Positions 1 through 64,000 of a stretch of DNA of 64,000 nucleotides are shown here, piece by piece. Under the pieces are notes generated by a model. It ran no database searches, was not told the origin of the DNA, and worked only from the letters and a program-made list of their open reading frames with translations. This stretch comes from an uncultured Enterobacterales bacterium (GTDB lineage Bacteria > Myxococcota_A > UBA796 > CAJQPC01): assembly GCA_964610645.1 (NCBI GenBank), contig CAZSZE010000005.1, forward strand, positions 33,282 to 97,281. Direction: 5' to 3'. How positions within the stretch are numbered: position 1 is the first letter of the stretch; every line of letters starts with the position of its first letter. Position numbers and translations under genes: made by a program.

Positions 1-166
1 GTGCCGGTCCATTGGAGAAGCCCTCCACCTGGATGTTCAGGAGCAACTCACCCCATCCCGGTGGATCGAGGGCCACGCCGCCAGTGTCAGATTCCAAGTC
101 CTTTTGGGTCTTGCAAGAGATCCCGCCGACCACGCAAAGAACAAGGCAACCTGTCGAAATTCGCAC
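1..166 (-). CDS. partial ORF (N-terminus only), putative lipoprotein
   Basis: Absent from the ORF track because it runs off the left edge. The minus frame is open from 166 to 1. GTG at 166 is preceded by GGAGGG. The N-terminus (M)RISTGCLVLCVVGGISC-KTQ resembles a signal peptide plus lipobox. Confidence 0.3.
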   Translation of the reverse strand, partial: MRISTGCLVLCVVGGISCKTQKDLESDTGGVALDPPGWGELLLNIQVEGFSNGPA

Positions 167-307
167 GCTCCCTCCAAATCCCCTGGCAGAGCCGACCAGA
201 CTTTCTTTGAGCATGCAGGGCAAAGGTGTTGAATCGGGGACAAATCGATTCAGACGGTGGGGAAGGATCTGGGGTCCCCAGGGATTGGTTCTGCGCCCCG
301 TCGTCGC

Positions 308-1267
308 CTAAGCGGGTTTGTTCTGCAGCACGCCTTCGATCCGTTCGATCACTCCCTCGTCCAGCTTCTCCACCAGGTCCAGGGCATCCAGGTTCTCGTG
401 GAGCTGCTCCACTCGGCTCGCCCCGGTGATCACCGTGCTGACCTGGGGACATCGCACGGTCCAGGCCAGGGCCATTTGGGCGAGGGTGCAGCCCAGGTCC
501 TTTGCGATGGGTGCCAGGGCCCGGACTTTTTCGATGCGCTCCTCGGTGATCACGAGGTCGGACAGCCAGGCGAAATCCTCGTGGGCAAGGCGGCTGCCTG
601 CTTGGATGCCGTCGTTGTACTTTCCAGTCAAGAGGCCCGAGCAAAGGGGGCTCCATGTGGTGGTTCCCAGGCCCCGCTCCTGGATGTGGGGCACGAGGTC
701 GCGCTCCACGGCCTCCCGGCAGAACATGTGGTACTGCGGCTGCTCCATGGTGGGGGGAATGAGGCCGTGGGCATCGCAAACGGTGTAGGCCTCTGAGAGC
801 TGGGCAGCCGTCCACTCGGAGGTGCCCCAGTAGAGCACCTTGCCCTGGCGGATCAGCCCATCCATGGCCCGGGCGGTCTCCAGCACCGGCGTGTCGGGAT
901 CCGCCCGGTGGCAGAAGTACAGGTCCAGGTAGGACAGGCGCAGTCGCCGCAGGGCTGCGTGGCAGGCCTCCACCACGTGCTTGGCGCTCAAGCCCACATC
1001 GTTGGGTCCATCGCCCCCCCAGAAGACCTTGGAGGACACCACGAGGTCCTCGCGCCGGAGCTCTGAGAGAATGCCGCCAAGGGCCTCTTCCGCTGCACCC
1101 TGCCCGTAGGCCTCGGCGCTGTCGAAGAAGTTGACCCCGCGTTCGTACGCTGCGAGCACACAGGCCCGGGCAACGTCATCGTCCACGGTGCGGCCATAGG
1201 TGACCCAGGAACCAAGGGACAGGGAAGAGACCTTCAGGCCGGAGCCTCCCAGGCGACGGTATTCCAT
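308..1267 (-). CDS. aldo/keto reductase (Kv-beta-like AKR family)
   Basis: ORF 308..1300, start trimmed to MEYRRLGGSGLKVSSLSLGSWVTYG. This is a typical AKR N-terminus, and family-like motifs run along the full length (GVNFFDSAEAYG, LDLYFCHRAD). Confidence 0.85.
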   Translation of the reverse strand: MEYRRLGGSGLKVSSLSLGSWVTYGRTVDDDVARACVLAAYERGVNFFDSAEAYGQGAAEEALGGILSELRREDLVVSSKVFWGGDGPNDVGLSAKHVVEACHAALRRLRLSYLDLYFCHRADPDTPVLETARAMDGLIRQGKVLYWGTSEWTAAQLSEAYTVCDAHGLIPPTMEQPQYHMFCREAVERDLVPHIQERGLGTTTWSPLCSGLLTGKYNDGIQAGSRLAHEDFAWLSDLVITEERIEKVRALAPIAKDLGCTLAQMALAWTVRCPQVSTVITGASRVEQLHENLDALDLVEKLDEGVIERIEGVLQNKPA

Positions 1268-1337
1268 GCAACCTCCCAGCCCGGTCCTTATCGCGCCCAT
1301 GGCCCCGATGTGCTACACCGCGGCACTGGAGGAACCC

Positions 1338-2702
1338 ATGGAACCCAGGCAGGTAAAATCCGCCCAGGAAGCAGCCCAATTGGTGGCGGAAAGGGAGCTT
1401 TCCCACGTCAAGGTAGGGGTGTTCGACATCGATGGCGTGCTTCGCGGCAAGTACATGTCCCGGGCCAAGTTTGAATCAGCCCTGGAGAAGGGATTTGGGT
1501 TCTGTGACGTGGTTGTGGGCTGGGACAGCGACGATGCCTTGTACGACAACGTCTCCATCACCGGGTGGCACACGGGCTACCCGGATGCACCGGTGCGGCT
1601 GCTGCCGGAGACCTGTCGGGAGCTGCCCCTGGAGGACGGGGTGTTCTTCCTCGGGGAGTTTGGCGGCAACGCCGAGGCCATCTGCCCCAGGGGGACCTTG
1701 CGGCGAGTGATGGAACGGGCAGCCAGCCGGGGATTGTTCGCCAATGCCGCACTGGAGTTTGAGTTCTTCGTGTTCGAGGAGACCCCTCATTCCGTGCGGG
1801 AAAAGGGCTACCGGGACTTGAAGCCGATTGCCCCAGGCAATTTCGGATACTCCATGATTCGCAACTCCGTGTTTTCCGAGTTGTACGAGGACATCCTCTC
1901 CTTCTGCGAACAGATGGATTTTCCCCTGGAAGGCCTCCACGAGGAAACCGGCCCCGGCGTGTTGGAGGCAGCCATCGGCGTGGATGAGATCCTGAGCGCA
2001 GCGGACAAGGCCGCCCTGTTCAAGACCTTTCTAAAGGTCCTGATGCAGAAGCAGGACCTCATGGCGACGTTCATGGCGAAGTGGTCCCCGGACTATCCAG
2101 GCCAAAGCGGGCACCTGCACATCTCCCTCGTGGACGTGGATGGAAACTCCGTCTTCTACGAGGAGGGGGCTCCCCACACCATGAGCCAGACCATGCGCCA
2201 GTTCGTGGCCGGCTGCCAGCAGTTGATGCCCGAGATGCTCGCTCTGGTGGCCCCCACGGTGAACTCGTTCACCCGCCTGGTACCGGGGGCGTGGGCGCCG
2301 ACCAATGCGTCCTGGGGTGTGGAGAACCGAACCTGCGCCCTGCGGGTCATTGCCGGGGGTCCCAAGAGCCAGCGCCTGGAGTACCGGGTTGGAGCAGCGG
2401 ACATCAACCCGTACCTGGGCCTCGCCGCTGTTCTGGCTTCCGGGTTGTATGGAATCGAGCAGGGACTGGAGCTTGCCGACCCCATCGAGGGCAATGCCTA
2501 CGAGGTCGAGTTTCCGCCGGAACAACGCCTGCCGGCCACCCTCACGGAGGCAGCGGATCGCTTGGCCGCCTCGGAGTGGGCCGCCGAGGTGTTTGGTCCC
2601 GAATTCGTTGCCCACTATGCTGCATCCCGTCGGTGGGAAGAGCGTCAATTCCGTGGGGCGGTCAGTGATTGGGAATTGTCGCGGTACTTTGAGATAATAT
2701 AG
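1338..2702 (+). CDS. glutamine synthetase family protein (gamma-glutamyl-amine ligase-like, PuuA/IpuC/GlnA4 type)
   Basis: ORF 1200..2702, start trimmed to MEPRQVKSAQEA. Shows the GS beta-grasp and catalytic-domain pattern (VGVFDIDGVLRGKYM, HEETGPGVLEAA, NRTCALRV, RLEYRVGAADINPYL). Confidence 0.85.
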   Translation: MEPRQVKSAQEAAQLVAERELSHVKVGVFDIDGVLRGKYMSRAKFESALEKGFGFCDVVVGWDSDDALYDNVSITGWHTGYPDAPVRLLPETCRELPLEDGVFFLGEFGGNAEAICPRGTLRRVMERAASRGLFANAALEFEFFVFEETPHSVREKGYRDLKPIAPGNFGYSMIRNSVFSELYEDILSFCEQMDFPLEGLHEETGPGVLEAAIGVDEILSAADKAALFKTFLKVLMQKQDLMATFMAKWSPDYPGQSGHLHISLVDVDGNSVFYEEGAPHTMSQTMRQFVAGCQQLMPEMLALVAPTVNSFTRLVPGAWAPTNASWGVENRTCALRVIAGGPKSQRLEYRVGAADINPYLGLAAVLASGLYGIEQGLELADPIEGNAYEVEFPPEQRLPATLTEAADRLAASEWAAEVFGPEFVAHYAASRRWEERQFRGAVSDWELSRYFEII

Positions 2703-2731
2703 GTACAAACGCCGAAATCCGGAGGTGGTCC

Positions 2732-4123
2732 TTGCTATCGGCCCAGCAACACACCGTGAGCCCCGTGGATGGCTCGGTGTACGTGGAGCGTCCCCTGGCG
2801 CGGGGGCGGGAGATCGAAGAATGCCTCGCTGCTGGGGTGCAGGCCCAGGCAGAATGGTGCCAGGTGTCCCTGGTGGACCGCATGGCAGCGGTGGCAGCCA
2901 TGGTGGATGCGTTCGTGGCCATGGGGCCAGAGGCGGCCCAGGAGTTGTCCTGGCAGATCGGCCGCCCCATTGCCCATTCCCCCCATGAGATCGCCGGGTT
3001 TGCATCCCGTGCCCGGAGCATGCTTGCCATGGCCCCGAAGGCGCTTGCCCCGGTGGAGCCCACCGAACAGCCGGGCTTTCGCCGGTTCGTGGAGCGTGCC
3101 CCCCTGGGACTGGTGCTGGTGTTGGCTCCCTGGAACTTCCCCTACCTCACCGCGGTCAACACGGTCGTGCCTGCGCTGGTGGCGGGCAACACGGTCTTGC
3201 TGAAGCACTCCAACCAAACGCCCCTGTGCGCCGAACGCTTGAGCCGGGCAGCCGAACAAGCGGGGCTTCCCGAAGGAGTTTTCCAGCACGTTCACATGTC
3301 CCACGACGCGGTGGCCCGGGTCGTTGCAGATTCCCGGGTGAGCCACGTGGCTTTTACGGGTTCGGTCGAGGGAGGCCGGGCGGTTCACGGGGCGATGGCC
3401 GGTGGCTTTGGCACCATCGGCCTGGAGTTGGGTGGCAAGGACCCGGCCTATGTTCGAGCAGATGCAAACGCCGAGCAAGCAGCAAGCGGACTGGTGGATG
3501 GCGCCTTCTACAACGCAGGCCAGTCCTGTTGCGGTGTGGAGCGGATTTACGTGCACGAGGCGGTGTACAACGAATTCCTGGATGCATTCGTGGCCGAAGT
3601 ACAGCGCTACCGCCTGGGGAATCCCCTGGATCCCGAGACCACGCTGGGTCCCATGGTGCGAGCTGCCAACGCGAATCGCGTGCGGGCCCAGGTGGCTGCT
3701 GCTGAGGCGCGGGGTGCTCGGGGGCTGATCAATCCCGGCCTCTTTCCGGAGGCACGCAGGGCGGGTGCCTACCTGGCGCCCCAGGTGCTGGTGGGGGTGG
3801 ACCACAGCATGGAGGTCATGAAGGAAGAGACCTTCGGCCCGGTGGTGGGGATCATGAAGGTCTATGACGATGCAGAGGCAGTCAAGTGGATGAACGACAG
3901 CCGGTACGGACTGACGGCCTCCATCTGGACTCCGGATTTGGATGCGGCCCAGGCCCTTGGCGCACAATTGGAAACCGGCACTGTCTTTGCCAACCGCTGT
4001 GACTTCCTGGACCCGGAATTGGCCTGGGTCGGGGTGAAGGACAGCGGCCGGGGCTGCACCCTGTCCCGGGTAGGATACGAGGCCCTCACGCGCCCCAAGT
4101 CCTTCCACCTGAAGGAGGTCTAG
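2732..4123 (+). CDS. NAD(P)-dependent aldehyde dehydrogenase
   Basis: TTG start at 2732 with GGAGG 6 nt upstream. ALDH motifs are present: APWNFPY, VAFTGSVEGGRAV, LELGGKDP, QSCCGVERIYV, EETFGPV. Confidence 0.9.
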   Translation: MLSAQQHTVSPVDGSVYVERPLARGREIEECLAAGVQAQAEWCQVSLVDRMAAVAAMVDAFVAMGPEAAQELSWQIGRPIAHSPHEIAGFASRARSMLAMAPKALAPVEPTEQPGFRRFVERAPLGLVLVLAPWNFPYLTAVNTVVPALVAGNTVLLKHSNQTPLCAERLSRAAEQAGLPEGVFQHVHMSHDAVARVVADSRVSHVAFTGSVEGGRAVHGAMAGGFGTIGLELGGKDPAYVRADANAEQAASGLVDGAFYNAGQSCCGVERIYVHEAVYNEFLDAFVAEVQRYRLGNPLDPETTLGPMVRAANANRVRAQVAAAEARGARGLINPGLFPEARRAGAYLAPQVLVGVDHSMEVMKEETFGPVVGIMKVYDDAEAVKWMNDSRYGLTASIWTPDLDAAQALGAQLETGTVFANRCDFLDPELAWVGVKDSGRGCTLSRVGYEALTRPKSFHLKEV

Positions 4124-4137
4124 GCGCCGGAGAAACC

Positions 4138-5358
4138 ATGGCCGACCGTTCCAACCAGGACGCACCCACGGGTTCCTGGAACTACCCCACACCCATCACC
4201 TATGGCCCGGGGACGGTCAGTGGGTTGGGGGCGGCCTGCCGCAGCGTGGGCATGCAGCGGCCCTTGTTGGTGACCGACGAGGGGCTCGCCGAGTTGGACC
4301 CGGCTCTCCAGGCACGATCTGCCCTGGTGGAGGCTGGCCTGAAGATCGGCGAGTTCTCGGGGTTCGGCGGAAACCCCACCGGCAGCGATGTCGCAGCGGG
4401 CACAGATCGGTTCCGTCGAGGAGGCCACGATGGAGTGGTTGCGCTGGGGGGCGGAAGCGCACTCGACATGGGCAAGGCCATCGGCTTGATGGGGGGCCAG
4501 ACCCGGCCTCTGTGGGACTTTGAGGATGTAGGGGATGCCTGGACCCGGGCTGACCCGGACGGGATTGCACCGGTGGTGGCGGTACCGACCACCGCGGGGA
4601 CCGGGTCCGAGGTGGGCCGGTGCTCTGTCATCGTGAACGAGGCGGAAAAGCGAAAGGTGGTCATCTTTCACCCGGAGATGCTTCCCAGGGCGGTGATTTC
4701 CGATCCGGGGCTTGGGGTGGGGTTGCCTGCACACCTGACAGCAGCCGTGGGAATGGATGCCCTCTCCCACAACCTCGAGGCTTTCTGCGCACCGGGTTTT
4801 CATCCCATGGCCGATGGCATCGCTCTGCAAGGCATGCGGCTGATTCACCAGAGCTTGCAGGCGGTGGTTGCAGATGGCTCGAACCTCGCCGCCCGGGCAG
4901 ACATGCTCGCAGCCGCCACCATGGGCGCCACGGCCTTTCAAAAGGGGCTGGGTGCCATGCACTCCCTGTCTCACCCGATCGGTGCGCACCTGGGAGCCCA
5001 CCACGGACTGACCAACGCGGTGGTGATGCCGTACGTGCTTTGTTTCAACCGGTCTGCCATCGACGAGCGCATGGGCGTCCTGGCCCGCACCCTTGGCATC
5101 GGGGACGATTTCGAGGCGGTTCTTTCCTGGGTCCTGGCCCTGCGCGAGGCCCTCAACATTCCCCACACCCTGGCTTCCCTTGGCTTCGAGGATACACACG
5201 CATCGTTGCTTGCACCCGAGGCAGCACGGGACCCCACCGCGCCCACGAACCCGGTTCCCCTGGACTCGGAGGTCTTGGAACGCCTCTACCTGGATGCCTT
5301 GCATGGGCGAATTCAGGGAGGCGCGTTAGCCCGCGGGGGTGTCCTCCCAAGCCGCTGA
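4138..5358 (+). CDS. iron-containing (group III) alcohol dehydrogenase
   Basis: Fe-ADH pattern: GGGSALDMGKAI, AVPTTAGTGSEV, DALSHNLEAF, GAMHSLSHPIGA. It starts 14 nt after the ALDH stop. Confidence 0.9.
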   Translation: MADRSNQDAPTGSWNYPTPITYGPGTVSGLGAACRSVGMQRPLLVTDEGLAELDPALQARSALVEAGLKIGEFSGFGGNPTGSDVAAGTDRFRRGGHDGVVALGGGSALDMGKAIGLMGGQTRPLWDFEDVGDAWTRADPDGIAPVVAVPTTAGTGSEVGRCSVIVNEAEKRKVVIFHPEMLPRAVISDPGLGVGLPAHLTAAVGMDALSHNLEAFCAPGFHPMADGIALQGMRLIHQSLQAVVADGSNLAARADMLAAATMGATAFQKGLGAMHSLSHPIGAHLGAHHGLTNAVVMPYVLCFNRSAIDERMGVLARTLGIGDDFEAVLSWVLALREALNIPHTLASLGFEDTHASLLAPEAARDPTAPTNPVPLDSEVLERLYLDALHGRIQGGALARGGVLPSR

Positions 5359-6616
5359 AGCGCCCTCCCTCGAAAAGACCTGGCGGCGCCGGGCGTTTGC
5401 CTCCACGTGGGTGTGCTACGCCGGGTTCTACTTCTGCCGAAAGGCGTGGGGAATCGCCAGCGCTGCAGTAGGCGAGGCCCACGGCCTGGATGCCAGCACC
5501 CTGGGCTGGATCGCCACGGCGTTCATTGTCGCCTACACGGTGGGGCAGTTCCTGTCGGGGTGGCTGGGGCAGCGCATCGGCGCAAGAAGGCTGCTCCTGG
5601 GCGGAATGGCGGTCTCCATCGCAGCCCACGGGGCCCTGGGATTCGCCAATTCCACCAGCACCTTCGTGGTGTTCATGGTGGTGAACGGCCTGGCCCAGTC
5701 CACGGGTTGGTGCGGAACCGTGGCCACCATGGCCCGCTGGTTTCGCCGCTCGGAACGGGGCGTGGTCATGGGATTCTGGGCCACCTGCTACCAGGTGGGC
5801 GGCGTCCTGGCCAAGGGGCTCGCAGCCTGGTCCATCGGGGCCCTGGGCTATCGCTATGCCTTCTTCACCGGCTCGGTGGTGGTGGTGGGGGTGTGGGTAG
5901 TGGTCCACTTCTTCCAGCGCAACGGGCCATCGGATGTGGGCCTCGAGGAGTATGAGGAGTCGGGGGAGCTCCAGGGAGATGGCCAGGAGAGCATGACCGC
6001 GGGCGTGGGTTGGGACCGCAGCACCCTGACCAGCGTGCTCCTGGTGGGCGTCTTCTACTTCTTCGTGAAGTTCATTCGATACGCCATCGACTACTGGGTG
6101 CCCTACCTTTTTCACCACCACTTTGGCCTGGACTTCGCGGAAGCGGGCTACCTGTCGCTCCTGTTCGACCTGTTCGGGGTCGGGGGCGTGATCGCCATTG
6201 GCTACGCCTCAGACAAGTGGTTTGGCGGGCGCCGGGCCCGGATCAGCCTGCTGGCGGTGGTGGGCATGGTGGGCGCCTGCTTTGTGCTTGCGACGGGGGG
6301 CGGGGAGAGCGTGGCGTTGTTTGCCTTGGCCCTGGGGTTGGTGGGATTCACCTTGTATGGGCCGGATGCCCTCATGAGCGGGGCTGCGGCCATCGACATT
6401 GGCACCCCGCGCCAGGCGGCTCTGGCAGCCGGCATCATCAATGGCATGGGTTCGGTGGGTGGGGCCCTCCAGGGACCGCTGATCGGGTCGCTCCTGGACG
6501 ATCCGGGAGGGGCCACCGAGCGCGTCCTGTGGCTCCTTGTGGCTGCTTCTATTGCTGCTGCCGCCACCTTGAGTCTGGTCGTGTGGCGAAACCACAAGGG
6601 GTGGTCGGACGTTTAG
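5339..6616 (+). CDS. MFS transporter, organophosphate:Pi antiporter (GlpT/UhpC-like) family
   Basis: 425-aa polytopic protein. The N-terminal YAGFYFCRKAWGIASAAV motif resembles the GlpT/UhpC signature. It overlaps the end of the ADH gene, so the exact start is uncertain. Confidence 0.75.
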   Translation: MSSQAAEAPSLEKTWRRRAFASTWVCYAGFYFCRKAWGIASAAVGEAHGLDASTLGWIATAFIVAYTVGQFLSGWLGQRIGARRLLLGGMAVSIAAHGALGFANSTSTFVVFMVVNGLAQSTGWCGTVATMARWFRRSERGVVMGFWATCYQVGGVLAKGLAAWSIGALGYRYAFFTGSVVVVGVWVVVHFFQRNGPSDVGLEEYEESGELQGDGQESMTAGVGWDRSTLTSVLLVGVFYFFVKFIRYAIDYWVPYLFHHHFGLDFAEAGYLSLLFDLFGVGGVIAIGYASDKWFGGRRARISLLAVVGMVGACFVLATGGGESVALFALALGLVGFTLYGPDALMSGAAAIDIGTPRQAALAAGIINGMGSVGGALQGPLIGSLLDDPGGATERVLWLLVAASIAAAATLSLVVWRNHKGWSDV

Positions 6617-7155
6617 TTCGCCAGCTGGCGGAGGGCGCCCACTCCCGCCAACACGGTGATGGCTGGGAGATGCCAGGAGGGAGGCGGCGCAGTGGCCGCC
6701 ACGATGGCAATTGCCCCGAGTATGGGCGTGGTGATCTTCACGGCGAGGCCCGCGAGCCGGGGCAGAATCATGGCCCCCAGCAGGGCGCCAACCAAGCCGA
6801 ACCAGGCAGGCCAGGGAGGCGCCTGGATGTCGCCGATGGCTGCCACAATCACCCCCCCCGCCAGGGCCCCAGCCACCCGGAGCGCCAGCTTCTCAAGACG
6901 ATGGGCCAGCCAACCGCCCAGTCCAGCGAGGGCCACGCCAGCGGCCAATTGGACCACCAGCGAGGCGCTTGAGGTCAGGGCGCTGGCCAGCAGGAGACCG
7001 GCCAGGACGCCCGGGGCCGCCAGGGAAAGCCAGACCAGGTGGGCACCGCGGAGCAGCAGCGCTGCACCCAGCACCCCCAAGGCCAGGCGATGGGGGAGGG
7101 GCGCATTTGCGACCAACGTGGTCCAATTCAGGAGGGCAGGGGGCATGGCAGGCAT
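6613..7155 (-). CDS. hypothetical polytopic membrane protein
   Basis: ORF 6613..7317, trimmed to MPAMPPALL. The rest is Ala/Leu/Gly-rich transmembrane segments. No family was recognised. Confidence 0.45.
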   Translation of the reverse strand: MPAMPPALLNWTTLVANAPLPHRLALGVLGAALLLRGAHLVWLSLAAPGVLAGLLLASALTSSASLVVQLAAGVALAGLGGWLAHRLEKLALRVAGALAGGVIVAAIGDIQAPPWPAWFGLVGALLGAMILPRLAGLAVKITTPILGAIAIVAATAPPPSWHLPAITVLAGVGALRQLAN

Positions 7156-7180
7156 CTGGATAGCGAGGTAGCGTGTTCCC

Positions 7181-8026
7181 GTGCTGTGTGTGCGTCCGAT
7201 TTCGCTGTTTTTGGTGTGCCTTGCCTCCGCGGGATGTGGGAAAGGGGGAAGCGGTCTGTTTGGCAAGGAAGGGGAGGAGGAAACGGGCAGCCAGCCGGGG
7301 GAAGATGCCAACCTCACCGCTCCGGAGGAGCTGTGCTACCTCCATGACAAGGCCTGGAAACTGGCGGTGTTTGAAGAGGCCCTCTGGATCACCACCCAGC
7401 ATGGGGGAGAGATCTGGACCTGGGTGGAAGGGCAGGAGCGAGCCAGTGAAGCCCTGACCAACTTGTCTTTCGTGGAGGCTGTCGAGCCGTGGAATGGCGG
7501 GTTGTGGGCCTCCATGAGCGACTCGGGCGTGGAGGGAAGTGTGGGTCTTTTGGGTGCGGAGGGCGCGGTGGTGGTGCAGGCGACCGCCACTGCGTCGGGT
7601 GCCCTGATGCGTCGTCCCCTGGGGATGGTCGTGCAGGACGGCGACCTGTTCATGGCGGACCCTGCGGCGGGCGTCATCTGGCGTCTTTCCCCGGGCGCGA
7701 CCGTCGTGGAGGAGATGAGCTCGCCTGCGGATCCACTGACGGTGGAGAGCTGGCAGGGGGACCTGGTGATCGGTGCAGATGAGGGTGTGTGGGTCGACCG
7801 AGACGGTGCATGGGAGTCCCTCGATGATCGGCCGGCCTATGGGCTGGCGGTATTGGGAGACCGGCTCTTTGCCACCAATGCCACGGAGGGTTTGTTCGAG
7901 GTCGGCGGCGCGGACCTGATGGGGTCGGGCCCCGCTCGCCCGGGGTCAATCGTGGCCTGGGAGAACGACCTCTACCTGGCCGACTCGGTGGGGGGTTCAA
8001 TCTGGCGTCTTTCCCTGGAGCCTTGA
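7181..8026 (+). CDS. lipoprotein with beta-propeller-like repeats
   Basis: N-terminus MLCVRPISLFLVCLASAGC has a lipobox. Strand motifs recur (AAGVIWRLSPG, VGGSIWRLSLEP, DRLFATNA, NDLYLADS), as in NHL/SMP-30-like propellers. Confidence 0.55.
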   Translation: MLCVRPISLFLVCLASAGCGKGGSGLFGKEGEEETGSQPGEDANLTAPEELCYLHDKAWKLAVFEEALWITTQHGGEIWTWVEGQERASEALTNLSFVEAVEPWNGGLWASMSDSGVEGSVGLLGAEGAVVVQATATASGALMRRPLGMVVQDGDLFMADPAAGVIWRLSPGATVVEEMSSPADPLTVESWQGDLVIGADEGVWVDRDGAWESLDDRPAYGLAVLGDRLFATNATEGLFEVGGADLMGSGPARPGSIVAWENDLYLADSVGGSIWRLSLEP

Positions 8027-8062
8027 TCCGGGTATGGGGCCTGTACCCACGGAGGCCCTGGC

Positions 8063-9778
8063 GTGGAACCCGGCGAGTTGTTTGCAAGAGAGCTGCGGGG
8101 AGCTGAGGATCGCCTGCGGGCAGCGGGCCTTTCTGGGCGCGGCGCGTTTCTCGCCCTGACCCGGCACCTTTCGGGGCGCCTGTCTCTGCCGGAGCACCTG
8201 TGGCCGGACGGTCCCGATGCGCCAAGCGTCGCCCGCCTGGAGCAGATTCCCCTCGCTGCGGACCTGGACCTGTTCGGCCTGGCCTACGAGCGCTTTTTCA
8301 CGGACCTGTTCAAGGGCCAGAAGGGCCAGTATTTTACGCCCCGGCCCCTCGTGGAGCTGATGGCAGACCTGGCAGAGGTGGGCCCCAGGGACCGGGTGTT
8401 GGATCCCACCTGTGGATCGGGTGGTTTCCTGGTAGCGGGCATGGATCGAGGCGCGGATGTGGATGGAGTGGATGTGGACCCGGACCTTGTGTCCCTGGCC
8501 CGGCTCAACCTTGCCCTCCACGGGGGAAATCCAAAGGCGGTCCAACAGGGGGACTTTTTTCGGAATCCACCTGAAGACACCTGGGATGTGATCCTGGCCA
8601 ACCCGCCGTTCTCAGTACCGGTCGAGGATCCGGACACCCTGGCCGGATTTGAATTGGCGGGGTCCCGCACCAGGGTGGTGTCGGATGCGTTGTTCCTGGA
8701 GGCGGCCTGGCGCCGGCTGGTGCCCAACGGCCGCTTGTGCACAGTGCTGCCCTACTCGGTCCTGGTCAATCCCACGGCCAAGCCCATTCGTGACTGGGTG
8801 GATGCACACTTTGTCCGGCGGGCGGTGGTCGCCCTGCCAGAAGGGGTGTTTCGACCGTTTGGTGGCACGGCCACCCGGGCTTGTGTCCTGCTGCTCCAGC
8901 GCAGGCCGGCCCGCGTGACGGACATGCTCGTGGCTGACATTGAACATCCTGGGTTTGATCCCAGCCGAAAGGACTACCGGAGATGCGAGCCGGACCAGCT
9001 GGCCGCGTTGCGGTTGTCCCTGAGGGGCGTACCCTTTGAGCGATCGATCCGCGTGGATGCGGGGGGTGCCTGGGCGCCCTCGGATCACCTGCGAAAGGAG
9101 AGTGTCGGGGCGAGCGTTTCCCGGGTGCGCTTTGGATCCCTGGCCCACATGGAGGTCAATCGACTGGACCCCAGCGCGGAGCCCGGAGAGGCGTTCACCG
9201 AGGTGGACCTCTCGGACCTGGACAAGGAAACAGGAGAGGTCTCCGGGGCGCGGGTGCGGCAGGGTGCCGACTTTTCTCGGGGCCAGAGCAAGGCCACCTT
9301 TGCCGAGGGAGACCTCCTGTTTGGAAAGATGCGTCCCAACCTGAACAACGTGGCCATGGCCACGCGTCCTCGGCCGGACCTGCCGGAGCGCATGGTGGGA
9401 AGCGGAGAATGGGTGCCCTTTCGGGCGTCCCGGGACCCTTACTTCGCGCTGTTGGCCCTGCGGTCCATCTTTGCCCGAGAACAGCTCACCACAACCGGGG
9501 GCCAGACACGCCCCCGGGCACGGGTGGAGGACATTCCGGAGGTGAAGGTGCCGGATCCCGGGGCGGCGGCCCGGGAGCGGTTTCATTTCCTCCTGCGCTC
9601 CATTCACGAGGAGCGAATGCGCCTGCGCCACCTGCTGGTGGAAGTGGAGGCACTCTACGAGGCTTTTGGTCGGGGAACGGTGGACGAGGAGGGCCTGTGC
9701 ACCGCATTGGACGAATTGGAGGGCCGGCGGGAGGCGCCCGGGGGCGGCATCGAGGAGGATGAACCCGAGGGTTGTTGA
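8063..9778 (+). CDS. N6-adenine DNA methyltransferase fused to a single type I S-subunit-like target recognition domain (HsdM-HsdS fusion)
   Basis: The N-terminal half has QYFTPRPLVELM, motif I VLDPTCGSGGFLV and motif IV ILANPPFSV. The C-terminal half has the S-subunit pattern FAEGDLLFGKMRPNLNNVAMA and GSGEWVPFR, plus a helical tail. Confidence 0.8.
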   Translation: MEPGELFARELRGAEDRLRAAGLSGRGAFLALTRHLSGRLSLPEHLWPDGPDAPSVARLEQIPLAADLDLFGLAYERFFTDLFKGQKGQYFTPRPLVELMADLAEVGPRDRVLDPTCGSGGFLVAGMDRGADVDGVDVDPDLVSLARLNLALHGGNPKAVQQGDFFRNPPEDTWDVILANPPFSVPVEDPDTLAGFELAGSRTRVVSDALFLEAAWRRLVPNGRLCTVLPYSVLVNPTAKPIRDWVDAHFVRRAVVALPEGVFRPFGGTATRACVLLLQRRPARVTDMLVADIEHPGFDPSRKDYRRCEPDQLAALRLSLRGVPFERSIRVDAGGAWAPSDHLRKESVGASVSRVRFGSLAHMEVNRLDPSAEPGEAFTEVDLSDLDKETGEVSGARVRQGADFSRGQSKATFAEGDLLFGKMRPNLNNVAMATRPRPDLPERMVGSGEWVPFRASRDPYFALLALRSIFAREQLTTTGGQTRPRARVEDIPEVKVPDPGAAARERFHFLLRSIHEERMRLRHLLVEVEALYEAFGRGTVDEEGLCTALDELEGRREAPGGGIEEDEPEGC

Positions 9779-9787
9779 GGGGGGGGA

Positions 9788-9815
9788 TTGACGCGTCAAC
9801 AAATAGTGGTATCCT
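9788..9815 (+). promoter_or_regulatory. candidate sigma70-type promoter with a palindromic operator
   Basis: TTGACG (9788-9793), a 16-nt spacer, then TATCCT (9810-9815). The -35 element lies inside the perfect 12-bp palindrome TTGACGCGTCAA (9788-9799), about 80 nt upstream of the HTH gene. Confidence 0.35.
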
Positions 9816-9895
9816 GCAAATGAGGCGTAACAGTCTCGCGGGAAACCAGGATGGCGTTCGCCGTCCGCAACAAGGACAGTCAGGGAGGCAAGAAT

Positions 9896-10144
9896 ATGGC
9901 AGCGTCGATCACGAAAAGCCGTGAGCGAGTCGCGAGAAATTTCATCAAGACCTACGGGAAGAGTCGTCTTCGCCGTTTGCTGGAGGCGTTGGCGGCCGCG
10001 GAAAGTGGCCAGGCCATCGCCGATGAGTTTGGGGTGAGCCGAGAACGCGTGCGTCAGTGGAAGAATGCGTTCGGCACGGTGATCACCATGTACCAGCTCC
10101 ATCCAGAGGTCGAGCGAATCCTGAAGGAGAAGCGGCTGGCCTGA
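9896..10144 (+). CDS. small helix-turn-helix protein (putative transcriptional regulator)
   Basis: ORF 9851..10144. The ATG at 9896 has GGGAGG 7 nt upstream. HTH-like segment: GQAIADEFGVSRERVRQWKNAFG. It sits in a locally less GC-rich patch. Confidence 0.55.
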   Translation: MAASITKSRERVARNFIKTYGKSRLRRLLEALAAAESGQAIADEFGVSRERVRQWKNAFGTVITMYQLHPEVERILKEKRLA

Positions 10145-10191
10145 TGGGTCCGAGATAAGAGACCCCCCAGACGCGACTGGAAGGAGGCCTC

Positions 10192-11451
10192 ATGAATCGA
10201 AGGGTTTTTGTTCTCGGAGGTGCGAACACGCCCTTCATTGGAAAGGGGCATCCGGATTTCATCTGGAAGCGCCACGCTGATTTCGGGGTACGGGAGAATC
10301 CGACCCTGCGGGAGCACCTGTCACGGGCGGTGACAAGCGCTTCTGAGGCCGCGGGCGTGCCCCTGGGGGCGGTGGAGCAAGGGTTTCTGGGCAACTTCCT
10401 GGGGGAGTTGTTCGTGTCGCAGGGACACCTGGGGGCTGCTCTGGCGGGCGTGGATCCGGGTTTGGCCGGGAAACCCATGATGCGGGTGGAAGGCGCTTGT
10501 GCCTCCGGGGGCCTCGCGGTCCGCTGCGGTGTGCAGGCCATTCGGGCCGGTGCGGATGTGGTGCTGGCTACAGGCGTAGAGGTTCAAACCACCGTATCCG
10601 CGCGAATTGGCGGGGATTACCTGGCCCGTGCTGCGGACTACGAGCGGCAGCGGGGCCTGGACGATTTTACTTTTCCGGCCCTGTTCGCCGACCGGACCCG
10701 GGCCTACCGGGAGCGTTTTGGCGCGTCCGAGGAGGACATTGGGCTGGCCACCGTGAAGGCCTATAGCAACGCAAACCGCAATCCCCTGGCCCACATGTCG
10801 GCCCGGAAAATGGACCTGGAGAGCGCTGCAAGCGCCTCTGAGACCAACCCGAATTTCCTGTCCAATGAGTCCTGTGCCCCCTGGTTGAAGGTCTCTGACT
10901 GTTCCCAGGTGTCGGATGGGGCATCTGCCTTGTTCCTGGTTTCAGAAACAGGCCTGGAAAAGTTGGGCCGGGACCCTGAGGATGCCATTGAGATCAAGGC
11001 CCTGGCACTGTCCACTGCCTCTCTGTACGAGGATGGTGATCGGACGGCTCTCGGCACAACCGCCGCCGCCGCGCAGCTGGCGTATGAGGAAGCAGGGCTC
11101 TCCCCGCAGGACGTCCAGGTGGCGGAGGTACACGATTGCTTCACCGTCACCGAGCTGATGATGTACGAGGCCCTGGGATTCGCGCAGGCGGGAGCAGGAA
11201 ATCAGCTGCTGCGGGAAGGAGCGACCAACATCGATGGCCGTCTTCCGGTAAACACCGGCGGAGGACTGGTGGGATTTGGGCACCCGGTGGGTGCCACGGG
11301 GGTAAAGCAGATGGTGGAAGTCTGGCGGCAGATGAAGGGTCTCTGCGGGGACTACCAGGTCCCCACGCTTCCACGCATCGGCTTGACCGCAAACATGGGC
11401 GGGGACGACAAGACCGTGGTGGTGGGCCTCTTCGAGAACATGGGAGGATAG
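10192..11451 (+). CDS. thiolase-family protein (SCP-x/nonspecific lipid-transfer type acetyl-CoA acyltransferase)
   Basis: RBS GGAAGGAGG. Motifs: RVEGACASGGLAV (active-site Cys), HDCFT, NTGGGLVGFGHPVGATG. Confidence 0.85.
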   Translation: MNRRVFVLGGANTPFIGKGHPDFIWKRHADFGVRENPTLREHLSRAVTSASEAAGVPLGAVEQGFLGNFLGELFVSQGHLGAALAGVDPGLAGKPMMRVEGACASGGLAVRCGVQAIRAGADVVLATGVEVQTTVSARIGGDYLARAADYERQRGLDDFTFPALFADRTRAYRERFGASEEDIGLATVKAYSNANRNPLAHMSARKMDLESAASASETNPNFLSNESCAPWLKVSDCSQVSDGASALFLVSETGLEKLGRDPEDAIEIKALALSTASLYEDGDRTALGTTAAAAQLAYEEAGLSPQDVQVAEVHDCFTVTELMMYEALGFAQAGAGNQLLREGATNIDGRLPVNTGGGLVGFGHPVGATGVKQMVEVWRQMKGLCGDYQVPTLPRIGLTANMGGDDKTVVVGLFENMGG

Positions 11452-11454
11452 GCC

Positions 11455-12099
11455 GTGGAAAAGGTGCTCAAGTTCCTGGCGTTGGTTGTGGTCCTTGGGG
11501 CTGTCGGCTGGTTCCTCTCACAGCTCGGAGGGGAGCCCCGGTTTGCCAAGTACCAGGGCGCAGAGGAGGGGGCAGGCAGGACCGTGGGTGTGCCGGGTAC
11601 CCCCGGCCAGGGCGTGCCGGGACTGGGGACCCAGGGGGCCAAGTTGCCAAAGGGACAGGTTCCCGGGGAGGGAGTGGTAGCTCCCACCACAGGTCCGACA
11701 ATCGGCCCCCCGCCCTTGAACGCGGACAACGAGGACCCGACCCTCCCCGATCAACCGGTGTACATCGTCGACAAGGACCTCTCTCGCTATGCCTCCAAGA
11801 GCACGGTGCCCTTTACCCGGATCGGCCAGATCCTGATCGAGGCTGGGCACGACGATGTGGCGCAGCAGGTCAGAGAGTTTCAGAGCTTGTTGAAGGATGT
11901 GCGCCGTGGCGAGGAGCCCGAGGTGGAGTCACTTGCCGCCCAACAGGAGGCCGTCGTGATCGAGGTGGGCAAGGTGCTCACCGGGCCAGAGGTCGAGGAT
12001 CTCCTGGAGGAGGTGCAATCCCAGTTGGATCGACTTTGGGAGGCCGAGGAGGAAAAGCAGCAGCTTCTTGAAGAGGAGGCAGCCAAGGGGGCGGAATAG
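11455..12099 (+). CDS. hypothetical membrane-anchored protein
   Basis: GTG start 3 nt after the thiolase stop. It has an N-terminal TM helix (LKFLALVVVLGAVGWFL), a Pro/Gly-rich linker and an acidic helical C-terminus. Confidence 0.5.
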   Translation: MEKVLKFLALVVVLGAVGWFLSQLGGEPRFAKYQGAEEGAGRTVGVPGTPGQGVPGLGTQGAKLPKGQVPGEGVVAPTTGPTIGPPPLNADNEDPTLPDQPVYIVDKDLSRYASKSTVPFTRIGQILIEAGHDDVAQQVREFQSLLKDVRRGEEPEVESLAAQQEAVVIEVGKVLTGPEVEDLLEEVQSQLDRLWEAEEEKQQLLEEEAAKGAE

Positions 12100-12240
12100 G
12101 AGGCTGTCAGTCCCCGGGCATGGGGAGCAGGCTCGGAGAGAGACGTGCGGCGGGGGGCTTGGCCTGCTGGAGCAGTTCCTCCAGGGCCAGGCCGGGCAGG
12201 TCCGAATCCATGTCGCGGACCTATCCCACACGCGTTCCTG

Positions 12241-12963
12241 TCACGAGGACATTCGAATCCGCCAGGCCATTCGCAAGACCGCAAGCCCCATGGCGAAGGC
12301 ATCCCGGAGGGGACGAATCCGGGAGTTTGCATCGTGTCGCCAGGTCAGCGGCACAGGCAGGGGCTCGTGGCCCGCTTGCCTTGCAAGGGCCAGCAGCTCC
12401 ACATCAAAAGCCCACCCTGTTTCCTTCATCTGCCCAGCAAGCTCTCGGGCCAGGTCTCCCTCCATGGCCTTGAATCCACACTGTGTGTCCTGGATTCCAG
12501 GCAGGACCAGGAGCTGGATCCAGCGGTTGAAGGCCCGTCCCAGGAGGTGGCGTCCTGGCGGTTCCCCCACGCGGTGACTCTCCGGATGTTCGCGACAGGC
12601 GATGCGGATCGGGCTCGACAGGGAAGGCTCAAGCAGACCGGCCGCCTCTTCGGGGGACATGGACCAGTCCGCATCCGCCAGAAGGACCCAGGGGGCAGCG
12701 GTGGAAAGGACGCCCGCTCGAATGGCGCCTCCCTTGCCTGCCTTCGGGAGATGCAACACCTGGATGTCGTCGTGGTCCCGGGCAATGGAGTCAGCCAGCG
12801 CGCCGGTGCCGTCGGTGGAACCGTTTTCCACGAGAACCAAAGTCGCGGGTCCCGGAAAAAGTTCCTGGAGCAGACGAAAGCCCTCCACCGCACCCTGCAG
12901 TCGCTGCGCTTCCTGGTGGCAAGGCACCACCACCGCAACACCTGGGATTTCATCGGGGAACAT
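12241..12963 (-). CDS. family 2 glycosyltransferase (dolichyl/polyprenyl-phosphate glycosyltransferase-like)
   Basis: VAVVVPCHQEAQRL, LVLVENGSTDGTGALA, KGGAIRAGV, LLADADWS (the DxD region). Confidence 0.8.
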   Translation of the reverse strand: MFPDEIPGVAVVVPCHQEAQRLQGAVEGFRLLQELFPGPATLVLVENGSTDGTGALADSIARDHDDIQVLHLPKAGKGGAIRAGVLSTAAPWVLLADADWSMSPEEAAGLLEPSLSSPIRIACREHPESHRVGEPPGRHLLGRAFNRWIQLLVLPGIQDTQCGFKAMEGDLARELAGQMKETGWAFDVELLALARQAGHEPLPVPLTWRHDANSRIRPLRDAFAMGLAVLRMAWRIRMSS

Positions 12964-13077
12964 GGAGGCATTCTACCGGAGGGCAAAGTGTTGACGTGAC
13001 AAGACCCCAGGAGTAGCGTGCAGGTCAACGGGAAGTTCTGCTGTGGCTTCTCGAATCCAGCGCTCTCCGGAGTCGAC

Positions 13078-13521
13078 ATGAAGCAAGGCAACGCGGAAGC
13101 GGATGCTGCGGAACGAATCGTGAACCTGGGCGCGGACTTGCTGTTGGAAGGTCGCCCCGCCCACGGAGGGATGCCTGATCCCACCGTGATGGCGCGTTGG
13201 CGGCGCGAAGCAGACGGCCGGGTGGAGTCCGCACTGGCCAGGTTCGACGACCAGCTGGTGCACGGTCGGGCCGCACACCAGGCCTCTAAAGAAGCCATTG
13301 CCGAGGTCATCGCCTGGATTGGATGGTCCCTGGCGCGAATCCCGGAATTGGTGACGACCCTGCCTTTGACCCTGGGTCCCTTGCCCGACTGGGAGCGACT
13401 TGGAGGGCAGGTTTCACGGCGAGCCGGCGAGGATCCAGATGGCGTGGATCGGTTTCTTCGGCTCTACCTGGCCATGACGCATGAACTGGCTGCCAGGGGT
13501 TTCACGACCCAGGCACGGTGA
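13078..13521 (+). CDS. hypothetical protein
   Basis: ORF 13018..13521, trimmed to MKQGNAEADAAE with GGAG 5 nt upstream. No family was recognised. Confidence 0.4.
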   Translation: MKQGNAEADAAERIVNLGADLLLEGRPAHGGMPDPTVMARWRREADGRVESALARFDDQLVHGRAAHQASKEAIAEVIAWIGWSLARIPELVTTLPLTLGPLPDWERLGGQVSRRAGEDPDGVDRFLRLYLAMTHELAARGFTTQAR

Positions 13522-13552
13522 CCGCCCGGGGCGGACGGGGTACAGAAGGGGA

Positions 13553-14491
13553 ATGGCGAGCCTGGTCTCGGTGATCTGTTCCGCGGGAATGCCCACGGGC
13601 GAGCGCGTTGACATCGTGAGACGGCGCTTTTCCGGCGGCGAGGGGCCCCGGGTTGCACTCGTGGCCGGCGTGCGTGGAGACACCCCTGAGGGGGTTCGGG
13701 TGGCGCATTCGGTGGCTTCGGTGCTGCAGGAAAACCACGAACGCCTGCAAGGCTGCGTGGACATCTACCCCTGCATCAACCCCCTCGCAGCCCATCGGGG
13801 CATCCGTCACTGGCCCTTTTTTGACCAGGACTTGAACCGTCGCTTCCCCGGGCGAGAGAACGCCCACGCGCCGGATCGGGTGGCCTGGCAGCTGGTCAAG
13901 GACCTTCAAGGCGTGGATGAGCTGGTGGAGGTTCGGGGTGCCCACTCCGCATTCACGGAGGCGCTCCAGGCGCAGGTGCGCGACACGGACGAGAGGGCTG
14001 CGGAGACAGCCCGCCACTGCAATGTCGAGGTGGTCTGGCGTCGCCAGCCCGGGCCGGCTGCACCCTCCACGCTGGTCTACCAGTTTCCCAACGCCATTGT
14101 GCTGGAGGGAGGCACGGGAAACCGGCTCACGGCCGGGGTTGCGGAATCCCTGGCAAATGGCGTGTTGAACCTCTTGAATGTGCTGGAAATCCTGCCGGAT
14201 GACTGCCTGCCCTTTCACTGGGCCGGGGTCACCCGTCCCGAGGTGGTGGGGGATGACCGGGTGCATCGCCTGCGGGCATCTGTTGGGGGACTTTTTCTTC
14301 CCATGAAGCGTCCCTGGAGCACCGTGGAGGGCGGCGAGTTGATCGGTGAGATTGTCGATCCCATCGGGGGCCGGACGCTGGAGCGGGTGGAGTCTCCGGC
14401 GGCAGGGCACATTCTCGCTATTCGAGAGCAGCCCGTGGTGTTTCCAGGGAGCATGGCGGCACGGGTTGTGGAGGACGATGGTGATGGCTGA
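13553..14491 (+). CDS. succinylglutamate desuccinylase/aspartoacylase (AstE/AspA) family zinc hydrolase
   Basis: ORF 13481..14491, trimmed to MASLVSV. Pattern: GPRVALVAGVRGDTPEG, NRRFPG, then a later E/H region. Confidence 0.7.
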   Translation: MASLVSVICSAGMPTGERVDIVRRRFSGGEGPRVALVAGVRGDTPEGVRVAHSVASVLQENHERLQGCVDIYPCINPLAAHRGIRHWPFFDQDLNRRFPGRENAHAPDRVAWQLVKDLQGVDELVEVRGAHSAFTEALQAQVRDTDERAAETARHCNVEVVWRRQPGPAAPSTLVYQFPNAIVLEGGTGNRLTAGVAESLANGVLNLLNVLEILPDDCLPFHWAGVTRPEVVGDDRVHRLRASVGGLFLPMKRPWSTVEGGELIGEIVDPIGGRTLERVESPAAGHILAIREQPVVFPGSMAARVVEDDGDG

Positions 14492-15392
14492 GGTCTTTCG
14501 CGTGGATGCGCCGTACCGGGGGCCTTATCGCCTGGAACGCCTGACCTTTGGCGGAGGGGAGGGGCCGAGCGTTGCTGTTGTGGCGGGACTGCATGGGAAC
14601 GAGCTGAACGGCATCCACTCCTTGAACGTCCTGGCTGCGACCTTGCGCATGGCCCGCCTCAAGGGCACGGTCCACGTTCTCCCGGTGGTCAACACCTTTG
14701 GCCTCGACCAGGGCACCAAGCGCTGGCCCTTTGATGATCAGGACATCAACCAGGCCTTTCCGGGGGATCCGGACGGCTCTGTGGTGCAACGGATCGCCCA
14801 TGCCCTCCTGGAGCACACCCAGGCTGATGTCTGTCTGGACGTCCACTCCGCCTCCCCCCTGATGCGGGAGCTTCCCCAGGTGCGCGTGCCCCTCTCCGGG
14901 CGAGAGGTCGAGCTGGGCCGGGCCATGGGGCTGCCGGTGGTCTGGCGCCGGGCAGGGGATCGCCTGGAGTCCACGGGTCTGGTGGGCGCATGGCGCCAGG
15001 AGGGGGCTTCCGCGCTTCATGTTCTGGGCGGCCGTGGCGCCACCCTCGATGTGGGTGCAGCCCGCACGATGACCCACGGAATCCTGCGCCTGCTGAACCA
15101 CTTGGGGATTCTGTCGGCGGCGCCCGATCCCGGGGAGACCCTGGTGGACACGACCCGGAACCAGGTGAGCTACCACTACAGTGGAATGGGCGGCTTCTGG
15201 GTCCCGGAGGTGCGCACGGGGGATCGCGTGAAGCCGGGGCACCTGCTCGGCAAGATCACCGAGGTCGTCGGGGGCGACTTGTTGGAGGAGTTTCGCGCGG
15301 ATCGGGACGGCATTGTGGTGACCATGCGCACCTACCCCGTGGTGCATGCCCGGGAGCTGTTGATCCGGGTGGCGGATCCCGTGGATGGCTGA
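14484..15392 (+). CDS. succinylglutamate desuccinylase/aspartoacylase (AstE/AspA) family zinc hydrolase (paralogue)
   Basis: Start MAEVFRV overlaps the upstream stop (ATGGCTGA). Motifs: GPSVAVVAGLHGNELNG, DINQAFPG, LDVHSA. Confidence 0.75.
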   Translation: MAEVFRVDAPYRGPYRLERLTFGGGEGPSVAVVAGLHGNELNGIHSLNVLAATLRMARLKGTVHVLPVVNTFGLDQGTKRWPFDDQDINQAFPGDPDGSVVQRIAHALLEHTQADVCLDVHSASPLMRELPQVRVPLSGREVELGRAMGLPVVWRRAGDRLESTGLVGAWRQEGASALHVLGGRGATLDVGAARTMTHGILRLLNHLGILSAAPDPGETLVDTTRNQVSYHYSGMGGFWVPEVRTGDRVKPGHLLGKITEVVGGDLLEEFRADRDGIVVTMRTYPVVHARELLIRVADPVDG

Positions 15393-16295
15393 ATGAGCAA
15401 GGACGACCCAGACTTCAGCCGCGCCATGCGGCAGATGGAGGTGCGGCCCCTCAAAGGCGGCGCCAAGAGTCCTCGTCCATCCCCGCCCAACCCTCCGGAC
15501 GAGACCCCTCCGGACAAGGCCCCTGTGGAGGCGGAGGCGCTTCAGAAGAGAGTCGTGCCGGCCCAACCACAGCGAACCGAGCCCGAGGAGGCCCAGGAGG
15601 ACGTTGCACTTGGCATCGCTGCCAAGAGCATCGCTGCCCTCGAAAAGGGCCTGGCCGAGGCCCGAGAGGAGCTGGAGGCAGCGAGGGCGGAGGCGAAACA
15701 TCTTGCATCGCTGGTGGCCATACCCGGCAAGGGGGAGGCCAGCATTCGGTCGTTGATGCAGGATCGGGGCCTTCGAGGCCAGGAGGAGGGCCGCCGAGCC
15801 ATTCTGGCGCTGTTGCATGCCAGGCGATGGGAGGGCCTGGAAGCGCTACTGACCGTGGAGCGTCCCCAGGCGGCCCGGGAGGCGCTGGGTCTGGGTTTGT
15901 TCCTGCATTGTGGGGAAGATACGTGCCCGGCACCCGAGACCTGCGCAGTGGTCCAGGTGCCGCCACGTCGATGCGAGGTCTGTGGGGGGGGGTCGGTCAA
16001 GTGGGACGCCCTGAACGATGCCCTGCTCCTGGGAGGGATTCGCGAGTTTGTGGTGCTTGGAGGCCATCCCCACGTGCAGGGACTCCTGCGGGAGCAGGTG
16101 GATCGCCGCGTGGAGTTGCGGGCGTTCCCGTCCCATGCGCCGGTTCCCGGTGGGCGCACAGGGACTCTGGCAGAGGCCCGTTTTCTCTTGAGGTGGGAGC
16201 CGGAACCGGGAGATGACGAGACGCTGCTTGTTTGCAGCGACCCTTCCCTGGCTGGCCTGGTGGACTTTGCCATCCACGCGCTGGCGCAGCGGTAG
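15393..16295 (+). CDS. hypothetical protein with a Cys-cluster (CxxC) C-terminal domain
   Basis: The ATG directly abuts the upstream TGA. It has a Pro/Glu-rich linker, a coiled-coil segment, and then HCGEDTCPAPETC...CEVCGG. Confidence 0.5.
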   Translation: MSKDDPDFSRAMRQMEVRPLKGGAKSPRPSPPNPPDETPPDKAPVEAEALQKRVVPAQPQRTEPEEAQEDVALGIAAKSIAALEKGLAEAREELEAARAEAKHLASLVAIPGKGEASIRSLMQDRGLRGQEEGRRAILALLHARRWEGLEALLTVERPQAAREALGLGLFLHCGEDTCPAPETCAVVQVPPRRCEVCGGGSVKWDALNDALLLGGIREFVVLGGHPHVQGLLREQVDRRVELRAFPSHAPVPGGRTGTLAEARFLLRWEPEPGDDETLLVCSDPSLAGLVDFAIHALAQR

Positions 16296-16307
16296 ACTAC
16301 CGCCCGC

Positions 16308-17231
16308 ATGAGTGACGCCATTCCAGAGTTCTCTCCCATCCCCCCAGAAGGGCTGGAGATTCACGGCATCATAGAGAAGCTGCTGCTGGATCACGAGAGC
16401 CGCTATGGCCCGGTGGCCCTGGTGGAAGCCACCCAGGAGGGAACCCCGGTTTTCCAGGGGGAGAACCGTGTGGCGACCCTTGTTGGGGAGGGCGACTCGA
16501 GTGCGGTGGAGGCCCTGGCCCTTGCGGTGGGCGCTGTCTTTGACCTCCTCGATTCCGAGCGCCGCCGGCAGCGGGTCCTTGCGGACCGCCTGGGCGCCCT
16601 CGCCATGCGACTGGCCCGGGCAGAGGAGGAGCTGGCCGGGCCCATGCAGAGGCGAACCGAGGATCTGCGGCGACAGCGAGAGCAGCTGGAGCAGGCCGCC
16701 ATGACGGATGCGCTCACCGGGGTGTTCAACCGCCGTGCCATTGAGATCCGGCTGCGAGAGGCGGCTGCCCTCTCGCAGAATGACGAGGAGCCCCTGACCG
16801 TACTGATGGTGGACATCGATCACTTCAAGCAGGTGAACGACAACTACGGTCACCTTGCAGGCGACCAGGTCCTGGCCTACGTGGGCCGGTGCCTGGGAGC
16901 AAAGCGCAGGCGCCATGACGTCGTGGGTCGGTGGGGAGGCGAGGAATTCCTGATCGCGTTGCCAGGATGCCCCTTGGAGGCGGCCACCCGAATCTCGGAG
17001 GAGGTGCGCGCTGCCATCGAGGCCCTCACATTCGAGGGGACAAAGGCCTTTGGCATCACGGTGACGGCCTCGGTGGGCTTTGCAGTGGGGGAGGTGGGCG
17101 AGGCGGAGCTGGACGACGACTCACCGGAAGGGGGAGCCAGCCGTCTTGTGGAGGCGGCAGACAACTGCCTCTACGAAGCAAAGGAAACCGGCCGAAACCG
17201 CGTGGTTGGGGTGCGCCTGGGAGGGAGTTGA
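16308..17231 (+). CDS. diguanylate cyclase (GGDEF domain) with an unknown N-terminal sensor region
   Basis: DALTGVFNRR, MVDIDHFKQVNDNYGHLAGD, and an RRHD I-site-like motif 5 aa before the GGEEF in RWGGEEF. Confidence 0.9.
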   Translation: MSDAIPEFSPIPPEGLEIHGIIEKLLLDHESRYGPVALVEATQEGTPVFQGENRVATLVGEGDSSAVEALALAVGAVFDLLDSERRRQRVLADRLGALAMRLARAEEELAGPMQRRTEDLRRQREQLEQAAMTDALTGVFNRRAIEIRLREAAALSQNDEEPLTVLMVDIDHFKQVNDNYGHLAGDQVLAYVGRCLGAKRRRHDVVGRWGGEEFLIALPGCPLEAATRISEEVRAAIEALTFEGTKAFGITVTASVGFAVGEVGEAELDDDSPEGGASRLVEAADNCLYEAKETGRNRVVGVRLGGS

Positions 17232-17285
17232 GCCATTGATCTGGCGGGTGGTGGGCGCCGGGATATGGAGCCTTTCGGAGGCACG

Positions 17286-17924
17286 ATGGGATTCTTGAAG
17301 GGTGCGCTTGGCGCACGACGGTATCGCGTGGTTGGAGAGGCTCCTTCGGGGGCGCGGGTGGGGTGGTCGGACGCGCTGACACGCCATGGATTCCATGAGC
17401 CGGCAAGCGCCGTGCGCCGCGAGGAGACCATTGGATGGGTCCACGCGAACAACCTGCTCCATGCGGATTTCACCTCCCTTGAATCCTGGTTGCGGGAGCC
17501 CTACGGGCACTTCAGCCTGCGCATCGACAAGAAGGTGGTTCCCCCCGCCCTCCTGCGTGCCCACGTGGAACAGGCGGCCGAGGCCTGGTGCGAGGAGAAC
17601 GGCCGGTCTCCCTGTCCCCGCAGCATCAAAGGCGATCTCCGTGACCAGGTGGAGGATGACCTCTTGCGCCAGTCCCTGGCCCGGCCTCGCACCTTTGACG
17701 TGCTGTGGCACCTGGGGGAGGGGTGGCTGTTGTTTGGGTCCTTCTCCGATCGGATCAACACCCTCTTCACCCGGGAGTTCTTCCAGACCTTTGGACTGGA
17801 GCTCCACCCGGACAACCCCCTGGACTGGCTGGAGGATCCCGCCCTCGTTCGGGGCCTGGAGAGCTCTGGTGCCACGGTTGTCTCCCGCACTCCTGTAGAC
17901 GAGGAACGCCCCCATGTCGGATGA
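17286..17924 (+). CDS. RdgC-like protein, N-terminal-half homologue (putative)
   Basis: MGFLKGALGARRYRV..., IGWVHANN, KKVVPPALLRAHVEQ, LRDQVEDDLLRQSLARPRTFDVLW. This parallels my recollection of the E. coli RdgC N-terminal half. Confidence 0.45.
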   Translation: MGFLKGALGARRYRVVGEAPSGARVGWSDALTRHGFHEPASAVRREETIGWVHANNLLHADFTSLESWLREPYGHFSLRIDKKVVPPALLRAHVEQAAEAWCEENGRSPCPRSIKGDLRDQVEDDLLRQSLARPRTFDVLWHLGEGWLLFGSFSDRINTLFTREFFQTFGLELHPDNPLDWLEDPALVRGLESSGATVVSRTPVDEERPHVG

Positions 17925-18429
17925 AACCACCTCACTGCCACACCTGGGCGCGGAATTCCTTGGATGGCTCTGGTTTGCCACGGAACGGGACCTGGGCACC
18001 CTGGCCCTGGCCGACGGACCGGTCGATGTCTGGGTCGACGAACGAATCTCTTTTCGCAGCCCGGAGGAGGATCGTCCCCGCACGGTGCTGACCGGGGACA
18101 ATCCTGCCCACACCCTGGAGGCCCGCGCCGCCCTGGCGGGAGGAAAGCTGGTTCGCGAGCTGCGCCTGGGTTTTCGGCGAGAGGAGCGAGAGTACCTGGT
18201 CACCTTGAGCGGACCGAGCTTGGAGGTGAAGGGTGCCAAGCTGCCGCCGGCCGGCGATGGGGACGACGAGTCCGTGTTGTACGACCGCATGTTCTTCTAC
18301 GAGGAATTGCATTTCCTGCTTCGCGCACTCCTGCAGAAATTTGCCCAGGAGCGGTGTTCAGAGGCCTGGTTCGCGGACACCCTTCCGGCAATGCGGTCCT
18401 GGGTTGGAGGGGCATCCGCGCGGGGTTGA
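17914..18429 (+). CDS. RdgC-like protein, C-terminal-half homologue (putative)
   Basis: Overlaps the upstream ORF by 11 nt. Motifs: LGAEFLGWLWF, ALAGGKLVRELRLGF, LYDRMFFYEELHFLLRALLQKF. This resembles the C-terminal half of the RdgC family. Confidence 0.4.
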   Translation: MSDETTSLPHLGAEFLGWLWFATERDLGTLALADGPVDVWVDERISFRSPEEDRPRTVLTGDNPAHTLEARAALAGGKLVRELRLGFRREEREYLVTLSGPSLEVKGAKLPPAGDGDDESVLYDRMFFYEELHFLLRALLQKFAQERCSEAWFADTLPAMRSWVGGASARG

Positions 18430-18454
18430 CACGGCCTGATGGACGGGGCATACC
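18426..18454 (+). promoter_or_regulatory. candidate promoter for tRNA-Arg
   Basis: A perfect TTGACA (18426-18431) overlaps the upstream stop codon. After a 17-nt spacer comes a weak -10, CATACC (18449-18454), about 70 nt upstream of the tRNA. Confidence 0.25.
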
Positions 18455-18523
18455 AAGCGTAAGCCATGCCAACCGGAATAGTTCCGGCGGGTTGGCCGAG
18501 AGGATGGGGACGTCCAAGTCCAC

Positions 18524-18597
18524 GCGCGGTTAGCTCAGCTGGATAGAGCGCTGGTTTCCGGAACCAGAGGCCACAGGTTCGAACCCTGTACCGCGTA
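18524..18597 (+). tRNA. tRNA-Arg (anticodon CCG)
   Basis: Hand-folded cloverleaf. Acceptor GCGCGGT/ACCGCGT (G1:U72), D arm GCTC-AGCTGGATA-GAGC, anticodon arm CTGGT-TTCCGGA-ACCAG, T arm ACAGG-TTCGAAC-CCTGT. No encoded CCA. Confidence 0.9.
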
Positions 18598-18638
18598 CCC
18601 TCTTCCCGGTCCCCCATGACGGCCCAACAGGAGGCGCT

Positions 18639-19163
18639 GTGGTTTCTGTAGGCTCCGTATTCTGGGCGGTTCTGTGGCTGGGAAATGCCCTGGCACAGAC
18701 GCCTATTGCATCCTCAGACGATGCCTCCTTCGTCAACCAGGAGCGGGTGGGCGGCGAGCTCGGCGTGGGGATGGGGCTCGGTGCCCCCACGGGCGTGGTC
18801 GCCAAGTACTGGCTGGGGGATTGGACAGCCGTGCAGGCCGGGTTCGGCGGGGATCTCGGTGAGCATCGGTCCCTGTCACTGACGGTCGACTACGTGGTGT
18901 CTTTTCGGCCCATGGAGGTTCCGGATGCCTTGTTCTCGCTGCCGATCTATATGGGCGCCGGGCTGAAGGTTGATGCCAACCTGCAGGCCACTTCCGCTGT
19001 GGCCCTGGGTCCGCGGTGGGTTGTGGGAGCGTCCCTGGTGGTGCCTGATCTGCCCCTCGACCTCTACATCGAGGTGGTGCCGACGTTCTACCTGATGGAG
19101 TTGCCGGCCTTTTCTCCCAGTTGGGCCATGGACGGCCAGATCGGGATTCACTACTACCTCTAA
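18639..19163 (+). CDS. small putative outer-membrane beta-barrel protein
   Basis: Signal-like N-terminus ending ALAQ, alternating Gly/aromatic strands, and a C-terminus of QIGIHYYL. Confidence 0.4.
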   Translation: MVSVGSVFWAVLWLGNALAQTPIASSDDASFVNQERVGGELGVGMGLGAPTGVVAKYWLGDWTAVQAGFGGDLGEHRSLSLTVDYVVSFRPMEVPDALFSLPIYMGAGLKVDANLQATSAVALGPRWVVGASLVVPDLPLDLYIEVVPTFYLMELPAFSPSWAMDGQIGIHYYL

Positions 19164-19178
19164 GCACGGGGCAAACAG

Positions 19179-19574
19179 GTGGAGGGCATCAGCTCCTACA
19201 TCGATCAGGCCATGATCGGGGGGATCCTCACGGGCCTCTTGGTGGGTGTGGCCATTCTCTGGCTGCTCTTCGCGCAGAATTCCCTGTGGCGTTTGTCCTT
19301 GGAGGACCGGGCCGGGGCCTCCCTGCGGCACGTGGAGGAGCGCTTTGGGCTGTCCCGGCTGCCTCCGGGCTTCGGCCCACGGGTGAGGACCCGGGGCGCG
19401 GTGGGAAGCTGGCAGGTGGACCTGGCCATCCGGGGGGGAGTCCTCGGAGACCGGGTGCAGCTCAAGGCAAAGGGGCCGGGCGGGGTGATTCGAAAGAGCG
19501 GGCCGCTGGATCGGGTGGTGGGGGACTTGGATGTGTGGCTCCTGGACCACCTGGACCTTCGGTATGAAGAGTGA
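19179..19574 (+). CDS. hypothetical single-pass membrane protein
   Basis: TM helix GGILTGLLVGVAILWLLF. No family was recognised. Confidence 0.4.
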   Translation: MEGISSYIDQAMIGGILTGLLVGVAILWLLFAQNSLWRLSLEDRAGASLRHVEERFGLSRLPPGFGPRVRTRGAVGSWQVDLAIRGGVLGDRVQLKAKGPGGVIRKSGPLDRVVGDLDVWLLDHLDLRYEE

Positions 19575-19698
19575 GCCGGTCCTCTTCCTGCCCTGATGTG
19601 CGTGTGCGATCGGTGCCTGGTGGCCACCGCCCGTGGGCCTCGCATCCACAGGCGTTCGCTGCCATACTCCAGGCCTTCTGGAGGCAGGACGAGAGACC

Positions 19699-20364
19699 AT
19701 GATGGAGCGCATTCCCGAGCCCCAGTTGATGGACACCGAGGAACAGGTCCGGGCCTATGCCCATGCTGACTTCGAGGCCCCTCACCAGGAGTTCGCGGAC
19801 TCGCTGGTGAGCTGGTTGGGAGCCGTGCTTCCTGGACGGGCCATCGACCTTGGATGCGGTCCCGGGGACATCACCCGCCGGGTGGCCAGGGCTCTCGTTG
19901 ACTGGAAGATTCATGGGATCGATGGGGGGCGCAACATGCTCGACCAGGCGCGGGAGGAGACCCGAAAGGCGGGGCTGGACGACCGGGTGCAATTCAGTCA
20001 CCACCTCCTTCCCGAGCCCGATCTGCCCGTCGGGACAGCGGACCTTGTGTTCTCCAACTCCCTGCTCCACCACCTGGACGATCCCCGGGTCCTGTGGGAG
20101 ACCCTTCAACAGGTGGGGGCGCCTGGCTGTGCGGTGTACATCATGGATTTGCGGCGGCCTGCTACCCGGGAGGAGGCGCGGGACCTGGTCGATGCGTACT
20201 GTGGCCAGGAGCCGGAGGTGTTGCTGGTGGACTTCTTCAACTCCCTGCTTGCGGCCTACACAGAGGAGGAGGTGCAAATCCAATTGGCCACCGCGGGACT
20301 CGAGGGCTTGGAGGTACGCAGCACCTCAGACCGGCACGTGGTGGTACGGGGGCGCCTTCCCTGA
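19699..20364 (+). CDS. class I SAM-dependent methyltransferase
   Basis: ORF 19633..20364, trimmed to MMERIPEP. Motif I is AIDLGCGPGDIT, followed by post-I and motif II-like segments. Confidence 0.75.
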   Translation: MMERIPEPQLMDTEEQVRAYAHADFEAPHQEFADSLVSWLGAVLPGRAIDLGCGPGDITRRVARALVDWKIHGIDGGRNMLDQAREETRKAGLDDRVQFSHHLLPEPDLPVGTADLVFSNSLLHHLDDPRVLWETLQQVGAPGCAVYIMDLRRPATREEARDLVDAYCGQEPEVLLVDFFNSLLAAYTEEEVQIQLATAGLEGLEVRSTSDRHVVVRGRLP

Positions 20365-21822
20365 TCAGGGAAACAAGAGAACCGTTGCATCCAAAGCTGG
20401 CTGAATGAACCAAGCGGGCAACACGCCGATCCCGACCACAGCCACTGCGCACAGCGCGAGGGCGAGGATCGTCGAAGGCGCCATGGTGATCGGCTCCTCC
20501 TCGATGGCCTCTTCAATGTAGATCGAGCGGGCAACCTTCAGGTAGTAGAACAAGGCCAGCACCGTGAGCAGTGCGCCCAGGACCACGAGGAAGGCGAGTC
20601 CAGCCTTCCAGGCGGCCCAGAACACGAGCACCTTGGCCCAGAATCCGGCGACGAAGGGGATCCCCGCCAGGGAAAGCAGGAACAGGAGCATGCACATGGC
20701 CAGGCCTGGAGATCGCGTGGCCAGCCCCTTCAATCCGTCCAGGGTGCCGCTGCCGCCGTTGTCCGTGACGACCCCAACAACCAGGAAGGCCCCCATGTTG
20801 GAGACGACGTAGGCCAGGCAGTAGAAGGCCAGCGTGCCGAGGCTCTCAGGCGTCGCAGCAGCGAGGGCCACCAGGAGCAGGCCCATGTGTCCGACGCCGG
20901 ACAGCGCCAGCAAGCGCCGGGTGTCCCGTTGGGCCAGGGCGCTGAAGTTGCCCTGTACCAGGGTCACAATGGCCAGGGCGATCAACGCCGATCGCCAGAT
21001 AGGCCCCATGGGAAGCAATCCCTCCACCAGGAGCCGAACCAGGCCAGCGAACACCGCCACCTTGGGTGCCACCGACAGAAACGCCACCGTGGGCGCCGGA
21101 GCCCCCTGGTAGGTGTCTGCCATCCACAGGTGAAAGGGAACCGCCCCGATCTTGAAACCCACCCCCGCCAGGACCATCACGATTCCAAGGGCGAACAAGG
21201 GCTGGGGAGGGACCTGCGAGAGCGTGGCAAAGGAGGTGTCCCCGGCCAGGCCCCAGATCAAGGTAAATCCATAGAGGGTAAACGCCGTCGATGCAGCGCC
21301 GGTCAGGTAGATCTTGAGCCCGGCCTCGGTGCCCTGGCCGGTCTTGTGCATGGCGGCCAGCACGTACAGGGGCATGCCCGCCAGCTCAAAGGCCACAATC
21401 CATACCAGCGCATCCTGGGCGCCTGTGAGCAGCAGCATTCCCGTGAGGGAGAAGAGAAGCAACAGGTAGTGCTCTCCCTGCCGAGCGGGAAAGAACCGGT
21501 CGACATGATCCACCGAACCCAGGATGGCGATCAGGCCTGCGAGGAGCAGGACCCGCTTGAAGTAGAGGCCGGTTGCATCGGCCACGTAGGCGCCGGCAAA
21601 TCCACCGTCGGCAAGCCCGGGAAGAAGGAAGCTCGCCCCGAGCACCGCCCCCACGCCCACCGCAGCCAGGGGTCCGAGGCCCCGCTTCTCCTGGGCTCCG
21701 AGCAACAGGTCCGCCACCAGCACCAGCAGCGCCACCGCGAGCAGCCCCAGCTCCAGGGAGATGGCGCCCAGGCCGGACGCCAGGTCCGCGAGAATCGCCT
21801 CCTTGCTGCCGACGGGCATCAT
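20365..21822 (-). CDS. nuoN: NADH-quinone oxidoreductase subunit N
   Basis: 485-aa antiporter-like subunit, last gene in the operon order. Confidence 0.9.
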   Translation of the reverse strand: MMPVGSKEAILADLASGLGAISLELGLLAVALLVLVADLLLGAQEKRGLGPLAAVGVGAVLGASFLLPGLADGGFAGAYVADATGLYFKRVLLLAGLIAILGSVDHVDRFFPARQGEHYLLLLFSLTGMLLLTGAQDALVWIVAFELAGMPLYVLAAMHKTGQGTEAGLKIYLTGAASTAFTLYGFTLIWGLAGDTSFATLSQVPPQPLFALGIVMVLAGVGFKIGAVPFHLWMADTYQGAPAPTVAFLSVAPKVAVFAGLVRLLVEGLLPMGPIWRSALIALAIVTLVQGNFSALAQRDTRRLLALSGVGHMGLLLVALAAATPESLGTLAFYCLAYVVSNMGAFLVVGVVTDNGGSGTLDGLKGLATRSPGLAMCMLLFLLSLAGIPFVAGFWAKVLVFWAAWKAGLAFLVVLGALLTVLALFYYLKVARSIYIEEAIEEEPITMAPSTILALALCAVAVVGIGVLPAWFIQPALDATVLLFP

Positions 21823-23333
21823 GGCATCACCGCCAGGAACTCAAGGGTCATGGGGTCGATGTACTGGAGCAGGAGATCCGGTGCGATGCCGAAGAGCAGG
21901 ATGCAAGCCACTAGGAGAATGGGGGCGACCCACTCGGTCCCCCGCGCATCTCGAACATCCGGGTAGGGGAGGTCGGCTGGCGGGCCCCAGAAGATCGCTC
22001 GCGTGGCCCGCAACACGTACACCGCGGTCAGAATCGCCCCGGCAATGGCGGGAAGAGCCCACCACCAGACCGTCTTCCAGGCCCCCAGGAAGACCAACAG
22101 CTCGGCAGCAAAGCCCGCGGTGCCGGGCAAACCAAGAGAGGAGAGTCCCCCGATGGTGAAAAACACCGCCACGGCAGGCATGCGGGCAGCAAAGCCCCCC
22201 ATCTCGAAAATCTCTCGGGTGTGGGCCCGCTCATACACCAATCCCACGAGGGCAAAGAAGAGGCCGGTCATGACCCCGTGGGCAAACATCTGGAAAATGG
22301 CGCCGTTCCAGCCATCCACCTGGAGGGTGGCAGCCCCCAGCATGACGATGCCCATGTGGGACACGGAGGAGTAGGCGATCACGTACTTGAGGTCGGTCTG
22401 CCCCATGGCGGAGAGGGCGCCCCAGACAATGTTGATGACCGCCACGGTGCCCACGGCAAATGCCCAGAAGGCTGCACCCTCCGGCAGGCAGATCATGGCG
22501 ATCCGAATCACCCCAAAGGCGCCGAGCTTCATGAGCACACCCGCGTGCAGCATCGACACGGCTGTCGGCGCGGAGGCATGGCCATCCGGCGACCACGTGT
22601 GCCACGGAAACACGCCCGCCAGGGTGCCAAACCCAATCCACAGAAAGGGAAACAGCAGCTTCTGCAGGGCCGGCGGATAGGCGGCCGCCTGGATCACTTC
22701 CAGGTCCCAGGTGCCCACTCCGTTGTGCAGGACCATGGCCAGGAACGAGGCCAGAATCAACGCCGATCCGCCCATCAACATCAGGGTCAGCTTCATGGCC
22801 GCGTACTGGCGGCCGCCCAGGTCAAACGGGGCCAGCACCTTGGCCAGGGGGCCCGCCTTCTTCACGGGCTTACTGGAACCCCAGACGCCGATCAGCAGGT
22901 ACATGGGCAGCACTGCGATTTCGTAGAACAGGAAGAAGATGAACAGGTCCAGGGAGACAAAGACCCCGAACACGCCGGCCACCAGCACCAACAGCAGGAT
23001 GAAGAACTCCTTCTCCCGCTCCTTCATGGTCCAGGAGGCCCAGATTCCCGCAAAGATGATGATCGCCGTGAGCAGGAGCAGGCTGACGCCCCATCCATCC
23101 ACCCCGAGCTTCCAGGCAATGCCCAGGTCGGGGAGCAGCGCGAGTTCCTCCCGCATCTGCACGCCGCCCACTTCAATGTCATACCGGAACGCCACCTTGA
23201 TGGAGCCCAGCAGGCTTGTGGTGGCCCCCAGCAGGCTGACCAGGCGCACGGCACCCCGGGATCGGTTCGGCACGACAAGCAACACAACCGCTGCCAGGAG
23301 CGGTGCCAGGATGATGCCGGAGAGCAGTCCCAT
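21819..23333 (-). CDS. nuoM: NADH-quinone oxidoreductase subunit M
   Basis: 504-aa antiporter-like subunit with a 4-nt overlap with nuoN. Confidence 0.9.
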   Translation of the reverse strand: MGLLSGIILAPLLAAVVLLVVPNRSRGAVRLVSLLGATTSLLGSIKVAFRYDIEVGGVQMREELALLPDLGIAWKLGVDGWGVSLLLLTAIIIFAGIWASWTMKEREKEFFILLLVLVAGVFGVFVSLDLFIFFLFYEIAVLPMYLLIGVWGSSKPVKKAGPLAKVLAPFDLGGRQYAAMKLTLMLMGGSALILASFLAMVLHNGVGTWDLEVIQAAAYPPALQKLLFPFLWIGFGTLAGVFPWHTWSPDGHASAPTAVSMLHAGVLMKLGAFGVIRIAMICLPEGAAFWAFAVGTVAVINIVWGALSAMGQTDLKYVIAYSSVSHMGIVMLGAATLQVDGWNGAIFQMFAHGVMTGLFFALVGLVYERAHTREIFEMGGFAARMPAVAVFFTIGGLSSLGLPGTAGFAAELLVFLGAWKTVWWWALPAIAGAILTAVYVLRATRAIFWGPPADLPYPDVRDARGTEWVAPILLVACILLFGIAPDLLLQYIDPMTLEFLAVMP

Positions 23334-25145
23334 CTAGGCCCCCATCGCGCTGAAGACGGCAAAGGCAATCGCGCCCATGGCCACGGCCATGAGGTACTGG
23401 TCGATGCGGCTTGTTTGTAGACGGCCGGCGGCGGTGGCATTGCGGAGCATGCTCCAGCCCACAGCGTTGATCATTCCATCGACCACGTAGCGGTCGAGCC
23501 ACGCGACCACAGCGGCAAACCCCAACAGCACCTGGCGATAGGCCTGCGCCCAGATCCGATCGACGGGACCTGTCTGGATCCACGCGCCCAGGCGGGACAG
23601 CGATGCGACGGTGCCCCCCTTCCAGGCCCACCACCCGGCCCCCATGCCCAAGAGCGCGAGCCCGAGGCCGAGCCCTCCGAGCGGGGTGAAGTGGAAGTTC
23701 GCGGGGTCACCTACGACCAGCACGTGGAAGACATCCACAAACGCCTTCCCAGCGATGACTGATCCGATGGCCAACACGACCATCGGCACCATCATGGCCA
23801 GGCCGGATTCATGGGGGTGGCCTCCTGGCGTACGGGATTCGCCGGCAAAGATCATCAGCGCCGAACGCCACATGTAGGCGGCGGTCAAGGCCACAGTCAC
23901 GAGGCACAGCCCCAGTGGGACCCACTTGTGCCCGTGGTGCAGTGCCTCAAGCACCAGGTCCTTGGAGTAGAAGCCTGACAGGGGGAAGATCCCGGCCAGG
24001 GCCAGGGCCCCAATGATGTACAGGCCGGCGGTCCAGCGCATGGGACGCGCCAGCCCCCCCATCTCTCGCATGGAGTTGGTTCCCGTGGCGTGAATGACCG
24101 ACCCGGCGCAGAGAAACAGCAGAGCCTTGAAAAAAGCGTGTGTGCCCAGGTGGAAGTACGCCCCCACCATGCCGCCTGCCCCCAGGGCAGCCACCATGTA
24201 CCCCAGCTGGGAACAGGTGGAATAGGCCAGCATCTTCTTCACGTCATCCTGGAGGTACGCGAGGCAAGCAGCTGTAAACGCCGTGATTCCGCCGACCCAG
24301 CAGAGCACCTCCAGCGTGGCCGGGGCCGCCTCGAACAGGGGCCAGCCGCGCACCACCAGGTAGACCCCCGCCGCCACCATCGTGGCTGCGTGGAGCAATG
24401 CCGACACCGGGGTGGGACCTTGCATCGCGTCCGGCAGCCAGATGTGCAGGGGCACCTGGGCGCTCTTTCCCATGACCCCCATGAAGAGCAGCAGGGTCAC
24501 GGCGGTCAGGGTGCGCTCGTCCATCCCGGTCGGGCTCCAGCCAAATCCGCCGCTGGCCGTGGCCAGCACCACCAGGCCCAACAGCAGCCCACCGTCGGCG
24601 AGCTTTGTGACCCAGAAGGCCTTGACTGCGGCCTTCCCGGCCTCGGGCTTGCGCCACCAGAATCCAATCAACAGGTACGAACAGAGCCCCACCAGCTCCC
24701 AACCCATGAAGAGCTGCAGCATGTTGGGCGCCAACACCAGGGCCTGCATCACCACCACGAACAACGCGTGGTAGGCGAAATAGCGGCCCTTGCCCGCGGG
24801 GGATTCCTCGTCCAGGTAGCCCACGGAGTACACCTGGACGCACAGCGCCACCAGCCCCACCACAAACAACATCGGGGCAGCCACGCCGTCCACGAACCAA
24901 CCCACCTCCACCGCGGTCTCGCCGCCGATGGGCATCCAGCGAATGCTCCACTTGGCCACGGGCACCTGGCTGCCCACCTGGAGCTTCATGAGGGCTGCGG
25001 CTGCCACCAGGGACACCGTGCTGGCGCCGCAGACCAGGAAGGCCGGGAGGTGGTCCTTTCGCCGCAGCGGGGGCACCAGCGCAAGCAACAGAAAAGCCGC
25101 CAGAGGGACGCCAAGAAGCAGTGCGCAGAGAGTGTTCGGGCTCAC
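23334..25145 (-). CDS. nuoL: NADH-quinone oxidoreductase subunit L
   Basis: ORF 23334..25472, trimmed to the GTG at 25145 (VSPNTLCALLLGVPL), which overlaps the nuoK stop. About 604 aa, with the typical long C-terminal amphipathic extension. Confidence 0.9.
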   Translation of the reverse strand: MSPNTLCALLLGVPLAAFLLLALVPPLRRKDHLPAFLVCGASTVSLVAAAALMKLQVGSQVPVAKWSIRWMPIGGETAVEVGWFVDGVAAPMLFVVGLVALCVQVYSVGYLDEESPAGKGRYFAYHALFVVVMQALVLAPNMLQLFMGWELVGLCSYLLIGFWWRKPEAGKAAVKAFWVTKLADGGLLLGLVVLATASGGFGWSPTGMDERTLTAVTLLLFMGVMGKSAQVPLHIWLPDAMQGPTPVSALLHAATMVAAGVYLVVRGWPLFEAAPATLEVLCWVGGITAFTAACLAYLQDDVKKMLAYSTCSQLGYMVAALGAGGMVGAYFHLGTHAFFKALLFLCAGSVIHATGTNSMREMGGLARPMRWTAGLYIIGALALAGIFPLSGFYSKDLVLEALHHGHKWVPLGLCLVTVALTAAYMWRSALMIFAGESRTPGGHPHESGLAMMVPMVVLAIGSVIAGKAFVDVFHVLVVGDPANFHFTPLGGLGLGLALLGMGAGWWAWKGGTVASLSRLGAWIQTGPVDRIWAQAYRQVLLGFAAVVAWLDRYVVDGMINAVGWSMLRNATAAGRLQTSRIDQYLMAVAMGAIAFAVFSAMGA

Positions 25146-25444
25146 GTGGCCAGCTCCGTCGCGCGGTCTACCTGGAGGCTTCGGCGGGTTCGGGAGAGCT
25201 GGATCAACAGAGCCAGCCCCACGGCGACCTCCGCCACGGTCAAGGCCATGGCGAAGAGGGCAATCACCTGGCCCGTGAGGTCCCCCCGGGCATAGGCAAA
25301 GGCCACCACGTTCAAGTTCACGGCGTTGAGCATCAACTCCATGGACAAGAGCATCGCGATGGCGTGGCGCCGGGTCAGCAGGCCGTAGAGACCCACCGAA
25401 AAGAGGGCGGCCGACAGCAGGAGCCAGAGTTGCAGGCTGTTCAC
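25142..25444 (-). CDS. nuoK: NADH-quinone oxidoreductase subunit K
   Basis: 100 aa with 3 TM helices: MNSLQLWLLLSAALFSVGLYGLLTRR. Confidence 0.9.
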   Translation of the reverse strand: MNSLQLWLLLSAALFSVGLYGLLTRRHAIAMLLSMELMLNAVNLNVVAFAYARGDLTGQVIALFAMALTVAEVAVGLALLIQLSRTRRSLQVDRATELAT

Positions 25445-25929
25445 GACGGATCGCTCCGGCGGGACAGGACAATGGCGCCGATCATCACGGCCAACAACAG
25501 GACAGACAGGGCCTCAAAGGCAAGCACGTGTCGGGTCAGAAAGAGAGCGCCCAACTCGGCGCTTTCGGAGCCGTTCAACACCCGGGCCTGCTCCGGCAGG
25601 TCCGCGCCAACGATGGCGTATGCAACCGGCGCAAAGAAGGCGAGGGCACACAAAGCACCGCGGAGCTTGCCCACAATCCTCGCGGTCGGTACCCCGTCGT
25701 CCTTCTCCCAGGTGAGCAGCACTGCAAAGAGCATCAAGGTGACGATGCCGCCCGTGTAGAGCAGCACCTGCAAGCCCGCCAGGAGGTCGGCCTGCAGCTG
25801 AAGATAGGCCACCGCTGTCGTGAGCAGGGTCGCTGCCAGCCAGAGCACCGCGCGAATGAGGTCGGTGCTCCGCACCACCTGGACTGCACAGCCCAACATC
25901 AGAAACGCCGTGATCCAAAAGCCGATCAT
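25441..25929 (-). CDS. nuoJ: NADH-quinone oxidoreductase subunit J
   Basis: 162-aa membrane subunit in the conserved operon position. Confidence 0.85.
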   Translation of the reverse strand: MIGFWITAFLMLGCAVQVVRSTDLIRAVLWLAATLLTTAVAYLQLQADLLAGLQVLLYTGGIVTLMLFAVLLTWEKDDGVPTARIVGKLRGALCALAFFAPVAYAIVGADLPEQARVLNGSESAELGALFLTRHVLAFEALSVLLLAVMIGAIVLSRRSDPS

Positions 25930-26474
25930 GGGGCACCTTCCAATGGGGTGGGGGCACCGGAGGGTTTCGGCGGCGGCGGCTCCGGAAGTCCACGCTTGGG
26001 GTTCTGTTCCTCAACCAGCAGGGTGCCCGTGGCCCAGCTGGCCTGGTTCAACGCCTCGTTTGCATAGAGCTTGTCCATGGTGAGGACGAGCCCCTCCCGG
26101 GAGTAGGCCACCTTCTCCGGCACCCGGAGCATGAGAATGGCGTCGGTCGGACACACCTGCACGCACAGCTCGCACACGATGCAGGCGTTCAAATCCAGCG
26201 TGAAGTCATCGCAGTAGCCGCGCTTCTTGCCGGTGACCGGGCTTTCCTTGCGCCCGCCGGCAATCACGGAGATGACGTCCGAGGGGCAGATCTTCTCGCA
26301 CATCTTGCAGCCGATGCAGGCCTCTTCCCCCAGATCGTCGTGGACCAGGGAAAAAGTCGAGCGCATGCGCTCCGATCGCGGGCGATCGCCCTTCCAGGGC
26401 AGGGGTTCCGTGGTCTTGGCCCGGAAGATGTTGCCCAGGGCGATTCCCAGGGTGCGCAGGACGGGGACGACCAT
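25926..26474 (-). CDS. nuoI: NADH-quinone oxidoreductase subunit I (2x[4Fe-4S])
   Basis: Two ferredoxin motifs: CIGCKMCEKICP and CIVCELCVQVCP. Confidence 0.9.
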   Translation of the reverse strand: MVVPVLRTLGIALGNIFRAKTTEPLPWKGDRPRSERMRSTFSLVHDDLGEEACIGCKMCEKICPSDVISVIAGGRKESPVTGKKRGYCDDFTLDLNACIVCELCVQVCPTDAILMLRVPEKVAYSREGLVLTMDKLYANEALNQASWATGTLLVEEQNPKRGLPEPPPPKPSGAPTPLEGAP

Positions 26475-27500
26475 TCAGCCTCCCCAACCCAGGCCGACCC
26501 AGAGGGCAGCCGCTGCAACAAGACACAGGCTGATGGGCAGAAACCAGACCCAGCAGATGCGCAGGAGCTGGTCCTGCCGGTATCGCAGGATGCTCCACCG
26601 CACCCAGAAGATTCCCGCAAAGAGGAACATCGTCTTCGCGACCATCCATTGCGGACCTGCGCCCAGGAATTCTCCGGGCCCAGCCACAAAGGGAGAATCC
26701 GCCCCGCCGAGGAAAATCACGGCTGCGAGGGCCGAAGCGATCAGCGTGTGCAGGTACTCGGCCAGGTAGAACAAGCCGAACTTCATGCCCGTGTACTCGG
26801 TGGTGATCCCGGCCACCAGCTCCGATTCCGCCTCGGGAATGTCAAAGGGAATGCGGTTTGCCTCCGCCAGGGAGCACAGGAAGAACAGCAGGAAGGCAAA
26901 GAAGCCGGGCCCCGGCGGCCACAGCACAAACCAACGCATGCCGTACTGGGCCTCCTGGATCTCCCCCAGGTTGAAACTGCCGGCCAGGATGACCGGCACC
27001 ATTGCGCACAAGAGCAGCGGTATCTCGTAGGAAATGGCCTGGGCTGCGGACCGCATGGCCCCGAGCAGCGCGTACTTGTTGTTGGAGGCCCACCCCGCCA
27101 TCCACACGGGCACCACCAGCAGCGACCCCATGGCCAGCGCAAAGACCAGGCCGATGTCCAGGTCGGCGACCACCCAGGAGCCAAAGGGAATCACCGCCAG
27201 GATGCCCAGCACCAGGATGACCGTCAGCGGCGGCGCCAGGTTGAACAGTGCCTTGTCCGCACTGTCCGGGACGATGTCCTCCTTCTGGAGCATCTTGACG
27301 ATGTCCGCCACGGGCTGGAGCAGGCCAAAGGGGCCGACCTCCGTGGGGCCGGGACGGTTCTGCATGGCACCCGCAAACTTGCGCTCGTACCAGATGGCCC
27401 ACGTGACGGTGATCAGGGCCGCGTTGAGAATCACGAACCCCAGGATCAACGGCGTGGCCGTGTCCAACCAGGTGGAGGAGATTGCGAGGTCCCGCGCCAT
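26475..27500 (-). CDS. nuoH: NADH-quinone oxidoreductase subunit H
   Basis: ORF 26475..27728, trimmed to MARDLAISSTW. The ATG overlaps the nuoD TGA (TGATG). Motifs: WYERKFAGAMQNRPGP. Confidence 0.9.
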   Translation of the reverse strand: MARDLAISSTWLDTATPLILGFVILNAALITVTWAIWYERKFAGAMQNRPGPTEVGPFGLLQPVADIVKMLQKEDIVPDSADKALFNLAPPLTVILVLGILAVIPFGSWVVADLDIGLVFALAMGSLLVVPVWMAGWASNNKYALLGAMRSAAQAISYEIPLLLCAMVPVILAGSFNLGEIQEAQYGMRWFVLWPPGPGFFAFLLFFLCSLAEANRIPFDIPEAESELVAGITTEYTGMKFGLFYLAEYLHTLIASALAAVIFLGGADSPFVAGPGEFLGAGPQWMVAKTMFLFAGIFWVRWSILRYRQDQLLRICWVWFLPISLCLVAAAALWVGLGWGG

Positions 27501-28678
27501 CAGCGGTCGACCTCCCCCAAAATCGGGTCCAGGCTGCCAAGGATCACGATGATGTCCGACAGGTTGTTGCCCGGACACATGTAGGGCAGGAGCGCCAGCG
27601 CGTGAAGACTCGGGGGCCGAATCTTGCAGCGGTAGGGGTTTGGGCTCTTCTTGGTGCCCACGACCCAGGTACCGAGCTCTCCCCGGGGCGACTCGATGGC
27701 CGAATAGATCGTCGCGGTTTCCGGGCACTTGACGGCGCCGGGAAGCTTCACGGGCTTGAGGCCGCAGATGGGCCCCGGGGGGATGTCGTCGATCAGGCAG
27801 CGCACGATGCGAATGGACTCCCGCATCTCGGCGAGTCGCACCTGGTACCGGGCGTAGCAGTCGCCTTCCTCGGCGGTGATCACGTTCACCTCGACCCGGT
27901 CGTAGGCGGCGTAGGGCGCATCGCGCCGAAGGTCATGATCCACGCCGCTCGCCCGCAGGTTTGGCCCGCTGACCCCGAGTTCAATGGCCAACTCCGGGTC
28001 CACCACACCGATCCCACGGGTTCGGGCGATGAAGACCGGGTTCTCCACCAGCATTCCCTCGTACTCGTGGCACCGGGTCTCGATGATGTCCAGCACCTGC
28101 TTGACCCTCTTGTCCCAACCCGCGGGGATGTCGTGGCGCAGCCCCCCCACCGTGTGGTGGTTGTAGTGGAACCGGCAGCCGGTCAGCTCCTCGAAGACAT
28201 CGAGAATCATCTCCCGCTCGCGGAACGTGTGCATGAACGAGGTGGCCCCGCCCCCGAGGGCTCCGCCCATGTCGAGACAGAACGTGCCCAGCCACAAGAG
28301 GTGTGAGGCAATGCGCTGCAGCTCGGCGTTGATGGTGCGCATGACCTGGGCCCGGGGCGGCACCTCGGCCCCCACGAGCTTTTCATAGGCCATGTTGATG
28401 GCCAGCTCATTGGTCATGGGCGCGACGTAGTCGTTCTTGTCGATAATCGGCGTCACCTGCACATAGGTGAGCTTCTCGCAGAGCTTCTCCACCCCCCGGT
28501 GCAGGTAGCCCAGGTACGGAACCGCCTTGATGCAGACCTCGCCATCCAACCACAGCTTCACCCGCAGGACCCCGTGGGTGGAGGGGTGCTGTGGGCCCAG
28601 GTTCAGGACCAGGAGATCGCCCTCCGGATCATGGGAATCCGGATCGAGGTACGGGTCGGCGCGGGGCATCATCTCCAT
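27500..28678 (-). CDS. nuoD: NADH-quinone oxidoreductase subunit D
   Basis: LNLGPQHPSTHGVLR, and the C-terminus ILGEVDR. Confidence 0.95.
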   Translation of the reverse strand: MEMMPRADPYLDPDSHDPEGDLLVLNLGPQHPSTHGVLRVKLWLDGEVCIKAVPYLGYLHRGVEKLCEKLTYVQVTPIIDKNDYVAPMTNELAINMAYEKLVGAEVPPRAQVMRTINAELQRIASHLLWLGTFCLDMGGALGGGATSFMHTFREREMILDVFEELTGCRFHYNHHTVGGLRHDIPAGWDKRVKQVLDIIETRCHEYEGMLVENPVFIARTRGIGVVDPELAIELGVSGPNLRASGVDHDLRRDAPYAAYDRVEVNVITAEEGDCYARYQVRLAEMRESIRIVRCLIDDIPPGPICGLKPVKLPGAVKCPETATIYSAIESPRGELGTWVVGTKKSPNPYRCKIRPPSLHALALLPYMCPGNNLSDIIVILGSLDPILGEVDR

Positions 28679-29142
28679 GGGTGGTGCCGGGTTTCAATGG
28701 CGTAGTCCCTGCGCAGGGGATGGCCGGGCCAGTCCTCGGGCATCATGATGCGCCGCAGATCCGGGTGGCCGGCAAAGACCACGCCCACCAGGTCGTATTG
28801 TTCGCGTTCCTGCCAGTCGGCGCCTGCGAACACCGACACCAAAGAAGGGGTGGTTTCACCGATGGGAACGCGAATCTGGAAACCGATGGTCTCGGTGCCG
28901 GGCCCCAGGCGCCGCAAGCGGTAGGCCACCACAAAGTGTTCGTCCTGGGGGTTTTCCTCGTCCTCCACCGGGAGGTAGTGCGCTGCTGCGCAGTACACAA
29001 AGAAGTTGAACCCGAGCTCATCCTTCAGGGCCCGAGCCAGGGGGACCACGGCTTCCCGGGGCACCCAGGGACCGTTCTCTGGATCGAGTTCCTGGATTCC
29101 GAATCGTTCGGCACAAAGCGCGACAACATCGGAGGGAATCAT
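28669..29142 (-). CDS. nuoC: NADH-quinone oxidoreductase subunit C
   Basis: 157 aa, separate from nuoD, with the 30-kDa subunit pattern EREQYDLVGVVFAGHPDLRRI. Confidence 0.9.
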   Translation of the reverse strand: MIPSDVVALCAERFGIQELDPENGPWVPREAVVPLARALKDELGFNFFVYCAAAHYLPVEDEENPQDEHFVVAYRLRRLGPGTETIGFQIRVPIGETTPSLVSVFAGADWQEREQYDLVGVVFAGHPDLRRIMMPEDWPGHPLRRDYAIETRHHPWR

Positions 29143-29828
29143 TCCTCCTCCCCGAACGCGCCAGCGCGGACTGCTTCGCCGCCGTAGCCCATGTTCACCA
29201 CCCGCCCCAACTGGTCCCGTCCCACAGCGGGATCCCGGTCAGCATCCTGCAACCGGCCGATCTCCGGGCGCTTGAAGCCGTAGAGTTCGGGCCGCAGCTC
29301 TGGTTCGACCCACTCGCCCTTGCGCTGGGCTTCGATCTTCTCCTGCAAGCGGCGAAAGCCGTTCAGGAGTGCATCGGGGTTCGGGGGACAGCCCGGAACA
29401 TACACGTCGACCTGCATAAATGTGTCAACCCCCGGGACCACAGAGTAGATGTCCCGGTAGAAATCCCCGGAAATGGCGCAGGAGCCCATGGCGATGGACC
29501 ACTTGGGCTCGGGCATCTGGTCCCAGAGGCGCTTGACCCGGGGGGCCATCTTGACGGTGATCGTGCCGGCAATGACCATGACATCGCACTGGCGCGGGGT
29601 CCCCCGGGCCACTGTGCCGATGCGGTCCATGTCGAACCGGCTGCAGGCCGCGGCCATGAACTCGATGCCACAACACGAGGTGGCCATGGGAAAGACCCAC
29701 AAGCTGTTGGCGGTGCCCCAGGTGAGCAGCTGGTCGACTCGCCCAAGGGCGATGCTGACGCCCGGCATGTGCTCCACGTGCTGGTAAAGCGGGTGCTCGT
29801 AGGTGCGGCCGGTCTCGTCTACTGCCAT
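29139..29828 (-). CDS. nuoB: NADH-quinone oxidoreductase subunit B
   Basis: ORF 29139..29939, trimmed to MAVDETG. Motifs: SLWVFPMATSCCGIEF, GSCAISGDFY, GCPP. Confidence 0.9.
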   Translation of the reverse strand: MAVDETGRTYEHPLYQHVEHMPGVSIALGRVDQLLTWGTANSLWVFPMATSCCGIEFMAAACSRFDMDRIGTVARGTPRQCDVMVIAGTITVKMAPRVKRLWDQMPEPKWSIAMGSCAISGDFYRDIYSVVPGVDTFMQVDVYVPGCPPNPDALLNGFRRLQEKIEAQRKGEWVEPELRPELYGFKRPEIGRLQDADRDPAVGRDQLGRVVNMGYGGEAVRAGAFGEEE

Positions 29829-30181
29829 TTCAGCGCCCCTTTCCGGAGTGCGTACACCCACCCGAGCAGCAGGATGCCCAGGAAGATCGCCATGTCGATC
29901 AAGGCCAGTCCGCCCAGCTCCTCCAGGTTCAGGGCCCACGGAAGCAGAAACGCTGCCTCCACATCAAAGAGGACAAACAACAGCGCCACCACGTAGTAGC
30001 GGGGATGGAACCGCACCCAGGCCAGTCCATCGGGCTCCTCGCCGCACTCGTAGGTGGACCCTCGAACAGGTTCTACGGGGTTCCGGGCGCGGACCCTGAG
30101 CAGCCATGCACCAAACAGGGATCCAAAGGCGATCGCCGCGGCCAGCGACAGAAAGATCCCGACAACAATCCAGGCAGACAT
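29819..30181 (-). CDS. nuoA: NADH-quinone oxidoreductase subunit A
   Basis: 120 aa with 3 TM helices: YECGEEP..., FLLFDVE-like VLFDVEAAFLLPW. Confidence 0.9.
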   Translation of the reverse strand: MSAWIVVGIFLSLAAAIAFGSLFGAWLLRVRARNPVEPVRGSTYECGEEPDGLAWVRFHPRYYVVALLFVLFDVEAAFLLPWALNLEELGGLALIDMAIFLGILLLGWVYALRKGALKWQ

Positions 30182-30224
30182 TCACGCCCCGTTCCCCAGG
30201 CTCTTAACGGGTGTCTCCCCCCTT

Positions 30225-31691
30225 TCAAGGGCGCTGATAGAGGCGCTGGTCGGGGTTCTCCTGGACCGCTTGGAATCCATCCGCGAGCAACAGGGATTCC
30301 GCCCGTTCAAACCGGGTTCCCAGTCCTCGCCGATGTACGAGCACCTGGTGGATGTGAGGGGGTACGTTCAGCGCTTCAGGCGGCGTCTCTTTCGTCGCGG
30401 GGTCCAGGGCGCGAACCGACCCGAGCCATTCCTCTCCTTGGTTCGTCACGCCCACACTGTTGAAATCCGGCGCCCAGGGACTGGAGGCGCCGTGGACGGT
30501 CTGGCCGTACAGCCACCACCGGGCACGGGGGCGGGAGGGATTTTCCTGCCCCGGGGGAAAGGCGAGGGGCCCAGGGATTTCCAGCAGCACCCCGGGTTCC
30601 ACAGCCTCGTAGATTTCGGGAAGTTCCGCCGGTGCACCGGGAATGACCGGCTCCACGGGAGACAGGAGCAGTCCTTCCAGCGGAATGAGCCAGGGCAGCC
30701 AGCGAATCCATGGGCCCTGCTGTTGGGCCCCCCGGGCCGCCAGAAACGCCAGCACAGCAAGGGTCCCCGCATGGAATCGATAGGGAAACCGCATTTCCGA
30801 CAGGGGCGGCAGGCTGTACCAGGGACCCCAACCGGTGGAAAGGACCCACAAGCCCAGAACCAGCACCGCTGCCCGGCGGTGTTCCCTTGCGGCCACGAGC
30901 GCGAGGAGGGGAGCGGCAAACCCAATCCAGGAGGTCTTGGCAAAGGGCTGCAGTCCGTCGGTGATTCCAGGGGTCCAGCTCCCGATTCCCGTTCCCATGG
31001 CCAGGCGGATTTCATCGGGCAGGGGGGTCCCCCCGGAAAAAGCGCCTGCAAACGCGAGCACTCCCGGCAGAGCGAGCAACACGCCCGGCAGGCTCCACCA
31101 CCCACGCCGTCCCAGGCACACGGCCAGAACGCAGGCCGTGGCCCCGAGGTACCAGCTGCTCCAGAGGCAGATGCCCAGCGCGACCATCGAGAGAACCCGC
31201 TTGCGATCCCCCACCGCCCAGAACCAGGCCGCCAGCGCCCAACCGTCCTGTCCTTCCACCAGCCCCTCCACCGAGTAGCCATGAAAGAACGGGGCTGCCC
31301 CGAAAACCGAAGCCGCCAGAAGCGCTGGCACACCGCGCAGCCCCCAGGCCCGGGCCGCACCAAAGGCACACAGCACCGTCGCCAGCCGAGCCCCCACCGT
31401 GAGCAGGTTCCACGTCTTGGTCAGTCCGAGCATCGGCAACAACGGCCAGGCCAGCCACCCGTGGAGGGGACTGCTGTAGTAGAAGGCCATCCCCCCCGGC
31501 GCAGCCAGGGAGTCACAGTGCGTGGGAAGCCCTGGCTGCTGCCCCGCAAACCAGTGCAGTCCCCAGACCGACGGATACAGGTCCGTCAAGCCATGGCCGA
31601 GGAGCTGTCCCTGGGCCAGGGCGGGCAGGGCCGGCAGGAGCGCCCAGGCACTCGCGAGCAGCGCTGCATGTTTCCAACCGGGTCGATCCAC
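30225..31691 (-). CDS. polytopic membrane protein (glycosyltransferase-C/DUF-type fold suspected), start uncertain
   Basis: ORF 30225..32033. The region upstream of about 31750 is antisense to a better gene. The GTG at 31691 gives (M)DRPGWKHAALLASAWALLPALPALA, followed by about 10 TM segments and a soluble C-terminal domain. Confidence 0.55.
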   Translation of the reverse strand: MDRPGWKHAALLASAWALLPALPALAQGQLLGHGLTDLYPSVWGLHWFAGQQPGLPTHCDSLAAPGGMAFYYSSPLHGWLAWPLLPMLGLTKTWNLLTVGARLATVLCAFGAARAWGLRGVPALLAASVFGAAPFFHGYSVEGLVEGQDGWALAAWFWAVGDRKRVLSMVALGICLWSSWYLGATACVLAVCLGRRGWWSLPGVLLALPGVLAFAGAFSGGTPLPDEIRLAMGTGIGSWTPGITDGLQPFAKTSWIGFAAPLLALVAAREHRRAAVLVLGLWVLSTGWGPWYSLPPLSEMRFPYRFHAGTLAVLAFLAARGAQQQGPWIRWLPWLIPLEGLLLSPVEPVIPGAPAELPEIYEAVEPGVLLEIPGPLAFPPGQENPSRPRARWWLYGQTVHGASSPWAPDFNSVGVTNQGEEWLGSVRALDPATKETPPEALNVPPHIHQVLVHRRGLGTRFERAESLLLADGFQAVQENPDQRLYQRP

Positions 31692-31749
31692 GGGTGCAGT
31701 GTAATCGGGGCGGGATACGAGCCAGGGAGAACCGGCTGGAGGTTGGAAC

Positions 31750-32292
31750 ATGTGGTGGTTGTTGTTGGCATGCGGGGATGCGGAGCGGGTGGCGGCGTTG
31801 GAGGTGGAGTTGGCCGAGGCCCGCGCCACGATTTCGGGCCTGGAAGAGGACCTGGAGCAGCGCAAGCGGCGCACGGCCTCCCTGGAGCGCCTCGATGCGG
31901 CGATGGAGTCGGCCCACACCCGGGTGGAAGCCCGCTGCACCGGTCCCTTGCCGGGAGCGACCGGCGTGTCCCAGTCCTTCCGGATCACCTCAACAGGAGC
32001 AGATGAACTCCTCGGGGACCTGGATGCCGTCATCAGTCAGGGAAAGTGGATCCCCCATGGATCCGTGGAAGAACCCTCCGGCTGGCGCCTCGTGCGCACC
32101 GCCCGGGGCAGCCTGCTCGCAAGTTGTGGCCTGCGGCCAGCCGATGTGCTGGTCGAGATCAACGGGGTGGATGTGCGGAGCGCCGAGAACGTGGCGGAGG
32201 CGGTGGAGGACGTGGTGGAGTCACGGTCCCTGGAGCTGAAGGTCTTGCGAAACCGGGAGCCGCTGGTTCTGTCGGTGACAGAAGGGCCCTAG
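31750..32292 (+). CDS. lipoprotein with coiled coil and a C-terminal PDZ domain
   Basis: MWWLLLACGD has a lipobox. Then a helical segment, then a PDZ-like region: GWRLVRTARGSLLASCGLRPADVLVEINGVDVRSAENV...LKVLRNREPLVLSV. Confidence 0.6.
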   Translation: MWWLLLACGDAERVAALEVELAEARATISGLEEDLEQRKRRTASLERLDAAMESAHTRVEARCTGPLPGATGVSQSFRITSTGADELLGDLDAVISQGKWIPHGSVEEPSGWRLVRTARGSLLASCGLRPADVLVEINGVDVRSAENVAEAVEDVVESRSLELKVLRNREPLVLSVTEGP

Positions 32293-32352
32293 GAGGTCCA
32301 CCCGAAACTCCGTCCAGGATGGAGGGCCAGTGTACCCGGGTAGTAGAGCGCC

Positions 32353-34905
32353 CTACAGCCTGGTGATGGTCACGTAGCCGTCTCCTGAGGTGCCGCTGCC
32401 GCCGGTGCTGGTACTCGGGTTGGAGCCGGAGTTGAAGGAGCCGCCGCCGCCGCCGCCATCACAGTAATTTCCACCCCCGCCGCCGGAGTAACCGCCGCCG
32501 CCCCCGCCGTAGACGTCGTGGTAGGTCCCGCCGCCTCCACCAAATCCCCCTGCACCGGCATTGCTTCCGCAGGTGGCTGCACAGTTGCCCCCGGTGGCGC
32601 CGTTCAGGAAACTCAATCCACCCGAGGCATCGCCGGGGGCATCCCCTCCGTCGCCGCTCAAGCCGCCGCCTCCTCCACCATAGCTGCCTCCACAGGAGTC
32701 GCCGCCGCTGCCTCCGCTGCCTCCACTGCAGGAGCTGGAGACGCCGCTGGTCGAGTCGGTCGCGTCCTGGGTGGACCGGTGTTGATCTCCTCGGCATGGG
32801 GCACCGCCGCCTCCTGCAATGATGAGGGGAGTGTCATCGGAGGCGACCACGAAGGAACCTCCGCCGGCACCGGCATGGGCGTTGACCGTCTGTCCCACTT
32901 GTCCCACCAGGATCTGAAGAATGTCCCCCTGGGTCAGGGTGAGATCCCCGTTGATGATGGCACCCCGTCCGGGGTAGCTGGTGTAGCTGGTGTTGCTTCC
33001 CGAGCCAGCGCCTGCGACTACCACTGTGTAGGTCCCGTCTTCAGGGACCGTCCATCTCTGGATGCCCTGAGTGGACATGTCCAAGTAGGACTGGTCTTCG
33101 TCCCAGACGGTGCTGTAGGCGCCTCGACAGTCCGACAGCGTTGGGCCATTGCGCCCGCTGGCGCCACAGGCCGAAAAGGTGTGGGCCGAGAAATCGTAGA
33201 GGCTGCAGCCCGTGTTGATGCTGGCATCTGTGTCGTCACAGTCCGTGCCGGTGATGATGTGCTCTTCGCTGTCAAAGCCATCCCCATCCGCGTCGTAGTC
33301 CGAGGCACCGTCGCAGTCTGAGTCGTCGCCGTCATACCAGGTTTCCGTAGCGGCCGGGCTGATCGCGCTGTTCCCATCATCGCAGTCGGTCCCGTCGACC
33401 AGGTACCCGCTGGGCTGGTTGCAGACGCTGACACTGGTACTGGCATCGCCGTAGCCATCCCCATCGTCGTCCAAATAGAAGGTGTTCAGGCCCGTGGCCC
33501 CGGTGTCGTTGTCATCGGCCAGGCCGTTGCAGTCCTCGTCGGTGTCCGAGGCATCACAGACCTCGGCGGTCGACGGGTTTACCCCTGCATCCAGGTCGTT
33601 GCAGTCGTCGCTGGACGCCACAAAACCGGTGGATGCGTTGCAGGCGGTCTCGGTCAGGGTCGTGGAGCCGTGCCCATCGCCATCCAGATCCACGTACCAG
33701 GTGGTGGCGTCGCTAGCGTCGGCGCCGTCGACGGTCCCATTGCAGTCGTCGTCCACCCCGTTGCAGGTTTCGGTGCCCGAGGGGCTGATGGCGGCATCGC
33801 CGTCGTTACAGTCGGTGGCATCCGACACGTGGCCGGAAGGCATGTCGCAGGAATCCACGGAAGATGCGGCATCCCCGAATCCATCGGAGTCGGTATCGGC
33901 GTACCAGGTACCCTCTCCGAGCGAGCCGGCCTCGTCGACGGACCCGTTGCAGTCGTTGTCCACTCCGTCGCAGACCTCCACGCCGCCCGGGTGCACACCG
34001 GAGGCGGTGTCGTTGCAGTCGTCCCCGTTGGCGCTGTAGCCTGGGGGTGCATCGCACGCGGTGGTCACCGAGCTGGCGTCTCCGTAGCCATCCCCGTCAG
34101 CGTCGGCGTACCAGGAGAAGCCCACCCCTTCGTCGATGGCGGTGTCGCAGTCGTTGTCCTTCTCGTCGCAGATCTCCGCGGCACCGGGGTAGGAGAGGGG
34201 TTCCAGGTCGTCGCAGTCGTCGGAGTTGTCGACGTAGCCGCCAGGGACCTCGCAGGCGTCGGTGGTGAACTGGCTGCCTCCGAACCCATCGGAGTCGGCG
34301 TCCGCGTACCAGGTCGGGGCTCCGGAGAGCAGAGGATCCTCGTCGTCGATCAGGCCGTCGCAGTTGTCGTCGATGGCGTTGCAGGTCTCGGTCGCATCGG
34401 GGTTCACCGCCGCGTCGGAGTCGTTGCATTCGGCGCAGGCGGCGTATCCGTCCCCGTCGACATCGGCGTAGCCCACCGAGCCATCGCAGTTGTAGTCCAT
34501 TGGGTCCTCGCAGTCGGACTCGATGGCGGTGGGGTTGAACAGGGCGCTGGTATCGTCGCAGTCCAGCTCGTTGGTGACGTAGCCGGTGGGGGCATCGCAG
34601 GACCACAGGGACTCGTCCGGGTTGCCGAATCCATCTGAGTCGGCGTCCGCGAAGTACAGGACATCGTCCACGGGGTCGTCGTCTATGAGCAGGTTGCAGT
34701 CGTTGTCCACCCCGTCGCAGACCTCGGCGGCGCCCGGGAAGACCGTGGGGTCGTTGTCGTCGCAGTCGTCGGTGTAGCCGTCGCCGTCCGCATCTCCGCT
34801 GGAGGCGCCGCTGTCATCGGACAAGTCGTCGGTGTCGGGTGCGTCCTTGGAGCCGTCACAGCCGACGAGGAGCAGAAGGAGCAGATGGATCAGGACGGTA
34901 CGCAC
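32353..34905 (-). CDS. large lipoprotein: about 11 MopE-type Cys-rich 'putative metal-binding' repeats plus a C-terminal ALK/LTK-like glycine-rich domain
   Basis: MRTVLIHLLLLLLVGCDG has a lipobox. Repeats take the form DADGDGYG...C..P.GYV....DC(D/N)D.D..V.PGA.E.CDG.DNDC.G..D. The last ~280 aa are FSACGASGRNGPTLSDC..AY, WTVPEDGTYTVVVAGAG, GDILQILVGQVG, GAGGGSFVV, PLIIAGGGGA, GGFGGGGG, GGGGGGYSGGGGG. Confidence 0.8.
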   Translation of the reverse strand: MRTVLIHLLLLLLVGCDGSKDAPDTDDLSDDSGASSGDADGDGYTDDCDDNDPTVFPGAAEVCDGVDNDCNLLIDDDPVDDVLYFADADSDGFGNPDESLWSCDAPTGYVTNELDCDDTSALFNPTAIESDCEDPMDYNCDGSVGYADVDGDGYAACAECNDSDAAVNPDATETCNAIDDNCDGLIDDEDPLLSGAPTWYADADSDGFGGSQFTTDACEVPGGYVDNSDDCDDLEPLSYPGAAEICDEKDNDCDTAIDEGVGFSWYADADGDGYGDASSVTTACDAPPGYSANGDDCNDTASGVHPGGVEVCDGVDNDCNGSVDEAGSLGEGTWYADTDSDGFGDAASSVDSCDMPSGHVSDATDCNDGDAAISPSGTETCNGVDDDCNGTVDGADASDATTWYVDLDGDGHGSTTLTETACNASTGFVASSDDCNDLDAGVNPSTAEVCDASDTDEDCNGLADDNDTGATGLNTFYLDDDGDGYGDASTSVSVCNQPSGYLVDGTDCDDGNSAISPAATETWYDGDDSDCDGASDYDADGDGFDSEEHIITGTDCDDTDASINTGCSLYDFSAHTFSACGASGRNGPTLSDCRGAYSTVWDEDQSYLDMSTQGIQRWTVPEDGTYTVVVAGAGSGSNTSYTSYPGRGAIINGDLTLTQGDILQILVGQVGQTVNAHAGAGGGSFVVASDDTPLIIAGGGGAPCRGDQHRSTQDATDSTSGVSSSCSGGSGGSGGDSCGGSYGGGGGGLSGDGGDAPGDASGGLSFLNGATGGNCAATCGSNAGAGGFGGGGGTYHDVYGGGGGGYSGGGGGNYCDGGGGGGSFNSGSNPSTSTGGSGTSGDGYVTITRL

Positions 34906-35042
34906 GGTGCCTCCAGGATGGAGGCCTATTGTATGCTACGAAACTGCCCTGCAGGCTGGTGTGGATCACGTAGCCACATCGAACCTCAGGTAGGATGGGT
35001 ACCGGAGCGAGGCGCAAGGCACGTCGCCTCAGGAGAGATTCC

Positions 35043-37334
35043 ATGCGGTTTGCACTTTTTGCGCTCGGGCTGCTGGTCTCGTGTCGCAGCAGCAATGTCA
35101 TCAAGAAAGGGGACACCCTGGACACCGACGGTTTGGTCGATACCGGTCTGATCGACACGCACGTGGAACCGGTGGATGCGGACGAGGACGGGTTTGCTGC
35201 CGACGAGGACTGCGACGATACCGACGCGGCGGTGAACCCCGATGCGACCGAGACCTGTGATGGCATCGACAACGACTGCGACGGCCTTATCGACGACGAC
35301 GATCCAGGGGTGGGCGGCAGGGCGACGTGGTACGCGGATGCGGACGGCGACGGGTACGGCAACGCGGGGTTCTCCACCGAGGCTTGCGAGGCGCCGGTGG
35401 GCCACGTGGCCGATTCAGGGGACTGCGATGATGGCGACGCGGCCTTTCACCCGGGCGCCGACGAGTCGGACTGCACCGACCCCGCCGACTACAACTGCGA
35501 TGGCTCGGTAGGCCATGCCGATGTGGACGGGGATGGCTTTGCCGCCTGCGAGGACTGCGACGACACCGTCGCCACCACCAGCCCCCTGGGCACCGAGGTG
35601 TGCGATGGAGTCGACAACGACTGCGACGGGGACACGGATGAAGACGACGCGGCCGATGCGGCCACCTGGTACGGGGATGCGGATGGGGATGGTTTTGGCG
35701 ATGGGTCCAGTCCCGTCAGCGCCTGCGAGGCCCCCTCGGGCCACGTGGACGATGACACGGACTGCGACGACTCCCTCTCGGCGGTGAACCCGGACGGTGT
35801 GGAGTCTTGCAACGGGGTGGACGACAACTGCGATGGCGCCGTGGACGAGGGGGTGCTCCCCACCTGGTACGGCGATTCCGACGGGGACGGATACGGGGGG
35901 ACCACGTTTTCCGCCGAGTCCTGCAGCGTCCCCAGCGGCTACGTGGACAACGCCGACGACTGCGATGACCTGGAGTCCTCTGTGTTTCCCGGGGCCACCG
36001 AGGTCTGCAACGGGGTGGACGACAACTGCGACGGGTCGGTGGACACCGCAGCCGTGGATGCCACCACCTGGCACATCGACTACGATGGCGACGGATACGG
36101 CAGCCAGAGCGCCGCGTTTGATGTCACCGCCTGCAATGCACCCGGCGGCTACGTGTCCGATGCCACCGACTGCGACGACGCCGACGCCACCAGCCATCCC
36201 GGCGGAACCGAGGTGTGCGACTTGGCGGACAATGACTGCAACGGCTCCGTGGACGAGGGGGTGGGCACCACCTGGTACGCCGATGCCGACTCCGACGGCC
36301 ACGGCGACGGTGCCAGTCCCACCGTCGCCTGCAGCCCCCCCACCGGGCACGTGGCCAATGCAGATGATTGCGATGACACCGATGCCACCGCCCATCCCGG
36401 CGGAACCGAGATCTGCGACGGCGTGGACAACAACTGCCTGAATGGCGTGGACGAGGGGGTGAGCACGCCCTACTACGCGGACGGCGACAGCGACGGCTAC
36501 GGCGATGTCACCAACCCCATCAACGCTTGCAGCCAACCCTCGGGGTATGTCTCCGACGCCACCGATTGCGATGACACCGACTCCACGAGCTACCCCGGCG
36601 CCACGGAGCAATGCGATGGCATAGACCACGACTGCGATGGAAGCCCGGCCGCCACCAACGGCCAGAGCCCTGCCTGCGCGGGCACTACCTGTCAATCCAT
36701 CCTTGCCGCGGACGTCAGCGCCGCCGATGGCACGTACTACCTGGACCCGGCGGCCGATGGAACCATTATCGAGGCCTACTGCGAGATGACCTTCGACGGG
36801 GGTGGCTGGTTGGCGGTCTACAACCTCACCGCCCAGGCGGAGGACAACTCCGGCGCCGCCATCATGTGGAACTCGATCAACAACCGGGCGGACATGACCC
36901 AGGCAGTGCTACCCGACTCGGACAGTGCGTCCATCTACACGTCGAACCTGCCCCTGGCCAGCTACACCGAGGTGGTCTACGGCTGGGCCCCCACCACCAC
37001 TGACGACGTGTCCCGGTACGGCACCTACTCCAACTCCTCCGGCCTGGCCTCGGAGTGCTACCTGGGATTGCTGTGCGGCAACGGGTCGAATCTAGCCACC
37101 ATGACCGTCGTGCCCACGGGCACGGTGCAGGTGTTCCAGACCGGCAACAGCCCCGGCTACCCCCACGTGGGCATCGGCTGGTCGGGGCAGATCATCGTCT
37201 GGGGCTACGACAACAACGCCTCCTCCTACAGCCACTGGGCCAACTGGTACGACACAAAGTCCTGCTGCACCTCCGGCAACACCTCTGAGATGTCCGGCAA
37301 CACCTCCTGGCACTACGTCATCTACATCCGATGA
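35043..37334 (+). CDS. large lipoprotein: about 10 MopE-type Cys-rich repeats plus a C-terminal fibrinogen-related-like globular domain
   Basis: ORF 34995..37334, trimmed to MRFALFALGLLVSC (lipobox). It uses the same repeat type as the divergent neighbour. C-terminal domain: CAGTTCQSILAADVSAADGTYYLDPAADGTIIEAYCEMTFDGGGWLAVYN. Confidence 0.8.
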   Translation: MRFALFALGLLVSCRSSNVIKKGDTLDTDGLVDTGLIDTHVEPVDADEDGFAADEDCDDTDAAVNPDATETCDGIDNDCDGLIDDDDPGVGGRATWYADADGDGYGNAGFSTEACEAPVGHVADSGDCDDGDAAFHPGADESDCTDPADYNCDGSVGHADVDGDGFAACEDCDDTVATTSPLGTEVCDGVDNDCDGDTDEDDAADAATWYGDADGDGFGDGSSPVSACEAPSGHVDDDTDCDDSLSAVNPDGVESCNGVDDNCDGAVDEGVLPTWYGDSDGDGYGGTTFSAESCSVPSGYVDNADDCDDLESSVFPGATEVCNGVDDNCDGSVDTAAVDATTWHIDYDGDGYGSQSAAFDVTACNAPGGYVSDATDCDDADATSHPGGTEVCDLADNDCNGSVDEGVGTTWYADADSDGHGDGASPTVACSPPTGHVANADDCDDTDATAHPGGTEICDGVDNNCLNGVDEGVSTPYYADGDSDGYGDVTNPINACSQPSGYVSDATDCDDTDSTSYPGATEQCDGIDHDCDGSPAATNGQSPACAGTTCQSILAADVSAADGTYYLDPAADGTIIEAYCEMTFDGGGWLAVYNLTAQAEDNSGAAIMWNSINNRADMTQAVLPDSDSASIYTSNLPLASYTEVVYGWAPTTTDDVSRYGTYSNSSGLASECYLGLLCGNGSNLATMTVVPTGTVQVFQTGNSPGYPHVGIGWSGQIIVWGYDNNASSYSHWANWYDTKSCCTSGNTSEMSGNTSWHYVIYIR

Positions 37335-37417
37335 GGCCCGACATGAAGTCTCTACTCCTCCAAGGAGTCGGGACAGGCCTCGACGACCTCCTGGTTGGAG
37401 CAGATCGCAACAACGAC

Positions 37418-37735
37418 GGGGGGAGATACGGCATCTCCCCCTGTTCTTGTCGCTGGAAGGGCCCCTCGGCGCTCCGGCTGCGACAAATGAAGGGGGGTAT
37501 GGAATGACCCCCCCCGAAACTGTCGCAATGCCGCCCCCAACTGCGACACCTGGCAGGGGGGATGCGGTATCTCCTCCCGGTCTTGTCGCAGGAGATGGTC
37601 CTGGGCGTCCAAAGTAGGACATATGCAAGGGGGGATGCGGTATCTCCCCACGTTCTTGTCGCAGGAGATCTCCTGGGCGTCCATGGTGCGACATCGCCCA
37701 GGGGGGCGCTATCTCCCCCCATTTGGTCGCAGGGG
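37418..37735. repeat. tandem array of about five degenerate ~64-74-nt units, each with two inverted repeats
   Basis: Units start at 37418, 37492, 37556, 37629 and 37701, each with G6. Hairpin A example: GGGGAGAT-ACGGC-ATCTCCCC. Hairpin B is built on GTCGCA...TGCGAC (for example TGTCGCA 37521-37527 / TGCGACA 37542-37548). The period is not a multiple of 3. Confidence 0.7.
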
Positions 37736-37887
37736 CAGGCATTGGGAAGCTCTGCTTCGAAGCACTCGAGGCGGGCCGGCTCTATATCTACCCATTCCCC
37801 TGGCCAGCCGAGGGCTTCAACTCACGATTCCCGCCGTTTGCTCGACATGATTCGCGAGCATCGCCTTCCAGTTCTTCCCGTGGGCCC

Positions 37888-38610
37888 CTAAAACCAAGCC
37901 GTCTCCGACAACGCCCCGCAGTTCACGGTGCTCAACGTCCCCTGGATCCGCCCCGATGCCAGGTGCTCGTCGGTGTCATCCGGATCATGCGGAAACGTCC
38001 CCCGCCACTCCTTCAGGTCCATTTCGACCTCAAGACCGCGGGTAGCCTCATCCCGAACGGCAATGGACAACGTGCCCTTCCAGGCGCTCGGCGTGAACAG
38101 GTCGCCGGACCAGTACCAGCCCATGCCCTGGTTCCCGTTCTTGTACTCCCACTCGCCCTCCCCGTAGGCGCACCGGGCGCGGACGATGGCCCCCAGGTCC
38201 GTCTGGAGGTCGTAGGTCTCCAAAGGCGGTCCCGAGGTGACCTGCAGGTCGATGTTGCAGTGGCCAGCCAGGAAGAGGTCGTTGGGGTCGTACTCTCCCT
38301 CCACCCCGAGGGTTACCGCCACGTCCTCACACCTCGCATTGCGGTTGGAGGATGCGTAGAGCAGGGTGGCCGTGTCGCTGTAAAAGGAAAACGCGCGGAC
38401 CAGGCTCACGGCGCCGGTGTGCACACCATCGCGGGTGTCGAGATTGCCTGTGACCATCGGGTCGGGGTCCGGATCGGAGCCCGTGTCGTCCCCGGTTTCT
38501 TCGGACGTGTCCTGTGCCGTGTCGTCCGGGTCGACATCCTTGGTGGCCGGATCACCGGTGCATGCAGCCACAACCACCACAAGCGGAAGGAGAAATAGGG
38601 ATCGGCGCAT
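37888..38610 (-). CDS. hypothetical lipoprotein
   Basis: MRRSLFLLPLVVVVAACTGD has a lipobox, followed by an acidic linker and a beta-rich body. No family was recognised. Confidence 0.6.
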   Translation of the reverse strand: MRRSLFLLPLVVVVAACTGDPATKDVDPDDTAQDTSEETGDDTGSDPDPDPMVTGNLDTRDGVHTGAVSLVRAFSFYSDTATLLYASSNRNARCEDVAVTLGVEGEYDPNDLFLAGHCNIDLQVTSGPPLETYDLQTDLGAIVRARCAYGEGEWEYKNGNQGMGWYWSGDLFTPSAWKGTLSIAVRDEATRGLEVEMDLKEWRGTFPHDPDDTDEHLASGRIQGTLSTVNCGALSETAWF

Positions 38611-38631
38611 GAAACCTCCGTGCCTCGTCTA

Positions 38632-39666
38632 TCACCCCTCCTTGGCAGAGTCCCGCAGGCCTCCCAGGCTGATTCCCTCCCTCCAGATGGCCAACAGACC
38701 CAAGGCTGTCACCGGCACAAACGAAACCGCCCAGAACACGATGGCGAACGCCTCTGCCGAGGCCTCCGGCACCTGCCAAAGCACAAGCGTCTTCTCGATC
38801 GCCACGTGAAAGACGCCGAAAAACCCCGGCGCCTGGGGCAGCAGCACGGTCAGGGCAATGGCCACCGTCGTAAAGCACGCCGCTGCATAGGGAAGGTCCA
38901 GGGAGAAGGCCTTGAACAGGAGGAAGATCGCAAAGGACCCGTTGAACCAAAGCACCAGGGACAGGCCAAGGGAGGTGCGCAGCAAGGCGACATCCCCCGC
39001 CGATGCAAAGCCCGCGAGGCAGGCATTGAGCAGGGAGAGAAGGCGGGTTCGCATCCGCTCTGAGGCGCCCTTCAAGAAGAAGGCCCCCAGCGAACGGGCC
39101 CGCTCCGGAACACGGGCCAGGGCAAAGAAGATGGACATGGCCACCAGGGCGCCAATGCCGAGCACGCCGCCGTAGAGCTGGAGGTTGTCCACGAGGGTCT
39201 GCTCCGCTGCCGTCCCCCCCAACTGTTCAGGCAGGAGCAAGACCATGGCCACCAACACGGCCACCAGCCCGAACAGGTCCGTCACCCGCTCCATGACGTT
39301 CGTGGCCAGAACCGTGGCGAGGCCCACGCCGCATCGACGATGGGCCACCAGAGCCCGCCCGATCTCCCCCGCCCGCATGGGAAGCAGCGTGTTCCCGGCG
39401 GCACCGACCAACGACGCCACAAAGAGGTCCCGGACACGTGCATTGGGGGCAGCCGGCTTGAGAACCACCTTCCAACGACAGGCCCGGAGCAAGAACTCCA
39501 GGAGCAGCAGCAACGCGGCACCTCCCACCGCCACCTTGCCGACAGATGCCAGCGGAGCGCCGATCTGGTCCCATTGGATGTCCCGCACAAACCAGATCGT
39601 CATGACCGAGCTGACCGCGATGCCCACGAGGGGCCAGGCGCTGCGGCGTGGTTTGTCGGCGTTCAC
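38632..39666 (-). CDS. flippase-like/lysylphosphatidylglycerol-synthase TM-region (UPF0104) family membrane protein, start uncertain
   Basis: ORF 38632..39939. The far N-terminus would collide with the divergent PfkB start. The GTG at 39666 gives (M)NADKPRRSAWPLVGIAVSSVMTIWFVRDIQWDQI. The LLRACRWKVVL motif is typical of this family. Confidence 0.55.
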   Translation of the reverse strand: MNADKPRRSAWPLVGIAVSSVMTIWFVRDIQWDQIGAPLASVGKVAVGGAALLLLLEFLLRACRWKVVLKPAAPNARVRDLFVASLVGAAGNTLLPMRAGEIGRALVAHRRCGVGLATVLATNVMERVTDLFGLVAVLVAMVLLLPEQLGGTAAEQTLVDNLQLYGGVLGIGALVAMSIFFALARVPERARSLGAFFLKGASERMRTRLLSLLNACLAGFASAGDVALLRTSLGLSLVLWFNGSFAIFLLFKAFSLDLPYAAACFTTVAIALTVLLPQAPGFFGVFHVAIEKTLVLWQVPEASAEAFAIVFWAVSFVPVTALGLLAIWREGISLGGLRDSAKEG

Positions 39667-39733
39667 GTGCTGAGACTGGCACAGGGGGAGCGACAGGGGG
39701 GGGATCGCGATAGTCCGTCGCCTCGGAGGAGTC

Positions 39734-40729
39734 ATGGGCATCGACGTCGCGGGACTTGGCAATGCGCTCGTGGATGCGCTGGTGCCCCTGGGGGACGAGG
39801 CGCTGCTCGGGAGCTTGGGGCTGACCCGCGGGCGGATGCACCCGGTGGACCACGAGCGGTGGGAGTCCGTGTACGCCCAGGTGGACACATCTGAAGTGGA
39901 GAGACAGACCGGCGGGTCCTGTGCAAACACCATCGCCACCTTGGGCCTTCTGGGCGCGCGGGCGGTGTTCTGTGGACAGGTGGGGGACGATGAATACGGG
40001 CGTCTTTACGCCGAGAGGCTCACCCACACTTGCGGGGGACATGCCCTGGCCGTGGCGCCGGGACAGCACACGGGCAAGTGCCTGTCGATGATTTCCGCGG
40101 ATGGGGAGCGCACCCTGGTGACGCACCTGGGGGCAGCGGTGGAACTGCCCCACGTGGGGGAATTCAAGGACACCATCCGGGGTGCGAAGGTGCTCCATGT
40201 CACCGGATACCTGCTCTTGGGCGGTCCCATGCGGGATGCTGCCTGGGAGGCGATGGAGGCGGCTACGGAGGCGGGCATTCCCGTCTCGTTGGATGTGGCG
40301 GACCCCTTTGTGGTCGAGGCGGCCGGGGACGACATCAAGGCGGCCCTCGAGACCCACGCAAGCCTCGCCTTCCTCAACGCAGACGAGGCCACGGCGTTGA
40401 CCGGGGGTCCCGCCGAGGAAGCCGCTGCAAAGGTGGGAGTCCAGACCACGATTGTGAAGCTGGGTGTGAACGGTTCCATCGTCCGTCACCGGGGGGAGGA
40501 GGTGCGCATTGGAATCCACCCGACGGAGTGCATCGACACCACGGGGGCAGGGGATTCCTACGCCGGTGGATACCTGTATGGGTGGGTGCAGGGGTGGGAC
40601 CCGGCCCGGTGTGGAGACCTGGGCGCCCGGGCTGCCACCCTCGCCGTGGGGCAGGTGGGAGCGGTTTGCCGAGATCCTGCAGCGCTGGAGCGGGCAAGGC
40701 TCGCGGCTGAGCGAGGGGATGCGGCCTAA
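39734..40729 (+). CDS. PfkB-family carbohydrate/nucleoside kinase
   Basis: GGSCANTIATLGLLG, and the PfkB signature DTTGAGDSYAGGYLYG. Confidence 0.85.
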   Translation: MGIDVAGLGNALVDALVPLGDEALLGSLGLTRGRMHPVDHERWESVYAQVDTSEVERQTGGSCANTIATLGLLGARAVFCGQVGDDEYGRLYAERLTHTCGGHALAVAPGQHTGKCLSMISADGERTLVTHLGAAVELPHVGEFKDTIRGAKVLHVTGYLLLGGPMRDAAWEAMEAATEAGIPVSLDVADPFVVEAAGDDIKAALETHASLAFLNADEATALTGGPAEEAAAKVGVQTTIVKLGVNGSIVRHRGEEVRIGIHPTECIDTTGAGDSYAGGYLYGWVQGWDPARCGDLGARAATLAVGQVGAVCRDPAALERARLAAERGDAA

Positions 40730-41476
40730 GTGAACCTCCCGGTCCAGGTGCTGGAAGCGGTGGAAAAGCGCCGGTGCCTCTTGTTTTCCGGACGCCGGAG
40801 CACGGGGGAGGCCGTGGGATCGGCCTACCCGGGCGAAAAGGCCCTGGCTCGCCACCTTGCGGCGCCGGGACTCGGGCTGGCGGAGGCGTTTGCGAAAGCC
40901 GAGGCCCAGGAAGGCCGGGCCGAGCTGGTGGCAAGGGTGAAGGCGAATCTGTCGGCTTCCGAGGCCGTTCCAGGCGCATTTCACCTGGATGCGGTCCAGC
41001 GCTTTCCCATCATCTTCACGACAGCCTGGGACGACCTGTTTGAGCGGGCAGCCGAGGCAGAGGGAGTGGAGGCCGTGGTTTCCTGGCGGGGGGAGCCTTT
41101 TCCCGAACCCGAGGAAGGCCGCCTGAAGATCCACCACCTGTGGGGGGGCTTCGCGGGACCGCAGGGGCCGGCGCTCACCGCACAGGACCGCCGGGCCTGC
41201 CCGCCGCCTTCCGACGAGCAGCGCTACTGGCGCCACCTGCTCCGAGCCCATGTGGCCCTTTTTGCGGGCTTTCGTCCGGACGAGGGAGAGTTTGAAGTCC
41301 TGTTCGACGAGCTGGTGGCCGGGTACGGCGGGGCCCTGCCCCGGACCCACTGGGCGGTGGCCCAGGGGCGAATCAGCGATGTGCAGTGGCAGAAGTGGGT
41401 CTGGCGCGGAATGTTGCTCTTCACCGCCGACCCTTCGGAGGTGACCCAGACCCTGGCGGAGAGATTCGATGCTTGA
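40730..41476 (+). CDS. SIR2_2-like domain protein (degenerate active site; putative)
   Basis: GTG immediately after the PfkB TAA. The layout CLLFSGRRST / PIIFTTAWDDLFERA / KIHHLWGG / ALFAGFRPDEGEFEVLF parallels the SIR2-like-domain pattern (LFLGAG.S / IITTNYD.L.E / KLHG / LF.GYS..D), but the TTNYD Asn is replaced by Ala. Confidence 0.4.
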   Translation: MNLPVQVLEAVEKRRCLLFSGRRSTGEAVGSAYPGEKALARHLAAPGLGLAEAFAKAEAQEGRAELVARVKANLSASEAVPGAFHLDAVQRFPIIFTTAWDDLFERAAEAEGVEAVVSWRGEPFPEPEEGRLKIHHLWGGFAGPQGPALTAQDRRACPPPSDEQRYWRHLLRAHVALFAGFRPDEGEFEVLFDELVAGYGGALPRTHWAVAQGRISDVQWQKWVWRGMLLFTADPSEVTQTLAERFDA

Positions 41477-42107
41477 TTTGCCGCCCCCCACGAAAATCAT
41501 CGGCATTGCCACCAACTACCGTCGGCACGGCGAGGAAATGGGCCGGGCGGTTCCCGCTGCCCCCCGGATCTTCCTCAAGCCCACCACCGCCCTCTGCGGT
41601 CCCGGGGACCCGATTCTCATTCCCGCCGGCGTGGGCCGCGTGGACCACGAGGCGGAGCTGGGGGTGGTGATTGGTGAGGAGTGCAGCGCCGTGCCGATTC
41701 AGGCTGCCCTGGACGTGGTCGCTGGCTACACCTGCATCAACGACGTGACCGCCCGGGCCTTCCAGAAGATCGATGGCATCTTCGGGCGAGCCAAAGGCTT
41801 TGACACCTTCTGTCCCATGGGGCCCACCGTCGTCCCGGGACTCGACCCGTCCGATTTGCGGGTCGCCTGTCGGGTCAATGGCGCCACGCGCCAGGATGGC
41901 CGCACCTCGGACCTGATCTTCCCGGTGCCCGTGCTGATTCACTTTGTCAGCTCGATCATGACGCTCCTTCCCGGGGATGTGATCGCCACGGGAACCCCCA
42001 TGGGCGTGGGGCCCCTGGAACCGGGGGACGTGGTGGAGATCGAGGTGGAAGGCGTGGGGGTGCTGTCCAATCCGGTGGTGGCAGGCAGGGCCGCGTGGAC
42101 CCCCTGA
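41469..42107 (+). CDS. fumarylacetoacetate hydrolase (FAH) family protein
   Basis: KIIGIATNYRRH, IFLKPTTAL, DHEAELGVVIG, NDVTAR, GDVIATGTP. Confidence 0.85.
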   Translation: MLDLPPPTKIIGIATNYRRHGEEMGRAVPAAPRIFLKPTTALCGPGDPILIPAGVGRVDHEAELGVVIGEECSAVPIQAALDVVAGYTCINDVTARAFQKIDGIFGRAKGFDTFCPMGPTVVPGLDPSDLRVACRVNGATRQDGRTSDLIFPVPVLIHFVSSIMTLLPGDVIATGTPMGVGPLEPGDVVEIEVEGVGVLSNPVVAGRAAWTP

Positions 42108-43003
42108 TTCGAAACGCCATTGCGGGCGGCGCCTTGCTGCTCCTGGCCCTGCTTGCAGGTCGCAGCAGGCACCGGGTTGCGATTGGCTGGGTTTGCGCGA
42201 CGATTTCCCTGGCCCTTGCGGGGGTCTGGGGATTCCTGGATCCGGTGGCCCTGCGCCACGACCCGACCTGGCCCGCGCTGGGGCGGCTCTGGGCCTGGGT
42301 GGCCTTTTCCATGCTGGCTGCAGCGCCGGTGGCACGCCTCCTGGCCCGGGGGCCTCTCGGCGTTCGGTGCGTGCTCCTTTCTGCGCTCGTGGGGGATGTG
42401 GCGGCGACCCTGTGGTTGGCGGGCCGGGAGTCCAGCCCCAGCACCCGCACCCGGATCGCCCTGACGGCCTCCGCCACGGGCCTGGTGAGCCCCCTGGCGA
42501 CTCCCTCGACCCTCTTGTTGGGCACGGATTCCTCCCGGTGGCTCCTGGTAGGGGTGCTCTGGGCGCTCTGCTGGCCTCGTGGCGCAGCGGAGCCCCAGGA
42601 GGAGACCGGGGCCATCACCCACCGTCGCTTTCTCTGGCCGGCTTTGGTCTGCCTGTTGGTGGTCGTAGGCGCTGCATCGGGGGTGATTCTCGAGGCCCGC
42701 GTGGGAATGGACCTGCTCACGGAGGGGCGCGACTGGGCCTTGCCTGCATTCTCCGGGTTGGGCCTGGTGTTGGGGGCGGTCGGCGGTGAGTCCGGGGGGA
42801 GTCTTCTTGCGGTGGCCCTCCTGGACAATGGCGATGCGCTGGCACAGGGCGCCCGGAATGTGTTGGGGGCGGGGCTGGCCCTTGGGGGGCTTGCGCCGCT
42901 GGTGGCAGCCCGGGCAGTGCGGGGGGGTTGGAAGCTGTGGCTGGTACAGTGCGGTCTCGTCGTCGCCTGGTCTTGGTGGATGGCCATGGGAGTGGGTTCA
43001 TGA
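42095..43003 (+). CDS. hypothetical polytopic membrane protein
   Basis: 302 aa, with about 8 hydrophobic segments. It overlaps both neighbours by a few nt, which suggests an operon. Confidence 0.5.
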   Translation: MDPLIRNAIAGGALLLLALLAGRSRHRVAIGWVCATISLALAGVWGFLDPVALRHDPTWPALGRLWAWVAFSMLAAAPVARLLARGPLGVRCVLLSALVGDVAATLWLAGRESSPSTRTRIALTASATGLVSPLATPSTLLLGTDSSRWLLVGVLWALCWPRGAAEPQEETGAITHRRFLWPALVCLLVVVGAASGVILEARVGMDLLTEGRDWALPAFSGLGLVLGAVGGESGGSLLAVALLDNGDALAQGARNVLGAGLALGGLAPLVAARAVRGGWKLWLVQCGLVVAWSWWMAMGVGS

Positions 43004-44637
43004 GAGCAAGTCACCTGGGCATCAGCGTTCTCCTCGGGGCCTTTCTGCTGGCGCTCGCTGGGGACAAGGGCACACCGGGCATGGTGGTGGCGGACCATGC
43101 CCTGGCTTCCGAGGCGGGGGCGGTGGTGCTGCGCCAAGGGGGAAACGCGGTAGATGCAGCCGTGGCTGCGGCGTTGGCTTGTGGGGTCGTTCAACCGGCC
43201 AGCTCGGGCCTGGGAGGGGGAGGCTTTGCCGTGGTGCACGGGCCGGGGTTCAGCGAGGTGCTTGATTTCCGGGAGATCGCGCCGGCTGCGTCCCACGCTA
43301 CGATGTTCCAGGATTCCGACGGGAATGTGGTGCCCGGCGCCTCGACCTTGGGCGGACTTGCGGTCGGCGTGCCCGGAGAGCCCCGGGGCCTGGTGGACTT
43401 GTGGCGGGCCCATGGTCGCCTGCCCCTGGCCTCGGTGGCTGCACCTGCCATCGCCCTGGCCCGAGACGGATTCTCCGCGGGGAACCACCTGCGAAAGAAC
43501 CTGGAACAGTACCCGGCTGTCGCCTTCAGCAGCCTCTGGCCCCTGGCGGACCTGGACCGGGTTCGGCGGCCGCGCCTGGCGGGGGCGATCGAGGCATGGG
43601 CCCAGACCCAGGGCCTGGCCCTGACCCGGGGAAAGCTGGCGTGGGACCTCGTGGACACGGTTCAGGCCGCTGGGGGAGTCCTCACCCGGCAGGACCTCGC
43701 GGAATACCATTCCACCCCCCGCAAGACCCTTCAAGGCAGCTACCGGGATTTGACCCTCTTGACCATGCCGCCGCCGTCCTCAGGTGGGGTGGTCCTCCTT
43801 CAGGTCTTGGGCGTCCTGGAATCGAGGGATTTCAGTGGGTTGCAGCACAACTCCCCGGAACACCTTCACCTCCTGGCCGAGGCGATGCAGCACGCCTATG
43901 CGGACCGGGCGGCCACCATGGGGGATCCGGCCTTCGTGGATGTTCCGGTCGATCGCCTGCTCTCTCCTGAACGAATCCAGGCCATTCAAGCCGATTTCGA
44001 CCCCACCCGGACCTTTGACCGGGACCACTATGGGACCCCCCTGGATGCTGGAACCGATGGCGGCACCCAGCACATCGCGGTCCTGGACGGGGAGGGGATG
44101 GGCGTGGCCCTGACCACCACCATCAACACGGCCTTCGGCAGCAAGCTGGTGGTCCCTGCAAGCTCGATTGTGCTCAACAACGAGATGGACGACTTTGTTT
44201 CCAAGCCCGGCGTGCCGAACATCTTTGGCCTTGTGGGCCGGGAGTCAAACGCCGTCGCCCCGGGCAAGAAGCCCCTGTCTTCGATGACCCCCACGCTGGT
44301 CTTGGATGCCGAGGGAGACCTGCTCCTCTCCATCGGCGCTTCGGGCGGCCCCTTCATCATCAGCTCGACCCTCCAGGTCCTGTCGAACATCGTGGACTTC
44401 GGCATGACCCCCGAGGAGGCCCTGGCCGTGCCGCGCATGCACCACCAGTGGGTGCCGGAGAAGCTGTTCCTGGACACAGGCTACAGCCCCGCCGTGCAGC
44501 CCGCCCTGGAGGCCCTCGGCCACACGGTCGAGGAGATGCCTTTCTTCAGCTCGGTCCAGGTGGTCCAGGCCACCGACGGGGGATTCCTCGGCGCCGCTGA
44601 TCCCCACAAGGGCGGAGCGCCTGCCGAGTCCCGGTAG
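43000..44637 (+). CDS. ggt: gamma-glutamyltranspeptidase
   Basis: ORF 42928..44637, trimmed to MRASHLGISVLL (ATGA overlap). Motifs: GGNAVDAAVA, SSGLGGGGF, and the autoprocessing site PLSSMTPTLV. Confidence 0.9.
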   Translation: MRASHLGISVLLGAFLLALAGDKGTPGMVVADHALASEAGAVVLRQGGNAVDAAVAAALACGVVQPASSGLGGGGFAVVHGPGFSEVLDFREIAPAASHATMFQDSDGNVVPGASTLGGLAVGVPGEPRGLVDLWRAHGRLPLASVAAPAIALARDGFSAGNHLRKNLEQYPAVAFSSLWPLADLDRVRRPRLAGAIEAWAQTQGLALTRGKLAWDLVDTVQAAGGVLTRQDLAEYHSTPRKTLQGSYRDLTLLTMPPPSSGGVVLLQVLGVLESRDFSGLQHNSPEHLHLLAEAMQHAYADRAATMGDPAFVDVPVDRLLSPERIQAIQADFDPTRTFDRDHYGTPLDAGTDGGTQHIAVLDGEGMGVALTTTINTAFGSKLVVPASSIVLNNEMDDFVSKPGVPNIFGLVGRESNAVAPGKKPLSSMTPTLVLDAEGDLLLSIGASGGPFIISSTLQVLSNIVDFGMTPEEALAVPRMHHQWVPEKLFLDTGYSPAVQPALEALGHTVEEMPFFSSVQVVQATDGGFLGAADPHKGGAPAESR

Positions 44638-44645
44638 AACGGCAG

Positions 44646-46574
<1,929 letters not shown>

Positions 46575-46653
46575 CGGAAACCTCTTGCGGTGGAAGGAGA
46601 GGACTGCGGCTACAGGGTAGGACGGGTGCAACGGGAGATCCGTTACAACGGCA

Positions 46654-47724
46654 TCACCAGCTACCCAGCGGGCCTCCCATGGCGCCAAGGTCGGCGCGGC
46701 TTCCATCAGCATCCTGGAGATCGGGCGGGCCAGCATCTACCGCGGGGCTGCCCGCGCGAAGCCTGAAGTCCTCGCCGGCGGCGTCTTCGAAGCCGGGATC
46801 AGCGTAGAGAAGGCCCTCCCCCTCGGGCCAGGCAGTGCCGGCCGAGGCACTGGCCCAGGAAACCTGCGGCCACAGCAGGTTGTACTCGTTCTCAAAGGTG
46901 TAGCCCCGCGCCTCCATGAACCGAAAGGCCCACGGGCTCCCCTGCGGAACGACAATGAGGTTCCCTCTCAGGTTTCCCTGGGGTTCGTAGAACCACTCGC
47001 CGGCGGGACCATCCTGTGAGGTGTTCAAGTACAAGGTGTTGAAGACGACTTCCCCCTTGCAGTTGGTGCAGACGACTCCGCCCCCCCCGTCGTCCGCATG
47101 GTTGAAGGCAATGATGTTGTTGGTCACGGTGGCATAGCCATGGCGCATGTACACGCCCCCAGCGATGCGGGCGCTGTTGTTCACGATGATGTTGTGGCGA
47201 ATGATCGGGTCAGCATTCTCCACGAAGATGCCGCCTCCGTGGCCCTCTGTTCCCCATCCGTTTTGAAGGGTGAAGCCCTCCAAGACCGCGGTAGAGGGCT
47301 CCTGGGCCCGCATGCTCACCACGGAACCCTCACCCTCTCCATCGAGAATGGTCTGGGCGGCACCCGCCATGGAACGCACGGTGATTCCCTTGCCGTGAAA
47401 GTCGATCCTCTCCAGGTGCAGGCCGGGCGCCACAAGCACTGTGTCTCCGTCGCCCGCTTGCTCGATGGCTTCCTGGATGGTGGAGAAGAAGAGGCCCTTG
47501 TTCTCCAGGTGGGCGACGGCCTCTCCCCAGCCGGTGTCTCCGGTCTCTGTCGCGGAGTCATCCGGGGAGGCGCCGGAGTCCGTGTCTGTAACGGGGAGGG
47601 CGGTGTCATCGTCGCTGTCCGTGTCCCCCACACGCGGGAAGTGAAGCAGGGGCCCGCCAAAGGTCATTGGTTTGCAAGCCGTACAACAGAACAACAGAGG
47701 CAGTGACAGGAAGTGCAAGCGCAT
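46654..47724 (-). CDS. right-handed parallel beta-helix repeat lipoprotein
   Basis: Trimmed to MRLHFLSLPLLFCCTAC (lipobox). Motifs: DGDTVLVAPGLHLERIDFHGKGITV, GGGIFVENADPIIRHNIIVNNSA, GGGVVC. Confidence 0.7.
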   Translation of the reverse strand: MRLHFLSLPLLFCCTACKPMTFGGPLLHFPRVGDTDSDDDTALPVTDTDSGASPDDSATETGDTGWGEAVAHLENKGLFFSTIQEAIEQAGDGDTVLVAPGLHLERIDFHGKGITVRSMAGAAQTILDGEGEGSVVSMRAQEPSTAVLEGFTLQNGWGTEGHGGGIFVENADPIIRHNIIVNNSARIAGGVYMRHGYATVTNNIIAFNHADDGGGGVVCTNCKGEVVFNTLYLNTSQDGPAGEWFYEPQGNLRGNLIVVPQGSPWAFRFMEARGYTFENEYNLLWPQVSWASASAGTAWPEGEGLLYADPGFEDAAGEDFRLRAGSPAVDAGPPDLQDADGSRADLGAMGGPLGSW

Positions 47725-47731
47725 TTCCTCC

Positions 47732-48598
47732 ATGACGAGCAAGCAGCGCGGAAGTTTCAACTTTGCTGCTTCTTTCCCCGTGGGCCTGCTCTTCTTCTCG
47801 GTGTCCGGCCTTGCGCAAGCGGGGCCTTGGGTGCACAACCAGGGCTCCCACTACACAAAGGCGTCCTATGGCGCCTACGTCTCAGAGGGGGCTCGGAGCG
47901 CCACAGGGAGCTTGGACAGTGGAGTGGAGTACCTGGGCCAGACAGCGGCGCTCTACGCGGAGGTGGGGGTCGCCACAAGCACCCAGCTGACCCTCTGGTT
48001 GCCCTACGTTGTTGCGCGAAACCAGGTGCCTGGAACCCCGGACCCGTACTTCACGGCGGGAGTGGCGGACGCCATCGTGGGGGTGGAGCGAGGGGCGCTG
48101 TTGGGCGGTGGGGAGGTTCCCGTGTCGATGCGGCTTGCAACAAAGCTCCCTTTGTACGACCAAAGTGAGCTGGAGGAGGGGTACCCCACCCTGGGCGATG
48201 GCCAGCTGGACCTCCAGGCTGGAGTCAGCGCGGGCCACGGCTGGTCCCTGGGCAGTGTGCGCGGTTGGGGAAGTACCGCCCTCGGCTACACCTACCGCAG
48301 CGTGTGGGGTTTCGGACCGGGCCCGATCCCCTTTTACGGGAACGGTCTCACCTACCATGCCCAGATCGGGCTCAACCCCAGGTGGGGCGGTCGAGAGATA
48401 GGCTGGCTCAATGCAGATGCGTCTGGCCTGGCCTCACGGGACGACGGCTGGACGAAGTCCTTTCACCAGGCCTCCCTGGGCGGCGCCCTGAGGTTGAGCG
48501 AGACCGTCGCGCTTGAAGGGTCCTACACCCGGGTCTATGCGGCGGTAGCGATGGGCACAGCCCACGCGATCTCCCTGGGCCTCTCGCACAGCCTGTAG
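47732..48598 (+). CDS. putative outer-membrane beta-barrel protein
   Basis: Trimmed to MTSKQRGSFNFAASFPVGLLFFSVSGLAQA (signal peptide), followed by alternating beta-strand pattern. Confidence 0.45.
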   Translation: MTSKQRGSFNFAASFPVGLLFFSVSGLAQAGPWVHNQGSHYTKASYGAYVSEGARSATGSLDSGVEYLGQTAALYAEVGVATSTQLTLWLPYVVARNQVPGTPDPYFTAGVADAIVGVERGALLGGGEVPVSMRLATKLPLYDQSELEEGYPTLGDGQLDLQAGVSAGHGWSLGSVRGWGSTALGYTYRSVWGFGPGPIPFYGNGLTYHAQIGLNPRWGGREIGWLNADASGLASRDDGWTKSFHQASLGGALRLSETVALEGSYTRVYAAVAMGTAHAISLGLSHSL

Positions 48599-48607
48599 GA
48601 CCGCAGA

Positions 48608-48990
48608 ATGGCCACGGTTCTGGGCGTGACCTATTTCGGTGCCCTTGCCGTGCTCCTGGTCTTTGGGTGCCACCGGTGGTGGCTCACGATTCGGTGGCGG
48701 CGCTCGTTGCCTCTGGCGAGTGATCGGGGGGATGCCACCTGGCGACCGGTCGTCACGGTGCAGCTGCCCCTGTTCAACGAGGCGCTTGTGGTCCGCCGTG
48801 CCATCGACGCCATTGGAAAGCTGGACTACCCCGACGAGCGACTGGAGGTGCAGATCCTGGACGACAGCGACGACAGCACCACCGCTCTCGCCCGGGAGGC
48901 CGCTGCCAGGTGGCGGGCCAGGGGACGGCGCATGCAGGTGCTTCACCGCACGAACCGGGTGGGTTTCAAGGCCGGGGCCGTGGGCCTTGA
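48608..48990 (+). pseudogene. 5' fragment of a family 2 (cellulose-synthase-like) glycosyltransferase
   Basis: The first ~128 aa of ORF 48608..49291 look like a GT2 N-terminus (TM helix; VTVQLPLFNEALVVRRAIDAIGKLDYP; VQILDDSDDST; NRVGFKAGA). After that the frame becomes Arg/Pro-rich nonsense and runs into the opposite-strand radical SAM gene. Confidence 0.5.
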
Positions 48991-49124
48991 AGATGTCCGC
49001 CCACGCCCTGGCGTCCCCCGTGCGAATTGCATCGATGTCCGGCGAGGAAGCGGCGCTGACAGCCGATTTCATCTCGTCCAGGTAACGCGGCCCCTACCCA
49101 AAACCAGGGGTTCTGCACTTCCCC

Positions 49125-50171
49125 TCATGCAAGGGCTCCCCCGCAGCTGGATCCGCTGCCTGCTGTGCAGCCCAAGCAGTGCCCATCGGTTGAAATTGGG
49201 GCGTCCAAGAGGGCGTCGAGGCTCTCCAGGTCAAAAAGCGTGGCTTGCTTCTGGCTGCCTCCGCCCAGGTCCATTTCCAACATCTGGTTGAAGTCACAGT
49301 CATGGAGCACGCCATCCCAACCCACGCTCACGGTGCTCTTGCACATGAGCCCGGGCAAGGTGGCCGGATTGAAGTTGTCCTCCAACAGGTCCAAGTAGCC
49401 GCCGAGTTCCCCCCGCCGGGCAAGGTGGGTCGCAAAACGCTGGACCGGAAGGTTCGTGAGGGTGAGCAAGCGACTGAACCGAAGGCCATGGTTCTCCCAC
49501 AGCTCGGCGCGGTACTGCTGCTCCAGGGCGGATTGGGCCGGGGGAAGGAACGCGCCACCCGGATTGTAGACGAGGTCCAACACCAGGTTCGAGTCCTCCT
49601 GCCCATAACCAAGCGAGTTGAGGCGCCTGATGGCTTGAATGCTCTTGGCGAACACGCCGCTTCCGCGCTGCGAGTCCACGTTCTCCTCTCCATAGCAGGG
49701 AAGGCTGGCCGTGATTCGCACCTGGTTGCGGGCCAGAAAGTCCGGCAGATCCTCCATCCCGGGCTCAAAAAGGACGGTCAGGTTGCACCGGTCAATGACT
49801 GCACGTCCAAGCGCACGTGTTCCCTCCACCAGGGATCGAAAATTGGGATTCAACTCCGGCGCCCCCCCGGTGAGGTCCGCCACCTCCACGGACGGCGAGG
49901 CCGCGAGGAGTGCGAGGACACGATCCGCCACGCGCCGATCCATCTGTTCGGTTCTTGTGGGGCCCGCCTCCACGTGGCAGTGGGTACACGCCTGGTTGCA
50001 CAACTTCCCAAGGTTGACCTGGAGCGTGGTCACCGGCGTGCGGCGAAGAGGAGCAAGACCGCGAGCGCGAAGCACTCCGTCAAAGTCCCTGAGGGAGACC
50101 TCTGCATGGGCCGCTCGGGCTCTCACAGCGTTGACCGTCACCGCTCCGTCTTCTCCCATTCGTCCTCCCAT
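49125..50171 (-). CDS. radical SAM/Cys-rich-domain protein of the ArsS family (Cys variant)
   Basis: CX3CX2C motif in NLGKLCNQACTHCHVEAGP. The C-terminal tail HCLGCTAGSGSSCGGALA matches the family in which some members carry Sec at the SS[C/U]G position. Confidence 0.75.
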   Translation of the reverse strand: MGGRMGEDGAVTVNAVRARAAHAEVSLRDFDGVLRARGLAPLRRTPVTTLQVNLGKLCNQACTHCHVEAGPTRTEQMDRRVADRVLALLAASPSVEVADLTGGAPELNPNFRSLVEGTRALGRAVIDRCNLTVLFEPGMEDLPDFLARNQVRITASLPCYGEENVDSQRGSGVFAKSIQAIRRLNSLGYGQEDSNLVLDLVYNPGGAFLPPAQSALEQQYRAELWENHGLRFSRLLTLTNLPVQRFATHLARRGELGGYLDLLEDNFNPATLPGLMCKSTVSVGWDGVLHDCDFNQMLEMDLGGGSQKQATLFDLESLDALLDAPISTDGHCLGCTAGSGSSCGGALA

Positions 50172-50207
50172 GCTGCCCTATTGCTCCAACAACCGCTCCA
50201 CAAGAAG

Positions 50208-51605
50208 CTACGGATCGCCTTGCTCGGAAGCTGCCCACCCTGATCCCCAGCCCGACTCCCCACAGGTCGTCTCCGCCAGGGACGCGCTGGCCTCGGCCAC
50301 GACCACGGGCTCCAGGGACCGCTGCGGATCGATTCCGGTCGCGAGAATGGGCCCGAGGTGCTGGAAACCCCGGTGCAGGAGAATGCCGTTGGAGAGGTAG
50401 CGACCGGCGAGGTCCCCCACCATCCCCAACATGCCGCTCTCCCTTGTGGGGTCCCACCAGCGGAAGGTCACCTGGGCCCGGACTTGGCCCTCCTTCAGGG
50501 ATTGGGGCATTGAGAAGCGCAGGAGCCGGGGCTCCCGGGACACCAGCGCCGTGCTTTCCAGGATGGATACCGCCATGGTGGGGTCGACGGTGGGTTGTCC
50601 CTTGGAGTCGCCGTAGGTCTTCCCGAAGGACCTGGACTCGGACCACGTGACCCGGCCCTGGGAATCCTCCGCCTGGAGGTCCAAGTGAACCACCGGCGCC
50701 GTGGCGTTTCCCGTTGGAAAGTCATGGCCGGCCCCGGTGTTCTCCAAACGAACCCGCAGCTCCGGTGCCCCGTCCACTGTGCAGACGCTTAGTTGCAGGT
50801 CCAACACGGAGGCCAACATCCCGGCGTCCTGCCCGCCTGGAAAGTCGTGGCGATGCAGACTCTCGCGCACCGGCGCCCCCGGTGCGGCACTCCCTGTGTA
50901 GGTGGGCATGTGGCAGTCCTGGCAGCGCCGCCCCTCCTCGGCGTGGGGGCTCTGCTGCCATTCATCGAAGGTCCCATCAATCGCCAGCCCGTTGCTTGGC
51001 CATTCGCCCCAGTGACAGCTGGAACACAACGAGGAGCTGCTGACGAGGTCCGAGCGGGCCGTCTCGTGGAAGGAGGAGACTGCCTCCGGTTCTCCCTCAT
51101 CCAGGGTGCCGAGCACGGGCCCGCGCCGCGGGCCCGTCGGGTCCCACTTGAGGCCCCCGGGGGTGGGCGCCTTGTCCACATGCACGGCGGTGTGGCATAC
51201 GTCGCAGGTGACGCCCTCCCGGCTGGAATCCAGGGCGAGGTCCAGGTCCAACTGGGGACCCATTGTGGCGAGGGGGGCGTGGCACTGCAGGCAGATCTGC
51301 ACATCGTCCACCGGGGCGCCTCGCAGGTCTTGCCCCAGCCGAAACAGGTTCAGCAGGAACTCCGGTCTCTGGGCGGATCGGGCCATGGCGGATCGCTTCC
51401 ACTCCTCGTAGTGCTGCGTGTGACAAGCCCCGCACACGGCGGCCGCTTGAAACTGGTCACGGTCCGTGGCCAGGTTTGCCCCCTTGTTCGGGTAGTTCAA
51501 CTCGGCGCTCCAATCCTCCCGCTGACCGCCCAGCCCCGCGCCGGCCGCGACAAGTGCCGCGCCAAGGGCACACACTGCCACTCCGAGGGCCAGAGACGGG
51601 CGCAC
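50208..51605 (-). CDS. pentaheme c-type cytochrome (secreted)
   Basis: Signal-like N-terminus and five CxxCH motifs: CGACH, CLQCH, CDVCH, CSSCH, CQDCH. Confidence 0.85.
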   Translation of the reverse strand: MRPSLALGVAVCALGAALVAAGAGLGGQREDWSAELNYPNKGANLATDRDQFQAAAVCGACHTQHYEEWKRSAMARSAQRPEFLLNLFRLGQDLRGAPVDDVQICLQCHAPLATMGPQLDLDLALDSSREGVTCDVCHTAVHVDKAPTPGGLKWDPTGPRRGPVLGTLDEGEPEAVSSFHETARSDLVSSSSLCSSCHWGEWPSNGLAIDGTFDEWQQSPHAEEGRRCQDCHMPTYTGSAAPGAPVRESLHRHDFPGGQDAGMLASVLDLQLSVCTVDGAPELRVRLENTGAGHDFPTGNATAPVVHLDLQAEDSQGRVTWSESRSFGKTYGDSKGQPTVDPTMAVSILESTALVSREPRLLRFSMPQSLKEGQVRAQVTFRWWDPTRESGMLGMVGDLAGRYLSNGILLHRGFQHLGPILATGIDPQRSLEPVVVAEASASLAETTCGESGWGSGWAASEQGDP

Positions 51606-51626
51606 GTTCGGGGTCGCCCCGGGGCC

Positions 51627-52163
51627 CTAGGAGCCCGACGAAACAACGGCGAAATCCCCGCCGTTGAAGAGCTTGGAGAAGGCGGTGCAGTGGATCACGA
51701 CGCTCTTTGCCTTGGCAAATTCATCGGGGACGGAGAACCAGAGGGAGTCACCGGCGAACCCGAGGTTGCTGGGACGGAGGTTGTTCGCCGTAAGCTGGAG
51801 CGAGCGCTGCGTGTCCTCGATGCGATCGTTGTCTTCCTCCAGATCATGAAGGGAGTCCATGCTGAGGTAGAAGTAGAGGTCAGGGGCTTCCACGGTGGAC
51901 CAGTTGGTCACGTGGAGAAACGTACCTTGTTCGCTGGAGACCAGGTCAACACCCCCCTTCATGTCCTTCCCCTTGTGGATGGCCGCCAGCTCCGCGGTCG
52001 CCAGGATCTCCAGCGTGCCGCCCGGCGCCTGTGCCAGCAGATGTGGCTCCTCCGACGGAGGCTGCTTGTCCTGCTTGGCGAACTTCATGGTGTGGTAGGC
52101 ATGGCAGCCGGTGGTGGAACAACCAGCGATGGCGAGGGCAACAACGAGGGTGAGCTTCTGCAT
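51627..52163 (-). CDS. DM13-domain lipoprotein (putative)
   Basis: Trimmed to MQKLTLVVALAIAGC (lipobox). The body (GTFLHVTNWSTVEAPDLYFYL, SVVIHCTAFSKLFNGGDF) resembles the DM13 pattern. Confidence 0.55.
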   Translation of the reverse strand: MQKLTLVVALAIAGCSTTGCHAYHTMKFAKQDKQPPSEEPHLLAQAPGGTLEILATAELAAIHKGKDMKGGVDLVSSEQGTFLHVTNWSTVEAPDLYFYLSMDSLHDLEEDNDRIEDTQRSLQLTANNLRPSNLGFAGDSLWFSVPDEFAKAKSVVIHCTAFSKLFNGGDFAVVSSGS

Positions 52164-52226
52164 GTGGGACTCCGGGGAGCGTGTGGGGTTCTTACTTGAG
52201 TCCAAGACGGGCCAGCGCTACCGGCG

Positions 52227-53060
52227 TTACCACCAGGTGGAAAGCCCCAGGGCAGCGCCCCGGTCGTCCTTGGGCCCGTTCTCCACGGCGAGTAGCTGCC
52301 AGCCAGACAATTGCACCCCGACCCGTGCGTTGTGCAGGCCGATGCGGGGCGCCACCACCTGGTAGTCGTTCTCCATGACGGCAAAACGGTGTGGATCCTC
52401 AATGAAAAACGTCCGTGCTGGTGGCGGTGTCGAACGCCAGGCCGCCCAGGCTGTCGTAGCGGCTCCAGGACAAGCCAACCTCCACGGGGCCACGCCGCGC
52501 GGACGCTTGAAGTTCAACTTCCCAAGCCGGTGGGGGAGGTCCCAGACCCGCCTCAAGTCGGGCCCCCGCCATGCCACGCATTTGTACGCCTCCCAAACCC
52601 CAAGCCGCCCCACCGGAAGCAAAGGCGCCCAGGTCGTTGTTCCCATCTCCGGGTGCCGCCAGGTCGTCCAGGCCATGGCGGTACCCCGCCGCATTCGTCG
52701 CCTCCAGGCCGATGGTTCCCACCGCGCGGCCTTCCTCCCGAACAGCCCGCACCCACGCGGAAATGTCCCCTGCACCCACAACGTCATCGCACATGCCACC
52801 CCAGTCGCAGATGGAGGCACTCTCAATGTTCGCAATGGAGTAGACCAGGGGAAGGCGCCCCCCGACCACCAGTCCCTTGCCGACGCCAACCTCTCCCGTG
52901 AGGTCCACAGCCCAGGTGGTGACGGAGGCCGGGAGCACGAAGGTCTTGGAATCGGCCCAGGTCTCCGTGGTGAAGCCGCTCCTGGAGAGGCCCGCGTAGG
53001 CCCAACCGTGCCCCTGGGATTGGCTCCAGGGACCGTTGACCGCCGCCTGTGCCGCTGCGA
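52227..53060 (-). pseudogene. outer-membrane beta-barrel-like gene with an apparent frameshift and no clean start
   Basis: The frame of ORF 52399..52938 (beta-strand-like, ...GLAFDTATSTDVFH) stops at 52399. The sequence continues sensibly in the frame of ORF 52227..53078 (FFIEDPHRFAVMENDYQ...GAALGLSTWW). The switch is at the A5 run, 52404-52408. Upstream, the good frame runs into a TGA with no start codon. Confidence 0.4.
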
Positions 53061-53170
53061 GCGTCCAAGAATCACCACAAGTCCCTCCTGTCTCCTCTCT
53101 TCAGAGACCCTTGGGCCGCCGCGCCGTTACAGCGCTGCAGCCGCAGATCCTGGCCAGGGCGGGCCCAGTT

Positions 53171-53794
53171 CTAGTTGTTCTCCCGCCCATCCAACGCCGC
53201 AAGCGCAGCGATGGCAGCCTGGCTGGCCTGGGCGATCTCTTCTTCCGAACCCCCGAGGTACACGCGGCCAAAAGCGCCAAAAGCAAGGAACTCCAGCACA
53301 TCGATGTTGGCGGCCTTCTCTGCCTCGTTCGTGGCCAACAGAGCGTAGCCCGCCGGGTGGGTTTCCAGGACGTAGAGCGTGGTGTTTTCCAGCAGGAAAT
53401 TGCCGTGGCGGAACCGGTTCACAATCTGCGACTGGTACCCCTCCACCCCGGTGATCGTCTCCTCGGACACCACCCGCGGCTTCAAGCGGTCTTGCTCCGA
53501 GAACCCAAGCACCGTCTGAATGGCCTCCCCGGCAGCCCGCACCTGTCCCTGGTCAAAGTGGTGAATCTCCAGGACCCCCGTGCGCCGCTCCACCACCTGG
53601 AGCCCCGGGGTGCACGAGGTGGTCTTGAGCACGAGGTCCGTGACCCGGTTGATGTCCATGCCCGGACTCACCTCGACAAACAGGCTCGCCTGGCCTTCCA
53701 GGGGCAGGTAGCCCATGGAGATGGTGCCCAAAAAGCCCGCGGTCTGGGGCTGGAGGATGTCGATGTAGGTGTAGGTCCTGACGTCGATGGCCAT
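53171..53794 (-). CDS. tandem BMC-domain-like protein (putative)
   Basis: There are two internal halves with the same pattern (SLFVEVSPGMDINRVTDLVLKTT...GVLEIHHFDQGQVRAAGEAI and LYVLETHPAGYALLATNEAEKAANIDVLEF..FGRVYLGGSEEEIAQASQAAI). This resembles the microcompartment shell BMC fold. The call is by eye only. Confidence 0.3.
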   Translation of the reverse strand: MAIDVRTYTYIDILQPQTAGFLGTISMGYLPLEGQASLFVEVSPGMDINRVTDLVLKTTSCTPGLQVVERRTGVLEIHHFDQGQVRAAGEAIQTVLGFSEQDRLKPRVVSEETITGVEGYQSQIVNRFRHGNFLLENTTLYVLETHPAGYALLATNEAEKAANIDVLEFLAFGAFGRVYLGGSEEEIAQASQAAIAALAALDGRENN

Positions 53795-53871
53795 GGAGGC
53801 TCCCGCTGGAGGAGTTTCGTAGCGGGGCGGGAGGGGCCGGTCAAGCAGGGGAGTGTTACCCGCCGTGAACC

Positions 53872-54606
53872 ATGTGGAACCTGTGCATCGCCCTGGGCAT
53901 TTCCTCGGCCTCCTTTGCCATCGGCGGTGTCTTCGGACACTGGATGCAGGGAATTGTGCCCGCCATGCTGGTGTTTCCGCTGGCCTATGTGCTCCTGGCG
54001 CGGCGCACTGGACGCAAGGTCGAGGCCATCATGACCCAGGCCATGAAAGAGCTGCAATCCGGGCGGGCCGAAGGCTGCAAGCGGGTGCTGGAATCGGCCC
54101 TGGTCTACGGGCGCTGGCAGTTCATGCTGGAGCAGCAGGTGCGCACCCAGATGGGCGCGGTCGAGTACATGCAGCGCAACTACAAGTCTGCCCGCCCCTT
54201 GCTGGAGCAGGCCTGGAAGCGCAACTGGCAGGCCATGGGCATGCTCTCGGCCATCGACCTGCGCGATGGCCGCAAGGACCAGGCGGTCGCCCGCCTCGCG
54301 GACTGCCACAAGTACGGCAAGAAAGATGCAGTCATGTGGGGCCTCTATGCCTATGCCTGCACCCAGAGTGGCGACATCGACCGGGCGCTCCGGGTCACGA
54401 ATGACGGGCTGAAGACCCTTCCGGACTCCAGGCCCTTGAAGGACCTGAAGAAGGCCCTGGCCAACGGGAAGGTCAAGAAGTTCAAGTGGGGACGGGCCTT
54501 CGGTCAGTCCTGGCTGCAGTTCTTCCCGGAGCAGGTGTCCAACAAGCAGATGCAGCAAGGGGGACTGCCCCGAAGCAGCCAGCGCGTGCCACGGAAGATG
54601 CGCTAA
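53872..54606 (+). CDS. membrane-anchored TPR-like repeat protein
   Basis: Two N-terminal TM helices, then helical repeats (AVEYMQRNYKSARPLLEQAW, WGLYAYACTQSGDIDRALRV). Confidence 0.5.
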   Translation: MWNLCIALGISSASFAIGGVFGHWMQGIVPAMLVFPLAYVLLARRTGRKVEAIMTQAMKELQSGRAEGCKRVLESALVYGRWQFMLEQQVRTQMGAVEYMQRNYKSARPLLEQAWKRNWQAMGMLSAIDLRDGRKDQAVARLADCHKYGKKDAVMWGLYAYACTQSGDIDRALRVTNDGLKTLPDSRPLKDLKKALANGKVKKFKWGRAFGQSWLQFFPEQVSNKQMQQGGLPRSSQRVPRKMR

Positions 54607-56300
54607 GGCAACCCGCGACTCGCCCGGGCCCGGCGAACGGAAAAGTGCGTGGGAAAGCGCTGGCTGACATCTTCCAGCAGGGACAGTGCATCGTCCGGCC
54701 GGCCCGCCCGCTCATACGCTTCAATGGCCACCATCAACACCCCGACATCGTGGTCGTGGCGCTGGGCAAGAAGGGCGATCTGCTCCAGCTCCATGCCGAC
54801 CCCATAGTCCCGGTACAGATCCAACCAGGCGGTGGCAACCTCCTCCTGGTGCACCCCGGCCACCACCCAGGCGGTCTCATAGGCCTTCGCTGCCTCCAGG
54901 GGTTCCCCCGCGTTGGCTGCCTCGCGCCCAAGAGCCCCCAGGGCCCGCCAGTTGCGCGGCGTGCTGACGGCGGCAATCCTCGCCTTGAGCAGGGAAGGGG
55001 GTTCTTCCAGGTGGATGGCATCGAAGAGCCGATCCGCCAGGCGCCGGTAGCGCTCGGACCAGGGAGCAGGAGTGGTCAGGTGAAACCGGTGCAGGGTGGG
55101 TCCCCGCAGCACCAACAGGGCCTCCATGACCTGGTCCTTTCCTCCGATGACAAACCCGATGCGCATTCGGGTCGCTGTCCGCCCGTTCACTGTCTGCTCC
55201 TCCCGGAAGAGCACCTGCGGCTCGGAACCGCCCGCATCAATCAACTCCAGCAGCACGCGCTCCGCATCCTTCACCCGCAGAGGGTGGTCGTGGATGCCCG
55301 TGTGGTGGACCCAGGTGGCCCGCCGCGTGCGAGAGGCCCAACCCCGGTCGCCGGTAAAGGTCCACTCCTCGTCCCAGGACCGCGGCCGCATGGAAGTGGC
55401 ACCCCGCTCGGACTCCTCGCGCAGACCGATCAAGGCCGGGCCCCGCCAGGAAACCCAGGCCAGTGACAACACCACAAACAGCAATCCCCGCCGCCTCCAG
55501 CGCGAGTTGGCTCCGGCATGCCGAACCCAGGCCTCCGGCTCCAGCACACTCCCCATGAACCAGCCCCCCACCAGCCCCCCCAAATGCCCCCAGTTGTCCA
55601 CGGAGGGTGCGTTGATTCCCAGGCCCAGGGACACGACGACATAGGGAAGGACCGCCCAGCCAAAGAGCCGCCGGGAACGGGGGGGAATCAGGGTCTCGTG
55701 TTTCCACCCAAAGACCACCGCAGCCGCCAGGAGCCCGAAATCTCCCCCTGAGGACCCGAGGCTCGGTCGGCCCGGCGTCATCAACATGGAGGCGAGCCCC
55801 CCGCAGTAGATGGACACCAGGAAAATGCAGGCCAGGTTTCGGCGCCCCAGGCCCCGCTCCAGGTTCCACCCGGCCCAGGCCAGGAACAGGAGGTTCAACA
55901 GCAGGTGCGAGAGATCCACCTGCAGCAGGCCGTAGGAAAGGAGCCGGTGGACCTGCCCCTGCTCCAGAATGGCCGGCGCCCAGTTGGGGACGCTGTCCAG
56001 CAGAAAAGCAGCCCCGCCGGGTGTCTTTGCCAGCAAGTACAAGCGCATCTGGATGCCGATGAGGACCACGGTGACCAGGGGCACGCCCGCCCCCACCAGG
56101 GAGGCACGAAAGCTCTGAATTCCCGGATCTGCAAGGGATTCATACAGCTCCAGGCTGCCGGCGGGAACAAACTCCTCGCCGGTCACCACATCAATGCGAA
56201 TCTCCATGTCGGGAGGGACCCCGCCATCGCGTACCCGCTCCTCGAACTCCTCCATTGAAATCCGCTCAATGGTGTTCTCCACTCGGATCTCAACGCTCAA
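54603..56300 (-). CDS. rhomboid-family intramembrane serine protease with a C-terminal TPR-like domain
   Basis: HLLLNLLFLAWAGWNLERGLG, a GSSGG catalytic-Ser motif, and WGHLGGLVGG (catalytic His). Confidence 0.8.
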   Translation of the reverse strand: MSVEIRVENTIERISMEEFEERVRDGGVPPDMEIRIDVVTGEEFVPAGSLELYESLADPGIQSFRASLVGAGVPLVTVVLIGIQMRLYLLAKTPGGAAFLLDSVPNWAPAILEQGQVHRLLSYGLLQVDLSHLLLNLLFLAWAGWNLERGLGRRNLACIFLVSIYCGGLASMLMTPGRPSLGSSGGDFGLLAAAVVFGWKHETLIPPRSRRLFGWAVLPYVVVSLGLGINAPSVDNWGHLGGLVGGWFMGSVLEPEAWVRHAGANSRWRRRGLLFVVLSLAWVSWRGPALIGLREESERGATSMRPRSWDEEWTFTGDRGWASRTRRATWVHHTGIHDHPLRVKDAERVLLELIDAGGSEPQVLFREEQTVNGRTATRMRIGFVIGGKDQVMEALLVLRGPTLHRFHLTTPAPWSERYRRLADRLFDAIHLEEPPSLLKARIAAVSTPRNWRALGALGREAANAGEPLEAAKAYETAWVVAGVHQEEVATAWLDLYRDYGVGMELEQIALLAQRHDHDVGVLMVAIEAYERAGRPDDALSLLEDVSQRFPTHFSVRRARASRGLP

Positions 56301-56341
56301 TCGCGGTGCCCGCTGCGCATGGCGTCATTCTATCGTGGCGA

Positions 56342-57352
56342 TCAGGCGCCCAGCCGATCCAGGCTCCAGGTGATGGCCTCCTCCACTGGTTCGCCGTGTT
56401 TCCCCGCTCCAGAACGCAGCACCTCGATGGCCTCGGGCTTGCCCAGGTTGCCGAGAACCAGCGCCGCATTTCTCCTGAGACCGGGCACGCCGGGTCGCCG
56501 AAGGGGCGTGCCAAGAAACCGGGCATCGATCTCCTCGGCATCCGCCAGCAGCAGCCAGTCCAGGGGCAGCCAGGCGTTGCGCGGCAGGAGGTCGTCCTCC
56601 TCGGGATCGATCGCGGCGGCGTTGTGGGGACAGACTTCCTGGCACACGTCGCATCCAAAGACCCAGCGGCCCAGCCCGGCCCGCATCTCCACGGGAATGG
56701 CACCCCGACACTCGATGGTCCAATACGAAATGCATCGCCGGGCATCCAGGTTGTGAGGCCCTTGAAACGCATCCGTGGGACAAGCCACAAGGCACCGGGT
56801 GCAGGCCCCGCAGTGGTCTCCCAGGGGAACATCAGGCTCGAGATCCAGGTCCAGGAAGAGGACCCCGAGAAAGAGCCAGCTGGTGGTCGCGGGAACGATC
56901 TGCACGCAGTTCTTGCCGGAAAACCCCAGCCCAGCCCGCTCTGCCCAGGCCCGCTCCAGAATCGGTGCCGTGTCCACCCCGCCCCAACACCCGATTCCCT
57001 CCTGGCGAAGATGTTTTGCCAGGCGCTTCAATCGCTTGCCCACCAGGTTGTGGTAGTCCCGTCCCCAGGCATAGCGGGCCACCTTTCCCGTCAGGCCGCC
57101 GGGGTCGGGGGGCGCAGCATGGTGGTGGTCGACGCCGAGCACCAGCACTGTTCGGGCATCGGAGAGGCGACAGGCTGGATCCGCCCGCACATCCCGGCCC
57201 CGGGGCAGGTAGGACATCTCGCCGTGGTGGCCGGCGGACAACCAGGCATCGTAAGCGCCAAGGCGCGGGACATCGGGACCAAGCGCTGCCACGCGGACAT
57301 GGGAGAATCCGTGCCCATGGGCCCACTTCTGTACCTGGGATCGCGGGTGCAT
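56342..57352 (-). CDS. queG: epoxyqueuosine reductase
   Basis: HGEMSYL, CGACTRCLVACPTDAF, CISYWTIE, CDVCQEVCPHN. Confidence 0.85.
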   Translation of the reverse strand: MHPRSQVQKWAHGHGFSHVRVAALGPDVPRLGAYDAWLSAGHHGEMSYLPRGRDVRADPACRLSDARTVLVLGVDHHHAAPPDPGGLTGKVARYAWGRDYHNLVGKRLKRLAKHLRQEGIGCWGGVDTAPILERAWAERAGLGFSGKNCVQIVPATTSWLFLGVLFLDLDLEPDVPLGDHCGACTRCLVACPTDAFQGPHNLDARRCISYWTIECRGAIPVEMRAGLGRWVFGCDVCQEVCPHNAAAIDPEEDDLLPRNAWLPLDWLLLADAEEIDARFLGTPLRRPGVPGLRRNAALVLGNLGKPEAIEVLRSGAGKHGEPVEEAITWSLDRLGA

Positions 57353-57409
57353 GGCAAGAGTATAGGGGCCGGTTATTCAACGGACTCCTTGGTCGAGGAG
57401 TCCGTCCCA

Positions 57410-58354
57410 GTGAGCACCCCCGAAAATCCGGAAAAGGTCGTCATCTTTGGTTCGGGGCCTGCGGGCCTCACCGCCGCCATCTACGCGGCGCGAGCGGACC
57501 TGGAACCCCTGGTCTACGAGGGAATGCAACCCGGTGGGCAGCTCACCACCACCACGGATGTGGAGAACTACCCGGGGTTTGCCGACGGGGTCACGGGGCC
57601 TGATCTCATGGACGTCTTCAAGTCCCAGGCGGCGCGGTTCGGGACCCGGTTTTCCATGGACACCGTCGAGGACATCGACCTTTCCAGCTGGCCCTACCAC
57701 TACCGATGTTCCGCGGAGGAGGGCTGGGCCCAGTCCGTGATCATCGCAACCGGCGCTTCGGCCCGGTACCTGGGCCTGGAGAACGAGACGCGCCTCCGGG
57801 GCTATGGAGTCAGCGCCTGCGCCACCTGCGACGCCTTCTTCTACCGAGACAAGGTGGTGGCCGTGGTGGGGGGCGGAGACTCCGCAGCGGAAGAAGCCAG
57901 TTTTCTCACCAAGTTCGCCAGCCACGTGTACCTGCTTGTGCGGCGGGACGAGATGCGGGCCTCCAAGATCATGCAGCAGCGGGTCTTCGACAACGAGAAG
58001 ATCGAGGTTCTCTGGAGCTCCGGGGTGATCGATGTCCTGGGGGACAACGTTGTCACGGGCATTCGCGTTGGAAACAACCAGTCCGGGGAGGAGAAGGACC
58101 TCGATGTGGACGGGCTCTTCCTGGCCATTGGCCACACCCCCAATGCAGGCCCCTTTGCAAAGTGGCTCGAGCACGACGAGACCGGCTACCTGCGCACCAA
58201 GCCGGACAGCACCCAGACCAACATCGAGGGGGTCTTTGCTTGCGGTGATGTGCAGGACAACGTGTACCGCCAGGCCATCACCGCAGCGGGTACCGGCTGC
58301 ATGGCGGCCCTGGAAGCCGAGCGGTGGCTCGAAGAACGCTCCCACGCCAGTTGA
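57410..58354 (+). CDS. trxB: thioredoxin-disulfide reductase
   Basis: This is the 3' third of track ORF 56255..58354. Start is the GTG at 57410, or the TTG at 57389. Motifs: VVIFGSGPAGLTAAIYAAR, redox-active CATCD, VVGGGDSAAEEA. Confidence 0.9.
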   Translation: MSTPENPEKVVIFGSGPAGLTAAIYAARADLEPLVYEGMQPGGQLTTTTDVENYPGFADGVTGPDLMDVFKSQAARFGTRFSMDTVEDIDLSSWPYHYRCSAEEGWAQSVIIATGASARYLGLENETRLRGYGVSACATCDAFFYRDKVVAVVGGGDSAAEEASFLTKFASHVYLLVRRDEMRASKIMQQRVFDNEKIEVLWSSGVIDVLGDNVVTGIRVGNNQSGEEKDLDVDGLFLAIGHTPNAGPFAKWLEHDETGYLRTKPDSTQTNIEGVFACGDVQDNVYRQAITAAGTGCMAALEAERWLEERSHAS

Positions 58355-58357
58355 GTT

Positions 58358-61336
58358 CTATTCGCTGACCGGCTCCGTCGGCGCAGACAGCCAGTCCGGC
58401 AATCCCGGCGCATCAAATCCGCCCCCATCCCGATCGACCCAGATGGGATTGGTCAGGGCAAACGGGTGGACAGCCCCATCTCGGGGAAACGCGATGGGAT
58501 CACCTGCCAAGGCCGCGAGTGCCGGCACCACGGTGATCGCTTCCGCCACCACGTCCTGCAGCTGAATGGGGGGAATATCCACCGGCGTGAACAGGGGCTC
58601 CAGGCTGTCATTGCCCACCGCGATCACCACGTACCAGGCATCCACTTCCCCGGGAACATCCACGGACTGGAGAAAGTTCACCGTGTCCACGTTGGGGGTG
58701 GTCACAGCCCAGGATTGAATCAGGGTGCCGTTTTCATAGAGCTCCACACGGTCCACATCGAACCAGGAAGGGGAGCGCACCTCGATGTCCAGGGTCACCA
58801 CCCCATCGTCCACGGAAATCTCGCTGCCAATGGGTTGATCGCCCTCCGCGTAGAGACTGATGAAGGGCCCGTAGGACAGCACCACCTGGTGGTTGCGCAC
58901 CGCCATCGCCACGTCATCCCCGGTCAGGAAGGCTGGGTTGTCCGTGGGTGCCATGACCCAGTTGCGTGGGCACCCGGCCTCGACGGTGGTCATGCCGTGG
59001 GTGTCCGAGTTGGCAAGGGCCGTGTGCTTGAACCCCAGGTTCAGCAGGGAGAACCAGTCATCCACCTGCCCCTTGACGCCGAACCCGAGCGTCTCCGCAC
59101 CGGATGCAAGGTCTGACTGCTCGGCGTCGGTGCGGGAGAGAATCTCGTACACGCTCACATCCCCGGCGTCGGCGTGCTGGTCCAGCTCGGACTGGGTGGG
59201 GGTGCGGATGAAGTCGTAGCGCTTGCCGTTGAGGATCTCAAGCGCATCGAAATCCAGGGTGAAGAACTGGGACTTGAAGAACAGGGGATTTGCCGCTGCC
59301 GCAGAAGTCCCTGGATTCGCCACGGGATTGCCCGGCGTGCCGCTGTAGGGGTCAAATCCAAACTGGTCGAAATACCCGAGGATTCCATCGCGGGGGTGAG
59401 CCACCATCGTGACCGGGTCCGCGCCGAGCTCCTTGATTCCATCGAGGATCTCCCCGGGAATCATCCCGGTCCAGTCCATGGCCCCGCCGGCCTCGTCCAG
59501 GAAGTCGTGGTCCAGGGGGAAGCCCAGGTAGTGACCGGCCTCCATGGGGGTCACCTCCAGGCCGATGGCCGACTGGACCCACTGCTCCAGGCCGAGGTCC
59601 TCGATGACCGGGGCGTAGTCCACGATCTGGTCATGATCCGAGGAAACAAGGAACTCCACCCCCTCGGCCGCCATGGTGATCACGCGATCCGGGAGCGACA
59701 CGCCGGAGTCGAAGGACGGCTGGGCATGCACATGCATGTCCGCGCTGACCCAGCCAGCGGTGTCCACCGAGTGGACCACCTGCAGCTCGATCTCCACCGG
59801 CCGGGAGACCTCCACATCGAACACCGCGCGTCCGAGTTCATACTCCGGGCCACGGGTGGCATAGGCCACGTAGGCCCCCGGGGGGAGATGCGTATCGCCG
59901 GTGCCATGGCCGGCAAAGACCACGGCCGCTGGATCGCCCCCGATAAAGCCGTCTCCCAGTATGGGGTCCAGGACCGAGGAGCCGTCCTCTGTGAACACCG
60001 TGACCTTGCCGGGAAGGGGCAGGCCCGTCTCGTCCACGATTCGAAAGGAGACCTCCCCGGTGCGGCGGGCGGCGAGGGTCAAATCCGTGGGGGAGCCGTC
60101 CTCCACGGAAATCGCGATGCGCGGCCCACTCGGTCGGCCCTTTTCGTGCACCTGCAGCTCCCAGTCGCCCTCCGCAAGCAGTCCGGAGAAGGACCCGTCC
60201 GGGTGGATGTCCTCCAGGCTGACGTCTGTGCGCCACTCGGAGTAGGGGCGCTCGCCACCGGACTTGTAGACCAGTACCTGCACGCCGGAGAGGGGGCGGC
60301 CCGTGCCTTCTTCCACCACGTGTCCCCGAACTCGCGCCCTCTTTGTTCCCCGGGCCTCCAGCACCATGTCCAGCACCGAGCCAATGTCCCCGTGGCCCAG
60401 GGCAAAGATGCGTTCATAGGTCCAGGTGGCTCCTGGCAGGGAGGCATCCACCTCCTCCACGGGAACCAAGGCACCGATGGCTGCGGTCTGGGAGGAGGCC
60501 ACCAACGGCAACAGAATCTTGCCCTGCGATGTTGCAATGCCGTAGGAGATGCCCGTGGAGGTCCCAGCCACGAGGTCCACTGCGAGGGGTTCGATAAACA
60601 GGTTTCGATTGGCTTGTTGGGCGTCGTAGACGGCGCCCAGCTCGTGGAACCCCACCTCGCTGGCAAATACGTCCATGTTCCCACCCAGGTGCACAAAGTC
60701 CCCAAGCGCCAGGCCGCCCAAGAGCGCCTGCCCCACGATGCTCTCGGGGCCATCCAATCCGGACAGGGCCTCGCCTTCGGTGTCCGGATCGATTTCAGCC
60801 CCCCCGAGGGAGACGGTGGTGCGAATCGTGACCCAGCGCTCCTTGGGGCGCAGGATGTAGTCCGTGACCACCCACCCGGGGCGAACCCCGCCCCCGGTGG
60901 AGACCAGGGGCTTCACCAGGTCCAGGAAGGGGGTCATGGGGGCACTGACCCGCACGATGGCGGCGTCCCCCGTGTCTTCGAGGATCGACACCGTGCCGCC
61001 CTCCGCCACCACCCCGGGCACAAAGAGATTGGCCGTCGAGAGCACCTCGGCCAACCGGTCGTTGCCGTGACCCCCGGACCACTGGGAGCCCCCTCGTCTC
61101 AGGTCGGCATCCAGGATGCTTCCGCCATCGATGCCCGGGCCGAAAGAGATCCGCTCCCCGGCGATGGCAAAGCGGACGCGGTCGTTCTCAAGGAGGATGT
61201 CCCCGGGTTGGGCGAGCGCCTTGGGGCCGCCGATGCCCTGGGTCAGGTCCTCCAGCACTGTGGCCCTGGCAAAACCGGGATCCGGCTCGGGTTGGCAGGA
61301 CAGGAGGACGACGGAAAGGGAGAGGAGCGTGCGCAT
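58358..61336 (-). CDS. large lipoprotein with a PHP/CehA-McbA-type metallophosphoesterase domain and a carboxypeptidase-regulatory-like domain
   Basis: MRTLLSLSVVLLSC has a lipobox. Motifs: RVRGHVVEEGTGRPLSGVQVLVY, ADMHVHAQPSFDS...LVSSDHD. Confidence 0.65.
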   Translation of the reverse strand: MRTLLSLSVVLLSCQPEPDPGFARATVLEDLTQGIGGPKALAQPGDILLENDRVRFAIAGERISFGPGIDGGSILDADLRRGGSQWSGGHGNDRLAEVLSTANLFVPGVVAEGGTVSILEDTGDAAIVRVSAPMTPFLDLVKPLVSTGGGVRPGWVVTDYILRPKERWVTIRTTVSLGGAEIDPDTEGEALSGLDGPESIVGQALLGGLALGDFVHLGGNMDVFASEVGFHELGAVYDAQQANRNLFIEPLAVDLVAGTSTGISYGIATSQGKILLPLVASSQTAAIGALVPVEEVDASLPGATWTYERIFALGHGDIGSVLDMVLEARGTKRARVRGHVVEEGTGRPLSGVQVLVYKSGGERPYSEWRTDVSLEDIHPDGSFSGLLAEGDWELQVHEKGRPSGPRIAISVEDGSPTDLTLAARRTGEVSFRIVDETGLPLPGKVTVFTEDGSSVLDPILGDGFIGGDPAAVVFAGHGTGDTHLPPGAYVAYATRGPEYELGRAVFDVEVSRPVEIELQVVHSVDTAGWVSADMHVHAQPSFDSGVSLPDRVITMAAEGVEFLVSSDHDQIVDYAPVIEDLGLEQWVQSAIGLEVTPMEAGHYLGFPLDHDFLDEAGGAMDWTGMIPGEILDGIKELGADPVTMVAHPRDGILGYFDQFGFDPYSGTPGNPVANPGTSAAAANPLFFKSQFFTLDFDALEILNGKRYDFIRTPTQSELDQHADAGDVSVYEILSRTDAEQSDLASGAETLGFGVKGQVDDWFSLLNLGFKHTALANSDTHGMTTVEAGCPRNWVMAPTDNPAFLTGDDVAMAVRNHQVVLSYGPFISLYAEGDQPIGSEISVDDGVVTLDIEVRSPSWFDVDRVELYENGTLIQSWAVTTPNVDTVNFLQSVDVPGEVDAWYVVIAVGNDSLEPLFTPVDIPPIQLQDVVAEAITVVPALAALAGDPIAFPRDGAVHPFALTNPIWVDRDGGGFDAPGLPDWLSAPTEPVSE

Positions 61337-61374
61337 GATGCGGGTTATGGTAGCCAGCCTTCCCGGAGTGGGCC

Positions 61375-62412
61375 ATGCTTCTTGCCTCCCTTGTTTGCCT
61401 GATTCCCGCCGCCCAGGCGGATGCCCCGCAACCCACAGTTCTGGTCCAGTCCTGGGCCACCGCCTGGGACCAGGACCAGAATGGCCAGTCCGACCCCAGT
61501 GGGTATGGCGATCCCGAGGATGATCCCGGCTTCAAGTTGCGCCGGGCACGCCTGGGATTCGAGGGTGCCGATGGGCAGCTTCACTACGGGATCGTCGTGG
61601 GAATGGGGGCAGCCCCCGATGGCATGACCGGGGAGGATGACAATGTCCGGGTGGTGGACGCCTATGGCGGCTGGCAGCTGCATTCGCACCTGGCGGTTCG
61701 GGCCGGCGTGCAGAAGGTTCCCTTCGGGCGAGAGCAGCTGCTATCTGCTTCCGAGCTGACCTTTCAGGAACGCTCTGTGGCATCCAACCACCTGACCCCC
61801 GGGCGGGAGCTTGGGGTGGTGGCGGCCGGCGGCAGTGGGGGCCTTGCGGTGTCGATGGGTGCCTTCAACGGCAACGGTTCCCTCCTGGGCGATGACAACG
61901 CCGGGGTGCTTCTGGCCACCCGGGCCAGCTTCAGCTCGGGCGACGGCGCCACGGACCGCACCTTTGGACACGTGGATGGCCTGGCCTGGAGCGTGGGGGC
62001 CAACGCGCTCTATGACGCGGACGTGTCCACCAACGAGCTGGGACTCGGCGCGGATCTTCTTGTGCGTGCGGGCGACCTGTCGCTCCTGGTGGAAGGACTG
62101 TCCCTGGCCCTGTCGCCGGCTGCCACAGAATTGGCTGACCCCGCGGTGCTCGGGGAGACAAGTCGCCTGGGGGCGACCCTCCAGCTTGGCTACACCGTCG
62201 GCGACTGGGAGCCGGCGCTCCGCGCTGAGTGGTTCGACGAGGACACCGAGGCCGAGGACAACGGGGACCTGCTCCACGTGGTTGCCGGGGTCACAGGCCA
62301 CTTCCTGGAAGACGCGGTGCGCACCGGTGCTGGCTTTGTGCACCGAGAGGAACTTGGAGGGAAAACCATCTCCAACGACACCGCCCGAATCTGGCTTCAA
62401 TTTCAGTATTGA
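61375..62412 (+). CDS. porin (phosphate-selective porin O/P-like)
   Basis: Signal peptide MLLASLVCLIPAAQA. Motifs: GFKLRRARLGFEG, and the C-terminus ARIWLQFQY. Confidence 0.6.
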   Translation: MLLASLVCLIPAAQADAPQPTVLVQSWATAWDQDQNGQSDPSGYGDPEDDPGFKLRRARLGFEGADGQLHYGIVVGMGAAPDGMTGEDDNVRVVDAYGGWQLHSHLAVRAGVQKVPFGREQLLSASELTFQERSVASNHLTPGRELGVVAAGGSGGLAVSMGAFNGNGSLLGDDNAGVLLATRASFSSGDGATDRTFGHVDGLAWSVGANALYDADVSTNELGLGADLLVRAGDLSLLVEGLSLALSPAATELADPAVLGETSRLGATLQLGYTVGDWEPALRAEWFDEDTEAEDNGDLLHVVAGVTGHFLEDAVRTGAGFVHREELGGKTISNDTARIWLQFQY

Positions 62413-62474
62413 CACGTCCAGAGCACCTCCTCATGGGGGCGGGTACTTGTACCGATCGATCTGAGTAGGGCACA

Positions 62475-62840
62475 ATGGATGTGGACCCTACGGAGAATCG
62501 AATGGCCATTCCTGGAATCCCAGGCGCACCGGAACCGACTTTTCGAACGCGCGATCGGGAGTACGTGAGCCTGGACCGGCTCATCCAGGACGTGTGCACC
62601 GAGCTGGCGACCCGGGACATCCTCGTGGATGCGCCCGTGGCAAAGGCGGCCGTGCAGTGTGCCCGCCACTCGGTACAGGGCTGCGAGTCCCCGGGACTGG
62701 ATGGGCTGGCCCAGCAGGTCAGCGAGGACCTGCGACGGGAACGGGTGCTCCTGGTGCCGCGGCTGGTACGACAGGTGCTGCTCGCCTATGGACGAATCGT
62801 CTCCGATCTCGACATCGCTGAGACCATCGACCAGCTCTAA
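62475..62840 (+). CDS. hypothetical protein
   Basis: 121-aa ORF with GC3-rich codon usage. No family was recognised. Confidence 0.35.
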   Translation: MDVDPTENRMAIPGIPGAPEPTFRTRDREYVSLDRLIQDVCTELATRDILVDAPVAKAAVQCARHSVQGCESPGLDGLAQQVSEDLRRERVLLVPRLVRQVLLAYGRIVSDLDIAETIDQL

Positions 62841-62843
62841 GTC

Positions 62844-64000
62844 TTGTCGCGCATCGTCACCGGCCCCCTGACCCGCGCCCTCGTGGTGGAGTCGCCCCAC
62901 GTGGACCTGGACAAGGCCTTGGAAGCCGCGGGAATCCAGGTGGAACGCCTGGACCACAGCCCGGGGGCCGCGGAGCTGGCCGAGCGGCTGGCACAGGGAC
63001 GCCACCAATTGCTCTTCAAGCGGTCCCGGGTGCCGGTGGATGCGGCTGTTGTGCGTGCAGCCCAGGACCTGGTGGCCATCCAGTTGTGTTGCATTGGGGA
63101 TGACTCCATCGACAAGGTGGCCTGCGCCGATGCGGGAATCCTCGTCTTCAACGACCCCGTGTCCAACGGGCGCTCGGTGGTGGAGCTGGTGGCGGGGCAC
63201 CTGATCGCGCTGGCCCGCGGGCTCTACCAGACCTACGAGGCCGGCCGGGGAGGGGTTTGGGAGAAGAGTGCTGTGGATCGCTGGGAGGTGAAAGGAAAGA
63301 TGCTTGGAGTGCTGGGGTTGGGACGCATCGGACGCCAGGTAGCTCGCACGGCGGAGGCACTGGGAATGGAGGTCCTGTTTCACGACAACCGGCAGGTGGC
63401 CCAGGAGGTGGGATTGGAAATGGGGTGGAATCTCGCTGAAACGCCGGAAGCGCTCTTTCGGGGTTCCGATGCGGTGACCGTCCATGTCTCTGCTGCCGAT
63501 GCCAACGGAAACAGCAACGAGGGGTTCCTGGGGCGGGATCTCCTGGCGCAGCTCGGGGCAGACCGCCCGGAGAACAGCCCCCGGATCTTCATCAACCTCG
63601 CCCGGGGATCCCTGATGCGCTCCGAGGACCTCTTGTCGGCGATTGAAGCGGGCGCCATTCGGCGGGCTGCGGTGGATGTGTTCCCCGATGAACCCATGGG
63701 CCGCACCGATCAATGGGCCAATCCCTACGCAGGAGAGCCCCGGGTGGCGACCACACCGCACATCGGTGCAGCCACGCAGGAGGCGCAGCCACGAATCGCG
63801 AAGCGGGTGGCACAGACCGCCGGCGGCTATGCCTGCACGGGCTCCATTCGGGACTGCGTGTTTTCACCCCGCACCCTGATCTCCATGGCCGAGGAAATGT
63901 CCCAGCACACGCTCTTGCTGGTGCTCCACTCCACCGCACGGGGCACCAAGAAGGCACTGGATGACGCCATCTACGAGGCGGGGGCGAGCAACCTCCGGTC
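62844..64000 (+). CDS. serA: D-3-phosphoglycerate dehydrogenase (E. coli SerA-type), 3'-truncated by the window edge
   Basis: Not in the track (TTG start, no stop in the window). My own translation gives ...ALVVESPHVDLDKALEAAGI..., VAIQLCCIGDDSIDKVACADAGILVFNDPVSNGRSVVELV, KMLGVLGLGRIGRQVA, AAVDVFPDEP, TPHIGAATQEAQ. Confidence 0.8.
   Translation, partial: MSRIVTGPLTRALVVESPHVDLDKALEAAGIQVERLDHSPGAAELAERLAQGRHQLLFKRSRVPVDAAVVRAAQDLVAIQLCCIGDDSIDKVACADAGILVFNDPVSNGRSVVELVAGHLIALARGLYQTYEAGRGGVWEKSAVDRWEVKGKMLGVLGLGRIGRQVARTAEALGMEVLFHDNRQVAQEVGLEMGWNLAETPEALFRGSDAVTVHVSAADANGNSNEGFLGRDLLAQLGADRPENSPRIFINLARGSLMRSEDLLSAIEAGAIRRAAVDVFPDEPMGRTDQWANPYAGEPRVATTPHIGAATQEAQPRIAKRVAQTAGGYACTGSIRDCVFSPRTLISMAEEMSQHTLLLVLHSTARGTKKALDDAIYEAGASNLR

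Follow-up and report, generated by a model that had tools for sequence, protein, structure and literature searches.

The ligand-binding domain of the animal receptors ALK and LTK, a target of drugs and antibodies, has an unusual architecture that was described in 2021, and in human ALK it contains a hexagonal lattice of 14 polyglycine-II helices. [quoted passage not shown] A comparable glycine-rich domain is found in the gp38 adhesin of Salmonella phage S16 (6F45), where a beta-helix replaces the TNF-like domain (10.1101/2023.11.25.568672). In both phage proteins the stem, formed by the glycine-rich part, is conserved, and recognition of the host falls to variable distal loops (PMC9608196; 10.1101/2023.11.25.568672). 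In Myxococcus, the Cys-rich repeats of TraA have been proposed to act as a stalk presenting a recognition domain (PMC6372800). Here we compare these systems with a bacterial lipoprotein that carries, at the end of a stalk of MopE-type repeats, a head of the ALK/LTK type.

In the 64-kb window, that is, the whole stretch of DNA that was analysed, a CDS with a GTG start codon encodes an 850-aa protein made up of a signal peptide with a lipobox, a stalk and a C-terminal head of 283 aa (Table 1). According to the ORF list, the stop codon occupies positions 32353-32355, and residues 568-850 correspond exactly to positions 32356-33204. The product has an exact match in a public NCBI-derived protein collection. 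In addition, three metagenome contigs carry a 99%-identical copy, annotated there as a gene of 850 aa, and an orthologue with identical architecture is present in a Myxococcota MAG.

Table 1. Features of the locus encoding the MopE-stalk lipoprotein and its divergent neighbour (positions are those of the window)
Feature	Coordinates	Strand	Basis
Whole CDS, lipoprotein with MopE stalk and ALK-type TG head (850 aa + stop)	32353..34905	-	ORF list
Signal peptide with lipobox (MRTVLIHLLLLLLVG followed by Cys16, predicted to be lipidated)	34858..34905	-	Read from the translation
Stalk of some 9 composite repeats (residues 38-567)	33205..34794	-	Pfam PF11617; motif and Cys counts
TG N-terminal half, domain residues 1-130	32815..33204	-	DSSP strands; highest-scoring HMMER stretch with ALK
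Glycine-rich core, domain residues 131-260	32425..32814	-	AF2 model; block alignment to ALK
C-terminal strands, domain residues 261-283 (...GDGYVTITRL), end of the protein	32356..32424	-	DSSP strands 261-266 and 277-282
Divergent intergenic region between the two MopE-stalk genes, 89 bp	34906..34994		ORF coordinates
Paralogue-like neighbour in divergent orientation (779 aa when read from the first ATG)	34995..37334	+	Pfam, NCBIfam, phmmer, AF2/Foldseek

The proposal of the sequence-only reading that the product is a lipoprotein is borne out by the translation. Specifically, the signal region (MRTVLIHLLLLLLVGC) includes LLVGC, with the lipobox LVGC and Cys16, and MRTVLIHLLLLLLVG-C16, as read by eye, agrees with the lipobox pattern [LVI][ASTVI][GAS]C; the predicted mature N-terminus is CDGSKDA, and the Myxococcota orthologue shows the lipobox LLLALSC. 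Following the predicted lipidated Cys, the 850-aa protein has Asp at position +2 and Ala at position +7, the latter being absent from the orthologue. In E. coli, Asp at +2 is the signal that retains lipoproteins in the inner membrane, while in M. xanthus lipoproteins Lys at +2 marks the inner membrane and Ala at +7 the matrix. By the E. coli signal, therefore, the 850-aa protein could face the periplasm and not the outside, if the sorting rules of E. coli, which may not be those of the host lineage, are applied to it.

The stalk is built from a unit that joins a DxDxDG[YFH] loop to a MopE-type C[DN]Dx[DN]...P...C.G.DNDC motif. Pfam recognises PF11617 (Cu-binding_MopE) in eight stretches, with an E-value of 1.9e-65, and a Cys/Asp-rich motif, about 30 aa in length, recurs along the stalk; the motif count gave nine DxDxDG motifs and a hand count about nine MopE-type Cys motifs. 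The Cys-rich, MopE-like stalk that had been proposed is thus real, but not its estimate of about 11 repeats, since Pfam detects eight and the motif count nine. Asp accounts for 22% of the first 566 residues, and 32 Cys are found in the stalk. The match to M. capsulatus MopE (2vov) is weak (E 0.005) and limited to the N-terminal motif (chain residues 5-42); nothing in it corresponds to the part of MopE that binds copper. We infer that the stalk binds calcium, which would probably stabilise this acidic and disulfide-rich structure.

The head, composed of 28% Gly and 13% Ser, exceeds the gathering score of the Pfam family PF12810 (ALK_LTK_GRD; 28.3 bits compared to a cut-off of 24.5), the match covering residues 622-833 and profile positions 6-209 of 243. 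When the 283-aa head was used as query, phmmer directly found human ALK (E 5e-14), LTK (E 1.4e-11) and C. elegans SCD-2 (E 1.4e-5), as expected from an ALK/LTK-type head. The top ALK stretch (47.7 bits, E 1.4e-11 alone) lies at query residues 3-106, outside the glycine-rich parts, so that the match reflects neither chance nor low complexity; a second stretch, in the Gly-rich half, shows high bias and an E-value of 1.4 alone. A profile built from 54 bacterial relatives matched ALK with an E-value of 4e-47, in two stretches that span the whole TG domain, and the alignment reaches the last strand (GHGEVNI in ALK, GDGYVTI in the head).

All the motif pairs with ALK that the sequence-only reading had listed were recovered in the HMMER alignment, although the ALK string placed opposite FSACGASGRNGPTLSDCRGAY had been given slightly wrongly. 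Specifically, FSACGASGRNGPTLSDCRGAY pairs with a 21-residue segment of ALK and GIQRWTVPEDGTYTVVVAGAG with one of 23 residues, GDILQILVGQ with DDMLYILVGQ, PLIIAGGGG with PLIIAAGGG, and GGGGGGYSGG with GGGGGGYIGG, while GGFGGGGG is found in both proteins. Each Gly-rich block of the head aligns with a block of ALK in the HMMER and profile alignments, and the motif order, from F-T-x-C-G-A-x-G-x-x-G-P-T to G-x-G-x-V-x-I, is common to the head and to ALK, LTK and SCD-2. All together, the homology of the C-terminal 283 aa with the TNF-like plus glycine-rich (TG) supradomain of ALK, LTK and SCD-2 (7nx3, 7n00, 7nx1, 7lir; PF12810) is shown over the whole length of the head.

The AlphaFold2 model of the head is confident (pLDDT 94.3, pTM 0.93), with no segment below pLDDT 50. 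In a Foldseek search against the PDB, the top 21 matches were all ectodomains of ALK, LTK or SCD-2 (E 3e-16 to 2e-8, TM 0.57-0.77), and TNF and C1q folds appeared lower in the ranking. ALK, LTK and SCD-2 have the fold of the head with TM values of 0.72-0.77, and the identity to ALK-type domains over the structural alignment is about 26-30%. Both the HMM match and the TNF-like/glycine-rich fold, on which the earlier proposal depended, were therefore found.

In the model, the strands of the sandwich lie at domain residues 7-130 and 261-282, and the glycine-rich subdomain forms an insert that separates these two groups; likewise, the N- and C-terminal strands of ALK, LTK and SCD-2 make a sandwich round a glycine-rich insert. 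The N-terminal half interleaves TNF-like beta-strands (DSSP strands at domain residues 7-10, 41-64, 83-99 and 117-130; pLDDT 86-99), one helix and the first Gly-rich segments, and it includes the conserved pair Cys580/Cys593; the family-invariant columns are F10, P21, G47, W51, P54, Y59 and G101. The following core, to which almost no helix or strand is assigned by DSSP (pLDDT 87-98), contains the Gly runs GGFGGGGG, GGGGGGYSGGGGG and GGGGGGSF, separated by variable Cys-containing connectors. It is taken to be a polyglycine-II lattice, which the block-wise alignment with ALK and the confident model lacking regular secondary structure support indirectly. In the family alignment, the Gly runs and the strands are conserved and the connectors vary, with insertions and deletions. 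Finally, the C-terminal strands return to the TNF-like sandwich and align with ...GHGEVNIKHY of ALK, just ahead of the EGF-like domain of that receptor.

The homology of the 850-aa protein with ALK is confined to the ligand-binding domain. ALK has an insertion of about 34 aa after ILVGQQGED, which is absent from the bacterial head, and it is a type I receptor, whereas the anchor here is an N-terminal lipid combined with the MopE stalk. Pfam detected neither a kinase nor an EGF domain in the 850-aa protein; the ORF ends with ITRL-stop at the last TG strand, and the ALK alignment continues into LNCSHCEVDEC, without a counterpart in the bacterial protein. The identification as an ALK-like receptor is therefore ruled out, the protein being devoid of EGF-like domain, transmembrane helix and tyrosine kinase.

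As regards the ligand, the main contacts of the ALKAL cytokines in the ALK/LTK structures of 2021 are reportedly on the TNF-like face and on the EGF-like domain, with the polyglycine lattice as a scaffold, and the earlier statement that ligands are bound through polyglycine-II helices was in this respect imprecise. In the profile alignment, M-E-G-H-G-E-V-N-I of ALK faces S-G-D-G-Y-V-T-I of the head; E974 and E978, which we take to be among the acidic residues in contact with ALKAL/Augmentor, are replaced by Ser and Tyr, respectively, so that nothing about ALKAL binding can be transferred to the head. In addition, the ALKAL/AUG ligands are vertebrate proteins, and none has been found outside vertebrates (10.1101/795468); hence the ligand of the bacterial head must differ.

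By comparing the head with the phage fibres, it appears that its structural match to Pam3 gp24 (7ypx) is weak (Foldseek E 5e-3, TM 0.28). The Pam3 and S16 proteins are trimeric and chaperone-dependent fibres with an N-terminal helical shaft and a smaller lattice (10-12 segments), whereas the 850-aa protein has no N-terminal trimerising helical shaft of the gp24 type and its head is preceded by the MopE stalk; the analogy is thus a functional one only. As such, gp24 and gp38 offer the closest functional parallel to a scaffold that bears variable loops. The design logic of TraA, which comes from the same phylum, is alike, with a head on a stalk of Cys-rich repeats at the cell surface (PMC6372800). 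Its parts are unrelated: TraA combines an N-terminal PA14-like head with other Cys-rich repeats and a MYXO-CTERM anchor, whereas here the lipid is N-terminal and the head C-terminal.

The divergent neighbour also encodes a MopE-stalk protein. Its likely start is Met17 (35043), followed by the lipobox LVSC, and eight MopE repeats lead to a C-terminal intelectin/fibrinogen-like head at about 36570-37331. This head matches the NCBIfam model NF040941 (GGGWT_bact, E 2e-14) and, by phmmer, intelectin-1 (E 1.6e-4), and the top Foldseek matches of its moderately confident AF2 model (pLDDT 66) are all intelectin, XEEL or fibrinogen-related domains. The likeness to bacterial fibrinogen-like GGGWT proteins (NF040941), intelectins and X-type lectins thus concerns the head of the neighbour, which sits on a MopE stalk as in the TG protein and has a fold different from that of the TG head. 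With the head of the neighbour, the locus has two heads of 'animal type'. The two genes are the only MopE-repeat ORFs in the window, and the pair is also found on other contigs (L080-L082). No match to a sigma-70-like promoter was detected in the divergent intergenic region, and the promoter/terminator scan of the locus was uninformative. Further genes nearby (the nuo operon, a PDZ protein, an LPG-synthase-like gene and a gamma-glutamyltranspeptidase) are uninformative on function. A link to a secretion system was rejected: the similarity of the small convergent PDZ protein to the PDZ part of GspC stays below the cut-offs, and there are no type II secretion genes nearby.

The TG domain is neither rare nor peculiar to the 850-aa protein. 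The head belongs to the prokaryotic and viral 'glycine-rich domain-containing' proteins (PF12810 / ALK-LTK-like GRD), a very large family already labelled by Pfam and UniProt. More than 1,312 close relatives were found, about half of them recognised by Pfam, and some 15,000 clusters (50% identity) match the family profile at E<=1e-3; no NCBIfam model matches the TG protein. The domain is distributed over Myxococcota, Bacteroidota, Proteobacteria, Actinobacteria, Planctomycetota, Spirochaetota and several archaeal lineages, and the habitats and hosts concerned vary widely. It is also carried by phages and giant viruses (69 matches at E<=1e-3), one viral relative being a giant phage protein adjoining collagen-like fibre genes; a tblastn search of phages gave four matches only, probably owing to low-complexity filtering. 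Most relatives are either 300-450 aa long or giant multi-copy proteins, many being giants with 2-10 tandem copies. Additional modules are frequent among them, such as N-termini of the Flp-pilin or type IV pilin kind, a sorting tail for T9SS, Listeria-Bacteroides repeats and fn3. Among the proteins examined, the combination of lipoprotein, MopE stalk and TG head was found only in the 850-aa protein, its near-identical copies and the one Myxococcota orthologue, and the closest related locus in species-representative genomes, a set that does not include the genome of the window, is 64% identical, which places the host no more closely than as Myxococcota-like, probably a myxobacterium. We know of no member of the microbial PF12810 family with a described function, nor of a ligand, localisation or phenotype for its cellular bacterial members. 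Besides the Pam3 phage fibre, a non-exhaustive literature search found no published account of cellular bacterial ALK-type domains or of an origin by horizontal transfer. The ALK-type head of the lipoprotein is real, yet it is no novel type of system, as databases already list the family of the domain together with its microbial members.

The explanation that we favour, and consider reasonably probable, is that of an envelope-anchored stalk displaying a rigid TG binding head. Removal of the signal peptide, together with lipidation at Cys16, would anchor the protein in the cell envelope, and the long, acidic, disulfide-rich stalk would hold the head outward. The TNF-like sandwich of N- and C-terminal strands would brace the inserted glycine-rich lattice, the conserved Gly runs and strands thus providing the rigid scaffold of a recognition module, while specificity would come from the variable, indel-rich, Cys-containing connectors and from the surface of the sandwich. 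Extracytoplasmic display is suggested by the lipobox, by relatives with pilin, T9SS and fn3 modules, by the numerous viral relatives and by the Pam3 fibre. We infer both the envelope or surface location and the binding function of the head. Its partner is not an ALKAL cytokine; more probably the head recognises a molecule on the surface of another cell, or a component of the matrix.

Other explanations have to be weighed against displayed recognition. The Gly and Ser content of the head, together with the high bias of the Gly-rich HMMER stretch, might suggest that the C-terminus is a disordered Gly/Ser tail whose resemblance to ALK is merely compositional. This is extremely improbable, since the strongest ALK match lies outside the glycine-rich part, the family profile matches ALK, the model is confident throughout and the structure search points specifically to ALK, LTK and SCD-2; the phmmer, profile, AF2 and Foldseek results thus refute a low-complexity reading of the head. 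Polyglycine-II bundles are also the ice-binding fold of arthropod antifreeze proteins (10.1101/2023.11.25.568672), and the flat faces of the lattice could bind ice or mineral, as in snow-flea antifreeze proteins. We regard this as very improbable, given that the ALK-type lattice forms a honeycomb of several layers, with a beta-sandwich as its brace, and not a flat sheet of two layers, that the family is spread over very diverse habitats and hosts, and that the conserved columns show no regular Thr or Ala ice-binding face.

The composition of the stalk raises the alternative of a mainly metal-handling envelope protein (copper or calcium), with the TG domain as a structural cap. The Pfam name, the eight MopE motifs, the high Asp content, the nine DxDxDG loops and the weak match to 2vov all fit this idea, but the MopE match is limited to the N-terminal motif, with the copper site outside it, the equivalent stalk of the neighbour bears a lectin-like head, and thousands of proteins that lack MopE repeats have independently conserved the TG head; we consider metal handling quite unlikely to be the main role. 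Alternatively, the head could be a self-associating or matrix-building module (a trimer of the TNF or phage-fibre type, a surface layer or a fibril) and not a receptor for a foreign ligand, as the tandem copies of many giant relatives suggest structural arrays. The TG domains of ALK and LTK, however, are not known to trimerise through their TNF-like part. The TNF-like plus glycine-rich fibre of Pam3 gp24 is indeed a trimer, but one held mainly by an N-terminal helical bundle (PMC9608196), which is absent here, and this explanation is judged unlikely.

Returning to a displayed recognition head, the presence of a lectin-like head on the stalk of the neighbour fits a display scaffold with swapped heads, and the occurrence of a stalk with a swappable head in both genes of the pair would be consistent with display of a modular kind in Myxococcota-like bacteria. 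A further, doubtful proposal is that the animal ALK/LTK module descends from a vast family of displayed recognition heads in prokaryotes and viruses. The Myxococcota locus would then represent the ancestral use, a modular system for recognition at the bacterial cell surface with interchangeable 'animal-type' heads (ALK-type TG and intelectin/fibrinogen-type) on a common Cys-rich stalk, and the TG head would bind a specific protein or glycan partner on other cells.

In conclusion, the origin of the animal ALK/LTK domain becomes a testable question. The compact bacterial heads, predicted to comprise the TNF-like and glycine-lattice unit without the ALK insertion or the EGF-like domain, may serve as simple models for the folding and binding of polyglycine-II lattices, and in a microbial family that is very large and under-annotated even one assigned ligand would be informative.

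The glycine-rich segment singled out by a sequence-only reading (32356-33204) corresponds exactly to residues 568–850 of an 850-aa lipoprotein, hereafter the TG protein, and forms its C-terminal TG domain or head (numbered 1–283). The N-terminus, MRTVLIHLLLLLLVGC, reads as a lipoprotein signal, its lipidation site being Cys16, and an acidic stalk (residues 38–567) with 32 Cys precedes the head; Asp accounts for 22% of residues 1–566. Specifically, Pfam recognised 8 MopE repeats (E 1.9e-65), and by motif count 9 DxDxDG[YFH] loops alternate with about 9 MopE-type Cys motifs, so the roughly 11 repeats proposed earlier were a slight overcount. The gene is real and conserved: an identical product is present in public collections from NCBI, and three metagenome contigs carry a 99% identical copy flanked by the same neighbours. 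A Myxococcota MAG encodes an orthologue of 683 aa that keeps the lipobox–MopE–TG order, with 2 repeat units fewer and in a different genomic context. The residue at +2 after the lipidated Cys is Asp, which in E. coli lipoproteins is an inner-membrane retention signal, and that at +7 is Ala, absent from the Myxococcota orthologue. M. xanthus lipoproteins are assigned to the inner membrane by Lys at +2 and to the matrix by Ala at +7.

Features of the window and of a phage relative (window positions, except the phage gene)
Feature	Position	Strand	Remarks
nuo (complex I) block	23334-30181	-	
nuoL-like	23334-25472	-	
nuoH-like	26475-27728	-	
nuoD	27500-28678	-	
nuoC	28669-29142	-	
nuoB	29139-29939	-	
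nuoA	29819-30181	-	
602-aa ORF	30225-32033	-	between nuoA and PDZ gene; polytopic-membrane-protein-like sequence
Small PDZ protein	31750-32292	+	180 aa; lipobox-like LLLACG, coiled-coil-like stretch, PDZ domain
TG protein	32353-34905	-	850 aa, GTG start (ORF list)
Neighbour, second MopE-stalk lipoprotein	34995-37334	+	8 MopE repeats (Pfam)
LVIVD-repeat protein	44973-46736		
Radical-SAM/DUF3641 protein	49125-50171	-	
Multihaem cytochrome, c554/MtrC type	50208-51605	-	adjoins radical-SAM/DUF3641 gene
Actinomycetia phage DSL-LC01 gene (OQ999401.1, L083)	108221-116782		~2,850 aa, annotated 'ALK tyrosine kinase receptor'

The resemblance of the head to ALK was real on every test. Pfam PF12810 (ALK_LTK_GRD) scored 28.3 bits, above its cut-off of 24.5, and a phmmer search of all PDB sequences with the last 283 aa retrieved human ALK (E 5e-14), LTK (1.4e-11) and C. 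elegans SCD-2 (1.4e-5), the sole further row being CASC3 at a chance-level E of 0.097. A profile built from 54 relatives, bacterial and metagenomic, matched ALK with an E of 4e-47, from the first to the last strand (GHGEVNI in ALK, GDGYVTI in the TG protein). Every motif pair listed by the sequence-only reading was found in the phmmer/ALK alignment, one human string differing slightly from the form given there. An explanation by low complexity was ruled out, because the best ALK-matching stretch in phmmer, residues 3–106, is not glycine-rich.

An AlphaFold2 model of the head, built with the alignment of the 54 relatives, reached a pLDDT of 94.3 and a pTM of 0.93. Its strands fall within residues 7–130 and 261–282, and segment 131–260 is modelled confidently with almost no helix or strand; the polyglycine-II geometry and the helix count are inferred. 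The best 21 Foldseek matches in the PDB were ALK, LTK or SCD-2 ectodomains only (E 3e-16 to 2e-8, TM up to 0.77), followed by the cyanophage Pam3 fibre (E 5e-3) and then by TNF, GITRL and C1q folds (E about 1). All together, the Pfam, phmmer, profile, AlphaFold2 and Foldseek data support the ALK/LTK-type interpretation, and homology is close to certain.

The TG protein differs from ALK in several respects. It stops at the last sandwich strand, without the EGF-like domain, transmembrane helix and kinase of ALK; the ALK insertion of about 34 residues after ILVGQQGED is missing; and in the profile alignment Ser and Tyr stand in place of ALK E974 and E978, which we take to be ALKAL contacts. It is therefore a domain homologue and not an ALK-like receptor. 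Since these contacts are not kept, and AUG/ALKAL ligands have not been found outside vertebrates (10.1101/795468), the ligand of the TG head must differ from ALKAL.

Databases already list the TG domain family together with its microbial members, and the domain is very common. A word-indexed search gave more than 1,312 matches at E<=1e-3, a lower bound, most being proteins of 300–450 aa of uncharacterised function with 36–56% identity. An exhaustive profile search of 1.84 billion representatives returned 14,959 proteins at E<=1e-3 (9,077 at E<=1e-10; 4,586 at E<=1e-30), including, among P0124–P0273, many giants of 1,000–7,800 aa with 2–10 tandem TG copies. One relative, P0245, joins the domain to calcium-binding EGF domains, and another, P0180, to pentapeptide repeats. 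Bacterial loci occur in Myxococcota, Bacteroidota, Alpha- and Gammaproteobacteria, Actinobacteria, Planctomycetota, Spirochaetota, Verrucomicrobiota and Zixibacteria, and archaeal loci in several groups. BFVD contributed 69 viral matches (E<=1e-3), some of which bear the automatic names 'receptor protein-tyrosine kinase' or 'glycine-rich domain-containing protein'. The name of the phage DSL-LC01 product was transferred from the domain in annotation; the protein is probably a fibre or host-recognition protein, and collagen-like protein genes adjoin it.

The family is under-annotated. At E<=1e-3, PF12810 detects only 28 of the 54 close relatives, and on the TG domain itself the match starts at residue 55, missing the first 54 residues with the N-terminal TNF-like strands; therefore, many members lack annotation. 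No NCBIfam model was found for the TG protein, and the searchable literature yielded no published account of members in cellular bacteria, which is absence of evidence only. Of the proteins examined, only the TG protein, copies nearly identical to it and a single Myxococcota orthologue showed the lipoprotein architecture with a MopE stalk and the paired neighbour with a lectin head.

This neighbour, divergently transcribed, carries the lipobox LVSC, and its true start is probably Met17 (35043). At its C-terminus lies a fibrinogen-related, intelectin-like head (motif YCEMTFDGGGW), which matches NCBIfam GGGWT_bact (E 2e-14) and intelectin-1 (E 1.6e-4); every top Foldseek match of a moderate-quality model was an intelectin, XEEL or fibrinogen-related lectin domain. 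The head has few homologues (17 matches only). The two genes are the only MopE-repeat ORFs within the window, and look like one stalk design with the binding heads swapped.

No functional hint was found in the genes around the TG gene (nuo block, PDZ lipoprotein, LPG-synthase-like, gamma-glutamyltranspeptidase). The PDZ gene is convergent with the TG gene, an adjacency retained in L081, a contig with the same gene pair; its PDZ domain resembles that of GspC at a score below curated cut-offs, and no genes for type II secretion turned up in the vicinity. The 602-aa ORF had no Pfam match. The AT skew of the window changes sign near 20 kb, where the minus-strand nuo block begins.

Clues to head function came from the relatives, whose partner modules (Flp-pilin and type IV pilin N-termini, T9SS sorting tail, Listeria-Bacteroides repeats, fn3, EGF_CA) are all modules of secreted or displayed proteins. 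Several TG proteins of one Alphaproteobacteria MAG, P0040 and P0103 among them, have a Flp/Fap pilin domain at the N-terminus, and a type IV pilin N-methylation motif occurs in one relative; such sequences suggest that TG heads may be carried on pilus subunits. The family conserves its Gly runs and sandwich strands and varies in the connectors (residues ~136–160, 183–195, 205–217 and 245–250), which also carry insertions. This is similar to the phage adhesins gp38 and Pam3 gp24, in which a glycine-rich stem bears variable host-recognition loops (PMC9608196; 10.1101/2023.11.25.568672); the likeness of gp24 to C. elegans ALK was remarked by the Pam3 authors (PMC9608196). In addition, a head displayed on a Cys-rich repeat stalk recalls Myxococcus TraA, whose repeats are proposed to display a recognition domain (PMC6372800). 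In conclusion, the head would have a binding role, and we somewhat favour a protein in which an envelope-anchored stalk displays a rigid ALK-type recognition head for a putative ligand other than ALKAL.

Follow-up and report, generated by a model that had tools for sequence, protein, structure and literature searches.

Two genes that start close together on opposite strands, with products that share a repeat stalk and end in different heads, raise the question of what such a pair does for the cell that carries it. The window, by which we mean the whole analysed stretch of 64,000 nucleotides, comes probably from an uncultured aquatic bacterium of the Myxococcota, a placement that is based on NuoD relatives at 66–72% identity and on MAG labels that include clear errors ('Enterobacterales', 'Klebsiella'). 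The two divergent ORFs reported in an earlier note are present at 32353–34905 (-) and 34995/35043–37334 (+), the latter being the extent in the ORF list, and the start at 35043 is the one chosen for g2 by gene callers in a public collection.

32353–34905, minus strand: g1, an 850-aa lipoprotein with a GTG start, made up of a signal peptide, an acidic linker, nine modules of the MopE type and a TNF-like and glycine-rich head of the ALK/LTK type
35043–37334, plus strand: g2, a 763-aa lipoprotein, made up of a signal peptide, a linker, eight modules of the MopE type and a head resembling fibrinogen and intelectin
33670–34638, plus strand: antisense shadow ORF of 322 aa, not a gene; Val/Ala/Gly-rich, and the opposite gene is under purifying selection
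35415–36695, minus strand: antisense shadow ORF of 426 aa in the ORF list, not a gene; without Pfam match

Both g1 and g2 are real genes under selection. A protein identical to that of g2 is called on an NCBI metagenome contig, the g1 protein is found on three further contigs with 2–3 substitutions, and the two ORFs are intact on five independent contigs. That they should be nonfunctional, as decaying repeats or annotation artefacts of a high-GC genome, is hardly credible: long ORFs are common at 65% GC and the two long antisense ORFs occupy the same region, but the sense frames have a GC3 of 0.81–0.85 and the coding pattern of the other genes in the window, both proteins are matched by curated domain models, dN/dS is 0.3–0.5 (for g1 against its orthologue in L003, 0.30 in the head and 0.47 in the stalk), the ORFs stay intact across strains with the sole deletion seen keeping the frame, and the head of g1 gives a high-confidence model (pLDDT 92.1). 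No Pfam family was matched by either antisense ORF, and they are artefacts as had been suspected; the repeats, to which they had been attributed, are however not as such the cause, and the ORFs are instead shadows of GAC/GGC/TGC-rich codons. The description of the proteins as giant does not hold either, since relatives reach 3,200–3,400 aa with 30–40 modules.

34906–35042, no strand: intergenic region between the divergent starts, 137 bp, with both Shine-Dalgarno sites and presumably both promoters
34858–34905, minus strand: g1 signal peptide with the lipobox LLVGC (Cys16), from the translation MRTVLIHLLLLLLVGCDGS; an Asp follows the Cys
35043–35084, plus strand: g2 signal peptide with the lipobox LLVSC (Cys14), from the translation MRFALFALGLLVSCRSS

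The starts at 34905 and 35043 are as closely spaced as previously described, with a measured gap of 137 bp, and each is preceded by a Shine-Dalgarno sequence, GGAGG at 34910–34914 on the minus strand for g1 and AGGAGAG at 35031–35037 for g2. The σ70-type promoter consensus, which is uninformative for this lineage, has no match in 34906–35042, and no Rfam family is matched in 32–38 kb of the window. A 7-bp GC hairpin at 34909–34925 overlaps the g1 Shine-Dalgarno site, and sequestration of this site by the hairpin was considered and rejected, as the folding is not significant (z -1.47). The lipoboxes noted earlier can be seen in the translations of both proteins, where the pattern [LVI][ASTVI][GAS]C at the end of an N-terminal signal peptide is found as MRTVLIHLLLLLLVG-C16 in g1 and MRFALFALGLLVS-C14 in g2.

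33211–34794, minus strand: g1 stalk, modules A1–A9, aa 38–565; 22.5% Asp, 0.2% Lys+Arg, 31 Cys (from motif positions and the module table)
35175–36644, plus strand: g2 stalk, modules B1–B8, aa 45–534; 22.7% Asp, 0.2% Lys+Arg, 31 Cys

The stalks match PF11617 (MopE) with 217.2 bits in g1 and 245.3 bits in g2, in eight stretches per protein (gathering cut-off 27 bits). When counted by the DxDxDG that initiates them there are nine modules in g1, the last one truncated, and eight in g2, each 49–73 aa long, and not 10–11 copies of ~45 aa as first estimated. A module is made up of the DxDxDG loop and a 30-aa Cys/Asp motif, DCDDxxxxxxPGxxExCDGxDNDCxGxxDE. At the DNA level the period is 198–210 nt, and is seen as the repeat families D2, D3 and D5 in the g1 stalk (spacing about 198–219 nt) and as family D1 in the g2 stalk (five copies of 190 nt, spaced 198–210 nt). 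The stalk pI is 4.05, and the Cys residues outside the lipobox are even in number, 40 and 38 in the two proteins. With this composition the stalk probably binds Ca2+ through its many Asp, and may form two disulfides per module and serve as a stiff extender. A sequence search for a solved relative of the stalk gave no PDB match at E ≤ 1, MopE* included, and an HMM built from the modules and run against all six frames of the window detected no MopE genes beyond g1 and g2.

The Pfam name of the module, Cu-binding_MopE, points to scavenging or buffering of copper in the envelope, and the PF11617 matches are strong; MopE itself is a secreted copper-binding protein (PMC3423442). Its copper site consists of two His and a Trp-derived kynurenine (PMC3423442). 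In MopE/CorA of methanotrophs this site lies outside the short Cys/Asp motif (C.DG.DN.CDG..D) that they have in common with the stalks, and it has no counterpart in g1 and g2, where the motif occurs 8–9 times per protein and the modules have no conserved His/Trp triad. PF11617 spans only a small motif of MopE/CorA and is not specific for that family (PMC6189053). The modules moreover conserve neither His nor Met, and their main residue is Asp, which as a hard ligand suits Ca2+; the even number of Cys is best explained by disulfides, and metal buffering would leave the varied binding heads unexplained. Copper binding by the stalk was rejected on this residue content, which also gives no support to the Cu half of the Cu/Ca binding test proposed in the earlier note after the Pfam name, and a role in copper handling is very unlikely. 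The label 'Cu-binding' is probably misleading for proteins of this type.

The shared repeat had been taken as a sign of a duplicated stalk, and the two stalks are indeed paralogous, being collinear over residues 1–534 of each with 47.7% identity (E 8e-92) and with their short and long modules in matching order. Dating by alignment, which had been proposed as a check, gives 48% amino acid identity from end to end and ~70% identity in the DNA, indicating that the duplication is old; a recent duplication or concerted evolution is ruled out by the same values. The g2 stalk is 49% identical to that of g1 and likewise 49% identical to g1 relatives in other species. Judged by these alignments g1 and g2 are old paralogues.

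32356–33210, minus strand: g1 head, TNF-like and polyglycine-rich (TG) domain, aa 566–850 (phmmer, model, Foldseek)
36675–37331, plus strand: g2 head, fibrinogen-related/X-type-lectin-like domain ending in WHYVIYIR (phmmer, model, Foldseek)

The heads are unrelated to each other. PF12810 (ALK_LTK_GRD) matches residues 622–833 of g1 with 28.3 bits (gathering cut-off 24.5 bits), and by phmmer against the PDB the head is similar to ALK (7mzy, E 5.6e-14) and LTK (7nx0, 2.9e-11), in agreement with its first naming as an ALK-like GlyR domain. The predicted model (pLDDT 92.1, pTM 0.92) shows a TNF-like sandwich with a polyglycine-II lattice, and is matched in Foldseek by LTK 7nx1 with E 2.8e-15, with a TM of 0.64–0.73 to LTK/ALK at 24–28% identity. 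The head, ~285 aa, is a complete homologue of the TG unit of ALK/LTK (PDB 7NX0, 7NX1, 7MZY, 7LRZ), and the conserved opening FTxCGxxGxxGPT and the poly-Gly stretches can be aligned. Unlike the situation in ALK/LTK it forms the C-terminus of a lipoprotein stalk, and g1 has no transmembrane helix, kinase, MAM, LDLa or EGF-like domain; the domain search detected no kinase or other domain, and g1, which ends with the head, is not an ALK-family receptor tyrosine kinase. To call the head 'metazoan-like' is misleading, since it has hundreds of bacterial homologues, and its relatives in bacteria and phages outnumber ALK/LTK and are no more distant. Predicted phage virion proteins match it with E 3e-18, a TM of 0.75 and 35% identity, and a cyanophage homologue is located close to structural genes.

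In the cyanophage Pam3 the distal portion of the tail fibre, which recognises the receptor, is formed by a TNF-like and glycine-rich unit that resembles ALK (PMC9608196). The tail-fibre tips of Pam3 (gp24, 7YFW) and of the Salmonella phage S16 (gp38, 6F45) consist of a TNF-like sandwich and a glycine-rich lattice, as does the g1 head, and are located distally on an elongated protein, where they are assigned to host-receptor recognition (PMC9608196). The direct match between the solved Pam3 fibre and the g1 head is weak (Foldseek, E 0.12), and the fibres of phages, trimeric with a helical shaft, need a chaperone, whereas the shaft of g1 is built from MopE modules.

For the g2 head, NF040941 (GGGWT_bact, NCBIfam) matches residues 549–590 with 53.4 bits (cut-off 30 bits), and the best PDB matches by phmmer are intelectin-1 (E 1.6e-4) and XEEL (3e-4), which supports the name FReD-like that it had been given. 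The opening C...DGxY...YCxMxxxGGGW is common to the g2 head and the intelectins or X-type lectins (intelectin-1 4WMQ, XEEL 4WMO). Sequence similarity to solved FReDs is limited to the first ~50 aa, and the ~165 C-terminal residues are without any; PF00147 gave no match to g2 at E ≤ 0.01, and is precomputed for the relatives P0127, P0128 and P0136. Foldseek ranks XEEL/intelectin first for the predicted model (pLDDT 74.8, pTM 0.79), with E 6e-6 (XEEL) to 1e-4 and a TM of 0.44–0.53 (intelectin 0.52), followed by the FReDs of angiopoietin, FGL1 and ficolin with a TM of about 0.4. Over all these FReDs the TM is only 0.39–0.53, and the region that we assign to the P subdomain is poorly modelled; residues 180–222 of the model, putatively the ligand-binding part, have a pLDDT of about 50. 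The head family has a signature of its own, YPHVGxG, WGYDxN, a vicinal CC and a C-terminal WRYVIYIR, by which it differs from the lectins that it can be likened to, human intelectin-1 and Xenopus XEEL and then the ficolins and tachylectin 5A. It is a small family, and includes a multi-exon hemichordate gene at about 44% identity.

From the architecture and the homologies observed here we infer metal binding, surface exposure, ligands and expression, and consider that g1 and g2 are probably lipid-anchored envelope proteins in which a metal-binding stalk carries one of two differing recognition heads, that is, surface adhesins or lectins. The Cys of each signal peptide would provide the lipid anchor, followed by a short acidic linker and by 8–9 MopE-type modules that would be Ca2+-bound and disulfide-linked into a stiff extender, and the C-terminal globular head would be the recognising part, with the fold of some phage tail-fibre receptor-binding tips and of the ALK/LTK ligand-binding region in g1, and a fibrinogen-related, intelectin-like lectin fold in g2. 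The pair might then display two binding specificities away from the membrane, for attachment to, or sensing of, glycans or proteins, and the targets may be other cells or particles. The giant RTX adhesins, such as MpIBP of Marinomonas and SiiE of Salmonella, have Ca2+-rigidified repeats and distal ligand-binding domains, and follow the same design principle of a long Ca2+-dependent repeat extender with sugar- or protein-binding domains at the far end. They differ in being much larger, in having repeats of the BIg fold and not the MopE type, and in being anchored by type I secretion and an outer-membrane retention module, where g1 and g2 have an N-terminal lipid.

Position +2, directly following the Cys of the lipobox, is occupied by Asp in g1 and by Arg in g2. 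In E. coli an Asp at +2 retains lipoproteins in the inner membrane, and if this rule, which is not established for this lineage, is valid here, g1 should face the periplasm and not the cell exterior. The proteins might then be tethered to the inner membrane and act, for example, as spacers in the envelope, as stores of Ca2+ or as sensors for ligands in the periplasm; disulfide-rich, Ca2+-binding modules suit the periplasm equally, and no gene for an export or sorting partner is evident nearby. We regard this as improbable, as the +2 rule is not universal and g2 carries Arg, stalks of up to 40 modules, as found in relatives, are hard to fit into the periplasm, and the same holds for heads with homology to lectins and to the receptor-binding tips of phages.

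36171–36373, plus strand: site of an in-frame deletion of one module, 198 nt (66 aa), in L082, a strain 99.8% identical to the window
34382–34418, minus strand: left arm of a 37-nt exact inverted repeat, in module A3, aa 163–175 DAAVNPDATETC, the longest exact match of g1 and g2
35221–35257, plus strand: right arm of the 37-nt exact inverted repeat, in module B1, aa 60–72 (exact-match and repeat analysis)

Two variants of the stalks are found among related contigs. The deletion junction in L082 has a 5-nt microhomology, TGCGA, and the product is a 697-aa g2 (P0142) that is otherwise identical, with module consensus and frame kept. The protein of contig L085 is exactly g1[1–175] joined to g2[73–763], with the join within the 37-nt repeat, which is embedded in a 131-nt tract of 82% identity (inverted repeat I2); this chimera is either a real recombination or a misassembly. 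If it is real, the locus may hold a RecA-type variation switch, where crossover between A3 and B1 inverts the 802-bp segment between the repeats, re-pairing 5' cassettes and heads and altering stalk length. The segment should contain the first modules together with the promoters and signal peptides of both genes, and the stalks would change from nine and eight modules to about seven and ten. Such an inversion would supplement the adhesin reading and not replace it. It is possible but unlikely. The exact composition of the L085 protein is in its favour, as is the position of the join in the longest identity between the genes (37 nt, the next ones being 23 and 19 nt). A3 is nearer to B1 (67% aa, 82% nt) than to its positional partner B3 (50% aa), which fits past gene conversion at the site, and the one-module deletion shows that stalks change between strains. 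However, the join is found on a single short, probably low-coverage contig, whereas the window and four other contigs have the parental configuration (one chimeric against five parental), and with thin coverage a de Bruijn assembler can create such a join at an inverted repeat of 37 nt. The reciprocal chimera g2[1–72]+g1[176–850], sought as three strain variants, is missing from the protein collection, and the 37-mer has no match in the JGI metagenome contigs. No recombinase, integrase or invertase family was found among the window ORFs scanned against Pfam, which speaks against a site-specific invertase of the shufflon or Hin/Gin kind, and L152, the sole distant g2 orthologue with readable upstream sequence, lacks the divergent pairing. 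A length of about 37 nt is also near the lower limit for efficient homologous recombination.

In the sap system of Campylobacter fetus, surface-protein genes that face in opposite directions have 5' regions in common, and RecA-dependent inversion takes place between them. The likeness to the putative inversion here lies in two opposed paralogous genes with homologous 5' coding regions around the promoter region, and L085 has the product expected of such an event. The 5' homology in sap is several hundred identical bases, against 37 nt exact and 131 nt at 82% here, and sap has one promoter where g1 and g2 have presumably two. If the switch is true, inversion and in-register module loss would vary the reach and the promoter of each displayed head within the population.

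A family of stalks with variable heads had been suggested from this locus, and it exists well beyond it. Among 148 MopE-stalk proteins from related loci many different heads are found, including FG-GAP propellers (27), fibrinogen/COLFI-type domains, C-type and L-type lectins, olfactomedin, LamG, Chlamydia PMP repeats and ALK_LTK_GRD; the identified heads are mostly extracellular binding or repeat modules, with FGE-sulfatase and GDSL-lipase enzyme domains as well. The paralogues are often clustered, in tandem, convergent and divergent arrangements alike. The closest GTDB relatives, L002 and L003, have no flanking genes in common with the window, both contigs stopping at the gene. By their domain matches all component domain families of g1 and g2 are already catalogued, and the literature yielded nothing specific on PF12810 homologues in bacteria or on proteins of Myxococcota with MopE stalks.

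The locus indicates that the ALK/LTK ligand-binding fold, usually treated as an animal receptor domain, is a common binding module of bacteria and phages, and in g1 it is joined to a repeat stalk with a lipid anchor. In aquatic Myxococcota-like MAGs, stalks of the MopE type bear a large set of exchangeable heads, integrin-type propellers among them. We found no paper on this repertoire, which could plausibly serve a largely uncultured group as a toolkit for recognition between cells or of prey. The g2 head family, with its intron-bearing hemichordate gene, offers in addition a tractable example of genes exchanged between bacteria and animals.

The pair consists of two long divergent open reading frames, found in the ORF listing at the positions that the earlier note had assigned to them and separated by an intergenic gap of 137 bp (34906–35042):

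34905 down to 32353, minus strand: g1, 850 aa, GTG start
35043 to 37334, plus strand: g2, 763 aa, ATG start, frame open from 34995

Both start codons are preceded at 5 nt by a Shine-Dalgarno sequence, GGAGG for g1 and AGGAGAG for g2, and the start of g2 is the one chosen by the gene callers in the public collection. The GC3 values (0.81 for g1 and 0.85 for g2) and the coding pattern are as in the adjoining genes, and both products carry the lipoprotein signal peptides that had been proposed, MRTVLIHLLLLLLVG-C in g1 and MRFALFALGLLVS-C in g2. A 7-bp GC-rich hairpin, GCCTCCA-GGA-TGGAGGC, is located at 34909–34925 with the GGAGG of g1 in one of its arms and could mask this site; the 71-nt leader of g1 did not fold significantly more strongly than its shuffles (z -1.47).

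The N-terminal stalk of each protein is a run of modules of the MopE type (PF11617, Cu-binding_MopE), with Pfam scores of 217 bits for g1 and 245 bits for g2 against a cut-off of 27, and 8 matching stretches in each protein. A full module has a DxDxDG[YF]G loop, a C..P.GY hairpin, the 30-aa PF11617 motif DCDD......PG..E.CDG.DNDC.G..DE and a ..TWY. linker; the hairpin is missing in the short modules. Counted as DxDxDG starts there are 9 modules in g1 (A1–A9, of which A9 is truncated) and 8 in g2 (B1–B8), of 49–73 aa and with copies spaced by 198–210 nt in the DNA, and the 10–11 copies of about 45 aa counted before are therefore too many, being an overcount of a shorter unit. The stalks contain 22.5% Asp, 0.2% Lys+Arg and 31 Cys each, with a pI of 4.05, and without the lipobox Cys the number of Cys per protein is even in both (40 and 38). 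The DxDxDG motif is an established Ca2+ site. From the Asp-rich composition and the even number of Cys, the modules are likely to bind Ca2+ and to be disulfide-bonded; a sequence search found no solved relative of the stalk. The Pfam name might instead point to copper handling, but this is unlikely, as the copper site of MopE is His/His/kynurenine (PMC3423442), PF11617 represents only a small, non-specific motif (PMC6189053), and the stalk modules have no conserved His or Met.

By alignment, the two stalks are the products of a duplication, as the earlier note supposed: g1 and g2 are collinear over residues 1 to 534 with 47.7% identity (E 8e-92), and have in common the module order short, long variant with ESDC..DYNCDGS, short, and then long modules. 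At about 70% DNA identity, with a longest exact common run of 37 nt, the duplication dates as old. It is also earlier than the splits of the species represented by the related loci L002 and L003, since the g2 stalk is equally distant from g1 (49% identity) and from the g1 relatives in these loci (49%), to which g1 is nearer (53–55%).

dN/dS values (rough estimates, dS being close to saturation)
g1 head against its L003 orthologue: 0.30
g1 stalk against its L003 orthologue: 0.47
g1 stalk against g2 stalk: 0.35

Judged from the sequences, g1 and g2 are functional genes under purifying selection and presumably expressed, and the alternative that they are non-functional is disfavoured.

Near-identical contigs are present in several metagenome assemblies, with 99.4–99.9% identity over the unrearranged parts, and two are structurally different. 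In L082, from a strain with 99.8% identity to the window, the gene order is the same over 13 kb and g2 (L082 7770–9863) lacks exactly 198 nt or 66 aa (window 36171–36373), the rest of the protein being identical. The deletion has the length of one module, fuses B6 to B7 in register and has a 5-nt microhomology, TGCGA, at its junction; as this is too short for k-mer collapse we take the deletion as real, which makes it a stalk-length polymorphism within a population. The protein of L085, a 2.9-kb contig (1–2885), is residue for residue g1 1–175 followed by g2 73–763, joined within a 37-nt exact match with arms at 34382–34418 (module A3) and 35221–35257 (module B1). The arms are mutually inverted and flank 802 bp that hold the starts of both genes with the intergenic region between them, and A3 is nearer to B1 (67% aa identity; 82% nt over a tract of 131 nt) than to B3, the module in the matching position (50% aa). 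Where coverage is low, an assembler is able to make the same join at such a repeat, and L085 may thus be a misassembly. A real inversion, with the 5' cassette flipped and the heads swapped between the promoters, would explain the exact chimera and add to the role proposed below, but we find it improbable since the reciprocal product was not found in the protein collection, the 37-mer has no match in JGI contigs, and the parental order is kept in the window and four other contigs.

The head of g1 (residues 566–850) scores above the cut-off of the Pfam ALK_LTK_GRD model and has sequence matches to the solved ectodomains of ALK and LTK (E 5.6e-14 and 2.9e-11). Its structure, predicted from an alignment of 29 homologues (pLDDT 92.1, pTM 0.92), has the TNF-like plus glycine-rich units of LTK and ALK as best PDB matches (E 2.8e-15, TM 0.64–0.73, 24–28% identity), and the ALK-like assignment thus stands in both sequence and fold. 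The description of this head as metazoan-like is misleading, because the domain is not animal-specific: the homologues found in a protein search number at least 579, mostly metagenome proteins of 300–450 aa and some with prepilin, TSP1, fn3, EGF or PEP-CTERM parts, and predicted viral structures match as well as ALK/LTK or better (E 3e-18, TM 0.75, 35% identity). The viral matches include many 'glycine-rich domain' and 'virion structural' proteins of cyanophages and Caulobacter phages, and in a cultured cyanophage the homologue is located near structural genes. In cyanophage Pam3 the two-domain TNF-like plus glycine-rich unit makes up the distal portion of the tail fibre, which recognises the receptor, and the authors pointed out that this unit resembles ALK (PMC9608196). 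The g1 head may accordingly be read as a binding tip, with the phage homologues and the Pam3 fibre tip as the main support. Some phage homologues are annotated as 'ALK tyrosine kinase receptor' or 'receptor protein-tyrosine kinase' (OQ999401.1 115886–116332; BFVD entries), names carried over from the domain match; these proteins contain no kinase and are probably virion fibre parts.

The FReD-like head suggested for g2 (residues ~545–763) is recognized by the NCBIfam 'fibrinogen-like YCDxxxxGGGW' domain with 53.4 bits against a cut-off of 30, and the nearest solved sequences are intelectin-1 (E 1.6e-4) and XEEL (3e-4). The predicted structure is of moderate quality (pLDDT 74.8, pTM 0.79; weak over residues 180–222), and XEEL and intelectin are also the first-ranked folds (E 6e-6 to 1e-4, TM 0.44–0.53), followed by the FReDs of angiopoietin, FGL1, ficolin and tachylectin at TM ~0.4. 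The family profile aligns to solved FReDs over its first ~50 residues only, and the remaining ~165 have a signature of their own (YPHVGxG, WGYDxN, a vicinal CC and a C-terminal WRYVIYIR). The full-length family is small, with 18 proteins in a word-indexed search and ~25–30 clusters at 50% identity in an exhaustive one; the short opening motif alone gave 10,433 matches, often many per protein. In three proteins of 3,100–4,500 aa (P0168, P0169 and P0170) 14–15 stretches match the profile, the best covering the YCDxxxxGGGW opening subdomain, which suggests that this subdomain also serves as an independent repeat. The family includes a secreted protein of the hemichordate Ptychodera flava with a 43–44% identical domain. 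Its 6.4-kb gene (L086 4001–10431, CM083785.1) has at least 7 exons and lies on a 50-Mb chromosome of 39% GC, and is a genuine animal gene and no contamination. Since the other members of the family are few and mostly from bacteria, the gene is a candidate case of transfer between bacteria and animals.

The neighbours of g1 and g2 are ordinary chromosomal genes:

~20.3–30.2 kb: nuo operon (NuoA-like sequence, NuoB-type Pfam match, NuoD)
37888–38610, minus strand: lipoprotein of 240 aa without family match, convergent with g2, conserved in L082
44973–46736, minus strand: envelope-type LVIVD-repeat protein, 587 aa
58358–61336, minus strand: envelope-type protein, 992 aa, no Pfam match

Others encode a PDZ protein, an LPG_synthase_TM protein, PfkB, SIR2_2, an FAA hydrolase and a gamma-glutamyltranspeptidase, and no mobile-element or recombinase gene was found among the window ORFs scanned. 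The 550-bp gap after g2 contains, at 37415–37720, about five copies of a ~72-nt unit (hairpin GGGGGATGCGGTATCTCCCC followed by CTTGTCGCAGGAGAT; period 73, 82% match in TRF), which has no other occurrence in the window and no Rfam match; a CRISPR array was rejected because the spacers are similar to each other. The nearest named relatives of NuoD are from a 'Myxococcota bacterium' (72%) and a 'Deltaproteobacteria bacterium' (70%), and the source is with moderate confidence an uncultured Myxococcota-like bacterium. Several of the MAG records with Myxococcota-type genes (L002, L003, L017, L024 and L032) are labelled Enterobacterales or Klebsiella pneumoniae, evidently wrongly.

With g1 and g2 as queries, 160 loci were found in GTDB genomes and JGI metagenomes, the majority of them in MAGs from freshwater and marine habitats that carry the labels Myxococcota, Deltaproteobacteria or Bradymonadia; some are from Bacteroidota and some from bins that are evidently mislabelled. 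For 148 ORFs with at least 3 modules the C-terminal tail was scanned against Pfam.

Heads among the 148 tails, with the first 69 tails represented by the 25 commonest of 42 families (ALK_LTK_GRD hence a minimum); the counts for Fibrinogen_C and COLFI are by family and may include the same tail
FG-GAP propellers: 27 tails
Fibrinogen_C: 11 tails
COLFI: 10 tails
Chlamydia PMP repeats: 7 tails
C-type lectins: 5 tails
FGE-sulfatase: 3 tails
RCC1: 3 tails
L-type lectins: 2 tails
LamG: 2 tails
Olfactomedin: 1 tail
Kelch: 1 tail
ALK_LTK_GRD: at least 1 tail

T9SS sorting tails are also present. Heads are exchanged throughout the family, and this diversity on the 148 tails makes the stalk-plus-variable-head design, the core idea of the earlier note, a general one. 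Orthologues with the same head are L003 for g1 (head 70% identical) and L088, L098 and L152 for g2 (51–56%); no divergent partner is present in L152, the only one with a checkable upstream region, that of L088 and L098 being short or absent. Of the 80 metagenome loci, 17 have two or more stalk genes, and these are arranged in tandem, convergently or divergently; paralogues typically cluster, and the divergent orientation is not special. Far longer stalk relatives are a protein of 3,423 aa with 30 modules in a Saprospiraceae MAG (L005 5816–16084) and one of 3,218 aa with 40 modules (L008 9710–19363), encoded by one of four consecutive MopE-stalk genes.

In the literature searched, no description was found of a MopE stalk fused to an ALK-type head or to the small-family FReD-like head of g2, nor of a broad head repertoire on such stalks. 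All component domains are already in curated libraries, so nothing is categorically new, and the pair probably falls among the modular repeat-stalk adhesins or lectins. A periplasmic role, for which the Asp at +2 in g1 speaks, is improbable. It is rather probable that g1 and g2 are lipid-anchored envelope proteins, each with a Ca2+-stiffened stalk and a binding head for attachment or sensing. The lipid anchor would hold them in the envelope, presumably exposed at the surface, and the acidic stalk, stiffened by Ca2+ and locked by disulfides, would keep the head away from the membrane. With a tip of the phage-fibre/ALK type in g1 and an intelectin-like lectin fold in g2, each with its putative ligands, the two heads may provide two specificities for attachment or sensing.
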